From an uncultured Spirochaetaceae bacterium (GTDB taxonomy: Bacteria > Myxococcota_A > UBA9160 > UBA4427), in the NCBI GenBank assembly GCA_964565565.1, contig CAZMFM010000011.1, positions 1,152 through 65,151 of the forward strand: 64,000 bases of DNA, read 5' to 3'. Both the position numbers and the translations under genes were made by a program. Position 1 is the stretch's first letter. The number at the start of each line of letters is the position of its first letter. Under the pieces are notes generated by a model. That model did no database searches, was not told the DNA's origin, and saw only the letters and a program-made list of their open reading frames with translations. Positions 1 to 64,000 of this stretch are shown here, piece by piece.

Positions 1-2
1 AC

Positions 3-200
3 TCATGGTTTACAGATTGTTCTGGGGACATGGTTAACGCATTCCCCGGCACGAATTGATTCGATCGCTCTCACGCATTGCGCGACCTCCGTGCTCCTCA
101 CCTGAAGTGTCTCTGTAGCCGGCCCCGTCTTGGGCCCGTCCCCCAGTGTGGGAGCGGCCCATACGAGCAGGAATATGGCCATCAGGAATCTGCGCGTCAC
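3..200 (-). CDS. small hypothetical secreted protein (65 aa; alternative ATG at 182)
   Basis: Complete small ORF 9 nt downstream of the preceding minus-strand gene. Signal-like hydrophobic N-terminus MAIFLLVWAAPTLG and three Cys. No recognisable family. Confidence 0.3.
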   Translation of the reverse strand: MTRRFLMAIFLLVWAAPTLGDGPKTGPATETLQVRSTEVAQCVRAIESIRAGECVNHVPRTICKP

Positions 201-209
201 ACACTCCCT

Positions 210-942
210 CTACTCCGGAAACTCCAGAACCGTAAAAGTAAGCAGCCCATCTCCGGCGATCTCGTCGATGCGAATTCGCGCGCCGCGAACCACGAACTCA
301 TTGCTATTTTTCATGTCGTGTCTGTACTCAATCTGGCCGAGTCGTTCGCTGAGCGTTCCCCGAGCGAACTCTTCAATTGACATCCGAACGACCCTGCTAT
401 CGGAGCCGTCTACGCCGATGTACGTGAGCCGCCATGAGGGTCTTGCGAAGTAGTATCCCCAGAAGCGAATCGCGTCTGTATCGAACGCATCAACCAACCC
501 CCAGGACCTGTAGCTCTTGGGTCCGAGGTACTGAACCACAGCGGAATCTGCGTCGATGTACCCGTCCTTGAGCACGACAGCGACCTGTCGATGATAGGAC
601 TCGTTCACCAAGATAGATCGAGCCGGACTCGGTGTTCTTGAATTGAGCCTTCCACAAGGATCCGGCTGGAATCGTCCTGTAGCCACCAATGGGAATCTCA
701 CGTTCCGCCTCATACATTTCTGTGCAAGGACACCCGTAATAGGTCGCCACCGGCTCGCCCATGCTGATCGTTCGGTCGCCGGCATCCGGCGGAACTTCGG
801 GTATGACGATTCGCTGCAACGGGTGGTGAGTACAGGCTCCCAGCGTGAGCGCGAGCCCGAATGCAATGAGCGATTTGCTCCAACGCCAATTCAATAACGA
901 TCCCACTATCGCGACCTCCCTGTCATCGCCGGCGAGCCCCAA
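210..942 (-). pseudogene. putative lipoprotein gene with an interrupted reading frame (frame switch near 600-620)
   Basis: ORF 490..942 has a lipobox (LALTLGAC) and protein-like sequence only down to about ...NTESGSIYL, then an Arg-rich out-of-frame-looking tail. ORF 210..866 is junk-like upstream but protein-like from ...ILVNESYHRQVAVVLKDGYID to its stop. The two halves join near 600-620. Confidence 0.45.
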
Positions 943-981
943 GCGAGACCAAGGGCCAGATGAAGCGCCGCGCCGTCAACC

Positions 982-3654
982 TCACCCCGGCCGAGCATCC
1001 AATTCGATCGAAACCCCAGGCTCCTGCGACGCCCCCGCCGTCCCAACCGAAACCGCTTCCGAAGGCGCCCCTCGCTCGAGCACCATCCGCCTCAACGCAT
1101 CCGCCCGCTCATCCGCCAACGCTCGCAACCGGCTCTCGGGAACTTCTTGTGCCTCGACATAACGTTCGAGCAATGCTTCATCCTCCGAGGACAAGTCCTT
1201 TTCCTTGCCCTTGGCCCGAGCCCGGAGCGCCGAAGCAACCCTTCGCCGCGCAAAGAACGTGGAATCCGCAACCTCCGGAAAATCATCTCCCGAAACCGCC
1301 TTCTCTTCGAGCATCTTTCTCGCGGTCGGTAGGCGATCGTCCTCGCTCCAACTCCCATGGAGTGCAAGGCCCAACATTGGCCGTTCCGCCACGAGTTCGA
1401 CGAGTGAATCGAGTTGAGCGTTTGCGTCGCTTCCTGGTGCGGTCTCCCCGGGCGGGAAGGGGATGGCGCCTAACGAGGATGCTGGGGCGCCATCGGGGAC
1501 AAGCATGCCGAACATCTTCATCGGCGATGCGATCGCGCCCTGGACGGCGCTCTGTATTGCGCTGAGCATGATGGCACCTACGTCGACACCCGTGCCGCCC
1601 TCGCCATCGACGGAGACCGGCACCGATAGTGAAATGTCACCCGAAGCGTCTCGTAAGAGCGCGAGGACGAGGTCGACCGAGACCCCGAACTGCGAAGCGA
1701 ACGCGGCGGCATCGTCGGGGGCGACATCCAGGTGGTGTAGGACGATCTCGTTCTTCGTCTTGTAGCCCTCGGCACTGGCGACGATCTTGGAGTCGAGGGA
1801 CGTCGCACCGGATTCGATTTCCCAGCCCGCGCCGCGAGCCAGCGAGGCGTAGGACAAGAGGTCGAGTTCTCGGAGTGCGAAGTCGAGTTCGCCAAGGCCC
1901 CCCGGTAACGTGCCCTCGAGGCTGAAGGAGCCAGCCGATTGAATCAGCCCCTTGATCGAGAGTGCGCCCATTCCGGCGCCGTCGGCCAGGTTCAGGTCGT
2001 CGATCGAGACTGTTAGTTTGTGGATCTTGGTTTCGTGACTGGGCTTCACGGTGCGATCCAGATAGCGCAGCGTGCCGTTGGTCAGCTCGATCTTCCGGAC
2101 GGAAATGTCGGGTGTGCTGACAGGCTCCCGCGGATCTTCGGCGCTCGTGTCTGTGGAGGCGGGCGCCGCCTCCGACTCGACTTCGCCACCCAGGGCCGCG
2201 AGGAGTACTTCGAGAGCGTCGGGTGGGTTCGTGTAGACGATGAGCGGGGACGAGAGTGCGATGCGTGAGAGTTCGACTCGGGTCGGTCGGTCCGTGGCGC
2301 TTTCGAGAGGGGCGAAGGCCTTGTCGATCTCGACGGTGAGCGCGTCCCATTCGAGGGCGAGTTCGCCGGTGGTTGGATGTTTGAAGCTGAGCTCGGAAAT
2401 GCCGGTCGAGCCCGATAGGGTCAATCCGGCTGGACCCTGGCCTTCCTGCGCGACGGAGGCGAACTCGATCTGGAGGTCGCCGGCGGCATTGCAGGAGGCC
2501 AACCAAGGGACGAGGTCGGGATAGGCGAGGAGTAGAAAGGGCGGGACCTTGAGCTCTTCCCAATGCACGCGCCCTACAAAGGACACGGGATTCAATCCGA
2601 CAAGGCCGTCGATACCCAGCTTGGCTTCGTCGATTTCGAAGCCCAGGTCGACGGGAAAGGTCTGACCAGGCGCTGTCCCGGCATCGGTGAGTTCGAATCG
2701 AAGGGCCACTTCGATCGGGCCCTTCAAGGTTTGAACGGTGAAGGCCGCGCGCTGAATCTTGAGATGCTTCATCCGGATGGAGGGCATTTCGGCGGCCGGC
2801 GTTTCGGCTTCGTCGATCGCAGGCGCAGCCGCCTCATTCGAAGCTGGGGACGTCACCCGCGCCAAGGCCCATTTCCGTTGTACGGAGAGTTCCGGATGTT
2901 CGAGGTCGAGTCCCCCGAGCCCGATCCCTTCGGCTCCCGAGGAGAGCGCATCGAATGCCAGCGCTTCCGCCGAGAATCGGAACAGGACTTCGCGCGTGGC
3001 CTCCTGGCGCAACGACAATGCGGGATCAAGAAGTTCAAAGCGATCGAGTAGGAAGGTCCATCCCTTGTCGCTTCCATCGGTCCCGTCGGCTCCCTCTTTC
3101 CCGTTGCTTCCCTCGATTGAAGCGGTCTCCTCGGCGTCCCCGGCTTCGGTTGTAGGCTCGGCTCCACGGCCGGCCTCGGACGCGTCTTCCGCTTCGCCGG
3201 GGAGAACGGGCAGCTTGAGGCTTCCGTCCTCGAGTTCGACGACCTCAACGACCGGGTGAAGGATCTCGAGGTCCGTCACGTGAAGTCGGCTGAATAACAG
3301 GCCCGTCCATTCGAAGGCAAGATGGACTCGCTCGACGGCGAGCAGGGGCGGGGTTGCCGCGTCCGGGTCGGGGTTGGCCGGCGCATCGATGTCTTCATCT
3401 GCGAGCGGAAGATCGACGACGAGGTCTTCGAGGGTGATTTCGCCGGCGATCAAGCCGAGGTCGACGTTGCCGATCGCGACGCGGAGATTCTGGTCGGCGG
3501 CGACCCGGGGAATCGCCCATTCGATCACGGAGGGCAGGGCAATTCGGATGAAAAGCAGGAGTGCGACGGTCGTGATCGCGATTGTTCGAAGCCGTGACCT
3601 GGGCTGGACGGCCGATTCGCTTGCCGAATCGGAAGGGTCTTCGTTGGCAGACAT
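982..3654 (-). CDS. large membrane-anchored envelope protein, AsmA/DUF748-like (family tentative)
   Basis: 890-aa ORF with an N-terminal TM helix (IAITTVALLLFIRIALPSVI) and a long repetitive beta-rich body. The family is recalled from memory only. Confidence 0.7.
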   Translation of the reverse strand: MSANEDPSDSASESAVQPRSRLRTIAITTVALLLFIRIALPSVIEWAIPRVAADQNLRVAIGNVDLGLIAGEITLEDLVVDLPLADEDIDAPANPDPDAATPPLLAVERVHLAFEWTGLLFSRLHVTDLEILHPVVEVVELEDGSLKLPVLPGEAEDASEAGRGAEPTTEAGDAEETASIEGSNGKEGADGTDGSDKGWTFLLDRFELLDPALSLRQEATREVLFRFSAEALAFDALSSGAEGIGLGGLDLEHPELSVQRKWALARVTSPASNEAAAPAIDEAETPAAEMPSIRMKHLKIQRAAFTVQTLKGPIEVALRFELTDAGTAPGQTFPVDLGFEIDEAKLGIDGLVGLNPVSFVGRVHWEELKVPPFLLLAYPDLVPWLASCNAAGDLQIEFASVAQEGQGPAGLTLSGSTGISELSFKHPTTGELALEWDALTVEIDKAFAPLESATDRPTRVELSRIALSSPLIVYTNPPDALEVLLAALGGEVESEAAPASTDTSAEDPREPVSTPDISVRKIELTNGTLRYLDRTVKPSHETKIHKLTVSIDDLNLADGAGMGALSIKGLIQSAGSFSLEGTLPGGLGELDFALRELDLLSYASLARGAGWEIESGATSLDSKIVASAEGYKTKNEIVLHHLDVAPDDAAAFASQFGVSVDLVLALLRDASGDISLSVPVSVDGEGGTGVDVGAIMLSAIQSAVQGAIASPMKMFGMLVPDGAPASSLGAIPFPPGETAPGSDANAQLDSLVELVAERPMLGLALHGSWSEDDRLPTARKMLEEKAVSGDDFPEVADSTFFARRRVASALRARAKGKEKDLSSEDEALLERYVEAQEVPESRLRALADERADALRRMVLERGAPSEAVSVGTAGASQEPGVSIELDARPG

Positions 3655-3663
3655 TGGGGGGCC

Positions 3664-4107
3664 TCAGGCTTCGCGGTGCATAGGCGTGCGTTTGCGGACG
3701 GGGTCGAGCAATCCGAGATCACCTTCTTCGAGGTCGTATCCGCGAGGGTAGGGGGGCTCGGGCGTCAGTCCGATTGCGGCGACGACGCGGGGATGCTGAT
3801 AGTAGGCAGTGTAGGTGTGGAAGATGAGCGTCTCGAGGAAGCCGGGGTGTTCAGCGGCAATTCCGGAAACGAGCGGCGCGCGTTCCCCGCTCGGCAGATC
3901 GGCAAAGCCCGAGACGGAACCGGCGCGGGCTTTCTCGTCGAGCGCGGCAAGGCCGGCGGCGACGAGGGCGCTTGCTTCGCCGAGTTTTGCTTCGACGTCT
4001 GGGGCGAGACCGAGGCTTCCCGCGCCGGGGAGCGATTCGTCCCGTGCGGGGATCAGTTCGTCGAGCAGGGCGATGAAGGTCGTTTGGGGTAGTGGTTCGT
4101 CTGGCAT
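3664..4107 (-). CDS. gluconate 2-dehydrogenase subunit 3-like small subunit (partner of the GMC oxidoreductase)
   Basis: 147-aa ORF directly downstream of the GMC oxidoreductase. C-terminal motif ...FHTYTAYYQHPRV...GL...PPYPRGY is typical of this small-subunit family. Confidence 0.65.
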   Translation of the reverse strand: MPDEPLPQTTFIALLDELIPARDESLPGAGSLGLAPDVEAKLGEASALVAAGLAALDEKARAGSVSGFADLPSGERAPLVSGIAAEHPGFLETLIFHTYTAYYQHPRVVAAIGLTPEPPYPRGYDLEEGDLGLLDPVRKRTPMHREA

Positions 4108-4174
4108 GGGGGTTTCCGGGGTGTCTTGGAGGTTGGGGTGCTTTTGGATCTTTCTGGATGGGACGGGGACATTC

Positions 4175-5779
4175 TCAGTCGAGGATCGTCTCGAGGTTCT
4201 TCTTCATGTAGTCGGCGACGTAGAGGGCGATCGCTTGCAAGGTGTTAGTTGGATTGACGCCGCCCGAGGTGACGAAGACGCTGCCGTCGACGATGAAGAG
4301 GTTCCTGACGTCGTGGGTTCGGCCGTGGGCGTCGACGACGGATGTGGTCGGGTCCGTACCCATCCGCGCGGTGCCCATGAGATGCCAGCCGGCGGGGGCG
4401 AGTGGCGCTTCCGAGAGGATGTCCTTGCCGCCGGCGGCCTCGAGGAGTTCGGTTCCGCGGGCGACGGCATGGTCGAGCATCTTCAGGCTGTTTTCGCTGA
4501 GGCGGTAGTCGATCTTGGGGGCCGGAATGCCGTCGGCGTCGACGAGGTCTGGATCGAGGGTGACGCGATTCTCGGCGTCCGGGAGGTCTTCACAGATCAC
4601 GACCATGCCTGCGGTGCGATCCCAGATCTCGTCGTAGGCCGTGTGGTGGTCGGCTCCCCAGGGCAGCCTTCCCGAGGACATGCCCCAAAGTGCTGTCGCG
4701 ATCGGACCCATGCCGCGCAACATCTCGAAGGAATAGCCGCGCTTGAAGCCGCGCGATTCGTCCGTTTCGTAGAACTCTTGCGAGATGATCGAGCATCCGG
4801 TCGGACCCTTGTAGCCGCCGAGCTTTTCGTCGAAGACGCCGCGGACCATGGCGTAGGGATGGAACATGAGGTTGCGGCCGACCAGGCCGCTCGAGTTGGC
4901 CAGGCCGTCCGGGAAGCGCTCGGATTTAGAGTTGAGCAGCAGCCGCGGCGTGCCAATGCCGTTGCAAGCGATGATCACGATCTCGGCGGGTTGGTGTCGT
5001 TCCGTTCCGTCTTCGTCGATGTAGATCGCGCCGCTTGCCAGGCCGGCGTCATCGACCGTTATTTCGCGGACACGGCAATGGGTTCGCAACTCGACGCCTT
5101 CGCGGATGGCGACCGGCCAGTAGGTTACGTCGGTGCTGCCCTTGGCACCCTGGGCACAGCCCAGGATGCATGGGCCGAGGTTGATGCAGGCCGCACGGCC
5201 TTCGTAGTCCCTGGTTGCGATCGCGCTGTCGGAGGGCCACCAATGCCAACCGAGGCGATTGAATCCCTCGGCCATCTTCTCGCCGATCTTGCCCAAGGGA
5301 ACGGGCGGAAGGGGGAGGTCCTTGGCCGGATAGGCGGGGTCTCCGGCCAGACCGGCGACACCCATCATGCGGGCGTTCAGGTCGTACCAGGGTTCGAGAG
5401 TGGCGTAGTCGATTGGCCAATCCTCGGCGACGCCGTCGAGGCTTTTTACGCGAAAGTCGGAGGGATGCATACGTGGGAAGTGCGCGGCATAGAGAATCGT
5501 GCTGCCGCCGACGGCGTTGAAATTCGAGACCTTGATCGGGGAGGCATCGTCATTGATCGGGTAGTCGTCGCGCCGGCCGCGGCCGTTCGGGCTGAGTCCG
5601 AAGCCGCCGAATTGCTCCATCTCGCCGCCCATGCGCGTCGTCGGATAGTCGGCGGGATTCATCCAGCCGCCCTGTTCGAGACAAACGATGCGCATTCGCG
5701 TTTCCGCGAGGCTCCAGGCGATCGCCGCGCCCGCGGCCCCGGCCCCGATGATCAGGACATCGACGGGTTCTTCCGACAT
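4175..5779 (-). CDS. GMC family FAD-dependent oxidoreductase
   Basis: N-terminal Rossmann motif VDVLIIGAGAAGAAIA and GMC-like C-terminus. Start set at the ATG of MSEEP (5779), preceded by GGAG 5-8 nt upstream. The track ORF extends to 5824. Confidence 0.88.
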   Translation of the reverse strand: MSEEPVDVLIIGAGAAGAAIAWSLAETRMRIVCLEQGGWMNPADYPTTRMGGEMEQFGGFGLSPNGRGRRDDYPINDDASPIKVSNFNAVGGSTILYAAHFPRMHPSDFRVKSLDGVAEDWPIDYATLEPWYDLNARMMGVAGLAGDPAYPAKDLPLPPVPLGKIGEKMAEGFNRLGWHWWPSDSAIATRDYEGRAACINLGPCILGCAQGAKGSTDVTYWPVAIREGVELRTHCRVREITVDDAGLASGAIYIDEDGTERHQPAEIVIIACNGIGTPRLLLNSKSERFPDGLANSSGLVGRNLMFHPYAMVRGVFDEKLGGYKGPTGCSIISQEFYETDESRGFKRGYSFEMLRGMGPIATALWGMSSGRLPWGADHHTAYDEIWDRTAGMVVICEDLPDAENRVTLDPDLVDADGIPAPKIDYRLSENSLKMLDHAVARGTELLEAAGGKDILSEAPLAPAGWHLMGTARMGTDPTTSVVDAHGRTHDVRNLFIVDGSVFVTSGGVNPTNTLQAIALYVADYMKKNLETILD

Positions 5780-5854
5780 TTGAGAGCTCCTGCCACCGGT
5801 CGTTGGGTGGCTCGTTGAAACCATGAAGTTGACGGCTTCATGGCGTCCGTAGGT

Positions 5855-6853
5855 TTAGCTCGATCCACGATCGGCGCCGCCCGGTTTGGCGAGAGCCTCG
5901 AGGAGGACCCCCTCGCGCAGCCCCCAATCGCAAACGGTGAGTTCGTCGAGGCCGAGCGCGATCATGAGCGTGTCGACGATCAGGGCGCCCGCCGGTAGCA
6001 GGTCTGCCCGCCGCGACTGGACGGTCGGCATGGCGAGCCGCTGCTCATTTGAAGCCCGCATGAGTCGCGCAAGGACCTTCTCGAGTTCCTTTCGCGCGAG
6101 GATCATTCCGTTCAGCTCGGATCGATCGGTTGGGCTACGCCAGGCAAGGGCCAGTCGAGCCAGGGCGCGTATCGTACCGCCTGTGGCGACGAATCGCGCG
6201 CGTGACGATTCGCTCAACTCCGGTCGGCGCGGTTCGAGTCGCTCGCGGACGTGGTCCTGGATGGCCAGCACCTCGGCGGCGGATGGTGGATCGGAGTGCA
6301 CCCATTCTGCGTGGAGTCGGGTGACCCCGATTGGCAGGGATGTCATCCATTGCGGGTGGCGGTCGATTCCCGCGGCCAATTCGAGGCTGCCCCCGCCAAG
6401 GTCCGCGGCCAGGATCTGCGTTCCCGCGAGTTCGAGCCGGCGTTGAATCGCGGTGTAGGAGAGTCTGGCCTCTTCCTCTCCCGAGAGAATCCGCACCGGC
6501 TGCCCGAGCACATCCGAAATGCTCGATGTGAGTTCCCGTGCATTGCTCGCGTCTCGCAGGATGGCCGTGCCGACGGGGAAGAGCGTGTCGCAGCCGGCGC
6601 GGTCCGCCTTGGCTCGCAGTCGGCGAACGGCCTCGATGGCGCGGAGGCAATCCTCTTCGGGAATCGCTCCAGCGTCATTCGTGTGTGCACCAAGCCGAAG
6701 CGTGCTCCGCTTACGCAACACCCGAACGAGATCGCCGTCAGCCGCGACGTCCACCACTACAAGGCTGAACGAAGTGCTTCCGAGGTCGAGGACGGCGAGT
6801 CGTTTGGGCATCTGGAGGGTGGATAGCAGGTCGCTGGGCGAAACGGTCTCCAT
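5855..6853 (-). CDS. ppx: Ppx/GppA family exopolyphosphatase (short form)
   Basis: LAVLDLGSTSFSLVVVD..., ...ILSGEEEARLSY..., ...DLGGGSLEL... are ASKHA-fold Ppx/GppA signatures. An alternative start at MPKR (6811) is possible. Confidence 0.85.
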   Translation of the reverse strand: METVSPSDLLSTLQMPKRLAVLDLGSTSFSLVVVDVAADGDLVRVLRKRSTLRLGAHTNDAGAIPEEDCLRAIEAVRRLRAKADRAGCDTLFPVGTAILRDASNARELTSSISDVLGQPVRILSGEEEARLSYTAIQRRLELAGTQILAADLGGGSLELAAGIDRHPQWMTSLPIGVTRLHAEWVHSDPPSAAEVLAIQDHVRERLEPRRPELSESSRARFVATGGTIRALARLALAWRSPTDRSELNGMILARKELEKVLARLMRASNEQRLAMPTVQSRRADLLPAGALIVDTLMIALGLDELTVCDWGLREGVLLEALAKPGGADRGSS

Positions 6854-6936
6854 CTTGTCGACCTAACGAATCGGCGCGGATGCCGAGGACGATAAGCGAC
6901 GATGAGCGACAATCAGAAACAACGACTCCGAAGGCG

Positions 6937-7443
6937 TTAGGCGGCCTTCTTGCTGCCCTTGCCACCTTTCCGGCCCTTCTTTTCCTTGCTCGAACTCGCG
7001 TTTTTCGCCTTCTGGACTTTCAGCCGGACCTTTCGTTTGTTTTTGGCCTTCTTCTCTGCCTTCTTGGCTTTCTTCTCTGCGTATTCCTTGGTGGCCCTCT
7101 TCCTGGCCTTCTGTGCAGCCTTCTCCGCGTCGGCCTTGGCGTTGGCTGCTTTCTTGGCGGATCGACGTGCGCGGCGAGCGGCGTCCTGGGCGACTTCTTC
7201 CGCAGCCTTTTCCGCCTTCTTCATGACCTTTTCAGCGCGGCGAATCATCTTGCCCGCCTTGCGGACACCCTTCTCGATGATCTGATCAACGGCCTTGGCG
7301 ACCGAGGAGATGATTTCGTTGGCTTCCGATCCATTTTCAGATCGTCGCTTCGAGGATGATCCGCCCTTTTTCTTTCCCTTCTTGTCCGCTCGCTTTGTCT
7401 TCTTCGACTTCTTCGACTTCTTCGACTTCTTTGATTTCGCCAT
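6937..7443 (-). CDS. lysine/alanine-rich histone H1-like (AlgP/PhaF-tail-like) basic protein
   Basis: 168-aa ORF with N-terminal (KSK)n, a central helical segment EANEIISSVAKAVDQIIEKGVRKAGKMIRRAEKVMKKAEKAAEEVAQDAA, and a K/A/E-rich C-terminal tail. It lies between ppk2 and ppx on the same strand. Confidence 0.7.
   Translation of the reverse strand: MAKSKKSKKSKKSKKTKRADKKGKKKGGSSSKRRSENGSEANEIISSVAKAVDQIIEKGVRKAGKMIRRAEKVMKKAEKAAEEVAQDAARRARRSAKKAANAKADAEKAAQKARKRATKEYAEKKAKKAEKKAKNKRKVRLKVQKAKNASSSKEKKGRKGGKGSKKAA
7399..7434. repeat. 9-nt tandem repeat (cttcttcga x4, last imperfect) encoding (SKK)n
   Basis: Read directly from the sequence. In-frame within the Lys-rich gene. Confidence 0.9.
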
Positions 7444-7529
7444 GGTTTGGCCCGTTCCTTTCGCTTTTCTAGATCTGGTTTGGTTGATCGATACGGATCG
7501 ATCGAGCTGAATCGCTGTTCGCCGCCATG

Positions 7530-8477
7530 TCAGACGGCGGTACTCAATGTGTGCTCTTCGGGTTCGTACATGCGACTAGCAGGGCCGACGATCAGGGGGT
7601 CTGGTGGGCACACCAGTTCCGTGTCTTTGTCGGGATAGTCGAGATTCCAGAGCAGGTGCCGCATGCAATTGATTCGAGCGCGCTTCTTGTCGTTCGACTT
7701 CACAACCGTCCAGGCGGCATCCGCCGTATCCGTATAGAAGAACATGGCCTCCTTGGCCTCGGTGTACTCGTCCCATTTATCGAGGGACTCGAGGTCGATG
7801 GGTGAGAGCTTCCATTGCTTCAGGAGATCTTTTTCGCGGGAGCGGAAGCGCTTCAGTTGTTCTTCCCGGCTCACGGAGAACCAGTATTTGAAGAGATGGA
7901 TCCCGTCATTGACGAGCATTCTTTCCAGCTGAGGGGCCTGGCGCATGAACTCGAGGTATTGCGCTGAGTTGCAAAAGCCCATGACGCGATCGACGCCCGC
8001 GCGGTTGTACCAGGAGCGGTCGAAGAGTGCGATTTCGCCCTTCGTGGGGAGGCATTCGATATAGCGTTGAAAGAACCATTGCCCGCGTTCCCGGTCAGTG
8101 GGTTTTTCAAGCGCCCAGACATGTGCGCCGCGTGGGTTGAGGTGTTCCATGAAGCGCTTGATCGCACCGCCCTTGCCTGCGGCGTCGCGGCCTTCGAAGA
8201 GAACGAGGACGCGCTGTCCCGACTCCTTGACCCAGTTCTGCATCTTGAGGAGTTCGATCTGAAGCAGATGTTTGGCGGTTTCGTATTCCTCGAGCTTCAT
8301 CTTTTTCTTGTAGGGGTAGGAGCTGTCCTCGAAGCCCGGTCCGGTCTCTCCGAGCGCGGGAACGGCAGAGATGGGTGGGCCTAGCGTTCGGAACTCATTG
8401 GCGACAGAGTCCGCATCGCGAGCACTCTTCTTTACCTTGTCCCGGTTCTTTCTTTTCTTGCTCTTGCTCGTTGCCAT
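7530..8477 (-). CDS. ppk2: polyphosphate kinase 2 (single-domain PPK2)
   Basis: Walker A-like FEGRDAAGKGG, ...RSWYNRAGVDRVMGF... and the overall PPK2 pattern. 315 aa. Confidence 0.9.
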   Translation of the reverse strand: MATSKSKKRKNRDKVKKSARDADSVANEFRTLGPPISAVPALGETGPGFEDSSYPYKKKMKLEEYETAKHLLQIELLKMQNWVKESGQRVLVLFEGRDAAGKGGAIKRFMEHLNPRGAHVWALEKPTDRERGQWFFQRYIECLPTKGEIALFDRSWYNRAGVDRVMGFCNSAQYLEFMRQAPQLERMLVNDGIHLFKYWFSVSREEQLKRFRSREKDLLKQWKLSPIDLESLDKWDEYTEAKEAMFFYTDTADAAWTVVKSNDKKRARINCMRHLLWNLDYPDKDTELVCPPDPLIVGPASRMYEPEEHTLSTAV

Positions 8478-8688
8478 TATTCTGTTCGACTCCTCATGTC
8501 AGGTGGGGATCAAGGAAACGCACACCGCAGCTGATTGACGAATTTTCGGACGAAGCGAGTGGTGAGTGGGTCGACGCTGCAGAGAACTGGGGAAACAAGG
8601 CCTCGAGTGAACTCGATGCATCGATTTCCAACACTGCACGACGACGTCCGTTCGTGATCTCCAAGAACTCCGTGCCTACCTGAAATAA

Positions 8689-8705
8689 TTGCAAGGCGCG
8701 TGCCG
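8689..8705 (-). promoter_or_regulatory. candidate sigma54 (-24/-12) promoter facing ppk2
   Basis: Minus strand reads CGGCACG-CGCC-TTGCA, against the consensus TGGCACG-N4-TTGCA. There is one mismatch and the GG-to-GC spacing is correct. It lies about 210 nt upstream of the ppk2 start. Confidence 0.35.
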
Positions 8706-8823
8706 CGAAGAGGGCCACGAGATTGCGACCCGAGTTGGGCAAGCTGTGCCCTTCGGTCACAATCGAGGCGGTAGTCCTCACTTCGGGTCGTTTCTGGACT
8801 AGGTCACGGGGCCAGACCCGATC

Positions 8824-9337
8824 TCAACCGCTTTCGCCGGAGAGATGTTGGGCGAGAGAATCTTGGGTGTTGAGGATCTCTTCTTGCGGGACCGCCGAGT
8901 GCAGGCCCGGATTGACGTGCAGGCATCGGTTGGCCGAACCATTCTTCGCGAGGAGTTCGCTCGCACGATCGCGGGGAACCAATTCGTCGTCCGTCCAATC
9001 CTCGACCAATGGTTTGGTGATGCGCCCTTCCGTGAAACGCTTCCGTCGATCTGCGGAGAATTCGTTCTTGGCTTCTTCGGGCGCTCGGTCTTCGTGGGCC
9101 GGGCCATCGATCGTGTCCGCCGCGATGACGTTATGTCTAACAAGGCGGCGGGCGAGGGCGACCAGATGGTCTTCACATTTGTGTCCGTTACCACGATGGC
9201 CAATCAAGACCGGCGGCGTTGGGACTGTTGCGTCTTCAGGAGCCCAGAGCACGCCGGGGATGCTCCGGTCGTTGCATTCGATTCGAAAGTTGCGCTGGGG
9301 TCACGCCCCTGCCGGTTTCGCTCTCGCCCCAGTCCAT
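8824..9337 (-). pseudogene. degenerate alpha/beta (dienelactone-type) hydrolase remnant, apparently frameshifted
   Basis: A strong AAGGAG RBS plus an ATG at 9337 opens a frame that stops after 33 codons. The hydrolase-like frame (RNFRIECNDRSIPGVLWAPEDATVPTPPVLIGHRGNGHK...DGPAHEDR...WTDDELVPR...LHVNPGLH) opens one nucleotide out of frame after a TGA. No nucleophile elbow GxSxG is present. Confidence 0.4.
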
Positions 9338-9544
9338 GAAGTTCTCCTTCTGAGTCGATCGATGGAAAGCCTATTCCCTCCGGATCCTCGGGAGGTGGCT
9401 CGGGCCTAAGGAGCGGGGTCGCCGGCGAGGGTATTCGTGAGGCGGAAATCCGTTTGGCTCTGTGACCTGGACGATCCCCGGCTGGTGTTGGGGCTTGTGC
9501 AGTCGTCGCTATCGGAGTTCCGGTCTTAGGGGTAGAGTCTCGTC

Positions 9545-11323
9545 ATGGCAGATACTGTGGGGCAACGGAACCGGGTCCTGGAGCAATTGGATCGTTTCCT
9601 CTCGCCCGAGGTGCTGCGCGGCGAACTCGGGACCCTCAACCGCTCGCGCTTTCTCGTTTCGGTCGTATTCATTGCGGTGGCCGCTTGTTTGGCGTTCTTG
9701 TGTTTTCACCTGCTCTCCAACGACCTCAGGCGAGCGGCCTTCATCGGAGCGGCGATCATTCCCCTGCTTTCGACGCTGGTTGTGCTGCGTCGTCCCGGTG
9801 CCCTTGTCATCGCGACCCATTTTCTTTTGACGGTCGGCCTGACAACGATTGTCGTGAGCCCGATGTTGAAGCCGGATGCGCCACATCTCTTTCTGGGGAT
9901 CATTGTCTTGCCCTTGGTTGCGGTCACCGGCGGCGGCGTCAGGGCGGGCCTGATCTGGACGTCGGTCGTGGTCCTGGTTCTGGGGACGGGCGCGATCCTG
10001 GTGGATGCGGACCTCTCCGAACGTTCGGTCCGTTGGAGTAGCGTGATCGTGGCCGTTGCCGTGGGCCTCGGGATTTCACTCTCCGAAGAATTTCGTCAGC
10101 GCGCCAAACAACATGTCCGTTGGCAACGGGAACGCGCTGATCATCATGAGGTCGAGAGGTTGGAAGCCGAGCGGGCGCTCGCTTCCAGCCAAGTCGTTTT
10201 GGCCAAGGCCTTTCAGATCTCCCCTTCGCTGTTGATCCTATGTGAACAGGCGACGGGGAGAATCATCGAGACCAATGAGAGCTTCACTCGAATACTCGGA
10301 TGGGAAATTTCGGAGGCCATCGGAAAATCTTTGACGGATTTGAATATCTGGGTCGCGCCCGAGGACCGCGCGAGCCTTACTACGGCGTTCATCGACAAAC
10401 GCGTGGCCTCCAGCGTTGAGGTTCGTGTACGCACGAAGTCTGGCCAGTATGTCTGGTTGCTCACTGTGGCCACGATTTTCGATCTCGACGGCGCACCCCA
10501 TATCTTGGCCGAAGCAATCGACATCACCGATCGAAAACGCAACGAGGAAGAACTTGCGAGCCATCGCCAACGGCTCGAAGAACGCGTCGAGGAGCGCTCC
10601 GAACAATTGCGCGAATCCCGTGTGCAGCTCCGGGAACAGCAGCAACTCGCGGTCGTCGGCACGCTCGCCGCCGGGATCGCTCATCAGATCAACAATCCCA
10701 TTGGCGGCATTCTGGCCGCCGCGGAATTTGCGCTCTTGAATGTGGACTCTGAGGACAGCGAGACGGTTCGCACGCGCGCACTCGAAACGACTGTCGAAGA
10801 AGCCCGTCGCTGCGGTCAGATCGTCCGCAACATGCTCAAATTTTCGCGCCACGAACCCACCGCAAAGTGGGTCGAAGATCTGAATGACATCGTTCGCCGG
10901 GCGGCCGAGGTGACGCGCCCCTACGTCACGCAAAGAGGGGGAACCCTCGAACTCGACGTCAGGCCCGGTCAGTTGATGGCCAAGGTGAGCCCGATCGACA
11001 TTGAACAGGTCCTGGTCAACGTGATTCGGAATGCCGCCGAATCGCGAACCGCCGGCGTGCACATCATGGTGAGCACGCGCCGCCACGGAGACGCGATGTC
11101 GATCGAAGTGGCCGACGATGGATTGGGCATCGCCGCTGGCGTTCGGGAGCGCATCTTTGATCCCTTCTTTACCACGCGGCTCGGGGCCGGCGGTTCGGGG
11201 CTCGGGCTTTCGGTCGCACAAGGTGTGGTGACGGATCACGGGGGTACGCTCGAGCTCGATAGTCAGGAGGAGAAGGGAACCCGGGTCACCGTCCGATTGC
11301 CATTGGATTCGGCGGAAAGCTGA
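9545..11323 (+). CDS. membrane PAS-domain sensor histidine kinase (intact)
   Basis: N-terminal TM helices and a PAS-like segment. H-box LAAGIAHQINNPIGG, N-box VLVNVIRNAAES, G1 VADDGLGI, F-box IFDPFFTTR and G2 GSGLGLSVA. Confidence 0.9.
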   Translation: MADTVGQRNRVLEQLDRFLSPEVLRGELGTLNRSRFLVSVVFIAVAACLAFLCFHLLSNDLRRAAFIGAAIIPLLSTLVVLRRPGALVIATHFLLTVGLTTIVVSPMLKPDAPHLFLGIIVLPLVAVTGGGVRAGLIWTSVVVLVLGTGAILVDADLSERSVRWSSVIVAVAVGLGISLSEEFRQRAKQHVRWQRERADHHEVERLEAERALASSQVVLAKAFQISPSLLILCEQATGRIIETNESFTRILGWEISEAIGKSLTDLNIWVAPEDRASLTTAFIDKRVASSVEVRVRTKSGQYVWLLTVATIFDLDGAPHILAEAIDITDRKRNEEELASHRQRLEERVEERSEQLRESRVQLREQQQLAVVGTLAAGIAHQINNPIGGILAAAEFALLNVDSEDSETVRTRALETTVEEARRCGQIVRNMLKFSRHEPTAKWVEDLNDIVRRAAEVTRPYVTQRGGTLELDVRPGQLMAKVSPIDIEQVLVNVIRNAAESRTAGVHIMVSTRRHGDAMSIEVADDGLGIAAGVRERIFDPFFTTRLGAGGSGLGLSVAQGVVTDHGGTLELDSQEEKGTRVTVRLPLDSAES

Positions 11324-11540
11324 GCATTTACGCGGGAGTTCTCTCTCGAAGCGGGTTGGGTCGCCGATTGGATCTTGGATCGTTGGACGCCAGCTGAGGG
11401 CGCCGGCTACAGGCTGAGCCCGTGTTGCCCGATGAGGTAAAGGACATGGGGTTGGCTTTCTCAAGTGAAACCAGCTAAACCCCTGCTCAACAGGGCGAAC
11501 AAAGTTCAAACAAATTCTACCAAGCAGTGGCGAACAACAG

Positions 11541-11691
11541 GATCTCTCGTTCCCCCGATCGAGATCGCGCCACGAAAACGATCAAGATGATCAAGCAGAT
11601 CCAGAAGATCGAGACGGTCGACGTTGAAGTTGAAGTTGAATAAGTCGATCGAATTGATCCAAAAGATCAACTAGACCAAAAAGATCGACCC
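11541..11691. repeat. AT-rich leader with 11 GATC sites, two arrays phased at exactly 9 bp, plus (gttgaa)x3
   Basis: GATC at 11541, 11557, 11563, 11580, 11589, 11598, 11607, 11647, 11656, 11665 and 11683, with degenerate GGTC at 11616 and GACC at 11674 on phase. gttgaa x3 at 11623-11640. Confidence 0.85.
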
Positions 11692-11726
11692 GCCCTGATT
11701 CCTATCAGACTCTGACCACTTGTTGT

Positions 11727-13262
11727 TTGGTCAGAACCAATAGTCCGGCTGCGCCAAAATTCGGCGCCGCACGGCGGAGAAGTAATTTGTCTAGCGCACA
11801 ACCGCAAATCGTTGCGGAAAGCGGATTTGACCGCTTTGAATTTGATTCCAAACTAATCCACGGCCTCGAGGCTGCGGGATTTACTGAACCCCGGCCGATT
11901 CAGGCCGATACCATTCCGGCCTGTCTCGAGGGACAAGACGTCATGGGGCTCGCCCAGACGGGCACCGGCAAGACGGCGGCCTTCGCGTTGCCCATTCTTC
12001 AACGACTGATCGAGGAACCCGGCAAGGGCCCACTGGCGCTCATCCTGGCGCCGACTCGCGAGTTGGCGATTCAGATCGATGCCGAAATACGGCTACTCGC
12101 GAAGTTCACCCAGATCGAGACCATGACGATCTTTGGCGGAGTGCCTGCGAGTTCGCAGATTCGAACCCTGCGCAAGCGTCCCGAGATCGTGGTCGGTTGT
12201 CCAGGTCGCGTGCTCGACCTCTTGCAGCATCGACAACTCGATCTTTCACAGGTCGAGACGCTCGTTCTCGACGAAGCCGACCATATGTTTGACATGGGAT
12301 TCCTTCCCGACATCAAACGGATCCTGGCCGCGTTGCCGAAGGACCGACAGAACCTGCTCTTTTCGGCCACGATGCCGAAGGCGATTCGAGAATTGGCGGG
12401 ACGTATTCTCGAGCAACCCCACGTCGTCGAATTGGCGACGGTCGCGCCGGCAGAGCGAATCGAACATGCTCTCTATCCGGTCGCAGAAGGCCGAAAACGG
12501 GATCTGCTCGATCGGCTGCTGGGGGAGGACGATTGTCGGACGGCGATCGTCTTTACGCGTACCAAGCATCGCGCGAAACGCCTGGCGCTTCAGCTCTCAA
12601 AGAACGGTCTGCGGGCCGTCGCACTCCAGGGCAATATGACCCAGGGGCAAAGAGACCGTGCCATGAATGGCTTTCGCCAAGGACGCTTCGACATTCTCGT
12701 GGCGACCGACATTGCGGCACGTGGCCTCGATGTGGCGGGCATCGATTATGTGATCAATTTCGATCCGCCCAGCACCCCCGAGACCTACACCCATCGGATT
12801 GGCCGAACCGGTCGTTCCGATGAAAGTGGCAAAGCCTGTACGCTCGTGACCCGGGAAGATGCGGGCTGGGTGCGCGACACCGAACGCTTTCTCGGAACGC
12901 CGATTTCTCGCCGGCAACTTCCGGGCTTCGACGTCGAGCCACTCAATGTCGCAGGCGGAGGCGGACGGCCCAAGCGATCGAGTTCGAATCGGGGACGCTC
13001 CGGCGGCTCGGGTCGGACCAGTAGCTCTGGCCGAACGAGTCGATCAGGACGGCCGGGGCGATCGGGCGGGAGCGCAGGCTCCAGTCGAGCCGATGGCGCG
13101 TCCGAGTCGGCCAGGGATGGTGCCGGGAAACCGGGATCGGCGAATCGCTCCGGGAACTCTCGCCGCCCACAACGCAATGCGAGCGGCGCGTCGAGCCGAC
13201 GGAGTAGCTCCTCCGAGCGTGGCCCTTCGAGTGAAGGATCGAGTACGCGTCGCAGACGCTGA
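11727..13262 (+). CDS. rhlE: DEAD-box ATP-dependent RNA helicase (RhlE-like) with an Arg/Ser/Gly-rich C-terminal tail
   Basis: Q-motif region GFTEPRPIQ, Walker A AQTGTGKT, DEAD box (VLDEADHM), SAT, and HRIGRTGR. The TTG start at 11727 is uncertain. Confidence 0.9.
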   Translation: MVRTNSPAAPKFGAARRRSNLSSAQPQIVAESGFDRFEFDSKLIHGLEAAGFTEPRPIQADTIPACLEGQDVMGLAQTGTGKTAAFALPILQRLIEEPGKGPLALILAPTRELAIQIDAEIRLLAKFTQIETMTIFGGVPASSQIRTLRKRPEIVVGCPGRVLDLLQHRQLDLSQVETLVLDEADHMFDMGFLPDIKRILAALPKDRQNLLFSATMPKAIRELAGRILEQPHVVELATVAPAERIEHALYPVAEGRKRDLLDRLLGEDDCRTAIVFTRTKHRAKRLALQLSKNGLRAVALQGNMTQGQRDRAMNGFRQGRFDILVATDIAARGLDVAGIDYVINFDPPSTPETYTHRIGRTGRSDESGKACTLVTREDAGWVRDTERFLGTPISRRQLPGFDVEPLNVAGGGGRPKRSSSNRGRSGGSGRTSSSGRTSRSGRPGRSGGSAGSSRADGASESARDGAGKPGSANRSGNSRRPQRNASGASSRRSSSSERGPSSEGSSTRRRR

Positions 13263-13283
13263 TCTGAAATGAGTTGAGCGAGG

Positions 13284-13318
13284 CGGCCGTCGGACAGGAA
13301 TGTCCGACGGCCGTTTTT
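13284..13318 (+). terminator. rho-independent terminator downstream of the helicase
   Basis: Perfect 13-bp stem cggccgtcggaca / tgtccgacggccg with loop ggaa, followed by TTTTT. Confidence 0.85.
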
Positions 13319-13352
13319 GCATTGAATTTGCCGGTGCCGCGCGTGAGCTCAT

Positions 13353-13369
13353 TCGGCACGTCTTCTGCT
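13353..13369 (+). promoter_or_regulatory. weak sigma54-like -24/-12 element upstream of the PilZ gene
   Basis: TCGGCACG-TCTT-CTGCT has correct GG/GC spacing but two mismatches to TGGCACG-N4-TTGCW. It lies about 90 nt upstream of 13456. Confidence 0.25.
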
Positions 13370-13455
13370 CCGTTTCGCAGGATGTCTCGTGATCTGCTCA
13401 AGCAGAGCCTTGCGACAACCGATTCAAGAGAGGAACGAAGCCTCAGGGAGCCTCA

Positions 13456-13764
13456 TTGAATCGTCGGGCCCATCCTCGATTTCAGGCCAGATTCGACGTC
13501 CTCTGCTCTGCTGGCGAGCACGAAGGCTCGGGAACGCTCGTGAATATCTCACGGTCCGGTGCACGTCTGGATTCGGCGAGCCACGTTCCGGAATTGGGAA
13601 CGAAAGTTCGTCTCTACATTTTCATTCAGCCCGTCTGCCCCTTTGAACTGTCCGGCGAAGTCATTCGCTGCGACGGGCCGACCTTCGCGATTCGCTATAG
13701 CAATCTCGATCCCGAAGTCGGCCGGCTGGTCGACGATGTTGCGGCCCTGGTCACGGGCCCCTGA
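13456..13764 (+). CDS. stand-alone PilZ domain protein (c-di-GMP receptor-like)
   Basis: RxxxR motif (RRAHPRF) and N/DxSxxG motif (NISRSGA) at canonical spacing. 102 aa with a TTG start. Confidence 0.75.
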   Translation: MNRRAHPRFQARFDVLCSAGEHEGSGTLVNISRSGARLDSASHVPELGTKVRLYIFIQPVCPFELSGEVIRCDGPTFAIRYSNLDPEVGRLVDDVAALVTGP

Positions 13765-13987
13765 ATTCCCTTTCTACTTGGTTCCGTCCCAGTTGTTCCC
13801 GTCGATCTGTGGGCGCGCTTGAATTGTGAGGCGCGACACTACGACGGGCGCTCGGGCGGCTGAGTCCGCGACAGGGCTTGCCGGTTTTCTGCGCAATCCT
13901 GTGTATGAGGGACGATCGTAGGAAAAAGATCTCGACCGGTGAGGACCGTCACGAGAGATCGATTGGCCGAGCCCGAAGAGTCTGGTC

Positions 13988-15613
13988 ATGGTCCTCATGA
14001 CTCCTTCTTCGACCCGATCCCTTCTTTCACACCCGCAACGCGTCGCGGTGGCCTTGATGGGCCTCGCGTTTGCGCTGTTTGCGTCGACCTCTGCGGGCGC
14101 GGCACTCCGCGAATACCGCGTGCAGTTCGCGCCGAGCCAATCGGCCTCTGCAACCGGCTACTCGCTCCATATCGGAACCGCATCGGGGAGCTACGAGGCG
14201 AACTTCGACCTCGGGTCGCCACCCATGACGGGTCTCACCGTGATCTACGCGATCGACCTCGAAGACTCGGCGGATACTTTCGTTGCGCTCCGATCCTACG
14301 ATTCAGCTGGTCGTGAATCGGCCTACTCGAACGAAATCCGCGTCGCCGCAGTCGTCGTCGCGCCACCGCCTCCGCCGCCGGCCGCGCCTGCGCCACCCCC
14401 GGAAGCTCCGGCACCGCCGCCGGCCGCGCCTGCGCCACCCCCGGAAGCCCCGGCACCGCCGCCGGCCGCACCTGCGCCACCACCGGAAGCCCCGGCACCG
14501 CCTCCGGCCGCGCCGACGCCCCCTCCCGAAGCCCCGGGTGGCGGCAACATGCCGGAAGATCCGATGGGGTCTGATATGCGACTCGGCCTTACGACCGGTC
14601 GCGACGGGTTGATCAGCGCGTTGTTTTCGGACGGCAGTCTCGACTCCCTCACGATGGATTCGCTTGCGGCCAAGGGAGATATCAGGCCGACGCGCTGTGA
14701 TCTTGACGGCGACTCGGACGACGATCTGGTGATCGGGTTCGGCGCGCGGAGCAAGGGTCAGGTTGCACTGATCTTTCTCGAGAACGGCGCGGTCTCTTCG
14801 GTCACGACGATCACGGCCGGTACCGCCAAATATCGACAGGCCTCGGGTCGCACGAATCCGGCGTGTGGAGATCTGGATGGTGACGGTCGGGGCGAAATCG
14901 TCATCGGTTTCAGCCTCCGGATGAGAGGCGTCGTGCAAATCTTCGACGACGTGCAGACGGGCTTCGCACCGCTGGTTACGGCCCGATCGGATGCAGATGG
15001 CTATCTACAGACGCCAGTCCCGGATCGATTCTGGGGCTCGAGCTATCCTGCGATTGGTGATCTCGACGGCGACGGTCGTGGAGAACTGGTGATCGGTCTG
15101 GGGCGCACCCGGGGCGGCGGCCGGCTGGTCATTCTCGATGATGCACTGACGGGATTCGCCATTCACGATGGCAATCGGACTGGCGAGCCCTGGCTTCGCG
15201 TCGACCCGAATATCGCCCGGACCATGAAGCGGACGCGGACGATGCCTGCGATGGGTGATCTCGATGGTGACGGTCGCGATGAAATCGCGGTGAGCTTTGG
15301 TCGCGGGAGTCGCGGGATCGTTGCGATTCTCGAAGATGCAGTGGAAGGGCTTCCGGCCAGGCCCTCCGACGTTCTGCTGATTTCGACAGGTCGGTCGCGG
15401 TATGCGCGCAAGGATGGCGCGACACGCGTCGCGATTGGCAATGTCGATGAGGACGGCGCAGAGGAATTGGTCGTTAGTTTCCAGCGCAGCGGGGATCACG
15501 AGATTCAGATCTTCGATGACCTTGGGTCTGCGATGAGGCCAATGAGTGCCGATGCTGGCTTCGTCTTCAGTGGCGACAAGTCCAAACGAATTCGCGGGTT
15601 GCCGATCAACTGA
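13988..15613 (+). CDS. secreted FG-GAP/VCBS-repeat protein with an FN3-like N-domain and a Pro-rich linker
   Basis: Signal peptide VAVALMGLAFALFASTSAGA. Recurrent GDLDGDGRxEIVIGF Ca-binding-type FG-GAP motifs (at least 5). A (AAPAPPPEAPAPPP)n linker. Confidence 0.8.
   Translation: MVLMTPSSTRSLLSHPQRVAVALMGLAFALFASTSAGAALREYRVQFAPSQSASATGYSLHIGTASGSYEANFDLGSPPMTGLTVIYAIDLEDSADTFVALRSYDSAGRESAYSNEIRVAAVVVAPPPPPPAAPAPPPEAPAPPPAAPAPPPEAPAPPPAAPAPPPEAPAPPPAAPTPPPEAPGGGNMPEDPMGSDMRLGLTTGRDGLISALFSDGSLDSLTMDSLAAKGDIRPTRCDLDGDSDDDLVIGFGARSKGQVALIFLENGAVSSVTTITAGTAKYRQASGRTNPACGDLDGDGRGEIVIGFSLRMRGVVQIFDDVQTGFAPLVTARSDADGYLQTPVPDRFWGSSYPAIGDLDGDGRGELVIGLGRTRGGGRLVILDDALTGFAIHDGNRTGEPWLRVDPNIARTMKRTRTMPAMGDLDGDGRDEIAVSFGRGSRGIVAILEDAVEGLPARPSDVLLISTGRSRYARKDGATRVAIGNVDEDGAEELVVSFQRSGDHEIQIFDDLGSAMRPMSADAGFVFSGDKSKRIRGLPIN
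14381..14536. repeat. 42-nt tandem repeat, about 3.7 copies, encoding AAPAPPPEAPAPPP
   Basis: Units start at 14381, 14423, 14465 and 14507 and are near-identical at the nucleotide level. Confidence 0.9.
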
Positions 15614-15714
15614 TCGAGTCTATTGGATGGTATGTGGGTGGCGGGCTGGGCGTCCCAATTCTGGGGCGCTCAGTCTCCGTTTTGGCGGTCGGTCTGGCAG
15701 GCTGAGAAGGCAAT

Positions 15715-15739
15715 CCACTCCACTCCACTCCACTCCGCT
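15715..15739. repeat. intergenic pentanucleotide repeat (ccact x4 plus ccgct)
   Basis: Read directly. Lies between convergent genes. Confidence 0.9.
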
Positions 15740-15771
15740 CGGCCCGGAGTTCCTTCGAAACCTGCTCGATG

Positions 15772-16614
15772 CTAGTTCAGCCGGGGCTTCTGCTTGACGA
15801 GCGCGTCCCGCCGGCGTCGAATGGCCGGCGCATTCTCATGGTCCGGAGCGAGTTCCAGGTATTGTGAATAGTCTTCGATCGCGGCGTTCGTGCATTCGAG
15901 GCGTTCCAGTAGAAAGGCGCGATCGCGATATTCGAGGGCCGCCGAAGGCGCGAGGACCACGATCCGATCGAAGCAGCCCAACGCCGAGAGGCCATCGGCG
16001 TTTCGCAGATACAGAATTTTCAGGTTGTTCAGGATACGGGTGTAGATCTCGAGCGTGGTGGCCGGGACGAAGAGCGCATCCTGGTCGGGACGATGGCCCT
16101 GTGTCAGGGCTTTCACGCGCTGCACGCAATCTTCTTTTTGAAGGATTCGGGCAAAGAAGGGATCGACGATGATCTCACCCGCCGCCGCGTCACTCACGCC
16201 AGAGATCTTGGCCAAGAAATGTCCGGGGAAACCGATGCCGTAGGCCTCGAGGCCGAGTCGTCGGGCGACTTCGACGTAGAGAATCGACAAAGTGATGGGA
16301 AGTCCTCGACGTCGCGAGAGCACTTCGTCGAGAAAGCTATTTCGTGGATCGTCGTATTGTTCTTTGTCCCCGCGAAAGCCCTCCAACTCGAAGAGAATGT
16401 GATTGAGGGTGGCGACGGCATTGCTCGGCGTGTTGGCTGCGTCGATCAAGGGGCGGCTCCGCTCGACCAATTCATCGAGGGCCGAGAGGCTGAGATCGAT
16501 ATCGAGATCCGGCCGCGCTTCGGCCGCAAGCACGAGCGCGCCCTCCGCTAGTCCCAGTTGGCTTTCGGGCAGCTCGGCCAGGGCATGAAATCGCGCTGAA
16601 ATTTCGCTTTGCAT
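15772..16614 (-). CDS. SirB1/YchA-like transglutaminase-fold plus TPR protein
   Basis: ...LPITLSILYVEVARRLGLEAYGIGFPGHFL... is a typical UPF0162/SirB1 N-domain. The C-terminus is TPR-like. Confidence 0.7.
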   Translation of the reverse strand: MQSEISARFHALAELPESQLGLAEGALVLAAEARPDLDIDLSLSALDELVERSRPLIDAANTPSNAVATLNHILFELEGFRGDKEQYDDPRNSFLDEVLSRRRGLPITLSILYVEVARRLGLEAYGIGFPGHFLAKISGVSDAAAGEIIVDPFFARILQKEDCVQRVKALTQGHRPDQDALFVPATTLEIYTRILNNLKILYLRNADGLSALGCFDRIVVLAPSAALEYRDRAFLLERLECTNAAIEDYSQYLELAPDHENAPAIRRRRDALVKQKPRLN

Positions 16615-16660
16615 GGAGACTCGTTCAGAAGCGTCGCAGGAGTGGACGGGTCGAGTCTAG

Positions 16661-19600
16661 TCAATCTCTCGAGCCGGGGACGATTTCGAGTTCGATCCGC
16701 TTGCCTTCGCGTTCTACGACGATCCTGGCGGGTTCTCCTACGCGAAGCGCTTCGAGGGCGTAGGTGTAGTCGTAGAGATTGTCGATCGGGCGTTCATCGA
16801 CCTCGACGATGATGTCCCCGCCACGCAGGCCCGCCTTGTCCGCCGGTCCTTCACGCGCGACCCCGGTCAGACGCACGCCGGTCACACCACTTTGCGCGTA
16901 GTCGGGAACGGTCCCGAGAAAAACCCGAAAGCTGGATCTCGTCTGGTCCGTCGAGGGGGATGCCTGGGCGTGGTAGGCGGGCGGATCGACGCGTCGCGAA
17001 AGGGCCTGGGCGATGCGCCCGCCGAGCTTTGCGATTTCGGCTGCGCCTTCGAAATTCAGCAGGTCGATCGTGTCTCGTGGCGTGTGGTATTCGGAATGGA
17101 CGCCCGTAAACGCGGAGAGGATCGGGATACCCGCGGTGTAGAAACTCGTCGCATCGGTTGGCAGGTAGCTGTCGTTTTGCGGGACGATCGAAAGCGCGAG
17201 GGGGACTGCCGCGCTTTCGAGCAGGGCCGGCCAGGCGGGGCTCGATCCGAGACCCTGGATGACAAGATTGTCTCGCAGGCGGCCGACCATATCGAAGTTG
17301 AGATAGGCGACGACCCCATCGGCCCGACCCGCTCCATGGGCGGGATCGTTTGCATGGGGATCGACGTGGTCCGCGACCCAACGGGCAGAGCCCAGCAGGC
17401 CGAGTTCCTCGCCAGACCAGGCGGCGAATACGAAGTCGCGATCTCCGAGGGCGATGCCCATTTTTTGTCGATGGGCGAGGTCTTCTGCGATCTCGAGTAG
17501 CACGGCCACACCCGAAGCATTGTCGTCGGCCCCCGGATGGATGTCGCCGACCTCATTGCCGGAAGCCAGCGACGACGACCCCTGTCCATGGCCGAGATGG
17601 TCGTAGTGTGCGCCGAGTAGAATCGTTTGGCGGCTGGGCTCGCGTCCGACCTGGAGACGTCCGAGCACGTTGTGGCCGATGGCTTCGAGGGTTTCGAGGT
17701 CGACGCGCGCGGCGAGGCGCACACCATCGATTTCGAAGGGGTGAAAGGAATCGGGGGGCGTGGACGGATCGGCTTCCCTCGATGGTGTTTCGAAGGGACT
17801 TGCCGCCAAGCGCTGGAGCGCCTCGAGGTCGTCGTTCTCGCCAAAGAGCAGCCGCATGGCCAATTCGTCACTGATCGACAAGACAGCGATACGCGTTCCC
17901 GCCAGCGAGGCATCGAAGCGAAGGGGAACAAGTGGATTTCGAAATCGTCCGAGCGGTCCGCTTACAAAGAGGACGCCCCGCGCACCCCGATCGCGGGCGA
18001 CCATCGCCTTGTAGCGGAGGCTCGCATAACGTTGCAGATGCTGTCGGTCCGGGCCTTCGAGGGAATTCGGCAGACCACGAAAGATCATCACCCAGCGGTC
18101 CGTGACATCGAGATCCGCATAGGCGTCGAAGCCGTCCGCGTGCGCGTGCGGGTTCTGGGTCGGAGTGCTCGACGCCGGCGCGGGTGCGGGTGCGGGTGCG
18201 GGTGCGGGTGCGGGTGCGGGTGCGGGTGCGATCAACCCGTAGCCCGCAAAAACGATCGCGCTCGCGGGCACCTCTCCCGAGCGGGAAAAGGCCAGCGGGC
18301 GCCAATCGCGGTCGACTTCAAGGCGCTCCGCATCACCTTTGTCGTGGGTCTTGCCGCCGCCCCCGGCGTGATCATCATCGCCGCTGTCAAAGCCGGGCAC
18401 GCCGCTCACTCGCAGCGAGTTGTTCTTGCCGATGGCGAGTCCGGAGGTGAAATCGAATGCGTGGAGATAACGGCCGTCGTCGCCCGCCGCTTTGAGTCCG
18501 ATCGAGGCCATGAAGCGTGCGAGGTATTCGCTGGCCAGCACTTCGCCGGGTGTCCCCGTGCGCCGGCCAGCCGTACGATGGTCGGTGAGCGCCTGAACGT
18601 GTGACTCGAGATCAGTGGCTGAAATTGAATCGTGTTGCGTGGCAGGCAGCGCAAGCGGACCCTTTTGTTCAGGTCGCGGACGGTCCACGGAAAGGCTGAG
18701 GCGCCTCCTTGCGGCCGCATCGTTCCAATCGGCGAAGAAGAGCTGGCTCTTGTCGTCGACCGTCTGATTGCTCGTCCACAGAAGCCGCTTCCCGTTCGGC
18801 GAAAAGACCGGGAGGCCGTCGAAGCCTTTGCGCGTCGTGACGCGAACGGGCTCGGACAGGCCTTCGGCATCGACGAGATAGAGCTCGAAATTGTCGAAAC
18901 CATGGAGGTTGGTCGTGAAGATGATGTAGTCGCCGGATGGGTGATAGAAGGGAGCCCAGGACATTGCACCCAGCCGTGTCAGGATTCGCTCGTCCGTTCC
19001 GTCTAGGGCGATCGTATGAATCTCGGCGCGGTCGCCTTCCACTGAAAAACGCCGCCAGACGATGCGCTCACCGTCAGGGCTGAAAAAGGGGCCTCCATCG
19101 TATCCGGGGGCCGACGTGAGACGACGCGTCTCGCCTGACTCGCGATCGAGCAGGTAGAGATCGATGAAATAGCTGGGATTCTCGGCGAGCTCCTCGCGGG
19201 CCTCGGGGGCCAGCGCTTCCTCGAAGGCGTGGCGATTCGAGGAGAAGGCGATGAAGCGTCCATTCGGTGATACGGAAGCCTCGGCGTCGTAACCGAACGC
19301 CGTCGTCAGTTGTTCGAGCGACTGGTCTTCCCGTTTTAGAAAGAGGTCGTAGTTCGGATCGTAGTTCCAGGCATAACGAGGACGCTTTCCCGCAGCCCGC
19401 GCTTCGAACTCGATCTCTTGTTTGGACTGGGCGTCGGGGTCGAGGTGGGTCGAGGCGTAGAGCACGGCGCCGTCGGGATCGATCCAACCGCAAGTCGTCT
19501 TGCCGTGGCCAAGAGAGACGCGCGTCGTCGCTCCGGTTTCGAGATTCATCCGGTAGATTTGATAGAAAGGGTTCTTTGGATCGCGCTCGCTCTGGAAGAC

Positions 19601-19867
19601 GATGTTCTCGCCATTCGAATCGAAATAGCCCTCGCCGCTGCGGCGCCCGGCGAAAGTCAATTGGCGTTCGGCTCGGTAGAGGGAGTCGGATGGCGCGGGC
19701 TCGGAGCCCGCGAAGGGTTCGACGGTCGCGCAGCCCAGGAAGGCAGTACAAGCGAAAGAGAGAGCGGAGACGACCCAAAGTGCGCGGCGCAGCGAGCGAG
19801 CTTGTTCCAGCATGGCCGATCGGGGAAGAGTGAAGGAAGGATCCAGGCGCCGCCGCATCGGTTGCAT
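16661..19867 (-). CDS. multidomain secreted peptidase: PD40/TolB-like propeller + PA domain + M28 aminopeptidase + C-terminal PDZ
   Basis: PD40 motifs (SPNGRFIAFSS, FSPDGERIVW, FSPNGKRLLW). M28 metal ligand regions (AHYDHLGHG, GADDNASGVAVLLE, SGEELGLLGS). PDZ (GPADKAGLRGGDIIVEVD). Signal/TM at the N-terminus. Confidence 0.85.
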   Translation of the reverse strand: MQPMRRRLDPSFTLPRSAMLEQARSLRRALWVVSALSFACTAFLGCATVEPFAGSEPAPSDSLYRAERQLTFAGRRSGEGYFDSNGENIVFQSERDPKNPFYQIYRMNLETGATTRVSLGHGKTTCGWIDPDGAVLYASTHLDPDAQSKQEIEFEARAAGKRPRYAWNYDPNYDLFLKREDQSLEQLTTAFGYDAEASVSPNGRFIAFSSNRHAFEEALAPEAREELAENPSYFIDLYLLDRESGETRRLTSAPGYDGGPFFSPDGERIVWRRFSVEGDRAEIHTIALDGTDERILTRLGAMSWAPFYHPSGDYIIFTTNLHGFDNFELYLVDAEGLSEPVRVTTRKGFDGLPVFSPNGKRLLWTSNQTVDDKSQLFFADWNDAAARRRLSLSVDRPRPEQKGPLALPATQHDSISATDLESHVQALTDHRTAGRRTGTPGEVLASEYLARFMASIGLKAAGDDGRYLHAFDFTSGLAIGKNNSLRVSGVPGFDSGDDDHAGGGGKTHDKGDAERLEVDRDWRPLAFSRSGEVPASAIVFAGYGLIAPAPAPAPAPAPAPAPAPASSTPTQNPHAHADGFDAYADLDVTDRWVMIFRGLPNSLEGPDRQHLQRYASLRYKAMVARDRGARGVLFVSGPLGRFRNPLVPLRFDASLAGTRIAVLSISDELAMRLLFGENDDLEALQRLAASPFETPSREADPSTPPDSFHPFEIDGVRLAARVDLETLEAIGHNVLGRLQVGREPSRQTILLGAHYDHLGHGQGSSSLASGNEVGDIHPGADDNASGVAVLLEIAEDLAHRQKMGIALGDRDFVFAAWSGEELGLLGSARWVADHVDPHANDPAHGAGRADGVVAYLNFDMVGRLRDNLVIQGLGSSPAWPALLESAAVPLALSIVPQNDSYLPTDATSFYTAGIPILSAFTGVHSEYHTPRDTIDLLNFEGAAEIAKLGGRIAQALSRRVDPPAYHAQASPSTDQTRSSFRVFLGTVPDYAQSGVTGVRLTGVAREGPADKAGLRGGDIIVEVDERPIDNLYDYTYALEALRVGEPARIVVEREGKRIELEIVPGSRD
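18181..18230. repeat. hexanucleotide microsatellite (cgggtg x8) encoding (PA)n inside the peptidase gene
   Basis: Perfect tandem copies read directly. In-frame (6 nt is 2 codons). Encodes the APAPAPAPAPAPAPAPAPA linker. Confidence 0.95.
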
Positions 19868-20090
19868 CTCCTAGGCAAAGTTGAGACTCCAGCTCCGCTC
19901 GTGCGGCGGCCAAAGTTCGATGATTCGTGAAAGATCACAAGCACTTGCTCTCGCGAGCCGCCAAGAGGCGTGCGCAAGGAAATCTCTCACCAGTCAGACC
20001 GGTAGCCTAGATCACAGTCGTTGGGGGAAATAGACGCCACGCCAGAATGCAGTGGCATCCAGAAAACTCGCGGCGAACTCCTCGCGAAAA

Positions 20091-21644
20091 TTACTCGGCA
20101 GCGTCACCTCGATCGCGGCCGAGTTTTCGGCGGATCAATTTTCCGCTCGCCGTGCGGGGGAGCGCTTCGACCCAGTGAAATTTGATCGGACACTTGAAGC
20201 TCGCGAGCCGCTCGAGACAGTGGGCGTCGAGGGTTAATGAGTCGACGGTGGGTACATCCAGGCGCGCGCGAACCAGATACGCCACCGGTCGCTCTCCGAA
20301 TTGCTCGTCAGCCTGACCGGCTACGCCGACCTCGGCGATGTGGTCGTGTTCGAGTAGCGCGGCCTCGACCTCGGCGGGATACACGTTCTCCCCGCCCGAG
20401 ACGATGAGATCACTGCGGCGATCGTAGACCTCGAGCCGTCCGTCGAGATCGAGAGAGCCGATGTCGCCGGTGTGGAGCCAGCCTCCACGGAGTGCTGTTG
20501 CGCTCTCGGTCGGCCTGTTCCAATAGCCCGCTGTGATGGTGGGCCCGCGGACGCAGATTTCTCCGGGTTGATCTGGAGGTACAGAGCCGTCTCGCTCGTC
20601 ACGGATCTCGACCAGGGTTCCCGGTAGCAGGACCAGACCTTGGCCACGAGCGTCGTTTGGCGAGCGCGTGGCGACCTGGGAAGCGGCTTCGGTCAATCCG
20701 TAGGTGGGCGCCACTGGGAATCCGGCTCGTCGCGCCACTTCGATCAATGGGGCCGGAACGGGGGCACCTCCGAGCAGCACACAGCGAAGCGAGGCAGGCG
20801 CCCGTGTGCGAGTACGCGTATCGAGGACACGCTTCAGCATGGCGGGCACGAGAGAGATACCGGTCACAGATTGCCCGTCGAGATCCCGATTGACGGCTTC
20901 GGGGGAGAATGATTCGTGCAGTATGACCGCTCCGCCCCAGAGTACGCTTCGCAAGAGAACCGAAAGGCCGCCCACATGAAAGATCGGCATGCATAACAAC
21001 CAGCGATCTCCTGCTCCTCCGCCCAATAGAGCCCGCCCCGCTTTCGCACTCGCTAGCAGGTTGGCACCGCTGAGCACGACCCCCTTGGGTTTGCCCGTCG
21101 TGCCCGAGGTGTAGAGAATGAATCGCGGCGCGCTCAGCTCGAAGGTTGATCGTGTGATCCGTGGATTCGCATCGGGAATGGGATTGAGACCGAACGCCTC
21201 TTCGTCGGTCGCGTCTGCGAGCGAAGGACCGTCGATGCGAAGTCGCCTCGCGCCGTTCTCGAGCTCAACCGCGTCGGCTCGTTCGTCGTCGCTTGGATGA
21301 ATGAAGAACGAAGCGCCACTGTCGCGTAGTTGGAATTCGATTTCCGGTGTGCTCAGGCGAGTATTGATCAGATGAAGAACGAACCCTCCCGAAAAGCTGG
21401 CGTGGACCCATTCGACGACGGGAAGACCATTGGGAAGCCGTACTGCAACGACATCCCGGGGAGCGACGCCGGCACTTGAGATCGCGACCAACGCCCTCTC
21501 GACTCGCTTCCACAAAGCCGCGTAGCTGAAAGAGCTTTCGTTCCACACGAGTGCGGTCGTGGTAGGGGAGATCTCTGCCCGAAGCGGGAGCCAGGGCACG
21601 CTCCACGGTACGAAATCTTCGCTTCGGTCGACACGCGAGGTCAT
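20091..21644 (-). CDS. menE: o-succinylbenzoate-CoA ligase
   Basis: AMP-binding motif LYTSGTTGKPKGV. Last gene of the men cluster. ATG at 21644 forms an ATGA overlap with the menC stop. The track ORF starts at GTG 21653. Confidence 0.85.
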   Translation of the reverse strand: MTSRVDRSEDFVPWSVPWLPLRAEISPTTTALVWNESSFSYAALWKRVERALVAISSAGVAPRDVVAVRLPNGLPVVEWVHASFSGGFVLHLINTRLSTPEIEFQLRDSGASFFIHPSDDERADAVELENGARRLRIDGPSLADATDEEAFGLNPIPDANPRITRSTFELSAPRFILYTSGTTGKPKGVVLSGANLLASAKAGRALLGGGAGDRWLLCMPIFHVGGLSVLLRSVLWGGAVILHESFSPEAVNRDLDGQSVTGISLVPAMLKRVLDTRTRTRAPASLRCVLLGGAPVPAPLIEVARRAGFPVAPTYGLTEAASQVATRSPNDARGQGLVLLPGTLVEIRDERDGSVPPDQPGEICVRGPTITAGYWNRPTESATALRGGWLHTGDIGSLDLDGRLEVYDRRSDLIVSGGENVYPAEVEAALLEHDHIAEVGVAGQADEQFGERPVAYLVRARLDVPTVDSLTLDAHCLERLASFKCPIKFHWVEALPRTASGKLIRRKLGRDRGDAAE

Positions 21645-22786
21645 CGCGGCCACTCCTCGCCAGGACCGTCGAGGACCGCGCCGAGCGCCGCGGGATCGAT
21701 TTCGAGACCGAGGCCCGGCGCGGAAGAAACGCGGAGCACGCCTTGATTCACGCGATCATAGGGGGCGACGTTCCGCTCGAAGCAGTCGTTCGTCGCCAGA
21801 CCGCAGGCTTCGATCGGGCCGTGCGCGGCGATCGCCGCCGCCGTGTGAAGCGCAGCCGAGACCCCGACGACGGTTTCGAGGAGCGACGTGACGACCACCC
21901 GAAGCCCCGCCCGCCGGGCGCGACCGGCGATGCGCATTGCAGAAAGCGGTCCGCCCGCAGCGCTCGGCTTGATCACGATCACATCGGCGGATCCGGCATC
22001 GACGAGCACTCGCGCGTCCTCCTCGCTCAATACCGATTCGTCCGCTGCGATCGGGATCGAAGATCTGCGCCGCAGTTCTGCCGATCGGGTCGGCGTGGAA
22101 TGCGCGAGGGGTTCCTCGATGTATTCGATGTCGTGGTGTGTGAACCGCTCGAGCGCGGCATAGGCCTGCGCCTCGGAATACGCTTGGTTCGCGTCCAACC
22201 TGATCTTGGCAGCGCGGCCGACAATCGATCGCAACGCGGCAACCCGCGCGACATCGGCTTCGAGCCCGAGAGAACCGACTTTGAGTTTCCAGACGCCGAA
22301 TCCCGAATCGTGAACTCTTCGAACCGTTCTCTCGATTTCGGGCGCGGAGTCGCCGGTGACCAGCGCGTTACAGGAAATCTCGCGAGGGATCGAGGCTCCG
22401 GACAGCGAACCATCGCGAGCTAGATACGCGGCCATCGAAGTGCCGTGCTCCTGCGCAGCGAGGTCGAGCAATGCGGTCTCGACCGCGGCGTGCGCGCAGG
22501 GTGCGACCCGACCGGCCTCGCTGAGCGACTCGGCGAGCAAGCCGAGGTCCTCGACTTCACGGCCGACAATCGCTTCGGCCAAACCCCGGAGTGCCGCCTC
22601 CGAGACCGCTCGCTGCTCGTCGCCGAACCCCGGGAAGCGGGACGCTTCCCCCCAGCCGACGAGCCCAGAACTCGATCGCAGTCGGATCAAAGTTCCTTTT
22701 CGCTCGCGCATTGATCCCCGTGCGTTGCGAAACGGTTCGCGAAATACGAGGCGGACCGGTAACAGCCGCGCGTGATCGAGCTTCAT
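21641..22786 (-). CDS. menC: o-succinylbenzoate synthase (enolase superfamily)
   Basis: MR/MLE-type enolase superfamily pattern (KLKVG, LDANQAY, IEEP, ADES) in men context. Confidence 0.8.
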   Translation of the reverse strand: MKLDHARLLPVRLVFREPFRNARGSMRERKGTLIRLRSSSGLVGWGEASRFPGFGDEQRAVSEAALRGLAEAIVGREVEDLGLLAESLSEAGRVAPCAHAAVETALLDLAAQEHGTSMAAYLARDGSLSGASIPREISCNALVTGDSAPEIERTVRRVHDSGFGVWKLKVGSLGLEADVARVAALRSIVGRAAKIRLDANQAYSEAQAYAALERFTHHDIEYIEEPLAHSTPTRSAELRRRSSIPIAADESVLSEEDARVLVDAGSADVIVIKPSAAGGPLSAMRIAGRARRAGLRVVVTSLLETVVGVSAALHTAAAIAAHGPIEACGLATNDCFERNVAPYDRVNQGVLRVSSAPGLGLEIDPAALGAVLDGPGEEWPR

Positions 22787-22793
22787 TCGGCGC

Positions 22794-23720
22794 TCACAAC
22801 CAAAGACCCGCGGCGAGCAGCAAAGAGTAGGCGAGCCCCAGCTGAGCGGTGGCTCCGAGCGCCCTGTTCAGGGTCGGACCATCGCTGTGCTTGTAGACCT
22901 GCGCGACCAGTCCGCAGGCACGAGGGAGCGTAGCGATCGGGAGCCAGATCCAGACGGATGAGTCGAATACGAAGGTGAGAATGGCAGGCATGCAATAGGC
23001 CAAGCCGACGAGTGCCACGTACTCGAGTCGTCCACCTTTCGCCCCGAGACGAACGGCCAGCGTACGCTTTCCCGCTGTGATGTCCGTCTCGCGATCGCGC
23101 ACGTTGTTGACGACGAGTGTCGCCGTCGCCAGCGCGCCGACGGGAATAGAAGCCAGTAGCGCCAGACTCGAAAGCGCGAGGGTCTGCACGAATGCCGCTC
23201 CCGAAACGGCGATTACCCCAAAGAAGAGAAAGACCATCGGATCGCCGAGGCCGTGGTAGCCGAAGGGCCAGGGGCCGCCGGTATAGGTGATGGCGGCGAG
23301 GATCGAGAGGGCGCCGAACGCCACCACCGGCCATCCGGCGACGCTGGTGAGGTAGAGGCCGACCAGGGCCGCTGCAGCAAAGACCGCGACCATTCCCGCG
23401 CGCATCTGTGCCGGCGTGAGGAGGCCGAGTTGCGTTGCCCTGGCGGGACCGAGGCGAGCATCGGTGTCCGCCCCCTTTTCGAAATCGTAGACGTCGTTGG
23501 CAAAATTCGATCCCAACTGAAGCAACACGGCGCCGACCAGCGCCGCCAGCGCGGGAAGGAGCCTCGCGCTCCCTTCTGCGGCCGCGACCGCGGTACCCAC
23601 CGCGACGGGCCCGACCGCGACGGCCAGGGTGCGCGGCCGCGCGGCCATCAACCAGGCGCGGCGATCGAAGCCACCCACGACCCTGCGCGGGGGCAAGTGC
23701 TCGATTGTCGAATCGTTCAT
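22794..23720 (-). CDS. menA: 1,4-dihydroxy-2-naphthoate polyprenyltransferase
   Basis: UbiA-family motif NDVYDFEKGAD, a second motif NNVRDRETD, and multiple TM segments. Start trimmed to ATG MNDST (23720), 15 nt after the menB stop. The track ORF extends to 23903. Confidence 0.85.
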   Translation of the reverse strand: MNDSTIEHLPPRRVVGGFDRRAWLMAARPRTLAVAVGPVAVGTAVAAAEGSARLLPALAALVGAVLLQLGSNFANDVYDFEKGADTDARLGPARATQLGLLTPAQMRAGMVAVFAAAALVGLYLTSVAGWPVVAFGALSILAAITYTGGPWPFGYHGLGDPMVFLFFGVIAVSGAAFVQTLALSSLALLASIPVGALATATLVVNNVRDRETDITAGKRTLAVRLGAKGGRLEYVALVGLAYCMPAILTFVFDSSVWIWLPIATLPRACGLVAQVYKHSDGPTLNRALGATAQLGLAYSLLLAAGLWL

Positions 23721-23734
23721 CGCTCGCTCTGCGC

Positions 23735-24562
23735 CTAAGGTCGCCAGGGGAAGCGCGAGAAGTCCGGTGCCCGTTTCTCCATGAAGGCGTTGCGACCCTC
23801 CTGCGCCTCTTCGTTCATGTAGAAGAGCATGGTCGCGTTGCCGGCGAGCTCCTGGATTCCCGCTTGACCATCGCAGTCCGCGTTGAACGCGCTCTTGAGA
23901 CAACGGATCGCCGTCGGGCTCATGCTGACGATCTCACGGGCCATCGTAAGACCCGCGTTCTCAAGCTCTTCGAGTGGTACGACTTCGTTGACGAGCCCCA
24001 TATCCAGGGCCTGCTTTGCATCGTATTGACGACAGGTGAACCAGATCTCCCGCGCCTTTTTCTGGCCGACGATGCGTGCAAGATACGAAGATCCGAACCC
24101 CGCATCGAAACTTCCGACTTTGGCACCGGTCTGACCGAAACGAGCGTTCTCCGCGGCGATGGTGAGATCGCAGATAACGTGGAGCACGTGTCCTCCGCCG
24201 ATCGCATACCCTGCGACGAGTGCGATCACTGGCTTCGGCATGGTGCGGATCAGGCGTTGCAAGTCCAGAACGTTGAGTCGAGCCACGCCGTCGTCCGCGC
24301 CGACGTAGCCCGCGTGTCCGCGAACGCTCTGGTCCCCGCCCGAACAGAATGCTTTGTCTCCCGCGCCCGTGAACAGGATGCAACCGACCTTGGGGTCCTC
24401 GCGAACGCGCTGAAAGGCGTCGATCAACTCCTTGGTCGTCTCGGGCCTGAACGCATTGCGAACATGGGGGCGATTGATCGTGATCTTCGCGATCCCCTCG
24501 TCGAGTTTCTCGAAGCGGATGTCCTCGTATTCGTGAACGACCTTCCAATTTTCTGAACTCAT
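23735..24562 (-). CDS. menB: 1,4-dihydroxy-2-naphthoyl-CoA synthase
   Basis: Crotonase-fold MenB pattern ([32 protein letters not shown], ...FSRFPWRP C-terminus). ATG at 24562 forms an ATGA overlap with the menH stop. Confidence 0.9.
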
Positions 24563-25458
24563 CTTTTTTCGCTTCCTTCCGTGTCGCATCCCGGACTGAC
24601 TTCCGGTGGTTGATCGGTTTCGGCATCGACACGCGCGAAGAACGCGCGCGCAACCCGGCCAAATTGTTCTGGGTTCTCAAGATGAGCCGCATGCCCGCTG
24701 TTGGGGATGCGCTCGAAGTGTGCCCCTGGGAGCCGATCGCCAAAGGCGCGTGCGATCGAGCAGAACTTCTCATCCTCATCCCCCGCGATGAAGCACGTCG
24801 GTACTTTCAATCCGGCGAGTTCGAGGGGTGTCATCGCGCCCGTTCCCATGGCCCGCAGACTCGAGGCCAGCGCGTGTGGGCGGTTGCGCATTCGTTGTGC
24901 CCGGTGGCGGGCGAGTGTCTCGGCGCCCAGGCGATGCTGGCTGGCGAAGATCGGCTTGGCCATCCAGGCATCGACAAAGGAATCGAGCCCCTTCGTCAAG
25001 ATTTCGTTGGCGAGCGTCTCATCGGCGCGGATCCGAGCCTTGCGGGCTTCGGGATCGATCAATCCCGCGCTGGCACCGATGAGAAGCGCCGAGCGAGCCC
25101 GTTCAGGATGGCTGGAGCAAAACGCGAGTGCCGCACGTCCGCCCATCGAGTAGCCAACTAGATGCGGTCTCTCGAGACCCAGCGAATCGATTACGCACGC
25201 GAGCTGCGCAACACATCGATCCATCGCATAGGCTTCAATCGCGCGCGGAGCGTCACTGCGACCGTGGCCGATCAAATCGACCGAGACGCAGTCACGTGTC
25301 GAGGACAACTCAGTTGCGACATCACGCATACTCTCGGTTGAACCCGTGAAGCCGTGGAGGATGACCACCGGTGGCGCGCTCGAGTCCGTACACGAGGCGA
25401 TTCGGGCGTGGAGTCGCACGCCCATGGCGTCGACGAAACTCGAGAACTCGCGCTTCAT
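24559..25458 (-). CDS. menH: SHCHC synthase (alpha/beta hydrolase)
   Basis: HGFTGS and nucleophile elbow GYSMGGR. Positioned between menD and menB. ATGA overlap with the menD stop. Confidence 0.8.
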
Positions 25459-27299
25459 AGGCTCATCATCCCGTTCTCGACCGCTTCTCCGACTTTGTAG
25501 ATCAATTCCTTGAAGTGCTCGACGTTTGCCAGGCGGTCGATCGGGACCTCGATCACTGTGACACCGGGAAAATCGACCGATTTCAGGAGTGCCTCTTCAT
25601 AGTCCGCATAGCCTTCGACAGTGTGATGATGAACTCCATATAGTGGTGCGACCGCCGCGAGATCGGCGGCGTGGGGTGTTGCGAACAATTCTTCGAAGCG
25701 GATCGACTCACCGTGTTGCGCAACCGGAAGCAACGAGAAAATTCCACCGCCGTCGTTATTGAAGACGACGATGGTGGCGCGAAGCGGGTAGCGGCGAGCA
25801 GCGAGCAGCCCGCCGATGTCATAAAGGAACGCGAGGTCTCCAGTCAGCAGGAAAACGTGACCTTGCTGTGCGGCCGCCGCACCGAGCGTGCTCGAAACCA
25901 TGCCGTCGATGCCGTTTGTTCCGCGGTTGCCGAGAACCCTGATCGCGGAATCGACTGCCGGCATGAATGCGTCCAGGTCTCTTACCGGCATGCTATTGGA
26001 TACGTAAAGGATCGAACCTTCGGGTATTGCATCGCACAGGACCCGCGTCGCCCGCGGTTCGAAGAGGCGCGATGTCTTCGCGAGCTCTCGGTCGAGTGTT
26101 GCTTGTGTTGCAGCCTCGGCGCGCAGAAAGCTCGCGAGCCAGTCGGTCTGGCCTCTAGATCTCGAGCCAGTTTCGATGGCCTCGGAAAGGCGATTGCAAA
26201 GGTCTACGGCGTCGGCGCAGACGCGAATCGAAGTGAGGTGAGACGGTTCATCCCAATTCGACCGCGGGACGACCAGCACCAACTCGTCGGGTGGAGAAGC
26301 TTCCAGCCACATGCGGAAGGCTTTGCTGGTCGGCGTCCCACCAAAACGCAAAACGGCGTCCGGTCGCTGGGAAGCTTTGAACTCGGGTTGGCGAAGAAAT
26401 AGATCCGAACCCGCCAAGATGGACGCGTCACCGACATGGGGCCCTCGTCGAAGGCCCGAGATCGGTTCGGCGAGCACCGGCCAGCCAAGCCGAGTGGCCA
26501 GTCGTGCAATCGATCGCGCGAACTCGGGTTCGTCCATCGCGCCACATGCGATGACCCCGCGCTCGATCGATTGGAAGCGCAGCGCGAGGTCTTCGATCTG
26601 GGCTGAGGACGCGAGGCGAGGCTGAGTTTCCAGGGCCACATAGGGGCGGCCATTTTCCCTGGCCGATTCCGCAAACCGGCCGCCGATCGCGTGCTCGTCG
26701 GCCCGGTCGTTGGGCATCGGTTCGAGGGGTTCGCGCAAAGGCCAGTTGAGGTGCACCGGGCCGGGATCGGGACCTCGACTCTCGCCAACGGCACGGCACG
26801 CGAGGGTACGGACATACCGGAGCATCGCCGGCCCGGTTTCAGGAACAGGAAGCTCGGCAAAGAAACGAATCTGGGCGCCGAAAATCTTGATCTGGTCGAT
26901 TGTTTGTCCCGCTCCCCAGTCTCGCAACTCCGGCGGACGGTCGGCGCTCAGAACGAGCAGCGGAACGCCGGCGTAGTGCGCTTCGAGGACTGCGGGAGCA
27001 TAATTTGCGAGTGCGGTGCCGCTGGTGCAAACGAGTGCCACAGGTTGACGCGTTGCCTTTGCGAGCCCGAGCGCGAAGAAGCCCGATGCGCGCTCGTCTA
27101 GATGAGACCAGACTTGCAAACTCTGCGTTAGGCCGGCTGCTACAGCTAGTGGCGTCGAGCGCGATCCGGGCGAGATGCATACGTGCCGGACTCGGCAGCG
27201 GGCGAGCTCGTCGAAGAACGACATCGCGAACGCATAAGTCGCATTCGATGCACCGATCGCGCGATTCGATTTTGTGGGCGAGACGTCACGGCTAGCCAA
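25455..27299 (-). CDS. menD: SEPHCHC synthase (ThDP-dependent)
   Basis: N-terminal VRHVCISPGSRSTPL and a ThDP motif region (GDLAFLYD...NNDGGGIF). A TTG start directly follows the menF TAG. Confidence 0.88.
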   Translation of the reverse strand: MASRDVSPTKSNRAIGASNATYAFAMSFFDELARCRVRHVCISPGSRSTPLAVAAGLTQSLQVWSHLDERASGFFALGLAKATRQPVALVCTSGTALANYAPAVLEAHYAGVPLLVLSADRPPELRDWGAGQTIDQIKIFGAQIRFFAELPVPETGPAMLRYVRTLACRAVGESRGPDPGPVHLNWPLREPLEPMPNDRADEHAIGGRFAESARENGRPYVALETQPRLASSAQIEDLALRFQSIERGVIACGAMDEPEFARSIARLATRLGWPVLAEPISGLRRGPHVGDASILAGSDLFLRQPEFKASQRPDAVLRFGGTPTSKAFRMWLEASPPDELVLVVPRSNWDEPSHLTSIRVCADAVDLCNRLSEAIETGSRSRGQTDWLASFLRAEAATQATLDRELAKTSRLFEPRATRVLCDAIPEGSILYVSNSMPVRDLDAFMPAVDSAIRVLGNRGTNGIDGMVSSTLGAAAAQQGHVFLLTGDLAFLYDIGGLLAARRYPLRATIVVFNNDGGGIFSLLPVAQHGESIRFEELFATPHAADLAAVAPLYGVHHHTVEGYADYEEALLKSVDFPGVTVIEVPIDRLANVEHFKELIYKVGEAVENGMMSL

Positions 27300-28787
27300 C
27301 TAGATCTCCGTGAGTGGCGCAAGCAGGGCGCGAAGCTTGAGGCGGGTCTCCGCGAGTTCGGCTTGAGGGTCGGAGGCTGCGACGATTCCGGCACCCGCGA
27401 ACAAGCGCGCGCTGGCGCCGCGAATCAAGGCCGACCGAAGCGCAACGCGAAATTCTCCGTCTCCCTTGGCGTCGAGATAGCCGATGGGGCCCGCATACCA
27501 GCCACGGTCCAGAAGCTCGAAGTGATCGAGCCAGTCCACTGCGACGGCGCTCGGTGCACCTCCGACGGCTGGTGTCGGATGCAGGCGGCCAACCAGGTCG
27601 AGAACACTTTTAGGCTCGGGCCGCCCGGGCCGCAGGCGTCCGTGCAGCGGCGATTCGAGGTGCTGGATGCCCTCCAATTTGAGTAGCCGGGGTTCGTTTG
27701 GCCCGTCAAGCCGGCCACAGGGTTCTGCCAAGGCGGCGCAGATCGCGCGTTTGACGACCTCGTGCTCTAGCCGTTCCTTGTCGCTCGAAAGCAATGCACG
27801 ACCGTATCGCTCTTCTTCTTCCGGGCGCCGGCCACGCGGTGCAGACCCGGCGATCGCCGCGGCCGACACTCGATCTCCATCAAGGGCAACGAGGCGCTCC
27901 GGGGAGGCGGAAACGAATAGATCGCCGCGCTCGTGAACGGCGACCAACGCACATGACGGGTAGAGGGTGCGTAGGCTCCGAAGGAACGTGGCCAAATCGA
28001 AGGGACGGTCCGCGTCGACCCGCACGGAGCGGGCGATGACCACCTTCTCGAACTTTCCGGCTTCGATCGCATCGAGTGCGCTTTCGACCTGCGCCACGTA
28101 CCGCCCGTGTTCGCGATCGGCGCGTACGCGGATTTCCGGACCCTCTGTCGAGCGCCTGGGCTTTGCGGCGATCGATTCCGGCGTGACCTTGGTGACCTTG
28201 GCAGACAGTCCCCGCGACACGGGCCATGGGGAACAGAGATCGTTGAGTATTGTGTTCGAGTCGCTTTCGGGATTCACCCGGATGGTTCGCGCCACATCGA
28301 GTTCGCCACTGCGCATCACGATCGAGAGCGCGGGTAGCACCATGCGCCCGGAACCAAATGCTTCCCACTCGCTACCCGGCTCGATCTCTCGGTCGGAGAA
28401 GCTAAAGCCGCCCATCAGGAGTGGTCCTCGGCAGTCTGCGACCGTCGTCGTCGCGCGGTGCGAGCCTGGTAGATCCAATACCACGAGGTCGCCGAAGAGT
28501 TCGCTACTCGCCGCCGAAGCTTCGGTAAAGCGTTTTGGGCCGTGGCTGGCCACGACGGTGCAGCGTCCCAATCCGAGAATCGCGATCCCCCGGCTGGGCT
28601 CTTCCCAGTAGAAGGCGTCCTCATCCGAGGCTTCGATGAAATCCGCCAGCAGATCCCGAGTGGAACATCGCCAACGCACCGCGAGCCATTTCGTTCGACC
28701 ACATCTCAGCGCGTCTGCCCGGCAGGCATCGATGGCCTCTCGAACCTGCTCGGAGGAGGCGCGAATGGTTTCGAACGAGATCTTCAA
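27300..28787 (-). CDS. menF: isochorismate synthase
   Basis: Chorismate-binding C-terminal pattern (LHPTPAVGG, GWYAGPIGY, ALRSA, AGAGIV). Confidence 0.85.
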   Translation of the reverse strand: MKISFETIRASSEQVREAIDACRADALRCGRTKWLAVRWRCSTRDLLADFIEASDEDAFYWEEPSRGIAILGLGRCTVVASHGPKRFTEASAASSELFGDLVVLDLPGSHRATTTVADCRGPLLMGGFSFSDREIEPGSEWEAFGSGRMVLPALSIVMRSGELDVARTIRVNPESDSNTILNDLCSPWPVSRGLSAKVTKVTPESIAAKPRRSTEGPEIRVRADREHGRYVAQVESALDAIEAGKFEKVVIARSVRVDADRPFDLATFLRSLRTLYPSCALVAVHERGDLFVSASPERLVALDGDRVSAAAIAGSAPRGRRPEEEERYGRALLSSDKERLEHEVVKRAICAALAEPCGRLDGPNEPRLLKLEGIQHLESPLHGRLRPGRPEPKSVLDLVGRLHPTPAVGGAPSAVAVDWLDHFELLDRGWYAGPIGYLDAKGDGEFRVALRSALIRGASARLFAGAGIVAASDPQAELAETRLKLRALLAPLTEI

Positions 28788-29482
28788 CCTTTTGCTCCAG
28801 TCAAGATCTGCGCTGCGCCGAGAAGCAGGCGCCGCTTCTCGAGTTGTCGCATCCCCACCTTGTCGAGCATCGAGAAGATCTCCACGGGCGACGGGAGATA
28901 GGCGGTGGATTCGGGCAGGTACCGGTAGGCCTCGTAGTCCGAAAGAAGTCCACCTAACGCGGGGACGAACCGATCGAAGTAGAGTGAGTGTGCGATGCGG
29001 ACGGGAGCCGAAGCGGGGCGATCAACTTCGATCACGGCCATCCGCCCGCCGGGTTTCAGAACCCGCGCAATCTCCGCAAAGACCTCCGGCAGAGAGACGA
29101 AGTTTCGAAGTGCGAAGCCGCACGTGACCACGTCGATGCTGGCATCGCGAATCGGCAGCCGGCCGGCATCCCCGTTCGTGAAAGCGGCGTCGATTCCCCG
29201 GGCCGAGGCGCCGCGGAGCATCTCCCGCGCGAAGTCGAGGCCAATCACTGTGGCCCCTCGCGCGCGCGCCAACTCGCACAGGTCTCCGGTCCCGCAGGCC
29301 AGATCCAGCAGCAAATCTCCCTGGCCGACCGCCACCCGATCGAGGGCTTGCCGACGCCAACCCTGGTCGAGTCCCAAGCTGACGAGTCGATTCAGCAGGT
29401 CGTACCGGGGTGCGATGCGATCGAACATGTTGCGAACGGCTATGCGTTTTTCATCTCCCTGCGGAAGGATTAGCGGCGCCAT
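28784..29482 (-). CDS. ubiE: demethylmenaquinone/ubiquinone C-methyltransferase
   Basis: UbiE/MenG pattern (VRNMFDRIAPRYDLLN, SAM motif LLDLACGTGD). Overlaps the menF start by 4 nt. Confidence 0.88.
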   Translation of the reverse strand: MAPLILPQGDEKRIAVRNMFDRIAPRYDLLNRLVSLGLDQGWRRQALDRVAVGQGDLLLDLACGTGDLCELARARGATVIGLDFAREMLRGASARGIDAAFTNGDAGRLPIRDASIDVVTCGFALRNFVSLPEVFAEIARVLKPGGRMAVIEVDRPASAPVRIAHSLYFDRFVPALGGLLSDYEAYRYLPESTAYLPSPVEIFSMLDKVGMRQLEKRRLLLGAAQILTGAKG

Positions 29483-30264
29483 TCGCCCTCCAGGTGAGTG
29501 GCCTCGACCGCGGCCAGGGCGCGTTCGAGGGCGGGCCCTTCGCCCTTGGCGCGCAGTCGTTCCATCGCTCGGTTGACCAGGGTGCGCTGAAAATGCATGG
29601 CCACGAGTCGGGTCAGCCGCGGAAGGAGGTCTCTGAACGCCTGGGCGATGACCTCGGGATCGTCGCCGTCTTTGGCCACTTTGCGGACGTGATCGTCAAA
29701 TAGATCGATCCCTGTTTCGCTAATGGCGCGAATGTTCTGGTCGTGGGTGGCGGCGAGGCTCAAGAATTCGGAGAGCGGGAGTCCTGCCCCGAGAACGGCC
29801 ATTCCACTCGTGAGCATTTCCAGGTCTGCGGAAGAAAAGAACTCTTCTCCGTCGCGTTCGACGGGCTCCAAGACCCCGGCTTGTTGGGCGGCGTCCACGA
29901 GATGGACGGGTACACCGGCTTCGGCCGCCAATTCGGAGCGCGTCAACCGATGCTCGCCGGTGCGCTCCTCGGCAAGAGCGCTTACGAGCGAATCGAGCAG
30001 GGCGTTGGGAGAGGGTGAGGCTTCCACGACTTGGTTCGGATTCGCAACCTCCTCGGGTGCCGGAAGCCGACCTATCTGGGCGAGCGTGAAGCCTTGGCCC
30101 AGGAGCGAACGAATCTGGCGGATTCGTGAAAGGTGGTGGGCGCCGTAGATGGCATTCCTGCCACGGCGAGCGGGTGCGGGGATCAACCCGCTGCCCTGGT
30201 AGAACCGGATCGTGTCGATCTTGACCCCACTCGCAGCGGCAAAGCGCTCGACATTATATTCCAT
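29470..30264 (-). CDS. MerR-family transcriptional regulator with two tandem MerR-type HTH segments
   Basis: First HTH FAAASGVKIDTIRFYQGSGLIP...IYGAHHLSRIRQIRSL. Second MerR-like segment LTRSELAAEAGVPVHLVDAAQQAGVLEPVERDGEEFFSSADLEML. Its 3-prime end overlaps the ubiE start by 13 nt. Confidence 0.75.
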   Translation of the reverse strand: MEYNVERFAAASGVKIDTIRFYQGSGLIPAPARRGRNAIYGAHHLSRIRQIRSLLGQGFTLAQIGRLPAPEEVANPNQVVEASPSPNALLDSLVSALAEERTGEHRLTRSELAAEAGVPVHLVDAAQQAGVLEPVERDGEEFFSSADLEMLTSGMAVLGAGLPLSEFLSLAATHDQNIRAISETGIDLFDDHVRKVAKDGDDPEVIAQAFRDLLPRLTRLVAMHFQRTLVNRAMERLRAKGEGPALERALAAVEATHLEGEWRR

Positions 30265-30270
30265 TCATTT

Positions 30271-30299
30271 ATTCTAAGAGTAATCACTCGTAATGTCTA
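30271..30299 (-). promoter_or_regulatory. candidate sigma70 promoter of the merR-men operon, implying a leaderless or near-leaderless mRNA
   Basis: Minus strand reads TAGACA, 17-nt spacer, TAGAAT. The -10 ends 6 nt before the merR ATG (30264). Lies in an AT-rich patch. The imperfect palindrome GAGTAATCACTC sits in the spacer. Confidence 0.4.
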
Positions 30300-30617
30300 G
30301 ATGAGGGATGCCAGACGTAAGGAATTTCGTCCTCCGTAGGCAATCAGGGATTAGACAAGGGAATTTTTCAACAGGCGATCGGCTTCGCGGATCGCCCTTG
30401 TCAGGGGAGTTGTGACCAATTCGCGTCGGTCGCGGATTCGGGGATCTCGGGTCCTAGCAGCACGAAGTGGAAGAACCCGTGCCGTCGCCGGGCTCGCGTC
30501 TCTTTGGCCCGCTTTTCTTTGCAGAAGCTTGCTGGGGCTTGCCCCAGCGGCGTTTCTGCACCTCGATTGAACCGGAAATCCACGACCCCTCTCGGTCCGG
30601 AGTCCTCCCGCACCTGG

Positions 30618-32762
30618 CTAGAGTTCGAACGCGGCCCGGAAGCCGTCGTGCATAGCACCTTCGAGATAGCCGGGGCCTCCGACGTCGCCAATTTCTCGAA
30701 TCGGCACGCCGGCCGCGCGAAGTGATTTCGTCACTTCGCCATTCGGCTCGAGCCCGGTCGCGATCAGGACCGTGTCGGCGGGGGCGCGAAGCGTTTCCGA
30801 CTCCGCCTCCGCCTCCGGCGAGACGACCCCATAGACGACTTCCTTTTCTTCGATCGCATGGACGGTTGCGCTTGCCACGAGTCGTGCCCGGCCCTCGCGA
30901 AGCTCGTGCAACACGCGCCAGCGACGTGGATGCGCCATCTCGAGTCCGAATTTCGGGCCGGCTTCGAGGACGGTGACCTGTCGGCCGCGCTCGAGGAGGA
31001 ATTCTGCGAGTTCGAGGCCGACCAATCCCCCGCCGAGAATCACGACCTTTGGCCCAATCGGCATGAATAGCTTCGAGGCCTGGCGCAGTTGGCTAGGAGA
31101 ACCCGTGATGCCGGTCGCCCGGCCTGCGCGAACGACGAGGCGTCCGGCCAGCGACAGCTTCTTCGTCGCCGAGGAGTCTCCTTGTCCCGTCAAGAGATCC
31201 CGCAAATCGTCGCCATCGAAGACGTGGTCCCGGTTGACGCCAGCAATCTCGGGCGTGCTTCGCCTGGCACCGGTCGCGACGAGAACCTGGTCTGGCGCAA
31301 TTTCACGAATCAGATCGGCCGTGACTTCGACGCCGAGTCGCAGGTCTACGCCGAGGGCGCGGACCTGACGCTCGAGCCAATCGAGGAGTCGCTCGTTGGG
31401 TTCGTAGACGAGGGCTGCGAAGCGCAACGTGCCGCCCAATTGATTCGATTTGTCGCAGACGATCACTTCGTGCCCGCGCAGGGCGGCGAGGCGTGCGGCT
31501 TCGAGTCCACTCGGTCCTGCACCCACGATCAGGACTCGCTTCGACTCGGCGGCGCGTTCACGTTCGGCCGAAGCGAGTGTCGCTTCGTGCCCCAGGATCG
31601 GATTGACGGCACAGCGCACCGCCCGGTCGAAGAAGGGCTGCGCAACGCAGGTATAACAATAGATGCAGGGGCGGATGTCCGCTGCGCGATTGGCTTCGAT
31701 CTTCTCGGGTAGCTCGGGATCGGCGAGCAGCTTTCGCGCCATCGCGACGACATCGATCTTTCCTTCGCGAATCAATCGGTCGCCCAGCCCCGGTTCGATT
31801 CGTCCCACCGCGAGTACGGGGACGTCGACGCAAGCCTTGATCGCGGCGGCAGCCTCGACGTAGCCGGCTTCTTTGTGGACCAGGGGCGCGTCGGTGAAGG
31901 CGACTCCGGACGTCGGATCGGCGTACGCGGAAACATGAATGGCCTCGGCACCGGCCTCGGCCGCGAGCTTCGCCGTTTTCTTGGCATCCTCGAGTGTGAT
32001 GCCACCGGGCGTTCGGAATTCCCGCCAATCGAGGCGAGGCCAAACTGGAAAATCCGGACCGACCCGGCTCTTGATTTCGCGAATCACTTCACAGAGCAAG
32101 CGGGCCCGGTTTTCAGGACTTCCGCCGTATTCGTCTTCGCGAAAATTCCAGGCGGGGGAGAGAAATTCCGAGAGCAGGTAGCCGTGTGCGCCGTGAATTT
32201 CGATGGCGTCGAAACCGGCCTGGCGGGCGCGGTCGGCGGCGCTGGCAAAGGATTCGATGATCCATGCGATATCCGAGCGGTCGGCCTCCTTGAAGCTTGG
32301 TTGCGGTCCGGCGACCGCCTTCATCAGCCAGCCAATTTCTTCGGCGGAGAGATCGTTGGTGAGGTCCATCGCGCCTGCGAAGCGCGGGACCGACGGGACG
32401 AGCAGTGGGCGGCCCGCTCGCATGTCGACACGGGAGACCTTGCCATGGTGAACGAGCTGGAGCGCGATCTTTGCGCCCTGCTGGTGGACTCGCTCTGTTA
32501 GTTCTCGTAAACCGGGGAGGTAGTCGTCGCTGGACAAGGCCAGTTGTCGAAGGGCGGTCGCGCCACGGGGATAGGCGACGGCGCAGACTTCGGTCACGAT
32601 CAATCCGATTCCACCCCGCGCGCGCTCTTCGTAGTAGGCGATGATCGGCTCTCCGGCATGGCCGTCTTCCTCGGCGATTTCCACACCCATCGCCGACATG
32701 GCCATGCGATTGCGCAAGCGCAAGCCGCCGAGATTGACCGATGATTTCAGGGCTTCGAACAT
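30618..32762 (-). CDS. 2,4-dienoyl-CoA reductase-like NADH:flavin oxidoreductase (OYE domain + FAD/NAD domain)
   Basis: OYE-like N-domain (LRLRNRMAMSAMG, HGAHGYLLSEFLSP), a Cys cluster (RPCIYCYTCV), and a C-terminal Rossmann motif VLIVGAGPSGLEAA. Start trimmed to MFEAL (32762), which has a GGAGGAG RBS. Confidence 0.85.
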   Translation of the reverse strand: MFEALKSSVNLGGLRLRNRMAMSAMGVEIAEEDGHAGEPIIAYYEERARGGIGLIVTEVCAVAYPRGATALRQLALSSDDYLPGLRELTERVHQQGAKIALQLVHHGKVSRVDMRAGRPLLVPSVPRFAGAMDLTNDLSAEEIGWLMKAVAGPQPSFKEADRSDIAWIIESFASAADRARQAGFDAIEIHGAHGYLLSEFLSPAWNFREDEYGGSPENRARLLCEVIREIKSRVGPDFPVWPRLDWREFRTPGGITLEDAKKTAKLAAEAGAEAIHVSAYADPTSGVAFTDAPLVHKEAGYVEAAAAIKACVDVPVLAVGRIEPGLGDRLIREGKIDVVAMARKLLADPELPEKIEANRAADIRPCIYCYTCVAQPFFDRAVRCAVNPILGHEATLASAERERAAESKRVLIVGAGPSGLEAARLAALRGHEVIVCDKSNQLGGTLRFAALVYEPNERLLDWLERQVRALGVDLRLGVEVTADLIREIAPDQVLVATGARRSTPEIAGVNRDHVFDGDDLRDLLTGQGDSSATKKLSLAGRLVVRAGRATGITGSPSQLRQASKLFMPIGPKVVILGGGLVGLELAEFLLERGRQVTVLEAGPKFGLEMAHPRRWRVLHELREGRARLVASATVHAIEEKEVVYGVVSPEAEAESETLRAPADTVLIATGLEPNGEVTKSLRAAGVPIREIGDVGGPGYLEGAMHDGFRAAFEL

Positions 32763-33054
32763 TCGGGACTCCTCCGGGCAGCGACGATACGTGATGTGGC
32801 GCCCGTCGTGGCGAGTTCCGACCCGCCGTCGCGATGCAGCCAGAATCCTGCAGTGAGGGCTGGGCGTGTCGGATCGAGGCGACACTTTTGTCACGGGACG
32901 GCGAGGAGGGCGGCCCTGGTGCGTCTCAGGTGTGTCTCGGCTGGTCTCGCCGCCGGCACGGGAGTTGCTTTATAGATTGGAGCCTGAATCGAGTTCGAAT
33001 GGACAGGCGGATCAGCGGGAACCAGAGAGCACGAAGAGTGGAGGCGCAAAGCGC

Positions 33055-33318
33055 ATGGAATGGAATGACGAATTCGATTTGAGGCAAGGGCCGAGTGAGG
33101 TGCGTGTACGTCGGGTGCCGAGCGGGGGGATTGCCGCGGTGCTGGCAGTCGTGGTTCCGGGACTGGGCCATGTCTATGCCGGTCGGCTGGTCGCGGGTGC
33201 CGTCTGGTTTCTGGCCACGGGCTTTGCCTATTGGGCGATTGTACTGCCCGGCTTTCTACTCCATGCCCTCAATATCTGGTCGGCCTACCGCGCGGCGGAG
33301 GAGGCCGGCGAGCGTTAG
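33055..33318 (+). CDS. small two-TM membrane protein (PGLGHxYxGR motif)
   Basis: ATG at 33055 is preceded by GGAGG. Two hydrophobic helices. The VPGLGHVYAGR motif is common in small membrane proteins. Confidence 0.5.
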   Translation: MEWNDEFDLRQGPSEVRVRRVPSGGIAAVLAVVVPGLGHVYAGRLVAGAVWFLATGFAYWAIVLPGFLLHALNIWSAYRAAEEAGER

Positions 33319-33451
33319 GAAAACCGGTGACTCGATACGAGAATATCCCATGATCTCGCGGGCTTAGCTGGCTTTTCGGGGTTGTCTGTCCCGACCAGCA
33401 TCCCTATACAACTCCGTTCGTGCGACGAGCTGGAAGCGAGGCGAGGTTGAG

Positions 33452-34522
33452 GTGGTGATTCAAGAGATCGATGACGTTCGGATCCAGAATATCCGACCGC
33501 TGATGGCGCCGGGCATCCTGATGGAGGATCTGCCGCTCAGCGAATTCCAGAACCAGACCGTTGCCGGGGCCCGCACGGAGATTGAGAAGATCCTCGTTGC
33601 GGAGGATGATCGACTCGTCTTGATCGTGGGCCCCTGTTCGATCCACGATCCGAAGGCTGCCCTCGAATACGCCGAGCGTCTGGCCCCGCTTCGCGAGCGC
33701 TTCCAGGACGATCTCTGCCTCGTGATGCGGGTCTATTTCGAGAAGCCGCGCACGACCGTCGGATGGAAGGGTTTGATCAACGATCCCCATCTCGATGGAA
33801 GCTTTTCGATTCGCGAAGGGCTCTATGCGGCGCGCCGTTTTCTTCGCGACGTGACGAGTCTCGGTCTGCCGACGGCAAGCGAATTCCTCGACCCGATCAC
33901 GCCCCAATTCTATGCCGACCTGATCAGCTGGGGTGCCATCGGCGCGCGAACAACGGAGAGCCAGGTCCATAGGGAACTCGCCTCGGGGCTGTCTATGCCG
34001 GTCGGCTTCAAGAACGGCACCTATGGCACGGTTCAGATGGCGATCGATGGAATCGGTGCTGCGGCCGGTGAACATCATTTCCTCTCGGTTACGAAACACG
34101 GCGTCGCCGGCATCGTCTCGACCAAGGGCAATCCCTATTGCCATGTCATCCTTCGAGGAGGATCGAGCGGTCCCAACTATGATCCGGATTCCATTCGTCG
34201 GGTCGAAGAACAACTCGACGCCGCGGGCCTGCCGAAGCGGATCATGGTGGATTGCAGTCACGCGAACAGTGGTAAGGACCACGAGAAGCAACCGGCTGTC
34301 GCGGAATCGCTCGCAAATCAGATTGCCGACGGAAACGGCGCGATCTTCGGGTTGATGATGGAGAGTTTCTTGAAGGATGGGAATCAGAAGCATTCCCAGT
34401 CCCAGGGTCGAGCCGGCCTCATCTACGGACAGAGCATCACGGACAAGTGCATGAGTTGGGAACGAACCGAGCCACTCTTCGAGATGCTCGCGGAGGCGGT
34501 TCGGAAGCGTCGCGGACGTTAG
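33452..34522 (+). CDS. aroG: class I 3-deoxy-7-phosphoheptulonate (DAHP) synthase
   Basis: LVLIVGPCSIHD, RVYFEKPRTTVGWKG, GARTTESQVHRE and KNGT motifs. The isozyme (F/G/H) is not distinguishable. Confidence 0.9.
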   Translation: MVIQEIDDVRIQNIRPLMAPGILMEDLPLSEFQNQTVAGARTEIEKILVAEDDRLVLIVGPCSIHDPKAALEYAERLAPLRERFQDDLCLVMRVYFEKPRTTVGWKGLINDPHLDGSFSIREGLYAARRFLRDVTSLGLPTASEFLDPITPQFYADLISWGAIGARTTESQVHRELASGLSMPVGFKNGTYGTVQMAIDGIGAAAGEHHFLSVTKHGVAGIVSTKGNPYCHVILRGGSSGPNYDPDSIRRVEEQLDAAGLPKRIMVDCSHANSGKDHEKQPAVAESLANQIADGNGAIFGLMMESFLKDGNQKHSQSQGRAGLIYGQSITDKCMSWERTEPLFEMLAEAVRKRRGR

Positions 34523-34638
34523 GCCGTCGATCGTTGCCCGTGGAGCTGACTCGAAGGTCTGGATCTGTCTCGGATGAATGAACGCCGGACGAACGTGTCT
34601 CGGCGTTGGTCTCGAACGAACTTTCTCAGCAAGGGAGC

Positions 34639-35442
34639 ATGACGATGGGCGAAGAGAAGACACTCGAATTCTGCACGGCCGAGGCGGATGGCCGGATCCT
34701 GACCGTGACGATCAATCGACCCAAGCGAATGAATGCGCTGCATTGGATGGCCAATAACGAGCTGGCCTCGGTCTTTGACGACTTTGCGGCAAATCCCGAT
34801 CTTTGGGTGGCGATCATTACCGGCGCTGGGGACCGAGCCTTTTCCGCCGGCAATGATCTGAAATACCAGGCACAGGAATCCGGCGGTGAATTGCATACCG
34901 GACCGGAGACCGGATTTGCCGGCTTGACTGCACGCTACGACTGCTCGAAGCCCGTGATCGCAGCGGTCAATGGCGTGGCGATGGGTGGCGGATTCGAGAT
35001 CGCCCTGGCCTGCGATTTGATCATCGCTTCGGACAACGCGCTCTTTGCGTTGCCCGAGCCAAGGGTCGGCCTGGCTGCACTCGCGGGTGGCCTCCATCGT
35101 CTGCCGCGACAGATTGGCCTGAAGCGCGCGATGGGCATGATGCTCACGGGACGGCGTGTCAGTGCGGAAGAGGGCGAGCGCCTGGGTTTCGTGAACGAAG
35201 TGACGACGCCCGAGGCGTTGATGGCCACGGCCCGCCGGTGGGCCGATCAGATCGTGGAATGTGCGCCGCTCTCGGTTCGCGCCACCAAGCAGGCGGCGCT
35301 CGCGGGCCTGCGCCACGGGCTGATCGAGGACGCCATGGCAGAGCGATATCCGGCTATCGGTGAACTCTTCAAGAGCGAAGATTTCATCGAGGGGCCGTTG
35401 GCCTTTGCCGAGAAGCGGCCTCCACAGTGGAAGGGGCGCTGA
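34639..35442 (+). CDS. enoyl-CoA hydratase/isomerase (crotonase) family protein
   Basis: ITGAGDRAFSAGNDLK and AAVNGVAMGGGFEIALACD. ATG at 34639 has an AGGGAG RBS. Confidence 0.85.
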   Translation: MTMGEEKTLEFCTAEADGRILTVTINRPKRMNALHWMANNELASVFDDFAANPDLWVAIITGAGDRAFSAGNDLKYQAQESGGELHTGPETGFAGLTARYDCSKPVIAAVNGVAMGGGFEIALACDLIIASDNALFALPEPRVGLAALAGGLHRLPRQIGLKRAMGMMLTGRRVSAEEGERLGFVNEVTTPEALMATARRWADQIVECAPLSVRATKQAALAGLRHGLIEDAMAERYPAIGELFKSEDFIEGPLAFAEKRPPQWKGR

Positions 35443-35571
35443 GCTCCGAACCGGCAGAAGCCACGTCAAGCATCTGAAATAGAATAGAAATATCAGATGT
35501 TGGCCAAGTGGAAATTAGTTGATCTATGCGCTTCGCGAGAATGTTTCGATTGGCTTCGTGAAATGACTGTG

Positions 35572-36771
35572 TTAGTCGGCCTCGAGAATCACGTCGCGAA
35601 GAATGGCGAGACCATGATCGATCTCTTTGGGTGAAATGATCAATGGCGGAGCCAGTCGTAGGACGTTGTCGCCCGCCGAGATCACAAGCAGTCCCCGCTC
35701 GCGACAGGCCTCGATGGTCTTCGCGGGGGTGTCCACGAGCGCAAGGCCTCGAAGCAATCCGCGGCCGCGTGTTTCCCTGATCTTGCCGGGGCCGACTTCC
35801 GTGGCGATTGATTCGAGCCCGTCGCGCAGTCGCTCGCCCATCGCCTTTGCGTGATCGAGTACGCCGCCTTCGAGGAGTTCATCGACGACTACACTCGCGA
35901 CCGCACATGCCAGCGGGTTCCCGCCAAACGTCGAGGCATGGGTACCGGGAACAAGCGCCTTGGAGAGCTCTCGCGTCGTGCACATTGCGCCGATTGGAAT
36001 TCCGCCGCCTAACGCCTTGGCCAGGGTCATCACGTCGGGTGTGACATTTTCCTGTTCATGGGCGAAAAGCGTCCCCGTTCGTCCCATCCCGACCTGCACC
36101 TCATCAAAGATCAGCAGACAGCCGTTCTCATCGGCGAGTTCACGTAGCCTCGCGAGGAAGCCGGGCTCCGGGGTCCGTAGTCCGCCTTCGCCCTGCATCG
36201 GTTCGATCAAGATGGCGGCGGTCTTTTTCGAGAGCAGCGCGCGCACAGCGGCCTCGTCGCACCACGGCGCGTGATGGATGCCGGGTACGAGGGGCTCGAA
36301 GCCCTTCCAATAGGCCGGCGTGCCGGTCGCGGAAACCGTGAAGAGTGTTCGGCCGTGAAAGGCGCCTTCGAAGGCAATGATCTCGAAGCGATCGTCGCCC
36401 CGGTCGCGATGGTGCTTGCGGGCCAGTTTGAGCGCAGCCTCATTCGCCTCGGCGCCGGAATTGCAGAAATAGATCGCCTCCGCGAAAGAGTGGGCGGTGA
36501 GCCGTTCCGCTAGAGCGACCTGCGGCTCCGTCGTGTACAGATTCGATACGTGCCAGAGCTTCGCGGCCTGGGCCTCGAGTGCGGCGCGGAGTTTGGGATT
36601 CGCATGGCCGAGTGCAGCGGTTGCGATCCCGCCCATGAAGTCGAGATAGCGCTTGTCTTCCGCGTCGTAGAGCCAACATCCTTCACCACGAACGAGCGCG
36701 ATCGGTTGTGGGGCGTAATTTCCGACGAGGACACTCGCGCCTCGTTCTGCGATTTCAGCGTTCGTGGTCAT
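35572..36771 (-). CDS. argD: acetylornithine/class-III aminotransferase
   Basis: FCNSGAEANEAALK, the DEVQVGMGRTG motif, and a PLP-Lys region (TLAKALGGG). Confidence 0.85.
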   Translation of the reverse strand: MTTNAEIAERGASVLVGNYAPQPIALVRGEGCWLYDAEDKRYLDFMGGIATAALGHANPKLRAALEAQAAKLWHVSNLYTTEPQVALAERLTAHSFAEAIYFCNSGAEANEAALKLARKHHRDRGDDRFEIIAFEGAFHGRTLFTVSATGTPAYWKGFEPLVPGIHHAPWCDEAAVRALLSKKTAAILIEPMQGEGGLRTPEPGFLARLRELADENGCLLIFDEVQVGMGRTGTLFAHEQENVTPDVMTLAKALGGGIPIGAMCTTRELSKALVPGTHASTFGGNPLACAVASVVVDELLEGGVLDHAKAMGERLRDGLESIATEVGPGKIRETRGRGLLRGLALVDTPAKTIEACRERGLLVISAGDNVLRLAPPLIISPKEIDHGLAILRDVILEAD

Positions 36772-36957
36772 GATGGCTGGCTTTCGGTGCGGGGGATCGA
36801 GGGTGCGGGCAGGGCGAACCCGGCGTCCGCCAGAAGAATGAACGCTCTACTATACGCACTCGGGATGCTGCGGTCGCGCGGACGTGAAGGCGAACGTGAC
36901 GGAGGGCGTGAAATGGAGGATGAAGATCGGCGCGAGGTGATGATTCCGGGCCGGCGG

Positions 36958-38646
36958 CTAGAGCGCGCTGGTCGCCGTCGTCCCGTCCCGCAACCGGCCC
37001 TCGACCCGGTACGGCTGCACGGTCTTCTGTCGACCCTTTAGCCGGACTTCTTCGAGCGCCTCGCAGTGGAAGGCATTCTTGGCCTGAAGCCAGGTGGCTT
37101 CGCCGATCACGACCTCGCCCGGTTTGGCGACCGAGGACTCGAGGCGGCTGGCGATGTTGACGACGTCGCCGATCACCGTGTAGTCCTTGCGCTGGGGGGA
37201 GCCGATGTCGCCGACGACGACGCTGCCCGAGTTTACGCCGATGCGCATGTGGATGGCGCGGAAGCCTTCGCGGGCGGCATTGAGTGCGGTCAGGGCTTCT
37301 TGCATGCGCAAGGCCGCTTCGACGGCGCGCTCTGCGTGATCGGGCATGGGAAGTGGCGCACCGAAGAACGCCATCATTCCGTCTCCCCTGAATTTGTCGA
37401 GGGTTCCCTCCATCTCGAAAACGGCCCCCGTTAGGCGCTCGAAGATCTGGTTCAAGATCAAGATGACTTCGCCCGCTGGCAGCCGTTCGGCCATGGTCGT
37501 AAAGCCGGTGAGATCCGCAAAGAGGATCGAGACTTCACTTTCGTCGGCCACCATCGCGCCCATTCCAGCGCCGGGTGCCTCGAGAATCTTTTCGACGACG
37601 GCCGGCGAGCTATAACGGGAAAGGCGCACGCGTCGTTCTTGCTCACGTCGGATGTCTTCACGCAGCGCAGCTTGTTCGACGGCGATGGCGGCGAGCAGGG
37701 CGAGAATCGACAAAGCCTGAAGCTGTGACAGCTCGAAGGGATGGGTCGCCGATTGGCGATCGACGTAGATGTAGCCGCTGACGTTTCCGTCCCGCAAAAG
37801 GGGTGCGCACATGGCGGAGTGGATATTCATCATGATTACGCTCTCTGCTCCGCCGAGGCGGCCGTCGAGTGCGGTGTCCTTGACTAACACAGCCTTTTTC
37901 TCGTCGATGGCGAGGCCAGCGATTTTCGAGCTGATCGTGATCGGTGCGTCGGGCACGCCTTCTCTATTGCGCATGGCCATCGGTTCGATCGAGTCCGACG
38001 AGGCGTCGTAGAGGCAGATCACACCGCGTTCGACCGGGAGGTTTGCGAAGACGAGCGAGAGGATGCGGTCGAGAGTTTCGGCAAGCGTTGTGGAGGAGAG
38101 GAGGCTTTCGGCAGATTCGCTGACGAGGCGCAGCAGTTCGCCTGTGCCCTCCAGGCGGACCGGTTGTTCGGCGCCCAGGCTCGCCAGCACGCCTTCTTCC
38201 GACAGGTCGACCGCCTTGCTGCGGAGATCGCCGGCCGCCTGCAATAGATCGTCGAGGCCCTGCAGTTCGAGGACTTCGGTATGTCCGTTAGGCGCCGGTT
38301 TCTCATCGAAGACCACCCGCGCCCGAGAGGCCTTGGACTCGGGTCCGATCTCGACGTAGATGCGAATCGTGCCGAGGTCGATTCGGTCGCCGTGGCGAAG
38401 GACCTGGTCGGTGACGTGAAAAGTGTTGACCCTCGATCCATTCTTGCTGCCGAGGTCGCGCAGCACCCAGCCCTCATCGTCGTGGGCGATGCGGGCATGC
38501 TGGCGCGAAATGCTCTCGTGTTGCAACAAGAGGTCGCAGTCGGGGGCGCGGCCGATGACGACCGGACGGAGGCCGATCGTGAAGACGCGATCGCGTCCTT
38601 CGTGATGAAAGCGAAGGCGGCAGGTGATGCGATCTTCGTCCTTCAA
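36958..38646 (-). CDS. FHA - GAF - class III adenylate/guanylate cyclase
   Basis: FHA (VVIGRAPDCDLLLQHESISRQHARI...DLGSKNGSRVN), a central GAF-like segment, and a cyclase domain (VSILFADLTGFTTMAERL...FRGDGMMAFFGAP...VNIASRLE). Confidence 0.85.
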   Translation of the reverse strand: MKDEDRITCRLRFHHEGRDRVFTIGLRPVVIGRAPDCDLLLQHESISRQHARIAHDDEGWVLRDLGSKNGSRVNTFHVTDQVLRHGDRIDLGTIRIYVEIGPESKASRARVVFDEKPAPNGHTEVLELQGLDDLLQAAGDLRSKAVDLSEEGVLASLGAEQPVRLEGTGELLRLVSESAESLLSSTTLAETLDRILSLVFANLPVERGVICLYDASSDSIEPMAMRNREGVPDAPITISSKIAGLAIDEKKAVLVKDTALDGRLGGAESVIMMNIHSAMCAPLLRDGNVSGYIYVDRQSATHPFELSQLQALSILALLAAIAVEQAALREDIRREQERRVRLSRYSSPAVVEKILEAPGAGMGAMVADESEVSILFADLTGFTTMAERLPAGEVILILNQIFERLTGAVFEMEGTLDKFRGDGMMAFFGAPLPMPDHAERAVEAALRMQEALTALNAAREGFRAIHMRIGVNSGSVVVGDIGSPQRKDYTVIGDVVNIASRLESSVAKPGEVVIGEATWLQAKNAFHCEALEEVRLKGRQKTVQPYRVEGRLRDGTTATSAL

Positions 38647-38849
38647 TCGTCTCTCTCCTGATTTCCGTGGTCGGGGTTCGCGTCGGCTGCGTCGTTTCCC
38701 GGAAACAATCGCCGAGCAACTCCTGTTGTATCGGCGTAATGCTTCGATCCCTCAAGGCTGGCCGGGGTGGGAATTCCCAGGCCGACTTTTTTCGATCGGG
38801 CCCGGCCCGAGACGCGTAGCGGGATCGATCCCGGTAGTATGCGCGGTCG

Positions 38850-39491
38850 ATGATAGACGAATTGGTCGAAGACCCCGATCGGGGAGCGCGTCGCGCCTTG
38901 CTCGACGTGTTGTCCCTGGCCTTTCGGGACAATCCCATGAATATGGCGATCCACGGACCGCGCCCCAGGCGACGGGTTCGCGCCAACCGGGCCGGTCTGC
39001 GGGCGCTGGTGCTCGATACCGCCGGGCAGACGGCGACGCGTGTGATCCGTGACCAGGGAAGGGTCGTCGGTGGCTTTGTGGCCGCACCACCGGGCCTTTT
39101 TCCCGTCGTTGTCCCCAAGCTGTATCGACAGATCGCCTGCTACCTCGAACAGGGCGGGCGTGCGATGGATCGCTGGAGCGATGTGTCTTCTCTTTTGGGT
39201 GAATATCGCCCCATTCAAGAGCATTGGTACCTCGCGGTCCTTGGGGTGATTCCCGAGTTTCAGGGCCGCGGATTCGGAGGTCGACTGATCGACGAATTGA
39301 TTCGCCTGGTCGACGGCGACCCCTATCCCCTCTATCTGGAATCCGATAGCGAGGCGAGCGTTCGCTTCTATCTCAGCCGGGGCTTCACTGTTCGCGCGGA
39401 GCAGACCCTCGACGGCATTCATTGTTGGTGTCTGGGCCGAGGATTCTCTGGCATAAACGAGGATCTATGCGATTCTGTTCGCGAATTGTGA
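38850..39491 (+). CDS. GNAT family N-acetyltransferase
   Basis: Acetyl-CoA binding motif VIPEFQGRGFGGRLI, followed by ...YLESDSEASVRFYLSRGF. Confidence 0.75.
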   Translation: MIDELVEDPDRGARRALLDVLSLAFRDNPMNMAIHGPRPRRRVRANRAGLRALVLDTAGQTATRVIRDQGRVVGGFVAAPPGLFPVVVPKLYRQIACYLEQGGRAMDRWSDVSSLLGEYRPIQEHWYLAVLGVIPEFQGRGFGGRLIDELIRLVDGDPYPLYLESDSEASVRFYLSRGFTVRAEQTLDGIHCWCLGRGFSGINEDLCDSVREL

Positions 39492-39566
39492 GTCGTCGCA
39501 CCGCGTCCACCACGTCACCCCCCACTACAGATTGAGCCGATCGGCTCAACCGAGCAGGGTCTCATC

Positions 39567-40355
39567 ATGAGCACACCGCCGTCTTCGGGGTTCTCCACGT
39601 CGTCGTCCGCATCCTCCACTTTGTCGTCGTCGTCATCATCATCGTCGTCCCACGCTGCAGACGAAGCGCCAGGCGCTTCGCTCGTAGGCGGCGGATTGGC
39701 TCGACCACCGCGCGCGCCCTTACGGGCCGACGATGGTCGTCTCGCGCGGGGGCGTCGGAGTCGCGCACGCATTCGCGAAGCCGCCAACACGCTCTTTCGC
39801 GAACGGGGCTTCGACGGCGCGACGCTTCGGGCGATTGCGGAGCGCGCGGGAATGGGCGCTAGTTCGATCTATCGACACGTCCAGAGCAAGGAAGAGTTGT
39901 TGATCGAGGAGCTCTCGGACATGCAGGAAGAGGCCTGGACGCGATTTCGCGCGGTCGACGATCGCAATCGCCCAACCGCCGATCGGCTGCGAGACTTTTT
40001 CGACGTGCAACATGAGCTGCTCGTGAGGGATCGAGATCTGACGACGATCGCCGTTCGTGCGACAACGAAAACCGAAGCCCGAGTCGCCAAGCGAGTCCTC
40101 AAACTCTATGACCGGACGATCGGTCTCTTGATGGAGATCCTGCAGCGAGGTCGCATGAAGAAGGACCTCGCCAAGGATGTCGATGTCCTCGAGGCGGCCC
40201 GCCTGCTCTTTCACCTTACGAATGGCGCGCGCATACCCTGGGCTAATGGCATGGTCTCGGACGATGCCTGCCGAGACTCGATCCACCAGGGCGTCGATCT
40301 ACTCTTCCGTGGGATCCGGGCCGTGGACAGGGCGGGCGGAACCGACGGGGCGTAG
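39567..40355 (+). CDS. TetR/AcrR family regulator with a Ser-rich N-terminal extension
   Basis: HTH region IREAANTLFRERGFDGATLRAIAERAGMGASSIYRHVQSKEEL. The N-terminal approx 30 aa are poly-Ser. The true start could be an internal TTG near 39684. Confidence 0.75.
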   Translation: MSTPPSSGFSTSSSASSTLSSSSSSSSSHAADEAPGASLVGGGLARPPRAPLRADDGRLARGRRSRARIREAANTLFRERGFDGATLRAIAERAGMGASSIYRHVQSKEELLIEELSDMQEEAWTRFRAVDDRNRPTADRLRDFFDVQHELLVRDRDLTTIAVRATTKTEARVAKRVLKLYDRTIGLLMEILQRGRMKKDLAKDVDVLEAARLLFHLTNGARIPWANGMVSDDACRDSIHQGVDLLFRGIRAVDRAGGTDGA

Positions 40356-40925
40356 ACCAATCAGGTCGGCGTCCGTTTCGAGCTTTCGGTCGAGTTCTTC
40401 CAGCCAGCTTTCGTATTGTTCTCCGGTCCATGCGCGATGTCCACCGCGCTTATAGGCCTGTGCGTTCCAATGATAGATCCAGGCGTTCTTTCGATTGGCC
40501 CTCGCACAGTCGCGTTCACCGATTTGTTTTGCAGGGACGCCCGCGATGATGGCGCCCGGCGCAAAGACCGTGTCCTCTCGGATCATGGCTGCGCCGGCGA
40601 CGATCGATCCTCTTCCGATTTCGGCACCGTCCATCACGACCGCGTTGATCCCGATCAGACAATCGTCTTCGATCTTGCAGCCGTGAACGGTTGCGTGATG
40701 GGTGATCGAACAGAAGTCACCGATCTCCGTCGCGTTCGAATACCCGATATGGATCATGACGAAATCCTGGATATTCGTATAGCGGCCGATGCGGATATGA
40801 TGGCTCTCTGCGCGCATCACGACATTGGGCCAAATGGACGATTCGGACCCGATCTCGACGTTTCCAAAGATCTGGGCGCTTGCGGAGAGCAAGGCGCTGG
40901 GGTCGACCGCTGGCCTCTCCTTCAT
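40299..40925 (-). CDS. gamma-carbonic-anhydrase-like hexapeptide-repeat protein (YrdA/PaaY type) with a C-terminal extension
   Basis: Left-handed beta-helix repeats (IWPNVVMRAE...IRIGRYTNIQD...HGCKIEDDCLIG). Its 3-prime end overlaps the convergent TetR gene by 57 nt. Confidence 0.8.
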   Translation of the reverse strand: MKERPAVDPSALLSASAQIFGNVEIGSESSIWPNVVMRAESHHIRIGRYTNIQDFVMIHIGYSNATEIGDFCSITHHATVHGCKIEDDCLIGINAVVMDGAEIGRGSIVAGAAMIREDTVFAPGAIIAGVPAKQIGERDCARANRKNAWIYHWNAQAYKRGGHRAWTGEQYESWLEELDRKLETDADLIGLRPVGSARPVHGPDPTEE

Positions 40926-41992
40926 TGCGAACGGACTTCGATCTTCTTGCCGTGATCGATGGCCGAGACGCGATAGCCCGATTGGCGAAAGAGCTCGAGG
41001 AGTCCATCCTCGAGCACGAGGTGGAGAGCGCCGACACCCACGAAAGCGAATTCGCCCTTTCGCTCAGGGTCATCGAGCAGGGATCGCAGCTTCGGCATCC
41101 AGCGGCGATTCCGGTCGCCTAATATGATCTCGTAGAATCTGTCGAACTCCGGCATTTCGTCGACGCCCTCGCGAGCGAGTTTTTCGAAGTAGGCGACGTC
41201 TCCGCGATGCCAGGCGAGGGTGAGGTCGCGTGTGTCCGCGACGGCTTCGTCCAGCCGACTCAGCGTGTCCCGCAGCATCATGTCTTGCAAGGTCGGGTCG
41301 ATTCCGTTCAGCAGGGCGAGTTGTTCTTCGAAGGTTTCGAGTCCCAGGACCGGTTTTGATCCGATGGCCGCTTCAATGATGCTTTCGGCGGAGGCCTTCG
41401 TCGTCAGTCCCGCGCGTTGGGTCGTCGATTCGACCAGACCCATCGCGATGTACCACGGTTTGAGACGTTTTCGTGCGTTGGCGGGTAGGCCTAGCTCTGT
41501 CAGCAACGTGTCATTTTCAGCGATGACCTTGGCGGTTTCGGGGCTCACCAGATCGAGCAATGTCTTGGGTGATTCGATGACTACGAGTTCGGCCAGACGG
41601 CTTGCGACGGATTCTTCCCTGATCTTACGGAGATCGAGTTCGAGCACGAACGAGTCCGCGTGCTCGAGGCCGTCGCGCAGCGCTTCGGAAAAGACCCAGC
41701 CCTCTTCCGGGCCAAGGTGGACCGTGCCCAGGAGCAGGAGGGTGGCGCCGGGACCGCCGTCGATCCGGTAGAAGAGGGGGGTCGCCGGTGTTGAGACAAG
41801 GACCTGATCGCGAGCGACGTCCCAGGATTGGGCCTCGCTGGGGATCGGAGTCGAATCCCCCGCGCACCCGGCTAAACCGAGAATGCATAGCGCCACCGAA
41901 AGGCCAAGCAGGGCCCGTCGAAGCCTGCCGCGGCGACCGAGTGGGGATGGGACGACCGTGGGATTTCCCTCGTCTTCGTTGCGACTCAGCAT
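40922..41992 (-). CDS. TraB/GumN family lipoprotein
   Basis: Lipobox ILGLAGC and GumN motif LLLLGTVHLG. Start trimmed to MLSRNEDEG (41992). The rest of the 602-aa track ORF lies upstream of this start (partly antisense to qor) and is Arg-rich junk. Confidence 0.75.
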   Translation of the reverse strand: MLSRNEDEGNPTVVPSPLGRRGRLRRALLGLSVALCILGLAGCAGDSTPIPSEAQSWDVARDQVLVSTPATPLFYRIDGGPGATLLLLGTVHLGPEEGWVFSEALRDGLEHADSFVLELDLRKIREESVASRLAELVVIESPKTLLDLVSPETAKVIAENDTLLTELGLPANARKRLKPWYIAMGLVESTTQRAGLTTKASAESIIEAAIGSKPVLGLETFEEQLALLNGIDPTLQDMMLRDTLSRLDEAVADTRDLTLAWHRGDVAYFEKLAREGVDEMPEFDRFYEIILGDRNRRWMPKLRSLLDDPERKGEFAFVGVGALHLVLEDGLLELFRQSGYRVSAIDHGKKIEVRSQ

Positions 41993-42151
41993 TGGGATTG
42001 GTTTCCTCCTTCTGCTCAGTCTATCGAGAGCGAGACGAAGTTGGCTACCGGGTTTGCTACGGAATGTTGGCGTTTCGGTTTGGGGCGAGCCACAGAGTGT
42101 GCCCGCCGGCGCCCTCACACCCGGCAACCAAGCGCGTCGAGGGGAAATCGT

Positions 42152-43129
42152 ATGAGAGCGGTCGTGGTAGAAGAAATGATGGAGCCCAGTGGGCTTCGTG
42201 TCGCTGAACGAGATGTGCCCGAACTGTCGGACGATGGGATTCGCATCGCCATCCACGCCGCCGGTTGCAATTTTGCGGACATCTTGATGCTGAAGGGCGA
42301 GTACCAGGTCAAGCCGGCGCTTCCCTTCGTGCCGGGGAGCGAAGTGGCCGGAGTCGTAACCGAGTTGGGCGCCGCCGTTCGTGGGCCCCTCGCGGTCGGT
42401 GACCGCGTGCTGGCACGCTGCGGTGTCGGTGGGTACGCAGAGGAGGTCGTCGTCCCGGAATCCGCCGCGTATCGGCTTCCCGAGGCCTTCTCCTTCGAGG
42501 CGGGGGCCGCGCTGTCGACCGTCTACCCCACTTCTTATGCGGGGCTGGTCTGGCGCGCGCCGGTCGCTCGGGGGGAGACCCTGCTCGTTCATGCAGCGGC
42601 GGGGGGTGTTGGGCTGGCGGCAGTGCAGATCGGCAAGGCGCTCGGGGCTCGCGTGATCGCGACGGCGGGGGGTGAGCGCAAGCTCGAGGTCGCTCGGCGT
42701 GCAGGTGCGGACGTCTTGATCGACTACCAAAGCGAGGATTTCGTGCCGCGCGTGTTGGCCGAAACCGACGGTCGCGGCGCCGACGTGATCTACGACTCCG
42801 TCGGTGGAGACACTACCGACCGCTCACTCAAATGCATCGCCTGGAACGGCCGCCTCCTCGTGATTGGCTTCGCGAGCGGGGCGATCCCTGAAATCAAACT
42901 CAATCGTGTGCTGCTCAAGAATATTTCGCTCGTCGGTCTTCATTGGAGCGCCTACCCGGAGCGCGAGCCCGAGCGGATCGATGAATGTTTCGAGGGACTC
43001 TTCTCGATGGCCAGCGCGGGGGGCATCGAGCCCCTGGTGTCGGCTCGCTATCCGCTCGAGGAGGCTGGGGCGGCGCTCGAGGCCTTGTCGGCGCGTGAGA
43101 CGGTTGGAAAGATCGTGCTCATCCCCTGA
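42152..43129 (+). CDS. NADPH:quinone oxidoreductase (MDR/zinc-ADH superfamily)
   Basis: MRAVVV..., GCNFADILMLKGEYQ, PFVPGSEVAGVV and AAGGVGLAAVQIGKALGA. Start at ATG 42152 with a GAGGGGA RBS. Confidence 0.85.
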   Translation: MRAVVVEEMMEPSGLRVAERDVPELSDDGIRIAIHAAGCNFADILMLKGEYQVKPALPFVPGSEVAGVVTELGAAVRGPLAVGDRVLARCGVGGYAEEVVVPESAAYRLPEAFSFEAGAALSTVYPTSYAGLVWRAPVARGETLLVHAAAGGVGLAAVQIGKALGARVIATAGGERKLEVARRAGADVLIDYQSEDFVPRVLAETDGRGADVIYDSVGGDTTDRSLKCIAWNGRLLVIGFASGAIPEIKLNRVLLKNISLVGLHWSAYPEREPERIDECFEGLFSMASAGGIEPLVSARYPLEEAGAALEALSARETVGKIVLIP

Positions 43130-43250
43130 TTTTTTGCGACGGGGTTGGTTGCGGTCGACCTTTGCGGTCCTTGTCCGACCTCCGACCTGGTTCGTCAACA
43201 ACCGTCAAACACCGTGAATGTCCTTCGTCGATCGTCTCGCAGAGGGTGGG

Positions 43251-43290
43251 AAAAGGTGAAGGCCGGTGTCCTTTCGGAACACCGGCCTTC
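43251..43290 (-). terminator. probable terminator after glnK (shared with convergent qor)
   Basis: 12-bp stem gaaggccggtgt / acaccggccttc. On the minus strand it is followed by ACCTTTTCCC. Confidence 0.5.
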
Positions 43291-43342
43291 TGTCGAACCG
43301 CCGCATCGGTCGACCAACGCCTCTCACGACACGGCGAGGTTG

Positions 43343-43765
<423 letters not shown>

Positions 43766-45253
43766 TCAGCTTTCGGTTCTGGCCAGCCGCGCTTCGGAGA
43801 GGCCGGCCTCGGCGAATGCGCCGCCTCCCGAATCCTCCATGAAGCCCGGTGAACCCGAGAGGTCGTAGGCGTGCATGCCGTGCTCTCCAAGGTCCAGTCC
43901 TTCGAGTTCTTCTTCCGGCGAGACGCGCAATCCGATTGTCGCCTTGAGCGTCAAGAAGATCGCGGCGGCGCAGGCTACCGTGAACACGCCGTAGCAAAGG
44001 ACTCCGTAGGCCTGGATGAGGAGCGTGTGCTCGGGGTTGGTCGAGAAGATGCCGACCGCCAAGGTGCCCCAGATACCGCAGGTGAGGTGGACCGAGATCG
44101 CGCCGACCGGATCGTCGACGCGAATCTTGTCGAAGAAGATCACCGAACCGACGACCAGGAAGCCGGCGATCAAGCCGACCGCGATTGCGCTCGACGGGTT
44201 GATGACGTCCGCGCCTGCCGTGATCCCGACGAGTCCGGCGAGAATGCCGTTCAAGGCCATCGAGAGGTCGGGCTTCGAGCTGATGAAGGTATAAGCGATC
44301 ATCGCGCCAATGCCGCCGGCCGCCGCGGCCAGACAGGTGGTGACCAGGACGAAGGACGTTGCCGCCGGGTCGGCCGAGAGGACCGAGCCGCCGTTGAATC
44401 CGAACCAGCCGAGCCATAGGAGGAAAACGCCAATGGTCGTCAATGGCATCGAGCTACCGGGAATCGGGTGGACTGAACCGTCCTTGCCATATTTCCCGAG
44501 GCGGGCACCGAGGACCAGTGTTCCGATCAGCGCTCCCCAACCACCGACGGAATGGACCAGCGTCGAACCAGCGAAATCATAGAACCCGGCGCTATCCAGG
44601 AAGCCAGCGCCCCATTTCCATGAACCCGCAATGGGGTAGACGAAGGCGACGAAGAGCGCCGAGAAGATCATGAAGGACTTGAGCTTGATCCGCTCTGCGA
44701 CTGCGCCGGACACGATCGTTGCCGCGGTCGCAGCAAACATGGCTTGAAAGAGAAAGTCGGTCCAGTAGGTGTAACCGCCGTCGGCATAACCCGCGGTGTT
44801 TGCGCCTTCAGCGAACCCTGCACTCAATCCGACACCAGCAAAGCCCAGTACGCCGGACGTGATGAGATTGAACTCGCCCGGGTACATGAGATTGAAGCCC
44901 ACCAGGAAGTACGTGAGGATGCCGCAACAAATGATGAAGGTGTTCTTGAACAGGATGTTAGTCGTGTTCTTGGCCCGTGTGAGTCCCGATTCGACCATGG
45001 CGAAACCGAGATGCATCACGAAGACGAGTGCTGCCGAGAGCATCATCCAGACATTGTTGGCGGTGAAGAGGGCCAGTGAGGCGTCATCGGCCATCGCGGT
45101 GGTCGGTGCGAGGACGGCGGCGAGCAATACGGCGCCGACACCTGCGCGGCCGGCTATCGGTCCCACGGAGGTCCGCGTAGATCGATCGGGCGCGACGTAG
45201 CCCGGCGATGAGCCCGGCAATGAGAGGGAACTGCGAAGCATGTTGGTCTCCAT
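43766..45253 (-). CDS. amt: ammonium transporter
   Basis: Amt/MEP signatures (AGFAMVESG-like LGFAMVESGLTR, DFAGSTLVHSVGG, FGFNGGS). Start set to METNM (45253) or MLRSS (45241), because the longer track ORF would run through the sigma54 promoter. Confidence 0.9.
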   Translation of the reverse strand: METNMLRSSLSLPGSSPGYVAPDRSTRTSVGPIAGRAGVGAVLLAAVLAPTTAMADDASLALFTANNVWMMLSAALVFVMHLGFAMVESGLTRAKNTTNILFKNTFIICCGILTYFLVGFNLMYPGEFNLITSGVLGFAGVGLSAGFAEGANTAGYADGGYTYWTDFLFQAMFAATAATIVSGAVAERIKLKSFMIFSALFVAFVYPIAGSWKWGAGFLDSAGFYDFAGSTLVHSVGGWGALIGTLVLGARLGKYGKDGSVHPIPGSSMPLTTIGVFLLWLGWFGFNGGSVLSADPAATSFVLVTTCLAAAAGGIGAMIAYTFISSKPDLSMALNGILAGLVGITAGADVINPSSAIAVGLIAGFLVVGSVIFFDKIRVDDPVGAISVHLTCGIWGTLAVGIFSTNPEHTLLIQAYGVLCYGVFTVACAAAIFLTLKATIGLRVSPEEELEGLDLGEHGMHAYDLSGSPGFMEDSGGGAFAEAGLSEARLARTES

Positions 45254-45353
45254 TTGGCGAAGGAAAAAGCGAGGGGAGAGCTTTCTTGAATGACCGGCTT
45301 GCATGATCTCTCCGCAGTCGTGCGGCCGGTTGAGTCTTCTGGCAACGGATAAA

Positions 45354-45369
45354 TGCAATGGTCGTGCCA
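45354..45369 (-). promoter_or_regulatory. sigma54 -24/-12 promoter of amt-glnK
   Basis: Minus strand reads C-TGGCACG-ACCA-TTGCA, a perfect match to TGGCACG-N4-TTGCA. It lies about 100 nt upstream of the amt start. Confidence 0.75.
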
Positions 45370-45375
45370 GATCCG

Positions 45376-45396
45376 GAATGGATGGAGTATCCATTC
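45376..45396. promoter_or_regulatory. perfect 8-5-8 palindrome GAATGGAT-N5-ATCCATTC next to the amt promoter
   Basis: Read directly. Lies just upstream (relative to amt) of the -24 element. Confidence 0.35.
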
Positions 45397-45629
45397 AATT
45401 GCAGATACTTAGGCCGAAAAAGATGGCTCGCCGACAGTCGATCTGATCGGTTGGCGGTTGGATCTGCTCGGACTGGCGCCAGCATTTGCACAGTGCTTGG
45501 GCAGTGAGCACCGCCTGGATCCGCTCGTGTGGGCAGCCCCTGCGCAGTCCTTGCGCAGGGCGCCAAGGCTTCGTCAAGCGCCTCCCTTACCTGGACGAAG
45601 AGAAGGCCGGAGTTGCACTCCGAGGACTC

Positions 45630-47393
45630 ATGGATTTCATTATTCTCATTCCCGCCGTCGCGATCATGGTGTCGGCCGCCTTCGGAGCGGTCTGTATCGC
45701 GTGGGATTCAGACCGACGAGCGACCACGTCGATGTCCGCGATCTTCGTCTGCACGGGTGTCTGGGCCCTGCTCGACCTGATGACCTTTCTCACGACGGAT
45801 CCCGATTCGGCTCGCATCTGGATGCAGTGGATGCATCTGCCGGCCCTGCTTCTGGGGCCGAGCGTGACCTGGCTTCTCGGGCATGTTTTTCCGCAGATCG
45901 GCAACCGTCTCCTCGGTCTGGCGCGTTTGGGATTCGCTTTGGGCCTGGTGCTGGGTGTGTCGGCGGCGCTTACGCCGGGAACGATCGGGGAGGTGGTCGC
46001 AGCGCCTTGGGGAGGCTGGCTCGGTCGCTATGGCGCGGTCTCCGTGCTCATCGTGCCCATCGGAACCATCCTGCCCTTGCTGGCCGTCTACGAAGTTTCG
46101 CGTCTCGAAAGTCCGATTCGACAACTCCGGCCCGATGCACGTCGAGCGAACGCGATGACCTTTGCGGTCGTGGTCTCGCTCCTGGCGGCGGTTACGACTG
46201 AGTATGTCTTGCCCTTGCTCGAGATTCCGGCTCCGCGCTTGGGTGCAATTTCCGTAGCCAGCGTTTCGGCCGCGGTCTGGCTATTCACTCTCCACGAAAC
46301 GAATGACCTGGCTGTGACGCCCGAAGGCATGGCCCGCTCGATGCTCGCTGAACTTCACGATGGTGTCGCCCTGGTCGGCCTCGACGGCTCCATCCTGGCT
46401 TCGAATCTTCGCTTCGAGGAGATGAGCGGACGCGCGAGCGCAAATCTGATCGGTGCCTTTTTGCCGGACTGGGTCGATCCCTCCCTCGAGGAGATCTCGA
46501 AAGGGATCGAGGATCGGGAAACGGGTCTTGTCCGCGTCGATGGTGCGTTGCTTCCCGTTTCGTTGTCGTCGTCGAAAGCAGTCGGGCGGGATCGCAAAGC
46601 GATCGGCGCGGTCGTCGTCTTTCGGGACATGCGTGAGATCGACGCGCTCAGACGCCGCCTCTTGACTTCGGGGCGGCTCGCGGCGATCGGGGAATTGGCC
46701 GCGGGAATCGCTCACGAAGTCAACAACCCGATCGCCTTCATCCGATCGGACCTCAACCTTCTCTCGCAACGACTGCAGGAAATCCGCCAGTGCGTTTCGC
46801 AGAAACCGCATTGCGAAAGCGAGCTCTCGATCATGGAAGGCGTAGGGGCACGGATCGAAGTCGCGCTTGCGGGCGTCGAACGCGTTGCGCAGGTCGTGAG
46901 TGATGTTCGTGAATTTGCGCATGTAGGCGGTCGCAGCCAAGGCGGAAGTGATCCCGTCGTGCTGCTCGAAGGTGCGATGCGCTTGGCGAGGTTGCAGAGA
47001 GGGGACGAAGTCGCGCTCCGCGTTCGTGAGTCCGAATGCAGCGATTGGATCGAATCGGGCCAGGAACTCAAGCAAGTCTTGTTGGCGCTCCTGCTGGTTC
47101 TCGTCGAGAGCCTCGATCAGGGCGGGTCGATCGATGGGGTCGTCGAATCCGATCGTAAGCATCTTCGAATCGGGCTGTGCGCGGCGCCGCTTCGCGAAGA
47201 CGCGACGGCGATGAGTCGTCGCTTTGATTCGATCGCGGGCGGCGATCTTCATGCCTCGAACTCTGAGTTCAGGATCGTAATCGCGACCGAGCTCATTCAT
47301 GAGCTTGGCGCGTCCTGCACTTTTCGACCGTCGGGGCCAGAGTCCCTGTCGATCGAGTTGCAGCTTCCTCTCGAGGAGGAGCCGAGCGCATGA
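45630..47393 (+). CDS. membrane PAS sensor kinase paralog 1: H-box intact, ATP-binding (CA) motifs degenerate
   Basis: Multi-TM N-terminus and a PAS-like segment. H-box LAAGIAHEVNNPIAF. The CA region reads LKQVLLALLLVLVESL / LRIGLCAAPLRE / RRFDSIAGG / SEFRIVIATELIHELGAS, so there are no N, G1 or G2 boxes. ATG at 45630 has a GAGGA RBS. Confidence 0.85.
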   Translation: MDFIILIPAVAIMVSAAFGAVCIAWDSDRRATTSMSAIFVCTGVWALLDLMTFLTTDPDSARIWMQWMHLPALLLGPSVTWLLGHVFPQIGNRLLGLARLGFALGLVLGVSAALTPGTIGEVVAAPWGGWLGRYGAVSVLIVPIGTILPLLAVYEVSRLESPIRQLRPDARRANAMTFAVVVSLLAAVTTEYVLPLLEIPAPRLGAISVASVSAAVWLFTLHETNDLAVTPEGMARSMLAELHDGVALVGLDGSILASNLRFEEMSGRASANLIGAFLPDWVDPSLEEISKGIEDRETGLVRVDGALLPVSLSSSKAVGRDRKAIGAVVVFRDMREIDALRRRLLTSGRLAAIGELAAGIAHEVNNPIAFIRSDLNLLSQRLQEIRQCVSQKPHCESELSIMEGVGARIEVALAGVERVAQVVSDVREFAHVGGRSQGGSDPVVLLEGAMRLARLQRGDEVALRVRESECSDWIESGQELKQVLLALLLVLVESLDQGGSIDGVVESDRKHLRIGLCAAPLREDATAMSRRFDSIAGGDLHASNSEFRIVIATELIHELGASCTFRPSGPESLSIELQLPLEEEPSA

Positions 47394-49156
47394 TCCCCTT
47401 CCTTCTCGTCAAACTCTTCAGCGCAGCGCTATCCGTGGCGCTGGGGGCGGGAATCCTGGCGCGCGACCACGGCCTGAAGTCGAATCGATTGATCGCCACG
47501 TTCCTGTTTTGCAATGCGTGGTGGGCGTTCTTCGAGTTCATGCTCTACCAGGAAACGAATCCGGAGATCGCCATTTGGATCTATCGCTGGATGGCGGTTG
47601 GTTGGATGCCTCTCGGCGTGCTCTGCATGCACGCTTCGGTGACGCTTTCTTCGATGGAAGATCATCCTGTCACAAAGATGATCTGGCCACTCTATGCCGC
47701 GATTGCGCTTATCCTGCCCTCGGCCATGACCAGCGATTTCGTCATCGCCGCAATCGTGCAGGAGGAATTCGCTTGGCAACCGGTTTTCGGTTTCGGGATG
47801 GTGCCCGCCTATTTCCTGCTCGTGGCCCCCGTTGTTGGGACAATGATCTGCTGGCGTAGCGTCATGATACTGCGCGATAGCGGCGGTCAGCTTCAGTTGG
47901 CCCGAATCGTCTTTTTCGGGCTCGCGGGTTCCCTCGTCGCGGGTACGGCGACCGCGATCGTTTTGCCACTTTTTGGGCTGGCCGCTGTGGGAATCACGAC
48001 GACGCTCGTCGCCCTGGTTGGTCTCGCGGCGGCTTGGACCTTGCGGCAATACGGCTATTCACTCATCTCCTCGCAAGCCTTCGCTCGCGAGATTCTTGAT
48101 ACTCTCAAAGATGGTGTCGTGTTAGTCGGCGGCGACAGCGTTCTGCGCGATGCCAATCGCGCCTTCCTGCGAATGGTCGGTGGCACCAAGGCATCCGCGA
48201 TCGGGCGGCCGATCTCAGATTGGATCCTTGGCTTCCCGGATCGTGAGGGTCCGTCTGAGTCTTCGGCCTTCATGGAGCTTCGAACCCGGTCCGGAGAGAT
48301 CATCCCCGTCGTGGTTTCAGCGCCGGTCCATTTTCTCGGCCCGGGCCGCTTTGCCGGACAAGCGTTCTTGTTGAGAGATCGACGAGAGATCCTCGCCTTG
48401 CAAAGACGCATCGTGGGTTCCGTGCGTCTCGCCGCGGTAGGCGACCTGGCCAAATCGATCGCGCGTTCGATCAATGAGCCGGTCGCTCAGGCACGGAACG
48501 AACTGGACGGGCTTTCGATCGACTGGGAGACTGTCGAGTATATCTCCGAGCTCGCCAACCTCGAAGAGCCGTGCAAGGAGGCCATCGGCGAAGGATTCGA
48601 ATTGATCGGGGAATGCACGGAAGGCGTCGACCGAATCTCGACGATCGTCCGCGAGGTCGGTGGCTACTCATCCGAGATGGCACGTGCCGACTTCGTTGAA
48701 GTCTCCTTCGCCGATATCGTCTCACGCTCGCTTCGGATCGCGAGTGTCCATGCCCCGCCCTGGTTGGAGGTCGAGGAGAGCCTGGATGTCGATGTACGAA
48801 TCGAATGTCGCTCGGAGGAGATCGAACGGGTCGTGACCAATCTGCTAGTCAATTCAATTCAGGCGCTCGAAGAAAAGCGAGCTGAGATTGGTCACCTCGT
48901 GATTGGGGTCGCAGCCTTCGGTGACCGAGCCTTGCTTCATATCGAAGACGACGGAAGTGGCATCACGCCCGAGGTGCTCGATCGGATCTTTGATCCCTTC
49001 TTCACGACGAAGCCGGTGGGCAAGGGGACGGGCCTCGGCCTCGCTATCTCGTACCACATCATCAAGGGGCACGACGGCGATATCCGGGTTTCGTCGGTTC
49101 CTGGTCGTGGTACGAGCGTGGTGGTCGAGCTACCGAGCGCGACGGGCTCGAATTAG
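47390..49156 (+). CDS. membrane PAS sensor kinase paralog 2: H-box His replaced by Arg, CA domain intact
   Basis: Same architecture as paralog 1. The H-box position reads LAKSIARSINEPV, with no His in the DHp. N-box VVTNLLVNSIQAL, G1 IEDDGSGI, F-box IFDPFFTTK and G2 GTGLGLAIS. ATGA overlap with paralog 1. Confidence 0.88.
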   Translation: MIPFLLVKLFSAALSVALGAGILARDHGLKSNRLIATFLFCNAWWAFFEFMLYQETNPEIAIWIYRWMAVGWMPLGVLCMHASVTLSSMEDHPVTKMIWPLYAAIALILPSAMTSDFVIAAIVQEEFAWQPVFGFGMVPAYFLLVAPVVGTMICWRSVMILRDSGGQLQLARIVFFGLAGSLVAGTATAIVLPLFGLAAVGITTTLVALVGLAAAWTLRQYGYSLISSQAFAREILDTLKDGVVLVGGDSVLRDANRAFLRMVGGTKASAIGRPISDWILGFPDREGPSESSAFMELRTRSGEIIPVVVSAPVHFLGPGRFAGQAFLLRDRREILALQRRIVGSVRLAAVGDLAKSIARSINEPVAQARNELDGLSIDWETVEYISELANLEEPCKEAIGEGFELIGECTEGVDRISTIVREVGGYSSEMARADFVEVSFADIVSRSLRIASVHAPPWLEVEESLDVDVRIECRSEEIERVVTNLLVNSIQALEEKRAEIGHLVIGVAAFGDRALLHIEDDGSGITPEVLDRIFDPFFTTKPVGKGTGLGLAISYHIIKGHDGDIRVSSVPGRGTSVVVELPSATGSN

Positions 49157-49185
49157 GTCGAGAACCTGTCTGACTCAAGTCCCGG

Positions 49186-49202
49186 TCGGCCGCGGCCGAT
49201 TT
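49186..49202 (+). terminator. weak possible terminator after kinase paralog 2
   Basis: GC palindrome tcggccgcggccga followed by TTT. Short stem and weak U-tract. Confidence 0.25.
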
Positions 49203-49254
49203 CAGATCAGCGGGCCTGCATTGCCCGAACCCAGAACGCGTGCGGAGACGAACC

Positions 49255-49872
49255 ATGCAGTCGATCCATCTCAGTGGCTTGATCGTTCAGCCGATCGCGG
49301 AGCGAATTCGCGATTGGAATCTCGACGGGAAGATCAGTGAGGAAGATCTCGATCGCGCCTTGTCGAGCGACGGCCGAGCGTTGATCGATCACTCGCTGGC
49401 CTTTGGCGATTGGGTCCCTGTCGAGGATGTCGAAGGACTGGTCGGATTGGCGGCCGATCAGATTGGTGGCGAGACGGGCATGGTCGAATGGGCAGATGAA
49501 ATCGTTCTCGGCTGGCACTCGGAGAGTGCGATCGAGAACCTTGTTCGTGCTGGTCGAGCATTGGTTGATTCACCGGGCTTCGTCGTGACCCAGGCCAGTG
49601 GACTCGTCGTGCGAGATGCCGACTGGAGTTACGACGGAGGACGGACCTCCTTCAGCGTTCGTCTGCGAGGACTCGGGGATGTCAGTCCCGCCCTGAAGGC
49701 ATTGCTCGGCTCGCTGCTCGCGCGATTGGCTTGCTTGCCGACGAATCTCGGCTTCGATGTTCGCTTCGACGGGATCGACGGGGAGGACCTGGTTGTTTTT
49801 GGAGAGGCGCCCGATGGCAGGGATGACGATCAAGGTCAGAGCCGACTTCATCAGGCGGCCTTGATCGCCTAA
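49255..49872 (+). CDS. hypothetical cytoplasmic protein (205 aa)
   Basis: ATG at 49255 has a GGAGA RBS. Protein-like composition with an acidic tail. No motif I can name. Confidence 0.6.
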   Translation: MQSIHLSGLIVQPIAERIRDWNLDGKISEEDLDRALSSDGRALIDHSLAFGDWVPVEDVEGLVGLAADQIGGETGMVEWADEIVLGWHSESAIENLVRAGRALVDSPGFVVTQASGLVVRDADWSYDGGRTSFSVRLRGLGDVSPALKALLGSLLARLACLPTNLGFDVRFDGIDGEDLVVFGEAPDGRDDDQGQSRLHQAALIA

Positions 49873-49906
49873 GCGATCTATCACCAAGAGTTGCCAGCGC
49901 AGTGGT

Positions 49907-52450
49907 CTATTCGCGCAGGCCAAGGATCCGTAGCATGGGACCCGCCGGTAGGCGGGAATCGTCGAGAACAACCTCCGCCTCGATCTGGAACCCGCCTTCA
50001 CCCTCTTCATCGATCAGGGTCTGAACGACATCGAAAGCCAACTCGCTCCGTGCATCGAGCCGAGTCCAATGCCCTCGACGTGCATCGGGGTCGTAGCGGA
50101 CTTCACCCTGGGCAGCGAAGACCGCGGAGAATTCAGACTCGAATCGACCGGCGTCCCAGCTACCTTCCGCAACACAGCCAGAGGCTTCATCGAAGTCCCT
50201 TCTGGACAGCGCATGCAGTAACTGATGCATTTCCGCGCGCACGCGGGCCTCGAAGCGCTTCCGATCGAGTCGCCGGGGCGCGCGATCCGGTATTGCCTCG
50301 TTGTCGGGTGCAGCCGGCCGTTTCTTCGGCGCGACGAGATTCTCCCATTCCTCGATCAGGCTCGAGTCGACGCGAGCCAGCATGGCGCGGAAGAAAGCGA
50401 TCACTTCTTCAATCTCGTCGCTGCGCGCGGATTCAGGAAGATTGCGCGAGAGGGTCGAGTGGACCTGATTGAGATAGCGCAGCAGGACGCCTTCGAGGCG
50501 TGCGATGCCGTAGCGCCTAACGTAGTCGTCGAAGGAGAGGAAGCCTTCCCAGATCTCTCGCGCGATCGATTTGGGCCGGACGGAGTCGCTTCCGACCCAC
50601 GGGTGATGGGCTGCGAAGAGGTCGTAGGTGGCGTAGAGGAAATCCGCGTTCGGCTTGTCCCAGGTCACGCCTTCGAGTTTCGTCATGCGCTCTTCGTAGG
50701 GCACCCGCTCCGCTTTCAGTTCGGCGATCAGCTCGGATTTTCGCTGATGGACCTGAGCCAGGAGCAGCGCGCGGGGATTTTCGAGGATGGCTTCGACGAT
50801 CGAGAGCACGTCGAGTGCATAGTCCGCCGCGTCGGGATCCAGCGCCGTGACCGCATCGACCAGGTAGAGTGAGAGCGTGTGGTGAAGACCAAAATCCCGC
50901 TGAAGGTCTTCGTCAACGCGTGCCCGGGCAGGGCCACCCGGTCCGGCCCTTTCGACTTGCACGACCCCGGCCTGTCGAAGGGACCGGAATAGCACTGCGG
51001 CTTCTCGGCGCAGTCTCTTCTTTCGGCTCTTCGTTTCGAAGCTCTCGTTGGTGAGTTCGATCAATTCGCGGTAGCCGGAGCCCGGAAGCGCCTGGTCTTC
51101 TCCGCGTTGCAGGAGCGAGACGAGCGTGGCGTGGCTCATGCTGAACTGAGATCGAAGTGTCTCAGCGGGCTTTTCGCGTAGTTGCTCGAAGGTCTCCGCG
51201 GACCAGGCGACAAAGCCGCGTGGCGGTGGCTTTTTCTTCTTCTCTTTCTTGCGTCCGGTTGCGGCTGCCCGCGCGCTGGCACGTTTGTTTTCGATCACGT
51301 GCTCGGGTGCCTGGCAAACGACACTGCCTTCGACGTCGAATCCGCGGCGGCCCGCGCGGCCGGCGATCTGCTTGAAGTTTCGAACGGAGAGCAGGCCTAC
51401 TTTCTCGCCGTCGAATTTAGAGAGCTTGGTGAAGAGCACGGTTCGAATCGGAATGTTGACGCCCACACCTAGGGTGTCCGTTCCGCAGATCACCTTGAGC
51501 AAGCCGCGCTGGGCGAGTTGCTCGACGAGCAGGCGGTATTTCGGAAGGATGCCGGCGTGGTGCAAGCCGATTCCGAATTTCAAGAAGCGTTGGATGTCTT
51601 TGCCGTAGGGGGAATCGAAACGAAAGCCACCGATGGCTTCGCTCAGCGCACGTTTCTCTTCTTTGCTGGTCATTTGTCCACTGGTCAGGCCCTGCGCTTG
51701 CTCCGCGGCGTCGCGTTGCGTGAAGTGGACCATGTAGATGGGAGCTTGGCCGGCGGCGAGGAGTGACTCGACGGTTTCCACGACGGGTGTTTCCCGATAG
51801 CTGAAGTCGAGGGGAACGGGTCGATCATCGCTGTGGACGTGGGCGACTTCGCGGCCCGTGCGCTTCTGGATGCGCTCTTCGATGACCGCGGTATTTCCGA
51901 GGGTGGCGGACATCAATAGGAAGCGGGTCTTTTCGAGGACCAGGAGTGGAACCTGCCAGGCCCAGCCGCGATCGCGATCAGCGAAATAATGGAACTCATC
52001 CATCACGACGTAGGGGGCATCTGTCTCAAGGCCTTGTCGGAGCGCCATGTTGGCCAGAATCTCGGCGGTGCAGCAGACGATCGGAGCGGCCCAATTGATG
52101 GCTGCGTCGCCGGTCAACATACCGACATTCTCAGGGCCGAATTCTTCACAGAGCGCGAAAAACTTCTCGCTAGTCAGCGCCTTGATCGGAGCGGTGTAGA
52201 AGGATCGTTTGCCCTCGCATAACGCCTTGAAATGGAGGCCGAGCGCGACGAGGGATTTTCCGGAACCCGTGGGCGTGCTCAGCACCACATGGCGGTTGGT
52301 CATGAGCTCGAGCAACGCTTCTTCCTGGGCATCGTAGAGCGTGAGATCCGCGTCGGCGCACCAGCGGGTGAAGCGATCGAGGATGGCTTCCGGGTCGAAT
52401 AGCCCGCCCTCTGGAACCCACTCGATCAGTTTTCGACGTGTCGTTGTCAT
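49907..52450 (-). CDS. DEAD/DEAH-box (Ski2-like) helicase with a DUF3516-type C-terminal region
   Basis: TPTGSGKSLVA (Walker A), VVMDEFHYF (DExH) and SATLGN. The N-terminal LYDAQEEALLEL pattern and the long C-terminal domain are typical of the DUF3516 helicase family. Confidence 0.85.
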   Translation of the reverse strand: MTTTRRKLIEWVPEGGLFDPEAILDRFTRWCADADLTLYDAQEEALLELMTNRHVVLSTPTGSGKSLVALGLHFKALCEGKRSFYTAPIKALTSEKFFALCEEFGPENVGMLTGDAAINWAAPIVCCTAEILANMALRQGLETDAPYVVMDEFHYFADRDRGWAWQVPLLVLEKTRFLLMSATLGNTAVIEERIQKRTGREVAHVHSDDRPVPLDFSYRETPVVETVESLLAAGQAPIYMVHFTQRDAAEQAQGLTSGQMTSKEEKRALSEAIGGFRFDSPYGKDIQRFLKFGIGLHHAGILPKYRLLVEQLAQRGLLKVICGTDTLGVGVNIPIRTVLFTKLSKFDGEKVGLLSVRNFKQIAGRAGRRGFDVEGSVVCQAPEHVIENKRASARAAATGRKKEKKKKPPPRGFVAWSAETFEQLREKPAETLRSQFSMSHATLVSLLQRGEDQALPGSGYRELIELTNESFETKSRKKRLRREAAVLFRSLRQAGVVQVERAGPGGPARARVDEDLQRDFGLHHTLSLYLVDAVTALDPDAADYALDVLSIVEAILENPRALLLAQVHQRKSELIAELKAERVPYEERMTKLEGVTWDKPNADFLYATYDLFAAHHPWVGSDSVRPKSIAREIWEGFLSFDDYVRRYGIARLEGVLLRYLNQVHSTLSRNLPESARSDEIEEVIAFFRAMLARVDSSLIEEWENLVAPKKRPAAPDNEAIPDRAPRRLDRKRFEARVRAEMHQLLHALSRRDFDEASGCVAEGSWDAGRFESEFSAVFAAQGEVRYDPDARRGHWTRLDARSELAFDVVQTLIDEEGEGGFQIEAEVVLDDSRLPAGPMLRILGLRE

Positions 52451-53310
52451 TCGTCAGGATTTCTGCGGAAGAGCGACCTCGTCGTCGCGACCAGGCGGGC
52501 GGTCCCGGCGCGAAGAGTTGGAAAGAGCGTCGCTTCCGGTAGGCTGGCGATCAAGCATGTGATGTTGTCGTGGCCACCGGCGGAGTTGGCCGCCGCGATC
52601 AATTCGCTTGCCGCGCTACGGGGGTCGTCTTCGGTGACCATCAGACGTTTCGCTTCCGCGTCGTCGATCAGACCGTGCAAGCCGTCGGAACAGAGCAGGT
52701 AGCGGTCGCCGCCGGTCGGGTGAATTTCAGCCACTTCGACTTCGACTTCATCGTGCACGCCGAGGGCGCGAAGGATTTGATTGCGACGAGGATCCTGGCT
52801 GGCCTCTTCCTTGCTGAGCACGCCTTCGCGCAGGAGCGTTGCGACGAGCGAGTGGTCTTCGGTGATCGCCGTGAAAGCTTCATCGCGAAGCTGGTAGAGG
52901 CGACTGTCTCCGACGTGGGCCACGACCGAAGGGCGATTCTTGGCCAACAGGAGGCAGACAATGGTCGTTCCCATTCCGTCGAGGGCGCGGTCTTCGCGAG
53001 CGGCTTCGAGGATTTGCCGGTTCGCCGCTTCGATGGCGGTCTTCAGCCGTAGCCCCGGATCGTCTCCTCCCTCTCGAATTTTCGATGCAAGGGCTTCGAC
53101 GGCCATCGCGCTGGCCACCTCTCCGCCTTGATGGCCACCGAGCCCGTCGGCTACGACCAGCAACACTTCGTCACGATCCTCGTCACGGTAGTAGCCGTAG
53201 GCGTCTTGATTGACGCGTCGCACGCGACCGACATCCGTCGCGCCGGCGATTCGTAGCTTGCCACCGGTCCAGGCCAGACTTGATTGCATCGTCGGTTCGA
53301 GAGAGGTCAA
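52447..53310 (-). CDS. PP2C-family Ser/Thr protein phosphatase
   Basis: TDVGRVRRVNQDA, VADGLGGHQGGEVAS, LLCSDGL and DNITCL motifs. ATGA overlap with the downstream helicase start. Confidence 0.9.
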   Translation of the reverse strand: MTSLEPTMQSSLAWTGGKLRIAGATDVGRVRRVNQDAYGYYRDEDRDEVLLVVADGLGGHQGGEVASAMAVEALASKIREGGDDPGLRLKTAIEAANRQILEAAREDRALDGMGTTIVCLLLAKNRPSVVAHVGDSRLYQLRDEAFTAITEDHSLVATLLREGVLSKEEASQDPRRNQILRALGVHDEVEVEVAEIHPTGGDRYLLCSDGLHGLIDDAEAKRLMVTEDDPRSAASELIAAANSAGGHDNITCLIASLPEATLFPTLRAGTARLVATTRSLFRRNPDE

Positions 53311-53500
53311 GTCGATCCTTGTGGCGGTCCCGTGGCGGGTATTGTTGCGGTCGCGATCTCGTGGCGATCGAATCGCCGGGGGTGAATGGGCGAGCGTCGA
53401 CCAGAGACTAGTCGCTCCGGCCGCCGATGGAAGCGGTCTCGGGTATGCTGGTCGCGATGGGTCGGGTGGTCGGATCGTCGTTCGATGTGGAGAGATTCAA

Positions 53501-54208
53501 GTGAAGCGAGCGGAGAAGGCGGAGCGAATCCTCGAGATCCTCGACGATCTCTATCCTCGGCCACCGATTCCCCTGGACCATGAAGATCCCTTTGGCCTGC
53601 TCGTCGCGGTGGCCCTATCGGCGCAAACGACGGATGAGCGGGTCAATCTCGTGACCCCGGGACTCTTTGCCATGGCGCGAACGCCGGCGGCAATGGCAAA
53701 ATGTTCGGTGGAAGAAATTCTCGAGCAGATCCGCTCGTGTGGTCTAGCGCCCGGCAAGGCGAAGAATCTGCGAGCCATGTCGGAAATCCTGGTTCGAGAA
53801 CACGACGGCCTCGTTCCCCCGGACATGGCAGCACTCGAAGCCTTGCCCGGGGTCGGGCACAAGACGGCGAGTGTCGTGCTCATTCAGGCCTTTGGGATTC
53901 CCGCCTTGCCCGTCGACACCCATATCCATCGCCTGGCGGCGCGTTGGGGTCTTTCCGACGGCAAGAACGTCGAAAAGACGGAACGTGATCTCAAAGCGGT
54001 CTTTCCGCGCGAGGCCTGGGCGCGCGTTCATTTGTCGATGATCTACTTCGGTCGTGAATATTGTCAGGCCCGCGGACACGACCTGTCGACCTGTCCGATA
54101 TGCGGCTGGTCGGCTTCCAAAAAACGCATCGCGGAAGAGGCGCGTTCGGGGGGCGGCGGGCCGGTTTCGCGCAAGGCGGTTGCCAAGAAGAAAAAGGCGA
54201 AGCGTTAG
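53501..54208 (+). CDS. nth: endonuclease III with a Lys-rich C-terminal tail
   Basis: HhH-GPD (LPGVGHKTASVVL, VDTHIHR) and an FeS cluster loop (C-x6-C-x2-C: CQARGHDLSTCPIC). GTG at 53501 has a GGAGAG RBS. The longer track ORF overlaps the divergent PP2C gene. Confidence 0.85.
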   Translation: MKRAEKAERILEILDDLYPRPPIPLDHEDPFGLLVAVALSAQTTDERVNLVTPGLFAMARTPAAMAKCSVEEILEQIRSCGLAPGKAKNLRAMSEILVREHDGLVPPDMAALEALPGVGHKTASVVLIQAFGIPALPVDTHIHRLAARWGLSDGKNVEKTERDLKAVFPREAWARVHLSMIYFGREYCQARGHDLSTCPICGWSASKKRIAEEARSGGGGPVSRKAVAKKKKAKR

Positions 54209-54226
54209 GTCGAAGCCAAGCCCTCG

Positions 54227-55222
54227 TCAGACGCGCCGAATCAGGACGATGCGCCCCAGGATTTCCTCGGGCGGTTCGATCGGCGGTTCTGTGATTTCGA
54301 TTCGCCGCCCCACGACCTGCACGAGCCGGACTCCCTCGTCGGTTTTGGCGAAGCCCTTCGCTCGCAAGAGCCCTTCGTTGGTCAACTTTTCTTCGATCTC
54401 AGCGCAGGGGGTTCCGGCCGGAACTTTCCATTCGCTGGTCTCGAAATGCTCGTGACTGTGAGGCCGCGACGCGGGCGCGGGGCCGCGGCGATCGAGTTCT
54501 CCCACGTCCGGGGGGAAGAGCAGGTCGAGGTCGAGGTCGCCGCGGATGGCGTGAACACACGGCGCTTCGGGCTCGATTTCCCGAAGAAGCTTTTCGACGT
54601 CTGCACGTTCCTCCTCGGGAACGAGGTCGATCTTGTTCAGGATCAACAGATCCGCAGACTGGACCTGATCCTCGAAGGTGCCTTCGAGGTCGCGGCCTTC
54701 GCGAAGCTGGTCAGCGTTCACGACAACGACGGCCATATCGTCTCCGATGAAATCACAGGCCGGTTCGCGCCAGAAATTCAACTGGGTGTCGTAGGGCAGG
54801 GCGACGCCCGAGGTCTCGATCACGAAGCGGTCCGGGTCGACCTCTCTGTGTAGTTGCTCGAGGGTGTCGAGCAGATCATCGCTGAGCTCACAGCAAACGC
54901 AGCCGCCTTCGAGTTCGACGTAGAGCTGATCGCCGCCACCGAGCAAGGCGCGATCGATCCCGAGTTCCCCGAGTTCGTTCGAAATCAGCGCGATCCGGAT
55001 TCCGCGCCGCTTGGCGTCTTCGAGCAAGCGTTGTACGACCGTCGTCTTTCCGGAGCCGAGAAAGCCGGACAGGACCAGGGCTGGGACACGCCTTGGGATG
55101 GCGGGGTCGGCATTGACGGCATTGACGGCATTGACGGCATTGTCGCCGCTGCCGGAGCCGTCGGTCGAATCCCGGCGCGGGCTCTTTTTGGATCGATCAT
55201 TTCCTTCGACCTCTTTGGACAT
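54227..55222 (-). CDS. COG0523/CobW-family GTPase metallochaperone
   Basis: P-loop GFLGSGKTT, CxCC motif GGCVCCEL and a His-rich stretch RPHSHEH. Start at MSKEVEG (55222). The remainder of the 772-aa track ORF is antisense to gor. Confidence 0.85.
   Translation of the reverse strand: MSKEVEGNDRSKKSPRRDSTDGSGSGDNAVNAVNAVNADPAIPRRVPALVLSGFLGSGKTTVVQRLLEDAKRRGIRIALISNELGELGIDRALLGGGDQLYVELEGGCVCCELSDDLLDTLEQLHREVDPDRFVIETSGVALPYDTQLNFWREPACDFIGDDMAVVVVNADQLREGRDLEGTFEDQVQSADLLILNKIDLVPEEERADVEKLLREIEPEAPCVHAIRGDLDLDLLFPPDVGELDRRGPAPASRPHSHEHFETSEWKVPAGTPCAEIEEKLTNEGLLRAKGFAKTDEGVRLVQVVGRRIEITEPPIEPPEEILGRIVLIRRV
55109..55144. repeat. 9-nt tandem repeat (ggcattgac x3 plus one imperfect) encoding (NAV)n in the COG0523 N-terminal extension
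   Basis: Read directly. In-frame. Confidence 0.95.
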
Positions 55223-55334
55223 GCTGTCTCTCCTGCGGAGTCTGGCCAGGGCGCGCTCTGTCGTCGACTGGCTGTGTCCGGTGAAATCTGGTGGGCTGTG
55301 ATCGTTCGAAGGAATGAAATAGTGAAATAATGAA

Positions 55335-55357
55335 ATAGAGGAATCGAGATGGGAATG
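55335..55357. promoter_or_regulatory. three TGAAATA direct repeats at 8-bp spacing in the AT-rich COG0523/gor divergent promoter region (candidate metalloregulator operator)
   Basis: TGAAATA at 55335, 55343 and 55351. Related GTGAAATC at 55301 and AAATGAGATAG at 55384. Confidence 0.35.
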
Positions 55358-55444
55358 AGAACCAAATGAGATAGCACCTTGCGCTGGAAGTCGAATCTGC
55401 GCCTGTGACGGGCAAGTAGGGCTATCGTCCGGCTTTCTGGTGGC

Positions 55445-56821
55445 GTGATCGAGGAGGAATACGTGGCAGATCGGGATTTTGATCTTTTTGTGATCGGTGC
55501 CGGCTCGGGGGGCGTTCGCGCTGCGCGATTTTCGAGTGATCGCGGCGCGCGCGTGGCCATCGCCGAGGAGCGCTATCTCGGTGGAACCTGCGTCAACGTC
55601 GGCTGCATACCCAAGAAGCTCTTCGTCTATGCCTCGCATTTTCGCGACGAAATCGAGAGTGCAACCTCGGGCTTCGGTTGGACTGTGCCTGCCAAGAGTT
55701 TTGACTGGCCGACGCTGCGCGACAACAAGACACGCGAAATCGAACGATTGAACGGGATCTACGACGGGTTGCTCAGCGGCTCGGGTGTGCGGCACGTCGA
55801 GGGTCGCGCGACGATCGTCGATGCACACACGGTCGAGGTCGCTGGCAAGCGTTTCAGCACCGAAAATATTCTCGTCGCGACCGGGGGTTGGCCGACAGTG
55901 CCCGAGATTCCGGGGTCGGAATGGGCACTCACTTCGAACGAGATGTTCTATCTCGAAGAGTTGCCGGAGAAGGCGATCATCGTCGGCGGCGGTTACATCG
56001 CGGTCGAGTTTGCCTGCATCCTCCATGGCCTGGGCGTTGAAGTCACCCAACTCTATCGGGGGCCTCTCTTTCTTCGTGGCTTCGATGGCGACGTGCGGAA
56101 TCATCTTGCGGAGGAAATCCGTGGTCGCGGCATCGATCTCCGGTTCGAAACGAATGCGACCGCCATCGAAAAGACTGAAACGGGCATTCGCGCGACGTTG
56201 ACCGATGGCTCGACGCTCGATGCGGGTTTGATCCTTTTTGCGACGGGCCGTCACCCGTTGACCGCGAATCTGGGCCTCGAGGACGTCGGCGTCGAATTGG
56301 CGGGCAGCGGCGCGATCGTGGTGGATGAATACTCGCGTACGAATGTGCAGAGCATCTGGGCGATCGGGGACGTGACGGATCGTCTCAATCTTACGCCGGT
56401 CGCGATTCACGAGGGGGTCTGCCTGTCGGAGACGCTCTTCAACGACAATCCACGATCGCCGGACCACGAATGCGTTCCGGCGGCCGTCTTTAGTCAACCG
56501 CCCGTCGGTACGGTGGGACTGACGGAAGAGCAGGCACGCGAACAATACGACGAAATCGATGTCTACCGCTCGACGTTTCGCGCGCTCAAGGAAACACTGA
56601 CCGGTGGACGGGAGCGGGTGATGATGAAGCTACTCGTTGACCGCAAGAGCGATCGCGTGATCGGGCTTCATATGATCGGTCCGGATGCCGGGGAGATCGT
56701 GCAGGGATTCGCGGTGGCGATCAAGGCGGGGGCGACGAAGGCCGACTTCGACGCGACGATCCCGATTCACCCGACCTCGGCCGAGGAGTTCGTCACGATG
56801 AGGACGCCGGTGGCCGACTGA
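55445..56821 (+). CDS. gor: glutathione-disulfide reductase
   Basis: DLFVIGAGSGGVRAA, redox-active GGTCVNVGCIPKK, and a C-terminal HPTSAEE motif. The GTG start is uncertain. Confidence 0.88.
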   Translation: MIEEEYVADRDFDLFVIGAGSGGVRAARFSSDRGARVAIAEERYLGGTCVNVGCIPKKLFVYASHFRDEIESATSGFGWTVPAKSFDWPTLRDNKTREIERLNGIYDGLLSGSGVRHVEGRATIVDAHTVEVAGKRFSTENILVATGGWPTVPEIPGSEWALTSNEMFYLEELPEKAIIVGGGYIAVEFACILHGLGVEVTQLYRGPLFLRGFDGDVRNHLAEEIRGRGIDLRFETNATAIEKTETGIRATLTDGSTLDAGLILFATGRHPLTANLGLEDVGVELAGSGAIVVDEYSRTNVQSIWAIGDVTDRLNLTPVAIHEGVCLSETLFNDNPRSPDHECVPAAVFSQPPVGTVGLTEEQAREQYDEIDVYRSTFRALKETLTGGRERVMMKLLVDRKSDRVIGLHMIGPDAGEIVQGFAVAIKAGATKADFDATIPIHPTSAEEFVTMRTPVAD

Positions 56822-56822
56822 G

Positions 56823-58217
56823 ATGCGTCGGGGTTCCGGATTCGCAATCGCCTTGCTATGCGCCGTGTTGCTATTCGGCGGTATGCGACCCGTGCCTGCG
56901 GCGTCGCAGGAAAAGACGCCCGATCTCGCGGCCCCGGAAATGGAGTCCGTCTACGATCCCTATCGTGGAATGGACGCCGACGGGCGCATCCCGAAGGTCG
57001 ATAAATCGGCCTATGTGAGTCGGCCCGAGCGCTGGCGATATATTCCAGAAGGGCGAATCAAGCCCGGCAGTTTCCTGGATCGATTTCTCGTCTCGAGTTT
57101 CATCGTTCCCCTGGTCTTCGCGAACTCTGATGTCGGAACCGGGTTGGGTCTGGCGCTGACCGATATCGACTTTCGAAAGCAGCGTCGTCGAGAATTCCTC
57201 GGTGGCTTCTTCTCCTATACGACGGAAGGCCAGCAAAGCTATGTGCTTCGCTGGCGTCGTTGGTTGAAGCATATGGATGTGCCGGGTGGTGGTGTGCTTC
57301 AGGAGGAGCGGAGCTTCGTGCGAGCGGGCGGGGGCTACCGAAAGACCCTGACGCGTCGCTTCTACGGCATCGGTCCTGGGACGAAAGAACGCGATGAGAC
57401 GAGCTTTACGGATGAGGTGGCTTTCCTCGATCTTGGGTTGTCCAAGTCGCTAGAGGGCGTGTTCGAGGATGTCGTCCTCGATCTCGGGCTGCTCGGCGAA
57501 GCCCATTGGTTGGCGCGCGGGCGTGCCGGCGGGGTTCCCTCGACGGACGAGCCTCCGATCGATGGCGGCTTTCCGGAACTTTTCCGCGAGGCCGACGGTG
57601 TGGGATTGGGTTGGCTGCGCGCGGGCATTCGTTGGGACACTCGGGACAGCCAGCGAAACGCCTATCGCGGGACCGCTATCGCTGCACGCGTCGATGCGGC
57701 GTTGGCCCAATCCAAACGCAAGGTCGGGGCGATCTACACGATCACGGCGGACCAGATTTTTCCAGTCTGGCCCATCTTTCATGATGGCGGGAGTGAAACC
57801 GAAGAACATCCGCCGACGGATTCCTTTGCCCTGCATTTCGAGACCCGGATGAGTTCGGGCGACCTGCCATTCTTTGTTCGGCCCACACTCGGTGGCTCGC
57901 ACCTGATGCGCGGGTATATCGCCGGGCGTTGGCGCGACGATGCGTTCTGGACGGCCGCCGCCGAGTATCGCTTCTGGGTCATCCCGCGCGGTTTTACGGT
58001 CTGGCGACACATTCGCGTCGAGCGAATCGGGGCAGCGGTCTTCTATGAAGTGGGCGCTGTGGCTGCGAATGGGCTGGATTTTTTCTCCGAGACGGTCAGG
58101 CAGAGTTATGGCGTGAGCGCGCGGGTGACCATGGAGCGGGCCGCGCTCTTTCGGGCTGATTTCGGCTTTTCAGATGAAGGCTTCAATTTCTCGGCTGGAT
58201 TTGGCCTGGCGTTCTAG
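56823..58217 (+). CDS. Omp85/BamA-family (surface antigen D15) outer-membrane beta-barrel protein
   Basis: Signal peptide. The C-terminal barrel ends ...FNFSAGFGLAF with a terminal Phe. Contains ...LGGSHLMRGY..., typical of the family. Confidence 0.75.
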   Translation: MRRGSGFAIALLCAVLLFGGMRPVPAASQEKTPDLAAPEMESVYDPYRGMDADGRIPKVDKSAYVSRPERWRYIPEGRIKPGSFLDRFLVSSFIVPLVFANSDVGTGLGLALTDIDFRKQRRREFLGGFFSYTTEGQQSYVLRWRRWLKHMDVPGGGVLQEERSFVRAGGGYRKTLTRRFYGIGPGTKERDETSFTDEVAFLDLGLSKSLEGVFEDVVLDLGLLGEAHWLARGRAGGVPSTDEPPIDGGFPELFREADGVGLGWLRAGIRWDTRDSQRNAYRGTAIAARVDAALAQSKRKVGAIYTITADQIFPVWPIFHDGGSETEEHPPTDSFALHFETRMSSGDLPFFVRPTLGGSHLMRGYIAGRWRDDAFWTAAAEYRFWVIPRGFTVWRHIRVERIGAAVFYEVGAVAANGLDFFSETVRQSYGVSARVTMERAALFRADFGFSDEGFNFSAGFGLAF

Positions 58218-58304
58218 CAGGATGCGGAGGAATTCCTCTCGTCGCGACGCGTCCGTCTTTCACATCCTGGTCGTGCGCAGCGCGGTCGCTGCTAGCTTTG
58301 CTTG

Positions 58305-58913
58305 ATGGATCGCGCGGACCTTCTCGAACTTCTGGATCGCTATCAGGAACGTCATCCCGACGAGGTCGCCACGACCGAACGGATTAGACGATTGATTGTC
58401 GAGGTCGAGGGATGTTTTCATCGCGATTGTTTTCCCGGTCATATCACCTCGTCGGCCTGGATCGTTTCGCGGGAAAACGGTGCCGCACTCCTGACGAACC
58501 ACCGAAAGCTCGGGCGCTGGCTGCAGCTGGGTGGCCATGCGGATGGCGAGACCGACGTGCTTGCCTCGGCACGACGCGAGGCGGAAGAGGAATCGGGCAT
58601 GCAGGATTTCGAGCCCCTTCCGCTCGCTGGGCAATGCGAGATCCTCGATCTCGACGTGCACGACATTCCGGCACGCGGTGAAGAGCCCCTTCACCAGCAC
58701 CACGATATTCGCTTCTTGCTCGAAGTCTCGGATCAGCAACCGATCTCCTGCCAGGAAGCCGAGTCGAAGGAAGTCCGTTGGTTCTCGCCGGACGAGATCG
58801 CCGTACACATCGACGAGGAGAGCCTGGCCCGGATGGCTCGGAAGGCCTCCGAGTGGCTCTCGCAGAGGCGGCCAGGCAGCACAGGCCGAGGATCTCGACC
58901 TTCAGGGGGCTGA
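58305..58913 (+). CDS. NUDIX hydrolase
   Basis: Nudix box GGHADGETDVLASARREAEEESGM. Confidence 0.85.
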   Translation: MDRADLLELLDRYQERHPDEVATTERIRRLIVEVEGCFHRDCFPGHITSSAWIVSRENGAALLTNHRKLGRWLQLGGHADGETDVLASARREAEEESGMQDFEPLPLAGQCEILDLDVHDIPARGEEPLHQHHDIRFLLEVSDQQPISCQEAESKEVRWFSPDEIAVHIDEESLARMARKASEWLSQRRPGSTGRGSRPSGG

Positions 58914-59112
58914 TCTCTGAACCCTCGGCCAACGTGGGGTGTCCCGAAGGGAGGAGGTATTCTTCCCAATCGCTCAACCCGGGTAGGTCGGATACGACAA
59001 ATCGCGTCGGTCCATCCCGATCGGTCAACCTCATCTCGAACTGAGAGCATCTAGAGCGAGAGATTGACAAAAGGGCACTCGGCACGACCTTTGCGAAGAA
59101 GGAATTGATATA

Positions 59113-59121
59113 TGGTATAAT
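59113..59121 (+). promoter_or_regulatory. extended -10 promoter element TGgTATAAT
   Basis: Perfect TATAAT at 59116-59121 with TG at 59113-59114, in an AT-rich patch 30 nt upstream of the ATG at 59152. A possible -35 TTGCGA sits 19 nt upstream. Confidence 0.45.
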
Positions 59122-59151
59122 CACCGCACATGGAGGGGCGGAGGTCGCATC

Positions 59152-59757
59152 ATGCGACGCGAGGTCGAGATCGTAAGGGCCGTTGAGGCCAGTAGCGGGT
59201 TTCCCGGGCAGATCGCCCTCTGGGCCCCCAGGGAAGATTTGTCAGCGAAGCGACCCAGGCTCGCGTTGATCAGCTTCCTGGCCACGACCTCCTTGCTCCT
59301 GCTCGCCGCGCCCGCGGTCCTGGCACAGACGCCTCGCTCCATCGACCTTGATGGCATCGCACCGCCCGCGGCCATGGCGCTGCTCGCCCTGTCCACGGAC
59401 ATTCCCGCTGGGATCGCCACGGAAGTTCCGGACCAGGTCGTGCCGGCCGAACCGCTTCCCGACGCGCCGATTGTCGTTGAACGCTCGGAGGCAGCAGTCC
59501 CGGTCCTCGAAGCACTGCTCACGCTTCGGGCACGCCGCTTCGGCTTGTCGCGGACGAGAACCACGGATGAGTTGATCGCGGCTGCGGTTGCGTTGGGCAA
59601 CAATCCGGATCTCGAACCCAGGAATCCCTTTCGCAAGCACAGCCGAGACCTCTTCCGGACAGAACGGCCGGTCACGATCGGGCAGACAGATATGGTGGTG
59701 CGTCTGCGTCTGCGAGCAAAGGCCCGCCGTGCGGTGTCCGTCGAGTTCCGTTACTAG
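59152..59757 (+). CDS. hypothetical secreted protein
   Basis: Internal signal-like segment LALISFLATTSLLLLAAPAVLAQ. No recognisable domain. The stop TAG lies in the CTAG flanking the MITE-like element. Confidence 0.55.
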   Translation: MRREVEIVRAVEASSGFPGQIALWAPREDLSAKRPRLALISFLATTSLLLLAAPAVLAQTPRSIDLDGIAPPAAMALLALSTDIPAGIATEVPDQVVPAEPLPDAPIVVERSEAAVPVLEALLTLRARRFGLSRTRTTDELIAAAVALGNNPDLEPRNPFRKHSRDLFRTERPVTIGQTDMVVRLRLRAKARRAVSVEFRY

Positions 59758-59919
59758 GAGCCTGACCCAAGACTCTCGTGGGAAGCCCGAGCGTCGAGGC
59801 GCGCCGTTGGCAAGGCGCGGAGCCGCAGCTGTAGCTGGCTACAGCAAGGTTTCGCAACGCCGCCAGCGGTGATGCATCGGCGATCGGGCGTCGCGACGAG
59901 TCTTGGGTCAGGCTCCTAG
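59754..59919. mobile_element. MITE-like non-autonomous element: 158 bp with perfect 18-bp terminal inverted repeats, flanked by CTAG on both sides
   Basis: Left TIR gagcctgacccaagactc (59758-59775) and right TIR gagtcttgggtcaggctc (59898-59915). CTAG at 59754-57 and 59916-19. Internal hairpin gctgtagc/gctacagc. No ORF inside. Confidence 0.55.
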
Positions 59920-59961
59920 GAGCCCCCGCCGTCAGGCATCACGCCCAGCGATGTGCCGGCT

Positions 59962-61311
59962 ATGCTCAGTCCCCATGAAGAGCCCGTCGCCGACCTGCTT
60001 GAATTCATCGATCGCTCCCCGACGCCTTATCACGCCGTTGCGAGTGCGGCGGCCCGGCTCGAAGCCGGCGGCTATCGGCGTATCGAGGAGTCGGATCTCT
60101 GGACACTTCGCTCTGGAGATCGATGTTACGTCGTGCGTGGCGGCGGTAGCCTGGCCGCCTTCGAGGTGGGCGCGCGGACGCCGGCCGAGGTGGGATTTCG
60201 AATCGTGGGCGCCCATACCGACTCGCCCAACCTACGTGTGAAGCCGAAGCCCGACGTTCGCGCGCACGGCCTCCATCAGCTCGCCGTCGAAACTTATGGC
60301 GGTGTTTTGCTGCATACCTGGCTCGATCGCGATCTCTCGCTGGCCGGTCGGGTCACGCTTCGCGACGGTCGGGGTACGCGGACGGAGTTGGTCGATTTCG
60401 CACGCCCATTGTTGCGCGTGCCGAGTCTTGCGATCCATCTCTATCGCGAACTCAGTCAGGAAGGCTTGAAACTCAACGCCCAGAAGCATCTCGTCCCCGT
60501 CCTCGGCTTGACCGCTTCAAACGAGGACTCGACCCTGGCAAGCCTATTGGCGGGTGAGCTTGGGAGAGAGATGTCGGCGAAGGGCGGGGCGGCGCCAGAA
60601 GCCGCTGACATTCTTGCCTATGACTTGATGGCCTACGACGTTCAGCCCGCCGCGCTCTCGGGAGCGGACGGCGAATTCATCCATGCTGCACGGCTCGACA
60701 ATCTTGCTTCGAGTCATGCGGGGTTGTCCGCGCTGATCGCTGCAGGCTCGTCGGGGGTCGCCGATTCGACCCGCGTGGTCGTTCTCTACGACCATGAGGA
60801 AGTGGGTAGTCGCAGCTCAACCGGTGCCGGTGGGACCTTTCTGAGTGATCTGCTCGAACGCATTGCGGTTGCGGTCGCCGAGGCGTCGGGTGAGGACAAG
60901 GAACAGGCGTCTGCGCGGGCGGCGGCACGTTCGTGGTTGGTGTCTGCGGACATGGCGCATGCGGTGCATCCCAACTATGCCGATCGACACGAACCGGGAC
61001 ATCGTCCGCGACTCGGTGGCGGTCCGGTGATCAAGACGAATGCGAACCAGTCCTATGCGACGGATGCCGAGAGTGCGGGATTCTTTGCGGCGCTTTGTGA
61101 GCGCGTCGGCGTGACGCCCCAGGATTTCGTGACGCGAAGCGACCTCGGTTGCGGCTCGACGATCGGGCCGATCAGTGCGGCCCGGGTCGGGATTCGCACG
61201 GTCGATGTTGGAACCCCGATGCTTTCGATGCATTCCTGTCGGGAGATGGCGGCGTCGGCGGACGTGGTGCCGATGATCTCGGTGCTCACTGAGTTTTTCG
61301 CCGGGCAATAG
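59962..61311 (+). CDS. M18 family (aspartyl) aminopeptidase
   Basis: SPTPYHAV, GAHTDSPNLRVKP, DHEEVGS and MLSMHS motifs. ATG at 59962 is preferred over GTG at 59953. Confidence 0.88.
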   Translation: MLSPHEEPVADLLEFIDRSPTPYHAVASAAARLEAGGYRRIEESDLWTLRSGDRCYVVRGGGSLAAFEVGARTPAEVGFRIVGAHTDSPNLRVKPKPDVRAHGLHQLAVETYGGVLLHTWLDRDLSLAGRVTLRDGRGTRTELVDFARPLLRVPSLAIHLYRELSQEGLKLNAQKHLVPVLGLTASNEDSTLASLLAGELGREMSAKGGAAPEAADILAYDLMAYDVQPAALSGADGEFIHAARLDNLASSHAGLSALIAAGSSGVADSTRVVVLYDHEEVGSRSSTGAGGTFLSDLLERIAVAVAEASGEDKEQASARAAARSWLVSADMAHAVHPNYADRHEPGHRPRLGGGPVIKTNANQSYATDAESAGFFAALCERVGVTPQDFVTRSDLGCGSTIGPISAARVGIRTVDVGTPMLSMHSCREMAASADVVPMISVLTEFFAGQ

Positions 61312-61420
61312 TCTGGCCGGGACCAACTATTGGACTTGCCAGGCGTTGCAGGAACCCGGACGCTTCGAGCTGCGGCGTGTGGGCAGGCTTACAAAGTGTT
61401 GTTAGAAGGAGGAGAGAATC

Positions 61421-61891
61421 ATGAAGGGCAATGCAGAAGTCATCGAGGGACTCAATGAGGTCCTGGCGGCAGAGTTGGCGGCGATCAATCAATATTTCAT
61501 CCATCACAAGATGTGCGCGGATTGGGGATACGATCGCCTGTCCAGCAAAAAGCGCGAAGAGTCCATAGAAGAGATGAAACATGCCGAAGTCGTGATCGAG
61601 CGAATTCTCTTTCTCGACGGCATTCCCAAGATGCAAAAAATGAATCCGGTTCGAGTCGGCGAAAATCCGATCGAACAGCATGAACTGGATCTTGCGCTGG
61701 AATTGGATGCCGTCACTCGACTCAACGAAGCGATTGCTACGGCGACCAAGAAGGCGGACAACGGCACGCGCGAGCTGCTCGAGACCATCCTCAAAGACGA
61801 GGAAGAATCCGTCGACTGGCACGAGGCCCAACTGAGCCTGGTCAAGGAGATCGGAAAAGAGCGCTACCTCGCCGAAATGATCAACGGCTGA
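61421..61891 (+). CDS. bfr: bacterioferritin
   Basis: MKGNAEVIEGLNEVLAAELAAINQYFIHHKM..., with the heme-ligand Met region EEMKHAE. 156 aa with a GGAGGAG RBS. Confidence 0.95.
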   Translation: MKGNAEVIEGLNEVLAAELAAINQYFIHHKMCADWGYDRLSSKKREESIEEMKHAEVVIERILFLDGIPKMQKMNPVRVGENPIEQHELDLALELDAVTRLNEAIATATKKADNGTRELLETILKDEEESVDWHEAQLSLVKEIGKERYLAEMING

Positions 61892-61913
61892 CGAATAGCG
61901 GAGTCCTCGTCGC

Positions 61914-63557
61914 CTAACTCGCGAGCAGGGCCCGACCGATCACCTTCAATTCGAGAATCGGCTTCACGCCCTCGAAGATCGGCAAGACTGTGGCATCGAC
62001 GACGTAGCGGCTGATCGGATACTCTTCGGCATAGCCCCAACCGCCATGCATCAGCTGCCCGAGCTGGGTCGTCGTGACGGCGACATCACAGGCGAGCAAT
62101 TTGGCCTGGGCAGCGAGCGGTGCGGCGGCACGTTCGTCGATGTCGAAGGCGCGGGCGGCGGCGTAGGTGATCGCTCGGGCGCCGGCGATCTGTGCGGCCA
62201 TCTTGCCCAGCGTGTATTGGGTCAGTTGGAATTCCGAAATCGGCTGATCGAATTGCTTGCGATCGACGACGTATTTCGCGGTCTCTTCGAGGGCGGCCTG
62301 CGCCAAACCGCAGCCGCGTCCGCTGGTTTGCAGTCGGCCCGCGCCGAAGCCGGCCATCTGCAGATAGAACCCGCGACCCTCACCCTTCTCGCCGCCTACT
62401 AGATGATCGGCGGGTACGAAGTAGTTTTCGAAGTTGATCGTATAGGAATGCATCCCGCGGTAGCCGGGGGTCGCGTCGGCCTTTCCGACCAGGCGGCCAC
62501 CGCCCGGCTGCTTGCATTCGAAGGTGTGTTCGCGGGAGGCTTCCTTGGGAACGATGAAAAGAGACAGGCCCTTGGCACCCTTCGACATGTCGGGATCCGT
62601 GCGCAGCAGCACTGCCAGGACGTTTGCGCGGCCGGCAAACGTGCACCAGGCCTTTGGTCCGTCGATCAACCAACCGTCGACGCCATCGACCGTGCCACGG
62701 GTCGCTCGACAGCGAACCCCCGAGACGTCGGAGCCGATATCGGGCTCGGTGACCGAGATGCCGGCCATGATCTCGCCCGAGGCGAGCTTCGGGAGCCAAT
62801 GCTTCTTCTGCTCTTCCGTTCCGCCGCCTAGAAGCGCTTTGGCGAGGATTTCGGGTCGGGTGATGAGTGAACCGGCGCCGGCCAGGGACGCGCGGGAAAG
62901 TTCTTCGGTGGTCAGGATCATGGCGAGGTTGCCCATCTCGACGCCTCCGTATTCTTCTGGAACCGAAAGTCCGAAGAAGCCGAGTTCGGACATCTTCTCG
63001 ATGAACGCCTCGGGGATCATCGCGTCGGTGCGATGGATATGTTCGGCGTGGGGCATGATCTCCTGCAACGCGAATTCGCGCACTTGATCACGCACTTGTT
63101 CGTGCATTTCGTCGAGCACCCAGTCGTTCGTGCCCTTCGTCTCGGCCACGGATACACCGATCTCGCGCAGGCTCGCCTCGGAGGTCGTGCGACGAAGCGC
63201 GGCGCGCACGTCCACGCCGAAAGCCGACTCGACCGCTTCGTCCCCGATACCCAGATCGTCGGCGGCGGACGACAAACGCTCTCGCAGATTCGTCATCAAT
63301 TCGCCGACGGCCGCGATTGCGGTCTTCTCGCGCATCGGTGTCAGCTTGCCGTCAGCTGCCCAATTGTCGAGTTCGGCCAGGACTTCGTGGGCTGCGACGG
63401 CTTCGGTCGCCGCATAGGCAACGCGCTCAGTGATCACCTGATGGTCATCGATCTTCTTGCCGCCGGAGGTCATTTCCTTCGCAGCGGCTACGGCATCCGC
63501 CAAGAGTTGTGAGCCGGCAGCGAGAATGAGTCGGGCGTCGTCCTGGGTGGCAGTCAT
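61914..63557 (-). CDS. acyl-CoA dehydrogenase family protein with an approx 150-aa N-terminal extension
   Basis: ACAD middle and C-terminal patterns (ISVTEPDIGSD, QLMHGGWGYAEEYPISRY). Confidence 0.85.
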   Translation of the reverse strand: MTATQDDARLILAAGSQLLADAVAAAKEMTSGGKKIDDHQVITERVAYAATEAVAAHEVLAELDNWAADGKLTPMREKTAIAAVGELMTNLRERLSSAADDLGIGDEAVESAFGVDVRAALRRTTSEASLREIGVSVAETKGTNDWVLDEMHEQVRDQVREFALQEIMPHAEHIHRTDAMIPEAFIEKMSELGFFGLSVPEEYGGVEMGNLAMILTTEELSRASLAGAGSLITRPEILAKALLGGGTEEQKKHWLPKLASGEIMAGISVTEPDIGSDVSGVRCRATRGTVDGVDGWLIDGPKAWCTFAGRANVLAVLLRTDPDMSKGAKGLSLFIVPKEASREHTFECKQPGGGRLVGKADATPGYRGMHSYTINFENYFVPADHLVGGEKGEGRGFYLQMAGFGAGRLQTSGRGCGLAQAALEETAKYVVDRKQFDQPISEFQLTQYTLGKMAAQIAGARAITYAAARAFDIDERAAAPLAAQAKLLACDVAVTTTQLGQLMHGGWGYAEEYPISRYVVDATVLPIFEGVKPILELKVIGRALLAS

Positions 63558-63888
63558 CGTCGGGGTCTCCTGAAGCTGGGTTGGGGCTGGCCGGGGTGCA
63601 GGCGGGTCCGGCTGCGTCCGGTGTGAAAATGTCCATTTGTGTCACGAAAGCTTGTGGATTACGTCCGACAAGCGCTCGTTGAAATCGAGGCGGCGGGAAC
63701 ATAGCGCGAGGATTCGATGCCGGGGTCGATGGCCAGAGGAATCCGGTCGCGTTCGAGGAATTTCCAGCGGAGCGCGCGCGATCTGAAGAACGCCTCGCGG
63801 GGACCCCTGCGTGGGGCAACGCTTGGTCCGTGCCGACTTTTGGGACTCGGCGCCCCAGTTGGTCACTCGCCGAGTCGTCTGTTGCGCC

Positions 63889-64000
63889 TCAACCCTTCGG
63901 TTTGACAGCGCCTAACGCGCCCATGGGTGCGCGCACCGTGTCGTATCCCGCGTCCTCGGGGAGTTCCATCATGATCGTTCCGTCCGGATCCTTCGAGATC
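63889..64000 (-). CDS. 3-prime end of an unidentified CDS running off the window
   Basis: Open frame from the window edge, ...ISKDPDGTIMMELPEDAGYDTVRAPMGALGAVKPKG, with stop TGA at 63889-91. Only 37 codons are visible. Confidence 0.3.
   Translation of the reverse strand, partial: ISKDPDGTIMMELPEDAGYDTVRAPMGALGAVKPKG

Follow-up and report, generated by a model that had tools for sequence, protein, structure and literature searches.

Laboratory work by Yang & Inouye in 1991 and by Ninfa et al. in 1993 is said to have shown that an acceptor-histidine mutant and an ATP-site mutant of EnvZ or NtrB regain activity in mixed dimers, and this complementation established trans-autophosphorylation. Those mixed dimers were statistical assemblies of point mutants of one gene. 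The idea of a split kinase also has rare precedents, the closest being FasB/FasC and CheA3/CheA4. In group A Streptococcus (fasBCAX; Mol Microbiol 2025), the adjacent genes for FasB and FasC encode membrane sensor-kinase-like proteins that, in two-hybrid assays, bind each other and not themselves; FasC is a 'pseudokinase' with an essential acceptor histidine and a dispensable kinase domain, and His246 of FasC is the proposed target, in trans, of the FasB kinase domain (PMC12675982). In the split kinase of Rhodobacter sphaeroides, CheA4 phosphorylates CheA3: neither protein autophosphorylates alone, and one gives the ATP-binding kinase domain, the other the phosphorylatable histidine (PMC3591291). 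Hik36-Hik43 of Synechocystis is described as a split histidine kinase (PMC7656254), and we liken it to the present pair by that description only.

Here we describe two adjacent genes, P1 and P2, within a 64-kb stretch of DNA that we analysed as a whole (the window). A sequence-only reading had claimed that two open reading frames joined by an ATGA overlap encode proteins of one layout, that the first keeps its acceptor box and has lost the N, G1 and G2 boxes, that the second has a textbook CA domain but an arginine at the acceptor position and no histidine in its DHp helices, and that the window holds no receiver gene. Our analysis bears out this description. Both frames and the overlap are present, and all of the peptides quoted are found in the translations; each protein has six hydrophobic segments, PAS matches, and DHp and CA regions. 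The losses in P1 are recovered alike by profile and structure-anchored alignments, those in P2 by Pfam, BLASTP and the alignment to ZraS, and the receiver searches described below (phmmer, a six-frame HMM search and Pfam scans of 42 open reading frames) were negative. Hydropathy placed the six strongly hydrophobic segments in the first ~222 amino acids of P1 and likewise of P2, and BLASTP aligned the two proteins at 28% identity over amino acids 4-437, with LAAGIAHEVNNPIAF set against LAKSIARSINEPVAQ.

Table 1. Features of the P1/P2 locus, in window positions.
Feature	Position	Strand	Basis or remark
P1, membrane sensor kinase paralog, His-only	45630..47393	+	587-aa ORF; 6 TM segments, PAS, DHp with His362, pseudo-CA
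P1 N-terminal membrane region, aa 1-225	45630..46304	+	six hydrophobic segments (hydropathy); faint HisKA_7TM similarity (Pfam)
P1 PAS-like segment, aa 230-335	46317..46634	+	under the cutoff for Pfam PAS/PAS_9/PAS_4; 25 bits for NCBIfam sensory_box
P1 DHp helical hairpin, aa 336-440, H-box GELAAGIAHEVNNP	46635..46949	+	AF2: two long helices; H-box invariant in 83/83 orthologs
His362 codon, predicted phospho-acceptor of the pair	46713..46715	+	translation; aligned to H-box His of ZraS and ThkA
P1 pseudo-CA domain, aa 441-587	46950..47390	+	predicted kinase ATPase fold; N, G1 and G2 boxes lost
ATGA start/stop overlap of P1 and P2	47390..47393	+	translational coupling; GGAG 8 nt upstream
P2, membrane sensor kinase paralog, ATPase-only	47390..49156	+	588-aa ORF; 6 TM segments, PAS, His-less DHp, canonical CA
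P2 DHp-like hairpin, aa 333-437	48386..48700	+	without any His; conserved
Arg359 codon, at the phospho-acceptor His position	48464..48466	+	translation; ZraS alignment
P2 CA domain, aa 438-588	48701..49153	+	N, G1, F and G2 boxes; matches CckA and ZraS CA domains
Possible third component, 205 aa, H-NOX-like predicted fold (tentative)	49255..49872	+	conserved 3' of the pair

P1 carries the H-box (H-E/D-x-x-N/T) of class I sensor histidine kinases, the HisKA type to which NtrB, AtoS and ZraS belong; it reads HEVNN at His362. An upstream TTG at 45486 is a possible alternative start; we prefer the ATG at 45630 because the lengths of the orthologs (586-590 amino acids) fit that start. The Pfam scan gave HisKA and PAS, the HisKA score of 25.3 bits (E 1.6e-5) falling slightly under the cutoff of 26.9, and found no match to HATPase_c. 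When P1 was aligned to ZraS with HMMER (PDB 9jfj), alanine and valine fell on both N-box asparagines (LTQVLLNLYLNAIQ vs LKQVLLALLLVLVE). In the G1 box, the aspartate is replaced by alanine and the glycines by proline and arginine, and the G2 box is gone; P1 lacks the ATP-binding boxes of class I kinases. Despite the loss of these motifs, the kinase-core fold is predicted to persist in the C-terminus: the AF2 model has a pLDDT of 86, and Foldseek matched the P1 model to the entire DHp-CA cores of ZraS (E 2.7e-12), RetS and DivL. A search of 1.84e9 representative proteins with the pseudo-CA domain returned 20 matches, no canonical kinase among them; 19 had E <1e-4, each aligning over the greater part of the domain, and P1 orthologs already found made up nine of these 19.

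P2 has the opposite pattern. Pfam matched it to HATPase_c (84.7 bits) and to PAS_8 but not to HisKA, and its CA domain contains the complete ATP-binding boxes of class I kinases (N484/N488, DDGSG, FDPFFTTKP and GKGTGLGL). In the HMMER alignment to the same ZraS structure, however, Arg359 sits on the ZraS histidine, and the translation contains not one histidine within the dimerisation helices (amino acids 333-437); P2 is without the phospho-acceptor of a class I kinase. The acceptor histidine and a functional-type ATP site, the two halves of a split kinase, are located on two separate proteins, neither of which is complete.

We found this reciprocal pattern in about 80 ortholog pairs from related uncultured Myxococcota-type bacteria, among 83 full-length P1 and 75 full-length P2 orthologs ranging in identity from 82% down to about 42-47%. 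The H-box is unchanged in every P1 ortholog, and in a motif table all 83 lack both N-box asparagines, the G1 aspartate and both G1 glycines, with an intact G2 motif in none. Conversely, 75/75 P2 orthologs conserve N484, N488, D520xG522xG524, FDPFFTTKP and G544xG546xG548xG550 without change. At the P2 acceptor position the residue varies (R in 39, E in 11, Q in 8, A in 6, H in 4, T in 4, K in 2 and D in 1), and the glutamate that follows it is replaced by serine, alanine or threonine. The four histidines count against our preferred explanation, although each lacks the neighbouring glutamate.

The two genes are neighbours in every locus read. At the junction (ggagccgagcgcATGAtcc), the 4-bp overlap is present in 8/8 cases: ATGA in the window and in loci L081, L082, L084, L085, L086 and L087, and GTGA in L083. 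In two further loci excluded from this figure, L002 and L003, P1 and P2 adjoin in the same order, and in 32 ortholog pairs P1 and P2 lie on contigs of equal size. Adjacency, overlap and pairing provide the co-inheritance and co-expression of partners expected of a heteromeric or split kinase. The sequence-only reading had suggested examining orthologous pairs for conservation of the reciprocal substitutions and of the overlap, and for dN/dS below 1 in the degenerate domains. Both features are kept, we found no frameshifts or stops in the orthologous pairs, and dN/dS in the degenerate domains is about 0.1-0.2 (rough). Across all domains of both genes, the 'dead' ones included, the ratio is about 0.07-0.20, with 0.13-0.20 in the pseudo-CA domain of P1 and about 0.1 in the DHp of P2 (dN about 0.08-0.15); all of these values are rough because dS is saturated (about 1).

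Tandem pairs more remotely related within the family form a graded series. In L005, both the upstream and the downstream gene are complete; in L089, the upstream gene is eroded in part and the downstream gene complete; in the syntenic L087, the upstream gene lacks the N-box asparagine and G2, and the downstream histidine is an alanine; and in L086 and the family of the window the loss is fully reciprocal. The direction is constant throughout, the ATP site being lost from the upstream gene and the histidine from the downstream gene. This series indicates stepwise reciprocal loss. A distance tree places each of the two proteins, P1 and P2, nearer to complete kinases within the family than to its partner.

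Because the reciprocal loss is conserved across about 80 relatives, P1 and P2 most likely function only jointly. We think it likely that the two together make up a single heteromeric sensor histidine kinase, its subunits most probably joined as a DHp heterodimer, and that it evolved from a coupled tandem pair via reciprocal loss; a looser hetero-oligomer, composed of a P1 dimer and a P2 dimer, would fit the same data. As in FasB/FasC, the genes for two sensor kinase-like proteins are adjacent, the histidine is on one protein and the kinase domain of the other is the proposed donor. FasB/FasC differ in belonging to another kinase family, in Firmicutes, and in having their response regulator, FasA, in the locus, whereas no regulator is linked to P1/P2. 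Moreover, FasB retains candidate histidine residues and reciprocal loss was not shown for it, nor was a lineage-wide comparative series reported, while the losses in P1/P2 are complete, mirror-image and conserved. CheA3/CheA4 are of the CheA type (class II), lack whole domains, carry the histidine on a separate P1/Hpt domain and interact transiently in a chemoreceptor array; in contrast, our pair consists of full-length class I membrane kinases in which every domain persists as a fold and only catalytic residues are gone. The pair is most likely the natural counterpart of the classic laboratory complementation experiment: the proposed logic is that of the EnvZ and NtrB mutants, but here the arrangement occurs naturally, is divided between two genes that have diverged and has been fixed for a long evolutionary time.

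Could P1 and P2 instead act separately? P1 would then be a kinase-dead phosphotransferase or phosphatase (Spo0B/ChpT- or RetS-like) acting on a receiver phosphorylated by another kinase, and P2 an ATPase with a non-histidine substrate or an ATP-dependent switch. P1 does share the logic of Spo0B and ChpT, a helical hairpin bearing the histidine joined to a CA-like domain incapable of ATP binding, and RetS and DivL are among its structural matches. Nor does any linked receiver or regulator fix the pathway. Neither phmmer with four receiver seeds nor a 6-seed receiver HMM run against all six-frame fragments (best E 3.6; positive control 1.6e-14) detected a receiver domain in the window, and Pfam scans found none in 42 of its open reading frames, the two kinases included. 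Similarly, there was no receiver within +/-10 kb of the pair in three orthologous loci, or within the 5-6 kb read on either side of it in other loci. A linked cognate response regulator, typical though not universal for class I kinases, is missing here. The flanks weigh against separate action, as no receiver-containing partner lies in them. Spo0B and ChpT, furthermore, are soluble and fed by receiver domains, whereas P1 has six transmembrane segments and a PAS domain and no receiver nearby, and RetS pairs with GacS through DHp domains in an inhibitory manner, both proteins also homodimerising. Separate action would also leave unexplained the reciprocal losses, always in the same direction, of the graded series, the fact that the genes remain strictly adjacent and overlap by 4 bp at 35-80% identity, and the strong conservation of the P2 DHp-like hairpin. 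We consider it unlikely.

It is also quite improbable, in our judgement, that P2 is a DivL-like pseudokinase scaffold exerting allosteric control over P1, with a third, complete kinase encoded elsewhere cross-phosphorylating His362 in a multikinase network. Such networks exist, for example GacS/RetS/LadS (PMC12189002), orphan kinases are numerous in Myxococcota, and the window itself encodes a complete orphan PAS-HisKA-HATPase_c kinase at 9545-11323. This kinase, however, is of a different subfamily (28% identity, confined to the cytoplasmic part) and is unlinked to the pair. P2 resembles DivL in the replacement of its acceptor histidine; DivL is a regulator of CckA, unlike the ATP-donating half of a pair proposed here, and the invariance of the P2 ATP-binding residues in 75/75 orthologs favours catalysis over a scaffold role. 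Simple decay, with one or both genes being pseudogenes on the way out after tandem duplication, would account for each gene lacking some catalytic motifs, but it is refuted, its chance being negligible, by reading frames that remain intact over their full length in about 80 orthologs at 42-82% identity, rough dN/dS values of 0.07-0.20 in every domain, invariance of the motifs that remain and a well-ordered predicted fold.

If P1 and P2 form a heteromeric kinase, we propose that the intact CA domain of P2 would bind ATP. P2 should be unable to phosphorylate itself because its acceptor is an arginine, not a histidine, and the adjacent catalytic glutamate is gone; its target in trans would instead be His362 in the P1 DHp helix. 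P1, which would be unable to bind ATP, retains an intact H-box (H-E-x-x-N, the motif for kinase, phosphotransfer and phosphatase activity) together with a docking helix that is strongly conserved. From P1 the phosphoryl group would then pass to an unlinked response regulator, probably an NtrC-type one. Consistent with this, conservation of the docking stretch (H+1 to H+16) is 0.91 in P1 vs 0.71 in P2. The DHp domains also differ in charge: the net charge of helix 2 is -0.7 in P1, -6.3 in P2 and -4.1 in complete relatives, and conserved charges are opposite at five DHp columns, e.g., Arg381 in 83/83 P1 vs Asp/Glu378 in 75/75 P2 orthologs. This asymmetry, read from aligned columns and not anchored on a dimer structure, may be taken as indirect support for a P1/P2 complex. 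Each subunit retains its own membrane and PAS input, and the complex could thus integrate two signals. Evenly balanced, in our estimation, is the fuller proposal of a lineage-wide, obligate, asymmetric class I heterodimer in which two full-length membrane sensors split the catalytic cycle (ATP chemistry vs phosphoryl carrier and regulator contact), with living loss intermediates and a heme-less, H-NOX-fold third subunit. If true, the complex would be a naturally occurring AND-type sensor with two or three inputs, and a textbook example of how subfunctionalisation (constructive neutral evolution) can act within a single enzyme active site.

The candidate third subunit is the 205-amino-acid protein, whose gene lies 3' of the pair in the window, L002, L003 and L081-L085; it may be a third component of the pair and may supply a third input. 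We found no family match for it at the sequence level in Pfam (including HNOB) or NCBIfam, and hhalign against an approximate Tt H-NOX sequence gave a probability of only 0.3. As to the proximal heme histidine and the Y-x-S-x-R motif of H-NOX (heme-NO/oxygen binding) proteins, it has no conserved histidine near residue 100 and the motif only in part (S-x-R at 134-136). Its AF2 model (pLDDT 89, pTM 0.86) nevertheless gave H-NOX as the top Foldseek match and as most of the list, over ~200 columns, with TM scores of only 0.5-0.62 and a best E of 2.5e-4. In the non-syntenic L089, a homolog with 24% identity to this protein likewise comes after the pair.

P1 and P2, the two adjacent sensor kinases, share one architecture: six strongly hydrophobic segments within the first ~222 residues, then a PAS-like segment, next a helical hairpin and lastly an alpha/beta domain. 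The two proteins are 28% identical over residues 4-437. In Pfam searches, P1 matched PAS and, slightly below the cutoff of 26.9 bits, HisKA (25.3 bits), with no match to HATPase_c; P2 matched PAS_8 and HATPase_c (84.7 bits), with no match to HisKA. For both proteins, the nearest NCBIfam models were AtoS/ZraS/EspA/EspC-type kinases, and these alignments ended at about residue 500 in P1 and reached the C-terminal end in P2. An HMMER alignment to ZraS (PDB 9jfj) placed Ala/Val of P1 at the two N-box Asn residues, and both this alignment and a pairwise P1-P2 alignment placed Arg359 of P2 at the position of the acceptor His. We found no His in residues 333-437 of P2. Together, these results bear out the sequence-only reading, in which P1 lacks ATP-binding motifs and P2 carries Arg at the acceptor site and no His in the helices of its DHp (the hairpin with the H-box); all of the peptides that it quoted were present in the translations.

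Positions of the kinase pair, of comparison loci and of other features (in the window unless a locus is named)
Feature	Position	Strand	Remarks
P1	45630-47393	+	587 aa
P1 His362 codon	46713-46715	+	from translation
P2	47390-49156	+	588 aa
205-aa ORF	49255-49872	+	
amtB and glnK	43343-45394	-	ammonium transporter; PII
Antisense ORF opposite the pair (example)	46281-47300	-	
Third kinase	9545-11323	+	
Menaquinone-like operon	20091-29482	-	
MerR-family regulator	29470-30264		
FHA-GAF-adenylate/guanylate cyclase protein	36958-38646	-	
Ppx/GppA phosphatase and polyphosphate kinase 2	5855-8477	-	
L005, tandem pair	3512-7023		
L089, tandem pair	3251-6762		
L089, homolog of 205-aa protein	7005-7559		
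L087, tandem pair	2733-6313		

A search of 5.8 billion proteins recovered ~95 orthologs of P1 (42-81% identity, mostly 586-590 aa) and ~80 of P2 (47-82% identity); the next-ranking matches were complete relatives, 27-38% identical, with HisKA_7TM, PAS, HisKA and HATPase_c. The few ortholog sources bearing a name were Myxococcota or 'Deltaproteobacteria' MAGs. A profile scan of GTDB genomes with the P1 alignment, in which the common GELAAGIAH pattern dominated the matches, yielded only three true orthologs, and further orthologous loci were reached by exact-protein contig look-ups. The alignment covered 54 complete relatives as well as 83 full-length orthologs of P1 and 75 of P2. The P1 H-box, GELAAGIAHEVNNP, was invariant (83/83). 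None of the 83 P1 orthologs had either N-box Asn, the Asp or either Gly of G1, or an intact G2 motif. The ATP-binding residues of P2 (N, N, DxGxG, FDPFFTTKP and GxGxGLGL) were invariant (75/75); its acceptor column drifted across orthologs (R39 E11 Q8 A6 H4 T4 K2 D1), and the adjoining catalytic Glu was replaced by Ser, Ala or Thr in every one. The orthologs thus keep the reciprocal substitutions.

We assessed selection by the Nei-Gojobori method, comparing the window with two orthologous loci at 75-79% protein identity. The resulting dN/dS ratios were 0.13-0.20 for the P1 pseudo-CA (the C-terminal domain without ATP-binding boxes), 0.10-0.12 for the P1 DHp and 0.07-0.15 for each domain of P2; as dS was ~1 and partly saturated, these values are rough, but they are still far below 1, as anticipated for the degenerate domains. 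The conservation and the dN/dS ratios rule out a reading of the pair as decaying genes or pseudogenes.

Residues 331-587 of P1 were modelled with AlphaFold2 from a 66-sequence alignment (pLDDT 86, pTM 0.79), which gave an alpha/beta domain together with a helical hairpin. Foldseek matched this model to whole kinase cores, with ZraS at the top (E 2.7e-12), followed by YF1, GacS, RetS, CpxA, HK853 and DivL. P1 as modelled has therefore retained the CA (ATPase) fold despite the loss of its ATP site. Searched by itself, the pseudo-CA sequence had only 20 matches among 1.84 billion representative proteins, none of them a canonical kinase: 19 aligned over most of the domain, and the remaining one was a short repetitive match. 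Nine of the 20 were P1 orthologs already recovered in the larger search.

The order of the two genes is fixed: P1 preceded P2 in every locus read (the window, L002, L003 and L081-L085). In the window, the ORFs and their junction confirmed the ATGA stop/start overlap, and GGAG lies 8 nt 5' of the P2 start. This coupling recurs in orthologous pairs, as all six junctions read (the window and L081-L085) had a 4-bp overlap, five with ATGA and one with GTGA. In 32 ortholog pairs, P1 and P2 were on contigs of equal size. The wider neighbourhood is also syntenic, with amtB-glnK divergent upstream and genes for a DUF3516 helicase, a PP2C protein and others downstream, but such context says little about function. 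Long antisense ORFs (339 aa, 206 aa and others) lie opposite P1 and P2; such ORFs are typical of high-GC DNA, and we saw nothing to indicate that these are real genes. A promoter and terminator scan of 45300-50000 gave nothing exceeding shuffled expectation.

More distant tandem overlapping pairs, in intermediate states, belong to the same 7TM-PAS kinase family as P1 and P2. Both kinases are complete in L005 (GTGA overlap). In L089 (1-bp overlap), the upstream kinase is missing the Lys of FFTTK and the first of the two N-box Asn and has kept G1 and G2, and the downstream kinase keeps its His and a complete CA. In L087/L088 (ATGA), whose Amt/PEP-mutase/helicase context is that of the window family, both N-box Asn and G2 are lost upstream with DDGRG kept, and the downstream His is replaced by Ala. 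The upstream CA is fully degenerate in both L086 and the window family (ATGA in each); downstream, L086 has Arg for His and keeps the adjacent Glu, and in the window family the His is replaced and the adjacent Glu lost too. On the contig that encodes the protein P0217, a complete upstream gene is followed by a gene with Gln at the His position, and Gln or Tyr also occupies this position in several 'complete-family' proteins (P0112, P0216, P0217). A few P1 orthologs with precomputed PF02518 matches (P0078-P0086) were considered as intermediates and rejected, because all are without the N, G1 and G2 residues; the real intermediates, L087 and L089, sit outside the P1 clade.

In numpy neighbour-joining distance trees, which carry no bootstrap support and whose branching order is only indicative, L086, L087 and L089 each have an upstream gene that branches beside the P1 clade, and the downstream gene of L086 branches beside the P2 clade; neither P1 nor P2 is as close to the other as it is to complete relatives. 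The direction of loss is constant, with ATP binding lost upstream and His lost downstream. Two independent kinases decaying at random would not give this pattern, whereas redundancy in a heteromer, where one CA serves one His, would. The graded series points to stepwise reciprocal loss.

All of the comparative sequence tests that we ran support heteromeric trans-phosphorylation, which had been raised as a candidate mechanism, and we consider it likely that P1 and P2 work in this way. P2 has an invariant ATP site and no acceptor; P1 has no ATP site, but its acceptor is invariant, the H-E-x-x-N motif for transfer and phosphatase activity is present and the docking stretch is highly conserved. 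In the simplest reading, the CA domain of P2 would phosphorylate P1 His362 in trans inside a DHp heterodimer, and P1 would then serve an unlinked regulator, predicted to be of the NtrC type. Across the docking stretch (H+1 to H+16), column conservation averages 0.91 in P1, 0.71 in P2 and 0.76 in complete relatives, and the net charge of DHp helix 2 is -0.7, -6.3 and -4.1, respectively. Five columns carry opposite conserved charges in P1 and P2, including P1 Arg381 (83/83) versus P2 Asp/Glu378 (75/75) and, in the first CA helix, P1 Lys481 (83/83) versus P2 Glu479 (75/75). This asymmetric divergence of the DHp surfaces, as judged from the alignments, fits selection favouring hetero- over homodimers. 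In class I kinases one active site fires at a time, and mixed dimers of EnvZ or NtrB mutants show complementation when one subunit lacks the His and the other cannot bind ATP. It is thus mechanistically plausible for a heterodimer to have one productive site.

We found very few productive kinase heteromers in the literature. The closest known system is FasB/FasC of group A Streptococcus, two kinase-like proteins encoded side by side, each of which interacts with the other and not with itself; His246 of FasC is essential and its kinase domain dispensable, and phosphorylation of FasC by the FasB kinase domain has been proposed (PMC12675982). CheA3/CheA4 of R. sphaeroides is a class II split kinase (PMC3591291), Hik36-Hik43 of Synechocystis is likewise described as a split histidine kinase (PMC7656254), and RetS-GacS heterodimers are inhibitory (PMC12189002). 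Unlike these heteromers, P1 and P2 are both full-length class I membrane sensors, their losses are complete and mirror-image, their arrangement is fixed across a lineage with intermediates visible, and they have no linked regulator.

Histidine kinases are taught as homodimers, and cis versus trans autophosphorylation and one-site-at-a-time firing were worked out with engineered mutants. If our reading is correct, P1 and P2 would be a naturally occurring pair whose chemistry permits the trans reaction alone, and would offer a clean system for work on directionality, dimer specificity and half-of-sites asymmetry, an evolutionary series in which an obligate heteromer arises from a coupled tandem duplicate, and a template for two-input synthetic sensors. 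Annotators should also be aware that genes listed side by side as 'PAS domain protein' and 'ATP-binding protein' may each encode half of a single kinase.

The reported absence of a receiver-domain gene from the window held in phmmer searches with four receiver seeds, with a six-seed receiver HMM (best E 3.6; positive control 1.6e-14) and in a Pfam scan of 42 ORFs that included both kinases. On three long orthologous contigs, no receiver domain was found within +/-10 kb. The window also encodes a third kinase, a complete one (PAS; HisKA, 42 bits; HATPase_c, 86 bits) from a different subfamily: its identity to P2 is 28% and confined to the cytoplasmic part. No response regulator neighbours it. 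The amtB and glnK genes are transcribed divergently from the kinase pair. We rejected a functional link between them, because the region as a whole is syntenic and other loci have a thioesterase gene in between, leaving the adjacency without weight.

A possible third component is the 205-aa protein, whose gene starts 99 bases after P2 and follows the kinase pair in all close loci. It had no family match in Pfam or NCBIfam; many of its 87 homologs are on contigs equal in size to kinase-pair contigs. In L089, where the neighbourhood is otherwise different, the pair is followed by a homolog with 24% identity, and L087 has none. The AlphaFold2 model (pLDDT 89, pTM 0.86) best matched H-NOX proteins (TM 0.5-0.62 over ~200 columns, best E 2.5e-4). 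Kinship to H-NOX at the sequence level was not found, so that fold similarity alone remains, and neither the proximal heme His nor the Tyr of the Y-x-S-x-R motif is evident. Since H-NOX proteins are common neighbours and regulators of histidine kinases, an accessory sensor with an H-NOX fold and no heme is a reasonable but tentative reading.

Elsewhere in the window, one gene cluster resembles a menaquinone biosynthesis operon, with AMP-binding (MenE-like), MR/MLE (MenC-like), UbiA prenyltransferase (MenA-like), alpha/beta hydrolase (MenH-like), TPP enzyme (MenD-like), chorismate-binding (MenF-like) and UbiE methyltransferase genes; the MerR-family regulator gene is next to it. The Ppx/GppA phosphatase and polyphosphate kinase 2 genes are close to each other, and the cyclase protein is encoded at the same relative position in L081-L083.
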